The notes under the pieces were generated by a model. It did no database searches, was not told where the DNA came from, and was given only the letters and a program-made list of their open reading frames with translations. From an uncultured virus (IMG/VR IMGVR_UViG_3300007747_000151) (lineage: Duplodnaviria; Heunggongvirae; Uroviricota; Caudoviricetes), in IMG/VR virus record IMGVR_UViG_3300007747_000151: 20,000 nt of DNA. The stretch is one strand, 5' to 3'. A program made the position numbers and the translations under genes. This document shows positions 1 through 20,000 of the stretch, piece after piece (position 1 is the stretch's first letter; each line of letters opens with the position of its first letter).

Positions 1-2
1 TT

Positions 3-3000
3 AACCTGGATGTCGACAATGCCACGTTCACCGAACAGATCGCCAGGATTAGGGGGCAACTGTCCGGTATGGCGGATGAATCGGACAAAGTGCAGACGCG
101 CATGCGTAGTGCGGCAGAGTCGCAAATTAGCGCGCTGAAAACCACCAGCGCCGCCAGCGCAGGCGCCGTGTCCGATATGCAGAAGCGACAGGCGGATGCC
201 GCCGCCGGGCTTCAGAACGAACTGCAACGGGTCTCCAAATCGGTCGATGAGACTTACCTGCGCGTCACCGGGTTAAACCAGCGTTATCGGGAGAACGATG
301 CGCAGGCAGAGGCGCTGGCGCGGCGGCAGGATGCGCTGGCGGAATCGTTCTTTCGGCAGATAGATGGCGTTCGATCCCTCAGTGGTGAAACGCGGTCGCT
401 GGCCAGTGTCCAGGAACAATTTCGTAAGGCCCGCGCGCAGGGGAACATCACTCAGGGCGATTATCTCTCCCTGATATCCCGTACCACGGCCCGACAGAAA
501 GAACTCCAGCAGGTTGAGGAAAAAGCGAACCAGGCGCGCGAGAAATTTCTTCGCCAGCTGAAGGCGCAGGTTGTGGAGCAAAAGCTGTCTGGTACAGAGC
601 TCCTGAGAATGAAAGCGGCGCAGGTGGGCGCCGGCGATGCTGCTGAAGTCTATATCCGCAAACTGGAAGCGGCAAAGGACGCCACGCACAGTCTTGGTCT
701 CGAGAGCGCTGGCGCACGTCGGGAACTTGGCGTGCTGGCGGGGGAATTATTGCGTGGTAATTTCGGCGCGCTGCGTGGCTCCGGGATAACCCTGGCGAAC
801 CAGGCCGGGTGGCTCGAAAAAATGATGACGCTACGCGGACTGGGGATCGCCGGCGTGGTCGGTGGCATCGCGGCATCCGTCGTTCTGCTGGGAAAGGCAT
901 GGTACGAGGGCGGGAAGGAAGCCGAGGAGTTTAACAAACAGCTCATTCTCACCGGGAACTATGCCGGCAAAACCTCGGGACAACTGCAGGCGCTGGCGCG
1001 GAACATCTCAGGAAATGGAGTCACTCAGCACGCCGCGGCAGCCGTATTAGCGCAGGTTGTCGGAAGTGGGGCATTCGGTGGAGCCGACGTCGAGCGTGTT
1101 GCCAACGTGGCTGCAAGGCTCCAGCAGGCGACCGGCCAGGCGGTGGATGAAACTATTAACCAGTTCAAACGGCTGAAAGAGGATCCGGTTAATGCGGTTG
1201 CAACGCTGAATGAGTCGCTGCATTTTCTGACCGCCAGCCAGTTTGAACAGATTTCAGCTGCTCAGGCGATGGGGGATTCACAGCGTGCTGCAGAGCTCGC
1301 GATGCGGGCCTATTCCGACAGCGTTATCCAGCGCGCAAATGCGGTGAAGGAAAATCTGGGGACACTGGAAACTGCGTGGAACTGGGTGAAAAATGCCGCC
1401 AGCGGCGCCTGGGATGCCATGATGGGTATTGGTCGCAATCCTGATACGGCCATGAAGCGGCAGGGTGCTTTTGCGGATTGGCAGGCTGCGGAAAAAGAAC
1501 GCAGGGCGCTGGAAGCAAACTTAAAGGTCGATCCCAACTACTCCGGTAATAATCCGTTAATCAAAGCCGATGCCGAACGTTTACGTAATGCCACTCAACG
1601 GGAAGCGCTGGCAAAACAAACGTTTGACGAAATTGACAAAGCGTACGCTAAGGAGGGGTTAGCCGCGGCGCGCGAGAAGCTGCGCAATGACCAGCAGCAG
1701 CAGGCAATAAGGAATCAGCAGCAGTTTAACCAGCTTCTTGATGCTGGCCTGAAACCTGCCGAGCGGCGGGCCCGCGCTCAGGAAGAATTTAATAAGCTGG
1801 TTGCGAAAAATAAACAGGATGCCATCGATGGGATCGCCACCCGCTGGACGGACAGCGATATCGCAAAAATCCGGGCGGGTATCGATGAGAAATACAAAGA
1901 TCGTAAAACGCCGAAAACGCCGAAAGGCAGGCAGTACACCACACCCGCTGGCAACAAGGCTGAGGAAGGGGCGCAGGCGGAGCTGCTGACGTTGCAGGCG
2001 CAGCTTAAAACCCTGCAGCAGCATACTGACGTTAACGATGTGATCAGTAAGCAGCGCCGTGACCTCTGGCAGACGGAAAACCAGTATGCCGTTTTACAGG
2101 AGGCCGCCAGCCGCCGCCAGTTATCCACGCAGGAAAAATCCCTGCTGGCCCACAAAAACGAAACGCTGGAATACAAACGCCAGCTGGCCGATCTCGGTGA
2201 TAAGTTCGCCCGGCAGCAAAAGCTGAATAATCTGGCGGATCAGGCTACTAAATTCGCCCAACAGCAAAGCGCGCTGAGAGCGGGGATCAATGCTCAGGCC
2301 GACGGGCTTTCTGGTAGGGAGTCGAACAGAAGGACCACGCTTGAAAAACTGAGTGAAACGTATGCCTTCAACCCTGATGCGCAGCGGAAGGTGCTGGCGG
2401 AACAGCAAGCCACCTATGAAGCCGAGGACGCACTGCGCGGTAACTGGCTCGCCGGTGCGAAGCAGGGCTGGGCGGAGTATCAGGATTCGGCCACAGATGT
2501 TTTCTCATCTGTGAAAGATATTTCTCAGGCCACATTCAGTGGTCTTGCCAACCAGCTGACAGCGCTGACCACAACCGGAAAGGCGAGTTTTAAAGAATTC
2601 ACCACATCCATTCTGAAGATGATTGTTCAGGTCATCAATCAGCTGATCGTGGCCTATACCATTCAGGCGGCTATGGGGTGGATCAGCGGCGGCTCCAGTT
2701 CCCCGAAGTCAGGGCCGTCGTATGCCGTTCCTTCCTATCGTCCTTCCGGTTTTGATGGGGGCGGTTTTACCGGGCATGGGGGGAAATACGAGCCCGCCGG
2801 GGTTGTCCACCGCGGCGAGTTCGTTTTCACCAAAGAGGCAACCAGCCGCATCGGCGTGAGTAACCTTTACCGGATGATGAAAGGCTATGCTTCCGGCGGA
2901 TATGTCGGCGCTGGTGGTGCGCCTGCAGGCGCATTCGCTGGTGGCGTGAATGTCTATGCACCAGTAAGTGTGACAACTCAGCAGACAGGTAATGATCAGC

Positions 3001-3125
3001 GGCAGGGTAATACTGATGCTGTTGGAAAGGCCTATCAGCAGGTTGTTAACCGCTCCGTGCAGGATGGGATTGCCAAAGCGCTGCGCCCCGGTGGGCTTAT
3101 CTGGAACGCTAATAACCGCAGGTGA
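3..3125 (+). CDS. Phage tail tape measure protein (lambda gpH-like), 5'-truncated by the window edge
   Basis: The frame is open from position 3 ([23 protein letters not shown]...), so the real start lies upstream of the window rather than at 69. Long Ala/Gln/Leu-rich helical protein with lambdoid TMP motifs '[15 protein letters not shown]', 'FKRLKEDPV' and C-terminal '[26 protein letters not shown]'. Directly upstream of M-L-K-I-J. Confidence 0.95.
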
Positions 3126-3128
3126 TTT

Positions 3129-3476
3129 ATGGCAATTGAAACATTCTCATGGCGCATTCAGGCTGCCAGCCAACCGACGCTAAAAAGCAAAGATAATATT
3201 CGTAAGGTTCAGTTTGGTGACGGTTATGCCCAGGTATCCGGGAATGGCATAAATGATGAAGCATTAAGTTATGAATTTTCATTTTCCGGCGACCCTGATA
3301 CTGCGCTGGATATTTATAAATTTTTGCGTCGCCATAAAACTAAATCGTTTTCCTTTAAACCACCATCAGGTGAATTAGCACTTTGGCGGGTTGAAGCGGA
3401 CAGTCTGCAAAAAGTTATTCAGGGAAAGAAAATCATCACCATCACCGCAACATTTGAACAGGCATTTGCACCATGA
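3129..3476 (+). CDS. Minor tail protein M (distal tail protein, lambda gpM-like)
   Basis: 115 aa with 'METFSW', 'VQFGDGYAQ..GNGIN' and 'ITATFEQAF' motifs. Synteny after H; ATGA overlap with L. Confidence 0.92.
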   Translation: MAIETFSWRIQAASQPTLKSKDNIRKVQFGDGYAQVSGNGINDEALSYEFSFSGDPDTALDIYKFLRRHKTKSFSFKPPSGELALWRVEADSLQKVIQGKKIITITATFEQAFAP

Positions 3477-4225
3477 TTAATTCTGATTATCAAAAGCTGG
3501 AGCCTGGTAATGAAATCAGGCTATTTGAAATTGATGGCAGTAGTTTTGGACTAGATAATGTTCTGTATTTCCACTCGCATAATATTGCCCATACAGAAGA
3601 TGAAATAATTGCTGCAGGAGGGGATGAGGATAAGTTACCTGCAAAAAGTATCTGGTGGCAGGGTACTGAATATAAAGCCTGGCCGTGTGAGATAGAGGGG
3701 ATTGAGGCTTCCACTAGTGGGACGGATGCCCAGCCTACGTTTCGGGTTGCTAACCTTGATGCGTCTGTAACTGCTCTGTGCCTGCATTATGATGATCTGA
3801 TGCAGGCAAAAGTCACTATCCACGATACGCTGGCAAAGTACCTCGATCCCCGTAATTTTCCCTCCGGCAATGCTACCGCCGATCCCACCCAGGAAAAATT
3901 GCAAACCTGGTATATCGATGCGAAAACCGATGAAACGGATGAGGTGGTGGAGTTCACCCTTGCCAGCCCGATGGACCTACAGGGCATGATGATCCCCACC
4001 CGCCAGTTGCATTCGTTGTGTACCTGGTGCATACGGAATAAGTATCGTTCTGGTGATGGCTGTGATTACGCAGGCTCGCGGTATTTTGACCAAAACAATA
4101 AGCCGGTCGATGATCCCTCGAAGGACGTCTGCAACGGTACCCTCACAGCATGTAAGTTGAGGCACGGTGACACCAGTGAATTGCCGTTCGGTGGGTTCCC
4201 GGGGACTTCATTAATCAGGAGCTGA
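3473..4225 (+). CDS. Minor tail protein L (lambda gpL-like, C-terminal Fe-S-binding cysteines)
   Basis: 250 aa with 'WQGTEYKAWP', 'IPTRQLHSLCTWC...YRSGDGCDY', 'DVCNGTLTACKLR' and 'LPFGGFPG' motifs. Synteny. Confidence 0.95.
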   Translation: MINSDYQKLEPGNEIRLFEIDGSSFGLDNVLYFHSHNIAHTEDEIIAAGGDEDKLPAKSIWWQGTEYKAWPCEIEGIEASTSGTDAQPTFRVANLDASVTALCLHYDDLMQAKVTIHDTLAKYLDPRNFPSGNATADPTQEKLQTWYIDAKTDETDEVVEFTLASPMDLQGMMIPTRQLHSLCTWCIRNKYRSGDGCDYAGSRYFDQNNKPVDDPSKDVCNGTLTACKLRHGDTSELPFGGFPGTSLIRS

Positions 4226-4226
4226 T

Positions 4227-4937
4227 ATGCGTCAAAAAGTCATTCAGGCGATACAGGCACATGCGGCGGCGGAATACCCGAGAGAGGCCTGTGGGCTAGT
4301 CGCCCAGAAAGGCCGGGTAGTGCGCTATTTCCCGTGCCGTAACATTGCCGGTGAACCAACTGAGCATTTTATTCTGGCGCCTGAGGATTATGCTGCCGCT
4401 GAGGACTGGGGAGTAGTGACTGGGATCGTACACAGTCACCCGGACGGCACGACCCAGCCGAGCGAACTGGACAAGGCACAATGTGATGCGACCCTGATGC
4501 CCTGGCATATCATCAGTTGGCCGGAAGGGGATTTTCGTACTATCCATCCTCGAGGGGAACTACCGTTACTTGAGCGACCGTTTGTGCTTGGCCATTATGA
4601 TTGCTGGGGGTTGGTAATGAGCTACTTCCGGCAGACTCATGGTATAGAATTGCATGACTACCGCGTCGATTATCCCTGGTGGGAAAAACAGTATCTCGAT
4701 AATTTTTACCACGATTGTTGGTATGAATGTGGGTTCCGTGAATTTGATGGGCCCCCACAGCCGGGGGATATGGTCATCATGCAGGTTCAGTCGGATAAGT
4801 GGAATCATGCCGGGATCCTGCTGGAGGGAAATATGCTGCTGCACCATCTTTATGGTCACCTCAGTAAACGGGTGCCATATGGCGGTTACTGGTTAGAGAG
4901 GACTATGAAGGTTCTGCGTTATCATTCATTGTGCTAA
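4227..4937 (+). CDS. Tail assembly protein K (JAB/MPN plus NlpC/P60 domains)
   Basis: JAMM motif 'EACG...HSHPDGTTQPSELD' and NlpC/P60 'DCWGLV...NHAGI...LLHH'. Synteny between L and I. Confidence 0.95.
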   Translation: MRQKVIQAIQAHAAAEYPREACGLVAQKGRVVRYFPCRNIAGEPTEHFILAPEDYAAAEDWGVVTGIVHSHPDGTTQPSELDKAQCDATLMPWHIISWPEGDFRTIHPRGELPLLERPFVLGHYDCWGLVMSYFRQTHGIELHDYRVDYPWWEKQYLDNFYHDCWYECGFREFDGPPQPGDMVIMQVQSDKWNHAGILLEGNMLLHHLYGHLSKRVPYGGYWLERTMKVLRYHSLC

Positions 4938-4940
4938 CCT
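4932..4940 (+). promoter_or_regulatory. Possible extended -10 promoter (TGcTAACCT) for the lipoprotein moron
   Basis: TGn followed by TAACCT, about 30 nt upstream of the TTG start and upstream of an SD-like 'AAGGGAG'. No clear -35 identified. Confidence 0.3.
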
Positions 4941-4970
4941 TTCTCCAAAATCAAAGGGAGTGGTACTAAA

Positions 4971-5369
4971 TTGAAAAAGATAATTTTATTATTATGCGTA
5001 ACTAGTTTATTTGCCTGTTCAAGTAATCCTTTTGAGGAGACGAAAACACTATATTCTACTGAATATAAAAAACCTTCCTCAAACTCTACGCAAATTCGTG
5101 TTCATCGTGTTTCTCAGCTATCCGGTGCCGCATTAGGTGAAGATTGCCCCTTAGTGCTTAAGGTCGATGATAAAGAGATTGCAGGATTACAAAAAAATCA
5201 ATATGTTGATTTATACGTTCCTAATGGTCATCATAACTTATCTGTTAAATTTAAATGTGCATTGACTTCATGGAGAAAATCTTTAGAGCTTAATGCAGTT
5301 GGTGACTATCAGGAGTATAAAACTGAAATTGGAGCAGTCGGTCAATATCGAATGTGGCGAGTTAAATAA
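4971..5369 (+). CDS. Putative outer-membrane lipoprotein (moron inserted between K and I)
   Basis: TTG start after 'AAGGGAG'. Signal peptide MKKIILLLCVTSLFA-C with lipobox LFAC, and Ser at +2 suggests outer-membrane sorting. Visibly AT-rich compared with K. The 'IRVHR...LKVDDKEIAGL...YVDLYVPNGHHNLSV' pattern resembles DUF2846-type beta-sandwich lipoproteins (unverified). Confidence 0.8.
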   Translation: MKKIILLLCVTSLFACSSNPFEETKTLYSTEYKKPSSNSTQIRVHRVSQLSGAALGEDCPLVLKVDDKEIAGLQKNQYVDLYVPNGHHNLSVKFKCALTSWRKSLELNAVGDYQEYKTEIGAVGQYRMWRVK

Positions 5370-5389
5370 TATCCTGATATTTAACCTAT

Positions 5390-5412
5390 AAGGTCGTTAA
5401 CTCGGCCTTTTT
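5390..5412 (+). terminator. Rho-independent terminator after the lipoprotein gene
   Basis: Hairpin AAGGTCG-ttaact-CGGCCTT (one G-U pair) followed by TTTGTT. Confidence 0.55.
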
Positions 5413-5425
5413 GTTGGGGTTTTTT

Positions 5426-6031
5426 ATGCCAGAAGTAATGACAAAAATTGTGATTAGTGGAGTGCTGGGGAAGCACTTTGGGAAAGTCCACTATCGACTT
5501 GTAAGAAATACAAAAGAGGCCATTAGAGCACTTTGCTGTACAATAGATGGTTTCGAAAGATATTTAAATGAAAGTGAGCAAAAAGGTCTCACATATGCTG
5601 TATTTAAAAATGATAAAAATATCGGAGAGGATGATTTAGCATTTCCAATATCCGGAGAAGAAATTCGTATTATCCCTGTATTAATCGGTAGTAAAAAAGC
5701 AGGAATGCTTCAAACAATATTTGGAGCTGTGTTAGCTGCTGTTGGGGTTGTAGTAGGGGTGATGACTTCCTGGACAGGTGTGGGCGGGGCAATAGGTACT
5801 GCTATGGTAAGCGCGGGTGTGGGAATGATGGCTGGTGGTGTTATTCAGATGCTTTCTCCACAACCTGCAGGATTAGCCAGTAAACAATCCGACGATAACA
5901 AAGCCTCTTACGCATTCGGCAGCGTGACCAATACAGCCTCACAGGGTTATCCAGTTCCCCTTCTCTACGGAAAACGACGAATTGGCGGAGCCATTATCTC
6001 TGCTGGGATCTACGTGGAAGATCAGCAGTAA
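5426..6031 (+). CDS. Tail assembly protein I (lambda gpI-like)
   Basis: 'GVLGKHFGK', 'EAIRALC', 'IRIIPVLIGSK', a Gly/Ala hydrophobic stretch, and 'SYAFGSVTNTASQGYPVPLLYG.RRIGGAIISAGI'. ATG at 5426 is preferred to the TTG at 5411 (5438 also possible). Confidence 0.93.
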   Translation: MPEVMTKIVISGVLGKHFGKVHYRLVRNTKEAIRALCCTIDGFERYLNESEQKGLTYAVFKNDKNIGEDDLAFPISGEEIRIIPVLIGSKKAGMLQTIFGAVLAAVGVVVGVMTSWTGVGGAIGTAMVSAGVGMMAGGVIQMLSPQPAGLASKQSDDNKASYAFGSVTNTASQGYPVPLLYGKRRIGGAIISAGIYVEDQQ

Positions 6032-6057
6032 TTCAACGCATTGTAGTTAACCTTTCA

Positions 6058-6081
6058 GGCTGCCAACAGGCGGCTTTTTTT
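6058..6081 (+). terminator. Rho-independent terminator-like hairpin between I and J
   Basis: GGCTGCC-aaca-GGCGGCT followed by a T run. Confidence 0.65.
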
Positions 6082-6092
6082 ATGGGTAAAAT

Positions 6093-9000
6093 ATGGCGAA
6101 CATCATTAAAGGGCGCAAAGGCGGCAGCTCTAAACAGCGCACACCCACAGAACAGCCGGATGATTTACAGTCCATTGCGAAAGCGAAAATTCTTGTTGCT
6201 TTAGGTGAGGGAGAGTTTGCCGGTAGCCTGACGGGTAAAGATATTTATCTCGATGGTACCCCGATCGAGAATGCCGACGGCTCACAAAACTTTAGCGGCG
6301 TGGCCTGGGAGTTTCGTCCAGGCACTCAGGCGCAAAACTATATTCAGGGTATTCCAGGTACCGAGAATGAAATTAGCGTGGGCACGGACATTTCAAGCCA
6401 GACGGCCTGGACCCACACGTTTACGAATACCCAGCTGTCCGCTATCCGGCTGCGTTTGAAATGGTCGGCTCTTTTTACTCAGGAAGATGATGGCGATCTG
6501 GTCGGCAACACCGTGAAATACGCCATCGATTTACAGACCGATGGCGGTAGCTGGCAGACAGTGGTTGATACGGCGGTGACCGGGAAAACTACTTCAGGGT
6601 ATGAGCGAAGCCACCGTATCGATTTGCCGCGGGCCGGCGCAACATGGACCGTTCGTCTGCGCAAATTAACTCCTGATGCTAACAGCGCAAAGATTGGCGA
6701 CAATATGGCGCTGCTGAGTTATACGGAAGTTATCGACGCGAAGCTGCGTTATCCAAACACGGCTTTGCTATATATCGAGTTTGATTCGAGTCAGTTTAAC
6801 GGCTCCATTCCACAGATTTCATGTGAGCCCCGCGGTCGGGTTATTCGTGTCCCTGATACCTATGATCCTGAAACCCGCTCTTATACCGGAACCTGGACGG
6901 GCTCGTTTAAATGGGCATGGACTGACAACCCCGCATGGATTTTTTACGATCTGGTGGTTAGCGACCGCTTCGGTCTTGGCAATCGGCTGACTGCTGCCAA
7001 TATCGATAAATGGATGCTGTACCAGGTTGCGCAATACTGCGACCAGCTTGTTCCTGATGGTAAGGGCGGTGATGGCCTGGAGCCGCGTTATATCTGTAAC
7101 GTATACATTCAGGATCGCAATGCTGCCTATACGGTGCTGCGCGACTTTGCCGCCATATTCCGTGGAATGACATGCTGGAACGGTCAACAGATTATCGCGC
7201 TGGCGGATATGCCGCGCGATATCGATTTCACCTATACCCGCGCCAACGTCATTGATGGCAAATTCCGTTATTCCAGCAGTACCAGTAAAACCCGCTATAC
7301 CAATGCTCTTGTATCGTGGTCAGATCCGGCCAACGCCTATTCTGATGCAATGGAGCCGTCATTTGTAAAAGAGCTTGTCGCGCGCTACGGATTTAATCAG
7401 CTCGAGCTAACGGCGATCGGTTGCACTCGACAATCAGAGGCTCACAGGAAAGGGTTGTGGGGGATCCTAACCAATAACAAAGATCGCATGGTGACGTTTG
7501 ATGTCGGCCTGGATGGTAAAATTCCTCAGCCTGGTTACGTTATCGGCGTAGCCGATGAAATGCTGGCCGGGAAAGTCAACGGCGGCCGCATCAGTAAAGT
7601 AGACGGGCGGGTTATCATCCTGGACAGGGATATTGATGCTAATGCCGGAGATCGCCTGCAGGTTAACCTGCCTTCCGGTACTTCCCAGAGCCGGACTATT
7701 CAGTCAATAAATGGCCGCCGGCAGGTGACTGTTACCACGGCATTCAGCGAGACTCCCGAGGCCGAATCAGTATGGGCTATTGAGTCTGATGATCTTTTCC
7801 TGCAGCAGTATCGTGTAGTTGGCGTTAAGGATAACAACAACGGGACTTACACGATTACAGGTACGTCGCATGATCCGGACAAATACGCGCGCATCGATAC
7901 GGGCGCCATAATTGATCAGCGTCCGGTCAGTGTTGTTCCTCCGGGTAATCAGGCTCCGCCAGATGGCATCCTCCTTACGTCCTTCTCCGTGGTGAATCAG
8001 GGGATCATCGTCGAAACCCTGCAGGCCAATTGGGACGCGGTACAAAACGCTATCGCCTATGAGGCGCAGTGGCGCCGCAATGACGGCAACTGGATTAACG
8101 TGCCGCGCAGCTCGACCACGTCATTTGAGGTCAGCGGCATTTATGCCGGTCGCTATCTGGTGCGAGTCCGTGCGATCAACGCGGCGGAAATTTCCAGTGG
8201 CTGGGCGTACTCGGAAGAGAAGACCCTGACCGGGAAAGTTGGCGAACCGCTGCCGCCGCTGGCGCTGACGACCGTTTCACTGACCGCAGGTATCGAAATT
8301 CGCTGGGAATTCCCTGCAGGCGCAGACGATACCCAGCGAACCGAACTGCAGTACAGCCCGGACCAGAGCGGGAACGGTGCGATGCCGCTGACCGATTTAG
8401 CGTATCCGGGCAAACAGTATCAGCAGATGGGCCTGCAGATTGCCACGCAGTTCTGGTACCGCGCGCGCCTGGTTGACCGCCTGGGCAATGCCTCGCCGTG
8501 GACTGACTGGGTGCATGGAATGGCCAGCGATAACGTTTCTGATTATTACCAGCAGCTCGACGACGCGCTTAAAGGCTCGGATACATACGAGGAACTGAAC
8601 AAAGGCATCCAGGACAACAGCGCTGCTGCCGACGCCGCGCAACAGGCTGCGGACGCCGCCCAGGGAACCGCTGACCAGGCGGCGAAGGATGTCGCCGCGC
8701 AGGGGGCCATTGTCACGCAGCAGGGCAAGGACCTGGCTGCCAACATCGCCAAAACCAACGACACGACCAACAAGCTGGCGCAGGAAGTGAAAGACCGCGC
8801 TGCAGGTGATACCGCCACAGCGCAGAAAGCGGCCAGCGATACCGCTGCAGCGGTGGCGAAAGCCGAAACGGACGATGCCGCCGTGGCGAAGCAGGCCGCC
8901 GATAACCTGCTGAGTGCTAAACGTGAAGTTGAAGCGGCGATTGAGACGACGAACGTCACCATGCAGAACGGCTTTGACAGCCTGGCGCAGCAGATGGCGT

Positions 9001-12000
9001 CGATTTCAGCCGGTACCGGCGAGCAGTTCGACAGTCTCAAAATCTGGTATTTCGACAAGGACAACGAGGGGTGGAGTTCTGACGACGGCGGCACGAAACC
9101 GCTCCCGACAACCGACGACGGGTGGATCCTTCCTGCGGATGCCATTTCGACCATGCGCAGCCCGTCGGGCGCTGGCACGCTGATTGACGGCAGCGCCTAT
9201 AAGTACCTCCGCCTGCGCATCAAGAAAGTCGGCAACCCGGCCTGGGGCGGTCGGCTGTACTGGATTGGCGCTGATGAAACCGGCTGGACCGAAGGACGCC
9301 GCCTGGTGCTGCCAGCACCGGATTTTGACCCGGCCACCGGCATCAGCACTATCGCGATCCCGGATATCCCATGGCAGGCCTCTGGCACCATTCGCCGCCT
9401 GCGTCTCGACTTCTCACAGGGGGGAGCGGCCGACGCAGATAACTATTATGCCGTTGACTGGCTGGCCGTTGGGCGCCCGACTCCTGGTGCATCGCAGGCG
9501 CAGATTCAGGACCTGAAAACGGCGATGACTGCTGCCGATTCAGCTGAGGCGCTGGCGCGTAACCAACTGGCGGTGCAGCTGCGCGGCAACGAGGAAGGTA
9601 CAGACCCGAATAAACTGGTTTCTGGTCTTATTTTCGAAGAGCGGAAAATCCGCGTGACGGCTGAGAAGGCCATCGGCTCCCGCGTGGATACGTTGCGCGT
9701 CGATTATGATAAATCCACTGCAGCGGCGACCCAGCGCATGGATACGCTGGCGAGCGACCTGCAGTCGACAGCCTCGAAAACGGATCAGGTCGCCGCGGAC
9801 CTTGTTTCAGCGAACGGCGTCATTGCTGGCCATACGCTGGCCATCCAGAAAATCGAGGGTGACGTCCAGACCATCGACGGCAAAGTTCAGGCCAACGCCA
9901 GCCAGATTGCCGGGGTGGAATCGAAGGTTGATAACATCCGAATCGGCGGCGTAAACCTGATACCCAACTCCGGGGAACTGACCGGCAAATCGCCATCTGC
10001 AACCGAACGTTACCGGGGTAACGCGGTTCGCATCCTGACGCGTGCCGCCGGAGCGACTGATTTCGCCGTCCTCGACTACACGCTGGCCGCGCCGGTTGAC
10101 GGTACCGAGTATGTTCTGTCGTTCTATGCGAAAGCGAAGACGGACAAGACGCCGGTTCGTTGTTTCCTGAATACGCCGGATGCCACTATCCGCGCTGAAA
10201 CCAGCCAGGGCGTTATTGTGGAGCGTCCAGCCGGGTATAACGGCGATGTGACCGTGACGCTCTCCACGTCCTGGAGTCGCTATTGGGTTAAATACAAACG
10301 CAAACCTGGCTTGTCCGGGACGGCGTATCTCGTTGTGGCCAGACTCGACGGCGCAGCTGCAGCGCGCGAAGCGTGGATCAGCTCTCCGATGTTTGAATCC
10401 GGAAATATTGTGAGCGACTGGAGCCAGGCACCGGCAGACAGCGCCAGCTCGGATGCCGTCCAGCAACTGACGACCCGCGTCACGACTGCCGAGAATACGC
10501 TGGCCACCACGGCGCAGCAGACGACGGCGCTCAAGTCACAGATTACGACCGGCAACCTCCTGCTGAATGGCGACCTGATTAATAAAGCGGATAACTGGCA
10601 GCTGTCCGGCACCGGCGCGGGTGCTCCGGTCTATGACGCGGTGATGAAAGGTCTCACCACGACCGAGCCGGCGATGCGGATCGCCAACGGAACAAAAATC
10701 CCGGTTGAAGCCGGTCAGGTACTGACGCTCACCTTCGGATTCAAGACGGACGACGCGACGATCAGCATCGGGACCCAGAATTTTACGATGGGCCTGATTG
10801 AGAATTGGGGGGATCCGACTAACTGGCTTGTCCAGGACAACACCTGGTTTGCGGGTATCACCACCGGCTACCAGACCCGCACGCTGACGTTCACGATCCC
10901 GAATGACTTCAAAGGGAGATGGTGTTACCTGCGCATGGCCTGCGGAGGATGGACGCCGTCAACCGCTCGCGTTTACCTGCAGGGCTTCATGCTGACCGCC
11001 TCAAACGGTATCGCTGGTAAAGCCGATGCATCAGCAGTGCAGGACCTGCAGTCGCAGGTCACGAAGAACGGTGACGACATTGCCACCAACGCCAGCGCGA
11101 TCACTAGCCTGGGTGGGCGTATTGATGCCACCAATGCCGAGGTGGCGAAGAAAGCCACCACCGCCGCGCTGGATAGCCTGAAGGCCACCGTCACGCAGCA
11201 GGGTAAGGATATTACCGCACAGGCGGAGCGGACGACGGCGTTAACCAATACCGTTAACCAGAATAAGCAGAATGCTGATTCTGCGATTGCCGCGAACGGC
11301 CAGGCGATCTCTGGTTTATCGCAAACTGTTTCACAGCAGGGCGACCGCATCACCAGCCAGGGCCAGCAGATTACGCAGGTCAGCAATAAAGTCGATACGG
11401 TGAATACTGACCTCGGCAAGCGGATTGACCAGAAGGCCGATAACAAGACAGTACAGGACCTCAGCGCCACCGTGACCCAGCAGGGCAAGGATATTACGGC
11501 GGCGAACCAGGCCATCACCAGCCTGAAAGGGCGTGTTTCGACGGTTGAGGAAGGGCTGGCCAAAGCGGCCACCGCCGATGCCGTGAGTAAACTGGATACA
11601 CGCGTTACAAACGCTGAGGGGAAAATTGAATCGCAGGGAACGGCGATCACCGGGATTAATGTTGCGCTGAACTCGCAGACGGCAGCGGGTGGCGACTACA
11701 TCCTGAACCCAACATTTGACCCCGCATATCCGTCTATGGGCTTTACCCGCCGGGATACGGTAGACAGCAACGACGATGATGGTATTCCGTATGATGCTGA
11801 CATCCCGGCAGGCGCTCCGCGTCGCTATGTAGCACGACTGGCCTCACGCGATCACCAGCTCAATACGCCACCGTGGCCGGTAAAAGCGGGGCAGGTATTC
11901 GAGATTTCGGTCTGGGTAGCGGCAAAGGCAGGTTCCAACGCCGCATTTAACATGTACATCGGCTCGGCTACGGGACCGAATACGGGTGCCGTGGCGTACG

Positions 12001-15000
12001 CTGCGTTACCGGGTAGCGTTGCGCCCACTCAGACCTGGACGGAGAAAAAATACCGCTGGACGGTCCCGGCTAACTTCCCGCGCGGATATATGCGCCCGTT
12101 CCTGCAGGTGAACCAGAACGCGCCGTATGGCTCCGTATGGTATGCAACTGATTTCCACTGCCGGGAGATCACCGCCGCGCAGGGTGCGCAGACTGCTGCC
12201 GACGCTGCCGCCGGTGCTGTGACCCAACTGGATGCGAAAGTGACGCAGCAGGGCAACACCATTACCAGCCTGGGCCAGGCGATTACGGCCATCACTGGTC
12301 GGGTGTCGAACCTTGAATCCGGGCAGAGCGCGAACAGCAGCGCAATTCAGTCCCTGACGCAACGAACCACGGCAGCGGAAGGGAAAATTGAAACGAACAG
12401 CCAGGCGATCACCTCCGTCACCGGCGCGGTGAATGCGATGCTCAATCGCGGCGAGAACCTGGCAAACGATTTTAATTTTATGAGCGGATCGGCGCTGTGG
12501 GGTGTCCAGGGGAATACGCGTAACAAGGTGGAGTTTGGCGACTTTGGCGACGGTAAACCCGGCGTCCAGATGACGCAGCTCGACAGCACGTTGTATACCG
12601 GCCTCTTTGCTAACCAGAAAGCGCCGCTGCCACACAATACCCCACGCCGCTACCAGGTCATCGTTAAGGCGAAGGGCGTATCCGGCGCGAGGAATTTCAT
12701 GGTTCGCCGGTTTAACTACCTGGGGAATGTGGCCGGGACTTATGAAAACTGCCAGTTCTCCGCCACGGATACCTGGGCGACGTACGCCGCTGAGTTTAGC
12801 GCGCCATCGTCGGCGACAGTGGATGGTTCTGTTTTTGCGCTCTACTGCTACCCGAACGCGTCGGTCATTCAGATTGATTACATCGCCATCTATGACATCA
12901 CCGATGCGGTGGCCATCGATGCGAATACGTCTGCGGTCACGCAGCTGCAGCAGACGGTCACGCAGCAGGGCCAGGATATTGCTGCGAATGCCAGCGCCAC
13001 GACCGCCGTTTCTGCAAGCCTGAATGCAGCAATGGCTGACGTGGATAACAAAATCACGGGCAACCTGATTTTAAACGGGGGATTCGAGCGCGACTTCACC
13101 AACTGGACCGCGCCAGCACAGGCGACAGTGATGTCGGCGCAGAATCCACACAGCGGCAAAAAAATCGTGAAATATGTGGCCGCTACCACCACGACTCTTT
13201 TGTCGAATGACACAGTTATTACTGCCGTTAAGGGCAGAACGTACAAGTTTGGTGCGTGGCTACGGGCTAAGGCCGGTTCGACTATGCAGCCTAACACGCA
13301 GCAGAATAACAAGGTTCGATTTGCATACCTCGATAACTCTGTAATCCTCGAGGCGCGCTTCGACCCGGCCACAATGCCTACTGGCAGCGTATGGCAGGAG
13401 TACAGCAACACGTACACCGCCACTAAGGACGGCACCATGTCGGTCAGCATCAACGCGTTTTTGAATGCAGGCGAAATTTATATCGACGATGTGTACGTTA
13501 TCGATATTACTGACCGGGTCGAACTCGATGCCACGGCTGGCGCTGTATCTAACCTGCAGTCGACCGTGACACAGCAGGGAAAAGATATTGCCTCTAATGC
13601 CAGCGCGATCACGTCGGTCAACGCTTCAATCGGTGCGCTGCAGAGCCAGGGATTAAACCCCTGGTGTGATGGTTCCTTTGAGTCATACACCGCAAACCAG
13701 CAACTGGGCAGCAGCTCGCTGGCGCGCGTCTCGACAGATGTTTACCGCAATGGCCAGAAGTCGCTCAAAATCACGCGTAACAACGGCGAGAACGGCAACA
13801 GCGACAAGATGATCGGAAACTGGCTTGCTGTTCGCGGTGGCGGTAAGTATCGGTTTTCTCTCTGGGCTTACATGGCCAGTGATATGTCGACACCGAACGG
13901 CTGGAATGTGTCTGTCGGCCTCTTTGCTCGCGGAGAGAATGGCGGCGCAAACCAGTGGCCGGAAGCCGTCCGTATCTCCGAGACAAACATCTCGCGCGGC
14001 AAATGGGTTCTCCTGACGGGAGTAGCGACCGTTGGTGCCGACCGGAGCATTGCGCAGATGTGGATCTCCACCAGGGGGCCGAACGGTGGAGCCGGTTATT
14101 CGCTGTATCTGGACGATATCAGCATTGTCGATGTGACCGACGCACAGGAGGCGCAGGATACCGCCACTGGCGCCGCGAACGCCGTTACCCAGCTGACTGC
14201 TACCGTGACCCAGCAAGGGAAGGATATCACCGCGCAGGCAGGGCAAATCACCAGCCTCGGCTCGCGTGTGGGTGATGCAGAGTCGCGTATCACGAAGCAG
14301 GACGAAACCATTGCATCTAACGGCCTGGCGATGGCGAACGGCTTTAACCAGATTCGCAGCATGATTGGCGACAATAGCGCGGCAATCACCACGACGAACA
14401 AAACCGTTGCCGACCTGGAAAAATCAACCACGGAGCAAATCACCACGCTGACCTCGCAGGTCGGGGATATGTCTGCAACCGTTCAGCAGACGGCATCCAC
14501 CGTGGCGGATTTAAACGGCCAGTTGGGAGCGCAGTGGGGCGTGAAGGTCAGCACGTCTTCAGGTGGAAATAACTACGTGGCTGGTCTTCAGCTGGGGATT
14601 AATGGCAGCGGCCAGTCACAGTTCCTGGTCCAGGCTGATACGTTTGGCGTTTATGTGCCTAACGGCGATCAAAAAAATATGGTCTTCGGTATCGACGGGA
14701 ACGGCGCTTATTTTCAGCAGGCGATGGCTCGTAACCTGGTTATCGATTTCGCGCAAATCTCCGACAACATCCGCTCGACGAACTACCAGCCAGGCCAGGC
14801 GGGTAAAGGGTGGAGCATCTCGAAAGGCGGCGGCGCGGAGTTCAACGACGTAACGGTCCGCGGTAGGGTATTCGCGACGGACGGCGTATTTACCGGCACC
14901 GTACGTGCCAATGATGGTTACTTTAACGGCACCGTGTACGCGTCGCGGATCGAGGGTGACGTTGGCTCGTTCGCAATCAACTGTTACAAGGCCACGTACA

Positions 15001-15446
15001 ACCGTGTGCCAAAAGCAACATGGCAGTGGTGGGATCTTCTGCGTATTCGTAAGCAGGGATTTGATCAAGTAGTCGATATCAAAGGCGCATTACGTCAGGC
15101 GGATAAGTACGGCGACCTTCGTGCTGGTATGTCTTATCAGTCCGGCGCGGATGGCGGACTCAATCCGGGCTACGTAGGGTACGCAATACTTATGCGCCCA
15201 GGTGGCGATACTTCCGGCGGTGGGCCGATGACAACGGCGATATCTATTGACGGACAAATATTTTGGTCGTCAAAGGAAGGGTACGCGACGATAGAAAGTC
15301 TCCGCTTTATTGTACCGGCTGGAACTGGTGATGCGATTGTCCGCTTCGGATGTTATCTCGACCGTAACGGTTCAATGGAACTTCGTACTTTGATGCGCTT
15401 CGACGCTTTTGTCGCGCGCAACAGTAACGCGATAAGCCTACTTTAA
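6093..15446 (+). CDS. Tail tip / host-specificity protein J (central tail fibre), giant multi-module variant
   Basis: Lambda J-like N-terminus ('KGRKGGSS', 'LGEGE', 'LRYPNTAL', 'WTDNPAWIFYD', 'GCTRQSEAHRKGLW'). FN3-like region at about 7950-8520. Coiled-coil linkers alternate with about 150-aa beta-rich modules from about 9010 to 14140. DUF1983-like 'QFLVQADTFGV...IRSTNY...GWSISKGGGAEFNDVTVRG' at about 14480-14880, then a distinct C-terminal domain. 3117 aa, uninterrupted. Confidence 0.95.
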   Translation: MANIIKGRKGGSSKQRTPTEQPDDLQSIAKAKILVALGEGEFAGSLTGKDIYLDGTPIENADGSQNFSGVAWEFRPGTQAQNYIQGIPGTENEISVGTDISSQTAWTHTFTNTQLSAIRLRLKWSALFTQEDDGDLVGNTVKYAIDLQTDGGSWQTVVDTAVTGKTTSGYERSHRIDLPRAGATWTVRLRKLTPDANSAKIGDNMALLSYTEVIDAKLRYPNTALLYIEFDSSQFNGSIPQISCEPRGRVIRVPDTYDPETRSYTGTWTGSFKWAWTDNPAWIFYDLVVSDRFGLGNRLTAANIDKWMLYQVAQYCDQLVPDGKGGDGLEPRYICNVYIQDRNAAYTVLRDFAAIFRGMTCWNGQQIIALADMPRDIDFTYTRANVIDGKFRYSSSTSKTRYTNALVSWSDPANAYSDAMEPSFVKELVARYGFNQLELTAIGCTRQSEAHRKGLWGILTNNKDRMVTFDVGLDGKIPQPGYVIGVADEMLAGKVNGGRISKVDGRVIILDRDIDANAGDRLQVNLPSGTSQSRTIQSINGRRQVTVTTAFSETPEAESVWAIESDDLFLQQYRVVGVKDNNNGTYTITGTSHDPDKYARIDTGAIIDQRPVSVVPPGNQAPPDGILLTSFSVVNQGIIVETLQANWDAVQNAIAYEAQWRRNDGNWINVPRSSTTSFEVSGIYAGRYLVRVRAINAAEISSGWAYSEEKTLTGKVGEPLPPLALTTVSLTAGIEIRWEFPAGADDTQRTELQYSPDQSGNGAMPLTDLAYPGKQYQQMGLQIATQFWYRARLVDRLGNASPWTDWVHGMASDNVSDYYQQLDDALKGSDTYEELNKGIQDNSAAADAAQQAADAAQGTADQAAKDVAAQGAIVTQQGKDLAANIAKTNDTTNKLAQEVKDRAAGDTATAQKAASDTAAAVAKAETDDAAVAKQAADNLLSAKREVEAAIETTNVTMQNGFDSLAQQMASISAGTGEQFDSLKIWYFDKDNEGWSSDDGGTKPLPTTDDGWILPADAISTMRSPSGAGTLIDGSAYKYLRLRIKKVGNPAWGGRLYWIGADETGWTEGRRLVLPAPDFDPATGISTIAIPDIPWQASGTIRRLRLDFSQGGAADADNYYAVDWLAVGRPTPGASQAQIQDLKTAMTAADSAEALARNQLAVQLRGNEEGTDPNKLVSGLIFEERKIRVTAEKAIGSRVDTLRVDYDKSTAAATQRMDTLASDLQSTASKTDQVAADLVSANGVIAGHTLAIQKIEGDVQTIDGKVQANASQIAGVESKVDNIRIGGVNLIPNSGELTGKSPSATERYRGNAVRILTRAAGATDFAVLDYTLAAPVDGTEYVLSFYAKAKTDKTPVRCFLNTPDATIRAETSQGVIVERPAGYNGDVTVTLSTSWSRYWVKYKRKPGLSGTAYLVVARLDGAAAAREAWISSPMFESGNIVSDWSQAPADSASSDAVQQLTTRVTTAENTLATTAQQTTALKSQITTGNLLLNGDLINKADNWQLSGTGAGAPVYDAVMKGLTTTEPAMRIANGTKIPVEAGQVLTLTFGFKTDDATISIGTQNFTMGLIENWGDPTNWLVQDNTWFAGITTGYQTRTLTFTIPNDFKGRWCYLRMACGGWTPSTARVYLQGFMLTASNGIAGKADASAVQDLQSQVTKNGDDIATNASAITSLGGRIDATNAEVAKKATTAALDSLKATVTQQGKDITAQAERTTALTNTVNQNKQNADSAIAANGQAISGLSQTVSQQGDRITSQGQQITQVSNKVDTVNTDLGKRIDQKADNKTVQDLSATVTQQGKDITAANQAITSLKGRVSTVEEGLAKAATADAVSKLDTRVTNAEGKIESQGTAITGINVALNSQTAAGGDYILNPTFDPAYPSMGFTRRDTVDSNDDDGIPYDADIPAGAPRRYVARLASRDHQLNTPPWPVKAGQVFEISVWVAAKAGSNAAFNMYIGSATGPNTGAVAYAALPGSVAPTQTWTEKKYRWTVPANFPRGYMRPFLQVNQNAPYGSVWYATDFHCREITAAQGAQTAADAAAGAVTQLDAKVTQQGNTITSLGQAITAITGRVSNLESGQSANSSAIQSLTQRTTAAEGKIETNSQAITSVTGAVNAMLNRGENLANDFNFMSGSALWGVQGNTRNKVEFGDFGDGKPGVQMTQLDSTLYTGLFANQKAPLPHNTPRRYQVIVKAKGVSGARNFMVRRFNYLGNVAGTYENCQFSATDTWATYAAEFSAPSSATVDGSVFALYCYPNASVIQIDYIAIYDITDAVAIDANTSAVTQLQQTVTQQGQDIAANASATTAVSASLNAAMADVDNKITGNLILNGGFERDFTNWTAPAQATVMSAQNPHSGKKIVKYVAATTTTLLSNDTVITAVKGRTYKFGAWLRAKAGSTMQPNTQQNNKVRFAYLDNSVILEARFDPATMPTGSVWQEYSNTYTATKDGTMSVSINAFLNAGEIYIDDVYVIDITDRVELDATAGAVSNLQSTVTQQGKDIASNASAITSVNASIGALQSQGLNPWCDGSFESYTANQQLGSSSLARVSTDVYRNGQKSLKITRNNGENGNSDKMIGNWLAVRGGGKYRFSLWAYMASDMSTPNGWNVSVGLFARGENGGANQWPEAVRISETNISRGKWVLLTGVATVGADRSIAQMWISTRGPNGGAGYSLYLDDISIVDVTDAQEAQDTATGAANAVTQLTATVTQQGKDITAQAGQITSLGSRVGDAESRITKQDETIASNGLAMANGFNQIRSMIGDNSAAITTTNKTVADLEKSTTEQITTLTSQVGDMSATVQQTASTVADLNGQLGAQWGVKVSTSSGGNNYVAGLQLGINGSGQSQFLVQADTFGVYVPNGDQKNMVFGIDGNGAYFQQAMARNLVIDFAQISDNIRSTNYQPGQAGKGWSISKGGGAEFNDVTVRGRVFATDGVFTGTVRANDGYFNGTVYASRIEGDVGSFAINCYKATYNRVPKATWQWWDLLRIRKQGFDQVVDIKGALRQADKYGDLRAGMSYQSGADGGLNPGYVGYAILMRPGGDTSGGGPMTTAISIDGQIFWSSKEGYATIESLRFIVPAGTGDAIVRFGCYLDRNGSMELRTLMRFDAFVARNSNAISLL
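8713..14232 (+). repeat. Dispersed intragenic repeat encoding (T/V)V(T/S)QQG(K/D/N/Q)(D/R/T)(I/L), consensus about GTSACSCAGCAGGGYAAGGAYATT
   Basis: Copies seen near 8713, 11190, 11328, 11472, 12240, 12957, 13566 and 14205, plus a variant 'QVTKNGDDI' near 11055. All lie in the coiled-coil linkers of J. Confidence 0.85.
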
Positions 15447-15447
15447 C

Positions 15448-15479
15448 AGGAGGGGTCCTTCGGGACCCTTAACAATATG
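15448..15479 (+). promoter_or_regulatory. Structured ribosome-binding site: SD (AGGAG), cUUCGg hairpin, then ATG
   Basis: AGGAG at 15448-15452; GGGTCC-TTCG-GGACCC at 15453-15468; 8 nt (TTAACAAT); ATG at 15477. No U-tract after the hairpin and no other SD near the ATG. Confidence 0.65.
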
Positions 15480-16610
15480 GCGATAATTAGTGACGAATTA
15501 GCGGCCAGCATCCAGAAATGTTTCGACCGCACTTATGTGGATTTAGCAAATCAACAGCAGTTTTTATTTGGAGCCGGGAACGTGACGGTCACGAAGCCGG
15601 ACGGTACAACGGGGACGGTAAAATCGTGGGCGCAGTTCCTGAGCGAATACGCCACGCGACAGCAGAACATCGACACAGCGCTGAAGGACGTAGCGAAGAC
15701 GACGGCGACCAACACGTGGACGCAGGCGCAGACGTGGAATGTAAGCAGCACCTTTAAAAACAACCTCACGGTCGACAAGAACCTAACGGTTAACGGAAAT
15801 TTAAACGGCGTACAGATTGCCGGGTCTCATATCGAGCTAACCGCACCAACGCCTTACATTGATTTTCACTATGGCAATAGTACGGCTGACTACACGCATC
15901 GCATCATCGCCGAAGACGGCGCGCTTGCCGTATCACCTGGCTGGCGTGTATACGGTAATCAGCGGACGTTTGGGGCTAACACTGTCGACGGCAATATTTG
16001 GTGGGGGTTCGTAGCTACGCGATTTGACGAACCTGGCGCACCGGCTATCGGTACTCTTATCAACTCCCCTAACATGACATGGCGGTTCAAACAGCGAGGC
16101 GCAGACAGTAAAGGCGCAGAGGCCGGAATGGCGGCGGCGTATTTTGAGGAACAGGTGGGAACAAACCACCGATTAGCGATCACCGTTCAGGGGTTCAACG
16201 CTAACCAGCAGTGGTGGCAGTTCCTGAGCGACGGCAGGATCTACAGCAGCCAGAACGGTAACGTCCAGTTCCAGGGAACGTCCGACGCGCGCATGAAGCA
16301 TGACATTAAACCGACGGACGGACAGCTATCTGTCGACCGCATCCGGGCGCTTGAGCTGGTGACGTTCGTCTATAACGACGACGAGCAGGGAAGGACGCGC
16401 CGGGGAATTATCGCGCAGCAGGCGCGGGACGTTGATCCACAGTATGTGAAGCAGGTTAACACGGCATACATGCGCAACGGTGAACGGGTGGATGACGACC
16501 GCCTTCAGTTAGATAATAACGTGATAATGATGGACACACTGGCTGTGGTACAAGTATTGATTAAGCGAGTAGACGAACTGGAGGATAGATTGAATAAAAT
16601 TTCAGATTAA
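15477..16610 (+). CDS. Tail fibre protein with C-terminal intramolecular chaperone (peptidase S74)
   Basis: N-terminal 'GAGNVTVTKPDGTTGTVKSW' attachment-type motif, fibre motif 'TPYIDFHYGNSTADYTHRII', autocleavage motif 'SDARMKHDI' (Ser codon 16281-16283), 'RRGIIAQQ' and a terminal coiled coil. Confidence 0.9.
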   Translation: MAIISDELAASIQKCFDRTYVDLANQQQFLFGAGNVTVTKPDGTTGTVKSWAQFLSEYATRQQNIDTALKDVAKTTATNTWTQAQTWNVSSTFKNNLTVDKNLTVNGNLNGVQIAGSHIELTAPTPYIDFHYGNSTADYTHRIIAEDGALAVSPGWRVYGNQRTFGANTVDGNIWWGFVATRFDEPGAPAIGTLINSPNMTWRFKQRGADSKGAEAGMAAAYFEEQVGTNHRLAITVQGFNANQQWWQFLSDGRIYSSQNGNVQFQGTSDARMKHDIKPTDGQLSVDRIRALELVTFVYNDDEQGRTRRGIIAQQARDVDPQYVKQVNTAYMRNGERVDDDRLQLDNNVIMMDTLAVVQVLIKRVDELEDRLNKISD

Positions 16611-16684
16611 CCTGAATATACTCCAGCTGTTCTTTGGCGTTTGGGCTGCTGTGTACTGGAGTATTTGAGTTAAGCATAGGAGTT

Positions 16685-16861
16685 TTAGTGCAGAGTATGT
16701 GGCGCTCCTTGCTGAAATGCGACCCAAGTAATTTCACCTTTTTCAAGTTTCACTATCAGCTCGCATTCAGTAGTAGGTAGAACCAGACCTTTTTTCCTAA
16801 GATATTCAGTTAATTTTTTTGTCATTTCTTCAAGTTGCTTAGGGTCGTTTTCGTCTTTCAT
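16685..16861 (-). CDS. Small hypothetical protein (58 aa), translationally coupled to the dinI-like gene
   Basis: ATG at 16861-16859 overlaps the dinI TGA (ATGA). Sequence MKDENDPKQLEEMTKKLTEYLRKKGLVLPTTECELIVKLEKGEITWVAFQQGAPHTLH looks like a helix plus beta-hairpin. Confidence 0.6.
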   Translation of the reverse strand: MKDENDPKQLEEMTKKLTEYLRKKGLVLPTTECELIVKLEKGEITWVAFQQGAPHTLH

Positions 16862-17100
16862 TCTTCCCCCAGCCACATATCTGCTTCTTCAAACATTTCT
16901 TGAATAGCTGCACTAATCCTTTCTTTTTCGTGTTTGCTTGCATCAGTGTTGATAGCGGGTAATGACATCATTGGCTTTACCCTAATATCAGCATCAGGAA
17001 AGATGCGATGTATGCGCTTGGTTAGTTCGCCATGGATTAGCGCTTTCGCATCTGGCAGGCCTTCGAAGTTTCTTTTGTCGTAGATGAGTTCAACAAACAT
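16858..17100 (-). CDS. DinI-family protein (prophage-encoded, 80 aa)
   Basis: MFVELIYDKRNFEGL...ELTKRIHRIFPDADIRVKPM...IQEMFEEADMW matches the DinI/MsgA-family pattern. GAGGAG SD at 17112-17107; LexA boxes immediately upstream. The ORF track's longer start runs through the SOS boxes. Confidence 0.9.
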   Translation of the reverse strand: MFVELIYDKRNFEGLPDAKALIHGELTKRIHRIFPDADIRVKPMMSLPAINTDASKHEKERISAAIQEMFEEADMWLGEE

Positions 17101-17114
17101 GGATATCTCCTCTT

Positions 17115-17134
17115 TACTGTGTATATATACAGTA
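17115..17134. promoter_or_regulatory. LexA (SOS) box 1
   Basis: TACTGTGTATATATACAGTA = CTG-N10-CAG, close to the consensus TACTG(TA)5CAGTA. Confidence 0.92.
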
Positions 17135-17138
17135 TATA

Positions 17139-17158
17139 TACTGTATTTATGTACAGTG
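17139..17158. promoter_or_regulatory. LexA (SOS) box 2
   Basis: TACTGTATTTATGTACAGTG = CTG-N10-CAG, offset 24 bp from box 1. Confidence 0.88.
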
Positions 17159-17179
17159 TCAAGTTCAGGAGTCAGTATC

Positions 17180-17572
17180 ATGGGATTTCCATCACCAGCG
17201 CAAGACTATGAAGATAAGGGAATATCTCTTGATGAGCGGTTTATAAGAGACCCGTCTGCAACGTACTTTATGCGAGCAGCAAGTACCTACTATCAAGCGG
17301 GGATCATTCAGGGGGCTTTACTTGTAATCGATTCTTCGCTGAGCCCATGTGATGGTTCGTTACTCATTTGCGCGGTCGACGGTGAGCTTAAGATAAAGAG
17401 ATACAGAGTGATGCCTCGACCTTATCTGGAAGATCTGCAGACAGGGAGAAGGGAAGAGATACCTAGAGACAATGACGATGGCTACAGTAACCAGCGCGCT
17501 GTATTTGGAGTCATTACTTATATTATCAATGATGCACGTTTGGGGGAGTTTGATGATTGCCCTGTTATGTGA
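17180..17572 (+). CDS. UmuD'-like protein (HumD-type, S24-family fold, 130 aa)
   Basis: Starts MGFPSPAQDY after a CAGGAG SD (17166-17171). Aligns by eye to UmuD from its cleavage site: GFPSPAADY, 'PSATYF', 'GALLVID', 'AVDGELKIKRY', 'VFGVITYII'. The catalytic GDSM motif is not recognisable. Confidence 0.88.
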   Translation: MGFPSPAQDYEDKGISLDERFIRDPSATYFMRAASTYYQAGIIQGALLVIDSSLSPCDGSLLICAVDGELKIKRYRVMPRPYLEDLQTGRREEIPRDNDDGYSNQRAVFGVITYIINDARLGEFDDCPVM

Positions 17573-17584
17573 ATTTTGACGGGA

Positions 17585-17615
17585 TTTCACCCCAGTTTCA
17601 CCCCAATAACTCCCC
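17585..17615. repeat. Direct repeats TTTCACCCCA x2 plus a degenerate third copy: probable integrase arm-type sites
   Basis: TTTCACCCCA at 17585-17594 and 17596-17605 (11-bp period), then ATAACTCCCC. About 100 bp from the att core, on the phage side. Confidence 0.65.
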
Positions 17616-17632
17616 GTATGAAAAACAGGCAC

Positions 17633-17662
17633 AAAAAAAACAGCCATAAGAGGCTGGTTTTT
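17633..17662. terminator. Bidirectional terminator-like hairpin downstream of the tRNA fragment and the umuD'-like gene
   Basis: A8-CAGCC-ataaga-GGCTG-GTTTTT; T-tracts follow on both strands. Confidence 0.6.
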
Positions 17663-17672
17663 CAAAGGTTTT

Positions 17673-17717
17673 TGGTCGGCACGAGAGGATTTGAACCTCC
17701 GACCCCCGACACCCCAT
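17673..17717 (-). mobile_element. Prophage att site: 3' 45 nt of tRNA-Pro(GGG) (proL type), anticodon loop to CCA
   Basis: Reverse complement reads ATGGGGTGTCGGGGGTCGGAGGTTCAAATCCTCTCGTGCCGACCA, matching positions 32-76 of enterobacterial tRNA-Pro(GGG) as recalled. Identity starts exactly at the 7-nt anticodon loop. The 5' half of the tRNA is absent, so this is not a functional tRNA. Confidence 0.9.
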
Positions 17718-17744
17718 ATCGGCGAGTAGTTAAGCCTTTGCCAA

Positions 17745-18935
17745 CTATTCAGATTCAGTAAGTGATGCTTGATAACATTTTACTGCCTCAGCAAAAGCTT
17801 GTGCGGCATCTGCATTCGATACCATATATTCTTCAGTTACCCCTGTATGAGAATGGAAGGTAAGATTCCCATAAACACAAATCGGGATTTGATAGTTGTC
17901 CTTAAATCGGCGATCTGGTGAGCCATTCTTATTCGTTTTTGCCCAAGTATGGCCATCTATACGTGTATCCTTGGGTACATCGTCTTCCTCTTGGAATCTC
18001 CGATGTTCTGCACTGATTTGTAATTCGCGTATATCAATCAGAGCGAATGCTCCATCAACACGTGGTATGACTGCAACTCCAGGATAAAGCAATATATCGT
18101 CGCCATTTACATTTTCAAAACGCATTGCACGACCTGTAAATTGAATGAGATCTGTTGAGCTGTAGTCAAAGGTAACAGGATGACGATCTACAGATCGAGT
18201 TGCTAACGTTCTTTCTGTAAACTGGTCTGTTGCTTTGTCAGCGGTGATATCCCATTTTTTTATGCTAGATTTTAACGTATCGAATGCGCGAACCATTGCT
18301 GCATATGCTCGCTGTGAGGCATCACTATTCTCGAATGCTATGACTATTTTTGTGTTGTCTTCCCATGACCTTAGGCGAGATATTTCTGCTTGGGTCAGGG
18401 GGAGTTCTGTCTCAAGTTCAGTAATGCGTCGTTTGTAAAACCAACGGAATAGACTTGACTTGCGTCGAACCAGTTCGCTCTTTTGTTTTGACTCCTCAGC
18501 AAGAGCCTCGTGTAAATCAGCTTTAACTTCTGCTCGTTGTTCTCGTGCTTTACCGATCAAATCTCGTAAAGGTAAAAGAGAGGAACTTGTCAGGACCTCT
18601 ACCGAAGCGCTTGAGATTTCATTCATGCCAGCCTTGGGCATATAAATTCTAGCGCTTGATGGGAGGGGGCTTGAGGAATCCTCAGGAATTACAAAATGAG
18701 GTTCTGTAGAAGAGGGATTTAATGGAATACTAACTGAGTTCCTGTCGTCATAGGACAAGGTAGGGGTTGTATACGACAAGCCACTACCTGGTAGTCCAAC
18801 TGTCGCTCTAATTCCATTTTGACCAACATTGACAGTTGCACCTGGTACACCGATGCTCGCACTTATCCCGCGCTTACCAATGTTGAGTCTAACGCCCGGA
18901 AACAGAGTAAAAGTTTGTCTGAAACGAAGAGACAT
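17745..18935 (-). CDS. DUF4236 domain-containing protein (396 aa), accessory/cargo gene
   Basis: N-terminal 'MSLRFRQTFTLFPGVRLNIGKRGISASIGVPGATVNVG...TVGLPGSGLSY' is the DUF4236 pattern. Then a Ser/Pro linker, a coiled coil and a C-terminal domain with 'TWAKTNKNGSPDRRFKDNYQIP..VYGNL'. ATG at 18935 follows AGGGATGA. Lower GC than smpB by eye. Confidence 0.85.
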   Translation of the reverse strand: MSLRFRQTFTLFPGVRLNIGKRGISASIGVPGATVNVGQNGIRATVGLPGSGLSYTTPTLSYDDRNSVSIPLNPSSTEPHFVIPEDSSSPLPSSARIYMPKAGMNEISSASVEVLTSSSLLPLRDLIGKAREQRAEVKADLHEALAEESKQKSELVRRKSSLFRWFYKRRITELETELPLTQAEISRLRSWEDNTKIVIAFENSDASQRAYAAMVRAFDTLKSSIKKWDITADKATDQFTERTLATRSVDRHPVTFDYSSTDLIQFTGRAMRFENVNGDDILLYPGVAVIPRVDGAFALIDIRELQISAEHRRFQEEDDVPKDTRIDGHTWAKTNKNGSPDRRFKDNYQIPICVYGNLTFHSHTGVTEEYMVSNADAAQAFAEAVKCYQASLTESE

Positions 18936-19067
18936 AAAGTCATCCCTGTTTAGCTTTGAACAACACATTTCGAAACATTGACATGATCATTGAGCTGATA
19001 CAAAAGGCTAATACTTAGCTCATTTTCATATCGTAATGATACAGCTGTTTGCTGCAGGTGGGTTAAT

Positions 19068-19099
19068 ACATGAAAGCCCGCATAAGCGGGCTTTCATGT
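19068..19099. terminator. Perfect 14-bp inverted repeat, likely terminator downstream of ssrA
   Basis: ACATGAAAGCCCGC-ataa-GCGGGCTTTCATGT. Confidence 0.75.
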
Positions 19100-19225
19100 C
19101 ACTAAAGAGCCGCGGCTCCTTTGCGTATCCTTTTTTGTCCCCTCACCGTCTGGTCGGTGTCCTGCTGAGACTGCTAACTTCCTGTTATTGCTAGTGATGT
19201 CCTATCACTGTCCAATCATGATTGG
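19100..19225. mobile_element. att-arm-like segment of an element integrated at the ssrA 3' end (P2/Fels-2-like by resemblance)
   Basis: TGTCC repeats at 19136, 19158, 19198 and 19209 (22- and 11-bp spacings within the two pairs). Palindromes GAGCCGCGGCTC (19107-19118) and CCAATCATGATTGG (19212-19225, overlapping the ssrA CCA). ssrA is an established integration hotspot. Confidence 0.6.
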
Positions 19226-19494
19226 TGGAGCTGGCGGGAGTTGAACCCGCGTCCGAAATTCCTACATCCTCGGTACTACATGCTTAGTTTGTCTTTACAT
19301 TCGCACGCCAGCTGCGGACAGACACGCCACTAACGAACTAGCCTGATTAGTTTTAGCACTTCAACCCCAGGCAGGGCATCCGCGCGATCTCTTTTGGGTT
19401 TGACCTCTCTTGATCCCCGTCCTAAGAGCGGAGGCTAGGGAGAGAGGGCTCTAAGCAGGTTATTAAGCTGCTAGTCGAATCCAGAATCAGCCCC
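19223..19494 (-). ncRNA. ssrA: tmRNA gene with an internal deletion of about 90 nt (272 nt; probably non-functional for tagging)
   Basis: Reverse complement reads GGGGCTGATTCTGGATTCGAC|TAGCAGCTTAATAACCTGCTTAGAGCCC...GGAATTTCGGACGCGGGTTCAACTCCCGCCAGCTCCACCA. Both ends and the pk2-pk4 region match enterobacterial ssrA, but the segment equivalent to E. coli nt 22-111 is missing at the 19474/19473 junction. Downstream of smpB as expected. Confidence 0.95.
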
Positions 19495-19507
19495 AATGTG
19501 TACTTGA

Positions 19508-19516
19508 AGTATAACA
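19508..19516 (-). promoter_or_regulatory. ssrA promoter, extended -10 (TGtTATACT)
   Basis: Reverse complement 'aatcTGtTATACTtcaagtacacattGGGGCTG', with the same placement as the TATACT box upstream of E. coli ssrA. Confidence 0.75.
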
Positions 19517-19637
19517 GATTTGTGAAGGTGGTTACCAGCCCCTGAAGCGAGGATTCTGGCGGCATATCGAGTGAAAAAGCAGCGACAACAGCAATATAGC
19601 GTTGGGCCAGAGGGAGCTGGCCCGCAGAGAGGGGGGA

Positions 19638-20000
19638 TTACCGGCCGGCGTTCTTCATGATGCGCGCCTTATCGACCGCCCATTCACGATCTTTCACGTC
19701 GGTGCGCTTATCGTGCTGTTTCTTACCTTTCGCCACGCCGATTTTCACCTTGCACCAGGCGTTCTTCCAGTACAACGACAGGGCGACGACGGTATAACCT
19801 TCGCGGTTGATGCGGCCGTATAGCGCATCGAGCTCGCGCTGATTGAGCAGCAGCTTGCGGGTACGGGTCGGATCGCAAACGTAATGCGTGGAGGCGACCG
19901 CCATTGGCGTAAAGTTGGCGCCGAAGAGATAGGCTTCGCCATCTTTCAGAATGACATAGCTATCGCCGATGTTGGCTTTGCCGGCTCGCAGAGATTTCAC
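19638..20000 (-). CDS. smpB: SsrA-binding protein SmpB (5' end outside the window)
   Basis: '[15 protein letters not shown]', '[15 protein letters not shown]', '[12 protein letters not shown]' and 'DKARIMK' motifs; adjacent to ssrA. The visible part is intact. Confidence 0.98.

Follow-up and report, generated by a model that had tools for sequence, protein, structure and literature searches.

A private internal deletion in the tmRNA gene of an enterobacterium near Klebsiella, beside a lambda-like prophage: a probable loss-of-function allele

Introduction

The tmRNA-SmpB system is found almost universally and is under investigation as a target for antibiotics. Some organellar tmRNAs lack the mRNA-like domain, and these are conserved forms that are found lineage-wide. 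In bacterial genomes, ssrA (the tmRNA gene) is also an integration hotspot, where islands and prophages leave gene fragments limited to the 3' end. Six complete genomes without tmRNA and 16 with a defective smpB, and none without both, were listed by Hudson, Lau and Williams (2014); the tmRNA losses described there are old and lie mostly in highly reduced genomes, and the gene of Carsonella PC is degraded (PMC4131195). In the laboratory, E. coli survives deletion of ssrA only thanks to ArfA, with ArfB acting as a multicopy suppressor (PMC8012679). K. pneumoniae tolerates loss of the partner gene, a TraDIS screen having yielded smpB transposon mutants (PMC6247091).

The locus described here lies in a window of 20,000 nt, the whole stretch of DNA that was analysed (IMG/VR record IMGVR_UViG_3300007747_000151), which runs from the tail end of a lambda-like prophage into ssrA and smpB. 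The ssrA gene of the window is short of 91 internal nucleotides. As in the laboratory E. coli ssrA deletion mutants, trans-translation would be lost, smpB is intact and dependence on ArfA would be expected (PMC8012679); unlike theirs, however, the lesion is partial and leaves a tRNA-like RNA that can be transcribed, and the allele comes from a deposited genome record and was, as far as known, not made on purpose. With the genomes listed by Hudson et al. it would share the inactivation of one tmRNA-SmpB partner while the other remains intact (PMC4131195), but it differs from the tmRNA losses described there: the deletion is undiverged, and the conspecifics of its free-living enterobacterial host still have ssrA. 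The likeness to island- and prophage-made fragments lies in the hotspot itself, since the gene has a prophage end and a repeated att core of 35 nt beside it, whereas the lesion falls in the 5' third and both gene ends are kept. Like the organellar tmRNAs, the allele retains tRNA-like ends and has no usable tag frame, but it is private and it keeps pseudoknots 2-4 together with the unpaired 3' strand of helix 2. We place it with the strain-level tmRNA knockouts, which are already known in kind: the dispensability of ssrA in E. coli is established, and the present case would add one private deletion.

Results and Discussion

Reading along the minus strand, the 3' part of smpB is followed by a 143-nt spacer and then by ssrA, which is the normal host site after smpB (Table 1). 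Infernal matched the gene to Rfam family RF00023 at 19494-19223 on the minus strand with 141.1 bits (gathering score 47; E 9.8e-56); the match spans model positions 1-374 and includes both gene ends, and an internal block of 85 model positions is unmatched. Intact genes scored about twice as high (291.9 and 290.5 bits for the related records L004 and L005, 295.8 bits for E. coli HS, L007). Run over the whole window, ARAGORN found neither a tmRNA nor a tRNA nor a tag, while in all three positive controls (the same L004, L005 and E. coli HS genes) it returned a 363-nt tmRNA with the tag ANDENYALAA and two stops. The first-pass annotation of this DNA, made from the letters alone, had claimed a tmRNA gene with an internal loss; the gapped RF00023 match, the missing ARAGORN tmRNA and the alignments described below all bear the claim out.

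Table 1. Features of the window around the shortened ssrA gene and its prophage neighbour.
Feature	Position	Strand	Basis
Lambda-like prophage tail end	69..17572	+ (DinI -)	Pfam and PHROG matches
J-like tail-tip protein, 3117 aa	6093-15446	+	Pfam
DUF4236 protein gene, 407 aa, adjoining the ssrA 3' end	17745..18968	-	Pfam PF14020, E 4.5e-20
35-nt ssrA 3' end (T-arm, acceptor 3' strand), att core for integrating elements	19222..19256	-	Repeated in conspecific genomes
ssrA (tmRNA), 272 nt, without nt 22-112 of the 363-nt gene	19223..19494	-	Infernal RF00023; comparison with provirus record L003
Tag-frame remnant UA GCA GCU UAA UAA (last two alanine codons, both stops)	19460..19473	-	Direct reading
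Deletion junction GAC/TAG (minus-strand letters)	19473..19474	-	Single gap in both alignments; contigs of 4/4 runs
Retained 5' 21 nt: acceptor-stem 5' strand, D-loop-like segment, first three helix 2 positions	19474..19494	-	cmscan
smpB-ssrA intergenic region, conserved TG-n-TATACT element at 19516-19508	19495..19637	-	Alignment with E. coli HS
smpB 3' part, 120 codons, open to the window end	19638..20000	-	Pfam PF01668 SmpB, E 3.7e-39

The extent of the lesion depends slightly on the reference. Against the ssrA of E. coli HS (annotated RefSeq record) there is a single 90-nt gap between 19474 and 19473, in agreement with the loss of about 90 nt (nt 22-111) that had first been proposed by comparison with E. 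coli; against the nearest relatives the gap is 91 nt and removes gene nt 22-112, so that the earlier figure does not hold for the conspecific allele. These relatives, L002 and L003, are two IMG/VR provirus records that both share the 27-nt promoter/gene-start stretch of the window and have an ssrA of 363 nt. The remaining 272 nt of the window gene (21 + 251) are identical to L003 and differ from L002 at one position. The 21 nt kept at the 5' end align with high posterior probability in cmscan and are the same in E. coli HS, L002 and L003.

Several parts that a functional one-piece tmRNA requires fall within the gap. Pseudoknot 1 lies wholly inside the missing nt 22-112, the resume codon and the single-stranded stretch upstream that positions it are deleted, and the 5' strand of helix 2, the helix that joins the tRNA-like domain to the ring of pseudoknots, is gone from nt 22, its fourth position in the Rfam model, the pairs forced there by cmscan being non-standard. 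The tag frame occupies nt 91-126 in intact relatives (ARAGORN), so the last base of the deletion is the first base of the Leu codon; the window keeps nt 113-126 only, and the codons for A-N-D-E-N-Y-A plus that first Leu base, seven and a third of ten, are lost. What is left of the frame is the GCA GCT TAA TAA that had already been recognised in the sequence, at 19473-19460. The acceptor stem, T-arm and 3' CCA of the tRNA-like domain are present, aligned with high posterior probability and identical to those of intact relatives, and pseudoknots 2-4 are likewise unchanged, both in the Infernal alignment and by comparison with these relatives; the initial description of all these parts as undamaged was correct.

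At the junction, the base preceding the gap is not the one with which the deleted block ends, nor is the base following the gap the one with which that block begins. The gap therefore cannot be shifted, the breakpoints are unambiguous and microhomology is absent: zero letters are shared by the two sides of 19473/19474, in the contigs of four conspecific runs as well as in the alignment of the relatives. This alignment to conspecific ssrA, which the first-pass annotation had suggested for locating the breakpoints, places them at nt 22-112 and agrees with its remark that no repeat is visible that could explain the junction. A blunt junction without microhomology fits illegitimate recombination better than slippage between repeats, and the former would be our preferred origin for the 91-bp deletion. 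A hairpin-mediated deletion was considered and rejected, as single-strand DNA folds of the intact locus keep the two breakpoints apart. The idea that the breakpoints coincide with RNA domain boundaries was also dropped, the left one lying three positions inside helix 2 in the Rfam model. A 5-bp hairpin begins one base past the right breakpoint; we do not consider it as evidence for a hairpin-mediated event.

The conspecific comparison is based on the contigs (not the raw reads) of the best four of 21 public runs matching part of 17700-20000; the four come from four studies and represent one organism. In all four, 91 letters stand between 19473 and 19474, which amounts to an intact ssrA. No other insertion or deletion occurs across 2.3 kb, there is no difference in 19227-19473, and 2-3 differences are found in the 1.55 kb that hold the neighbouring DUF4236 gene. 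The same neighbourhood with 91 extra letters in four of four runs thus identifies close strains in which ssrA is intact. Towards smpB the agreement continues over 19474-19602 (129 nt running upstream of the gene, without a difference from the four sets of contigs), and the first upstream difference is at 19603. The TG-n-TATACT element in this region is conserved with E. coli HS; a simple promoter scan upstream of ssrA gave no site meeting the scan's own criteria. The smpB fragment is open and differs from L002 and L003 by one residue, K for R. That promoter and smpB persist, as stated at the outset, is thus supported by an unchanged promoter region and an intact smpB fragment.

The junction itself was sought more widely. 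Its 30-mer had no match in the genome, viral and metagenome contig collections, from which very near records were possibly left out, and none of the 21 public runs contains all the sampled words (best share 0.86). The 27-mer of the conspecific promoter gave no match in genome contigs, where near relatives were again possibly left out, and found L002 and L003 in viral contigs. A survey built on a 26-nt piece of the trailer downstream of ssrA, which occurs in 109 IMG/VR stretches, covered 80 of them: both gene ends are present in 24, with an ssrA of 363 or 364 nt in every case (24/24), 39 have only a 30-60-nt fragment of the ssrA 3' end (the att copy), 17 are without the ssrA 3' end, and the junction is in none of the 80. 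Among complete E. coli genomes, 5426 of 5426 contain a match that spans 80% or more of the 363-nt ssrA, of which the window allele would span 75%; with conservation this extreme, a real loss must be rare a priori. Across the collections searched, the deletion allele is private to this record.

We estimate at roughly 0.6 the probability that the host ssrA has suffered a recent and private 91-bp internal deletion (nt 22-112) by which its function is lost. Since the event the retained parts have not decayed, and it is the identity of all 272 nt with the intact gene of L003 that marks the deletion as recent; together with the one clean gap, this sustains the recent single event that had been proposed from the sequence. 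Undecayed parts are equally expected, however, from an error in the sequence record (assembly, polishing, consensus-making or later handling), in which case the ssrA of the organism would be a normal gene of 363 nt. The confinement of the junction to one record, the intact ssrA in four of four conspecific runs and the lack of any comparable shortening in the 5426 complete E. coli genomes would all be accounted for by such an error, and Hudson et al. warn that apparent losses of tmRNA or SmpB may be sequence errors (PMC4131195). Against this, the site lies in unique sequence and its junction shows neither repeat nor microhomology, while the unitigs of the conspecifics break at the att core in the 3' end of the gene and not at 19473. 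The record is also clean elsewhere: no other indel separates it from the four relatives over 2.3 kb, and the 9.35-kb frame at 6093-15446 and all other tail genes are open, long open frames that make a noisy assembly less likely. We therefore consider an artefact unlikely, though a serious enough prospect that the record should be flagged for verification of the ssrA locus before use, and it should not be counted as one with an intact ssrA.

The cleanness of the junction, with neither microhomology nor scar, would also suit a deliberate scarless deletion, built in a laboratory strain by recombineering or allelic exchange before its genome was deposited, the more so as the lesion removes function but leaves promoter, smpB and 3' att core in place. 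Taking out 91 nt while keeping 21 nt of the 5' end would nevertheless be an odd design, vector or marker sequence is absent near the junction, and a full-text search on Klebsiella ssrA deletion gave no such construct in the titles or abstract starts among the matches listed; an engineered origin is in our opinion very improbable. The first-pass annotation had left four options side by side (natural null allele, tag-less RNA, laboratory construct, assembly error); the intact conspecifics and the unique junction narrow this choice without settling it.

If the host gene does carry the deletion, a 272-nt RNA is probably still transcribed, and alanine might still be loaded onto its acceptor/T-arm part, as AlaRS requires little apart from the acceptor stem. 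The loss of the helix 2 5' strand leaves the tRNA-like domain without its stem, and no more than two bases stand between the tRNA-like 5' segment and what remains of the frame, GCA GCU UAA; a stalled ribosome would find no properly placed frame to switch to, and trans-translation, both tagging and release, should fail. An intact tmRNA has its resume codon set in the A site by the five bases just ahead of the tag frame, which interact with SmpB (PMC8012679). By minimum free energy, the 272-nt RNA folds no better than shuffled sequence (z = -0.23). Because the upstream SmpB-contact bases and the helix 2 5' strand are gone and the fold is of this quality, we read the allele as a null: judged from the anatomy of the RNA, it should be inactive in trans-translation.

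The shortened RNA could conceivably retain a function of its own, as a tag-less or mini-tag rescue RNA that is charged with alanine, enters stalled ribosomes and releases them at nearby stops. Candidate stops are available in the UAG at the junction or in GCA GCU UAA, two of the three frames stopping within three codons, the acceptor stem, T-arm, CCA and pseudoknots 2-4 are unchanged, and the organellar tmRNAs without an mRNA-like part offer a precedent. Such a role is hard to reconcile with the removal of the upstream bases through which SmpB positions the resume codon, only two bases being left before GCA (PMC8012679), with a tRNA-like domain that lacks the stem and the 5' strand of helix 2 and has non-standard pairs in cmscan, and with the shuffled-like fold (z = -0.23). 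The allele is moreover private and undiverged, so that no signal of selection is visible, and we hold a functional short RNA to be highly improbable.

With a null deletion, the strain would rely on the ArfA/RF2 or ArfB backups, by analogy with E. coli ssrA deletion mutants. It would then represent a free-living enterobacterial isolate that does without the near-universal tmRNA-SmpB system, and would provide a natural background, outside the laboratory, for compensation by ArfA/ArfB and for phenotypes such as stress tolerance, phage growth and capsule. A stronger version, in which a natural strain lives without trans-translation as the result of a knockout that was selected rather than accidental, strikes us as quite improbable. 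One possible selective reason would be that losing tmRNA-SmpB changes the outcome of phage infection or of prophage induction; a full-text search of the literature for spontaneous ssrA or smpB mutants resistant to phage gave no match. Another possible reason would be raised capsule production following tmRNA-SmpB loss: smpB transposon mutants are among the putative increased-capsule hits reported for K. pneumoniae NTUH-K2044 (PMC6247091), which suggests increased capsule as a candidate phenotype by analogy.

Integration does not account for the ssrA deletion, which is 217 nt away from the att core. This core is repeated in the conspecifics: in each of the four runs, several contigs have short pieces covering 19222-19256, whose ends at 19222 and 19256 are loose. 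The trailer just past the tmRNA CCA (19150-19222, minus strand) is conserved with E. coli HS. Many of the 80 trailer-bearing stretches examined have this sequence beside nothing more than the bare ssrA fragment, which indicates that ssrA-targeting phages carry the trailer with their att site.

The DUF4236 gene occupies the spot next to ssrA where an integrase would usually be expected. Its 407-aa product belongs to phrog_17982 (E 8.6e-180), for which the PHROG annotation gives the function as unknown, and an integrase reading of the frame at 17745-18968 was ruled out by the Pfam DUF4236 and phrog_17982 matches. Its adjacency to ssrA/smpB is confirmed in four other strains by the contigs of the four runs.

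The prophage genes of the window encode the tape measure protein, M, L, K (NlpC/P60 and JAB), I, a J-like protein, a tail fibre with an S74 chaperone domain, DinI and a UmuD-like protein (Pfam/PHROG). The J-like protein is roughly threefold larger than usual. An FNIII-A GpJ domain lies near its N-terminus, residues 2323-2452 form a carbohydrate-binding domain (CBM_4_9), and a tail-tip fibre domain spans 2796-2931. The divergent pair of DinI (minus strand) and UmuD-like (plus strand) genes at 16858-17572, with an AT-rich palindromic spacer at 17110-17160, resembles the LexA-regulated pair annotated in Klebsiella phage phiKO2. At the DNA level the prophage comes nearest to Klebsiella phages (83% identity to Kp4865-4 across 1-4892), and K. 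pneumoniae prophage records that include the adjoining ssrA and smpB agree with the window at only 88-89%; by these DNA likenesses the host is an enterobacterium near Klebsiella. The nearest record (G001) has no ssrA or smpB part, and its similarity to the window stops at about 16592, where G001 itself ends, so that it does not define the prophage boundary.

Between the UmuD-like gene and the DUF4236 gene, about 49 nt on the minus strand (17677-17725) look like the 3' part of a tRNA, with T-arm, acceptor 3' strand and CCA, followed by a terminator-like hairpin. Neither ARAGORN nor an Rfam scan (E up to 1) reported anything there. We take the stretch to resemble the 3' half of a tRNA-Pro, in the manner of an att-site remnant. 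The contigs of all four runs end at about 17688, inside it, which fits a repeat elsewhere in those genomes.
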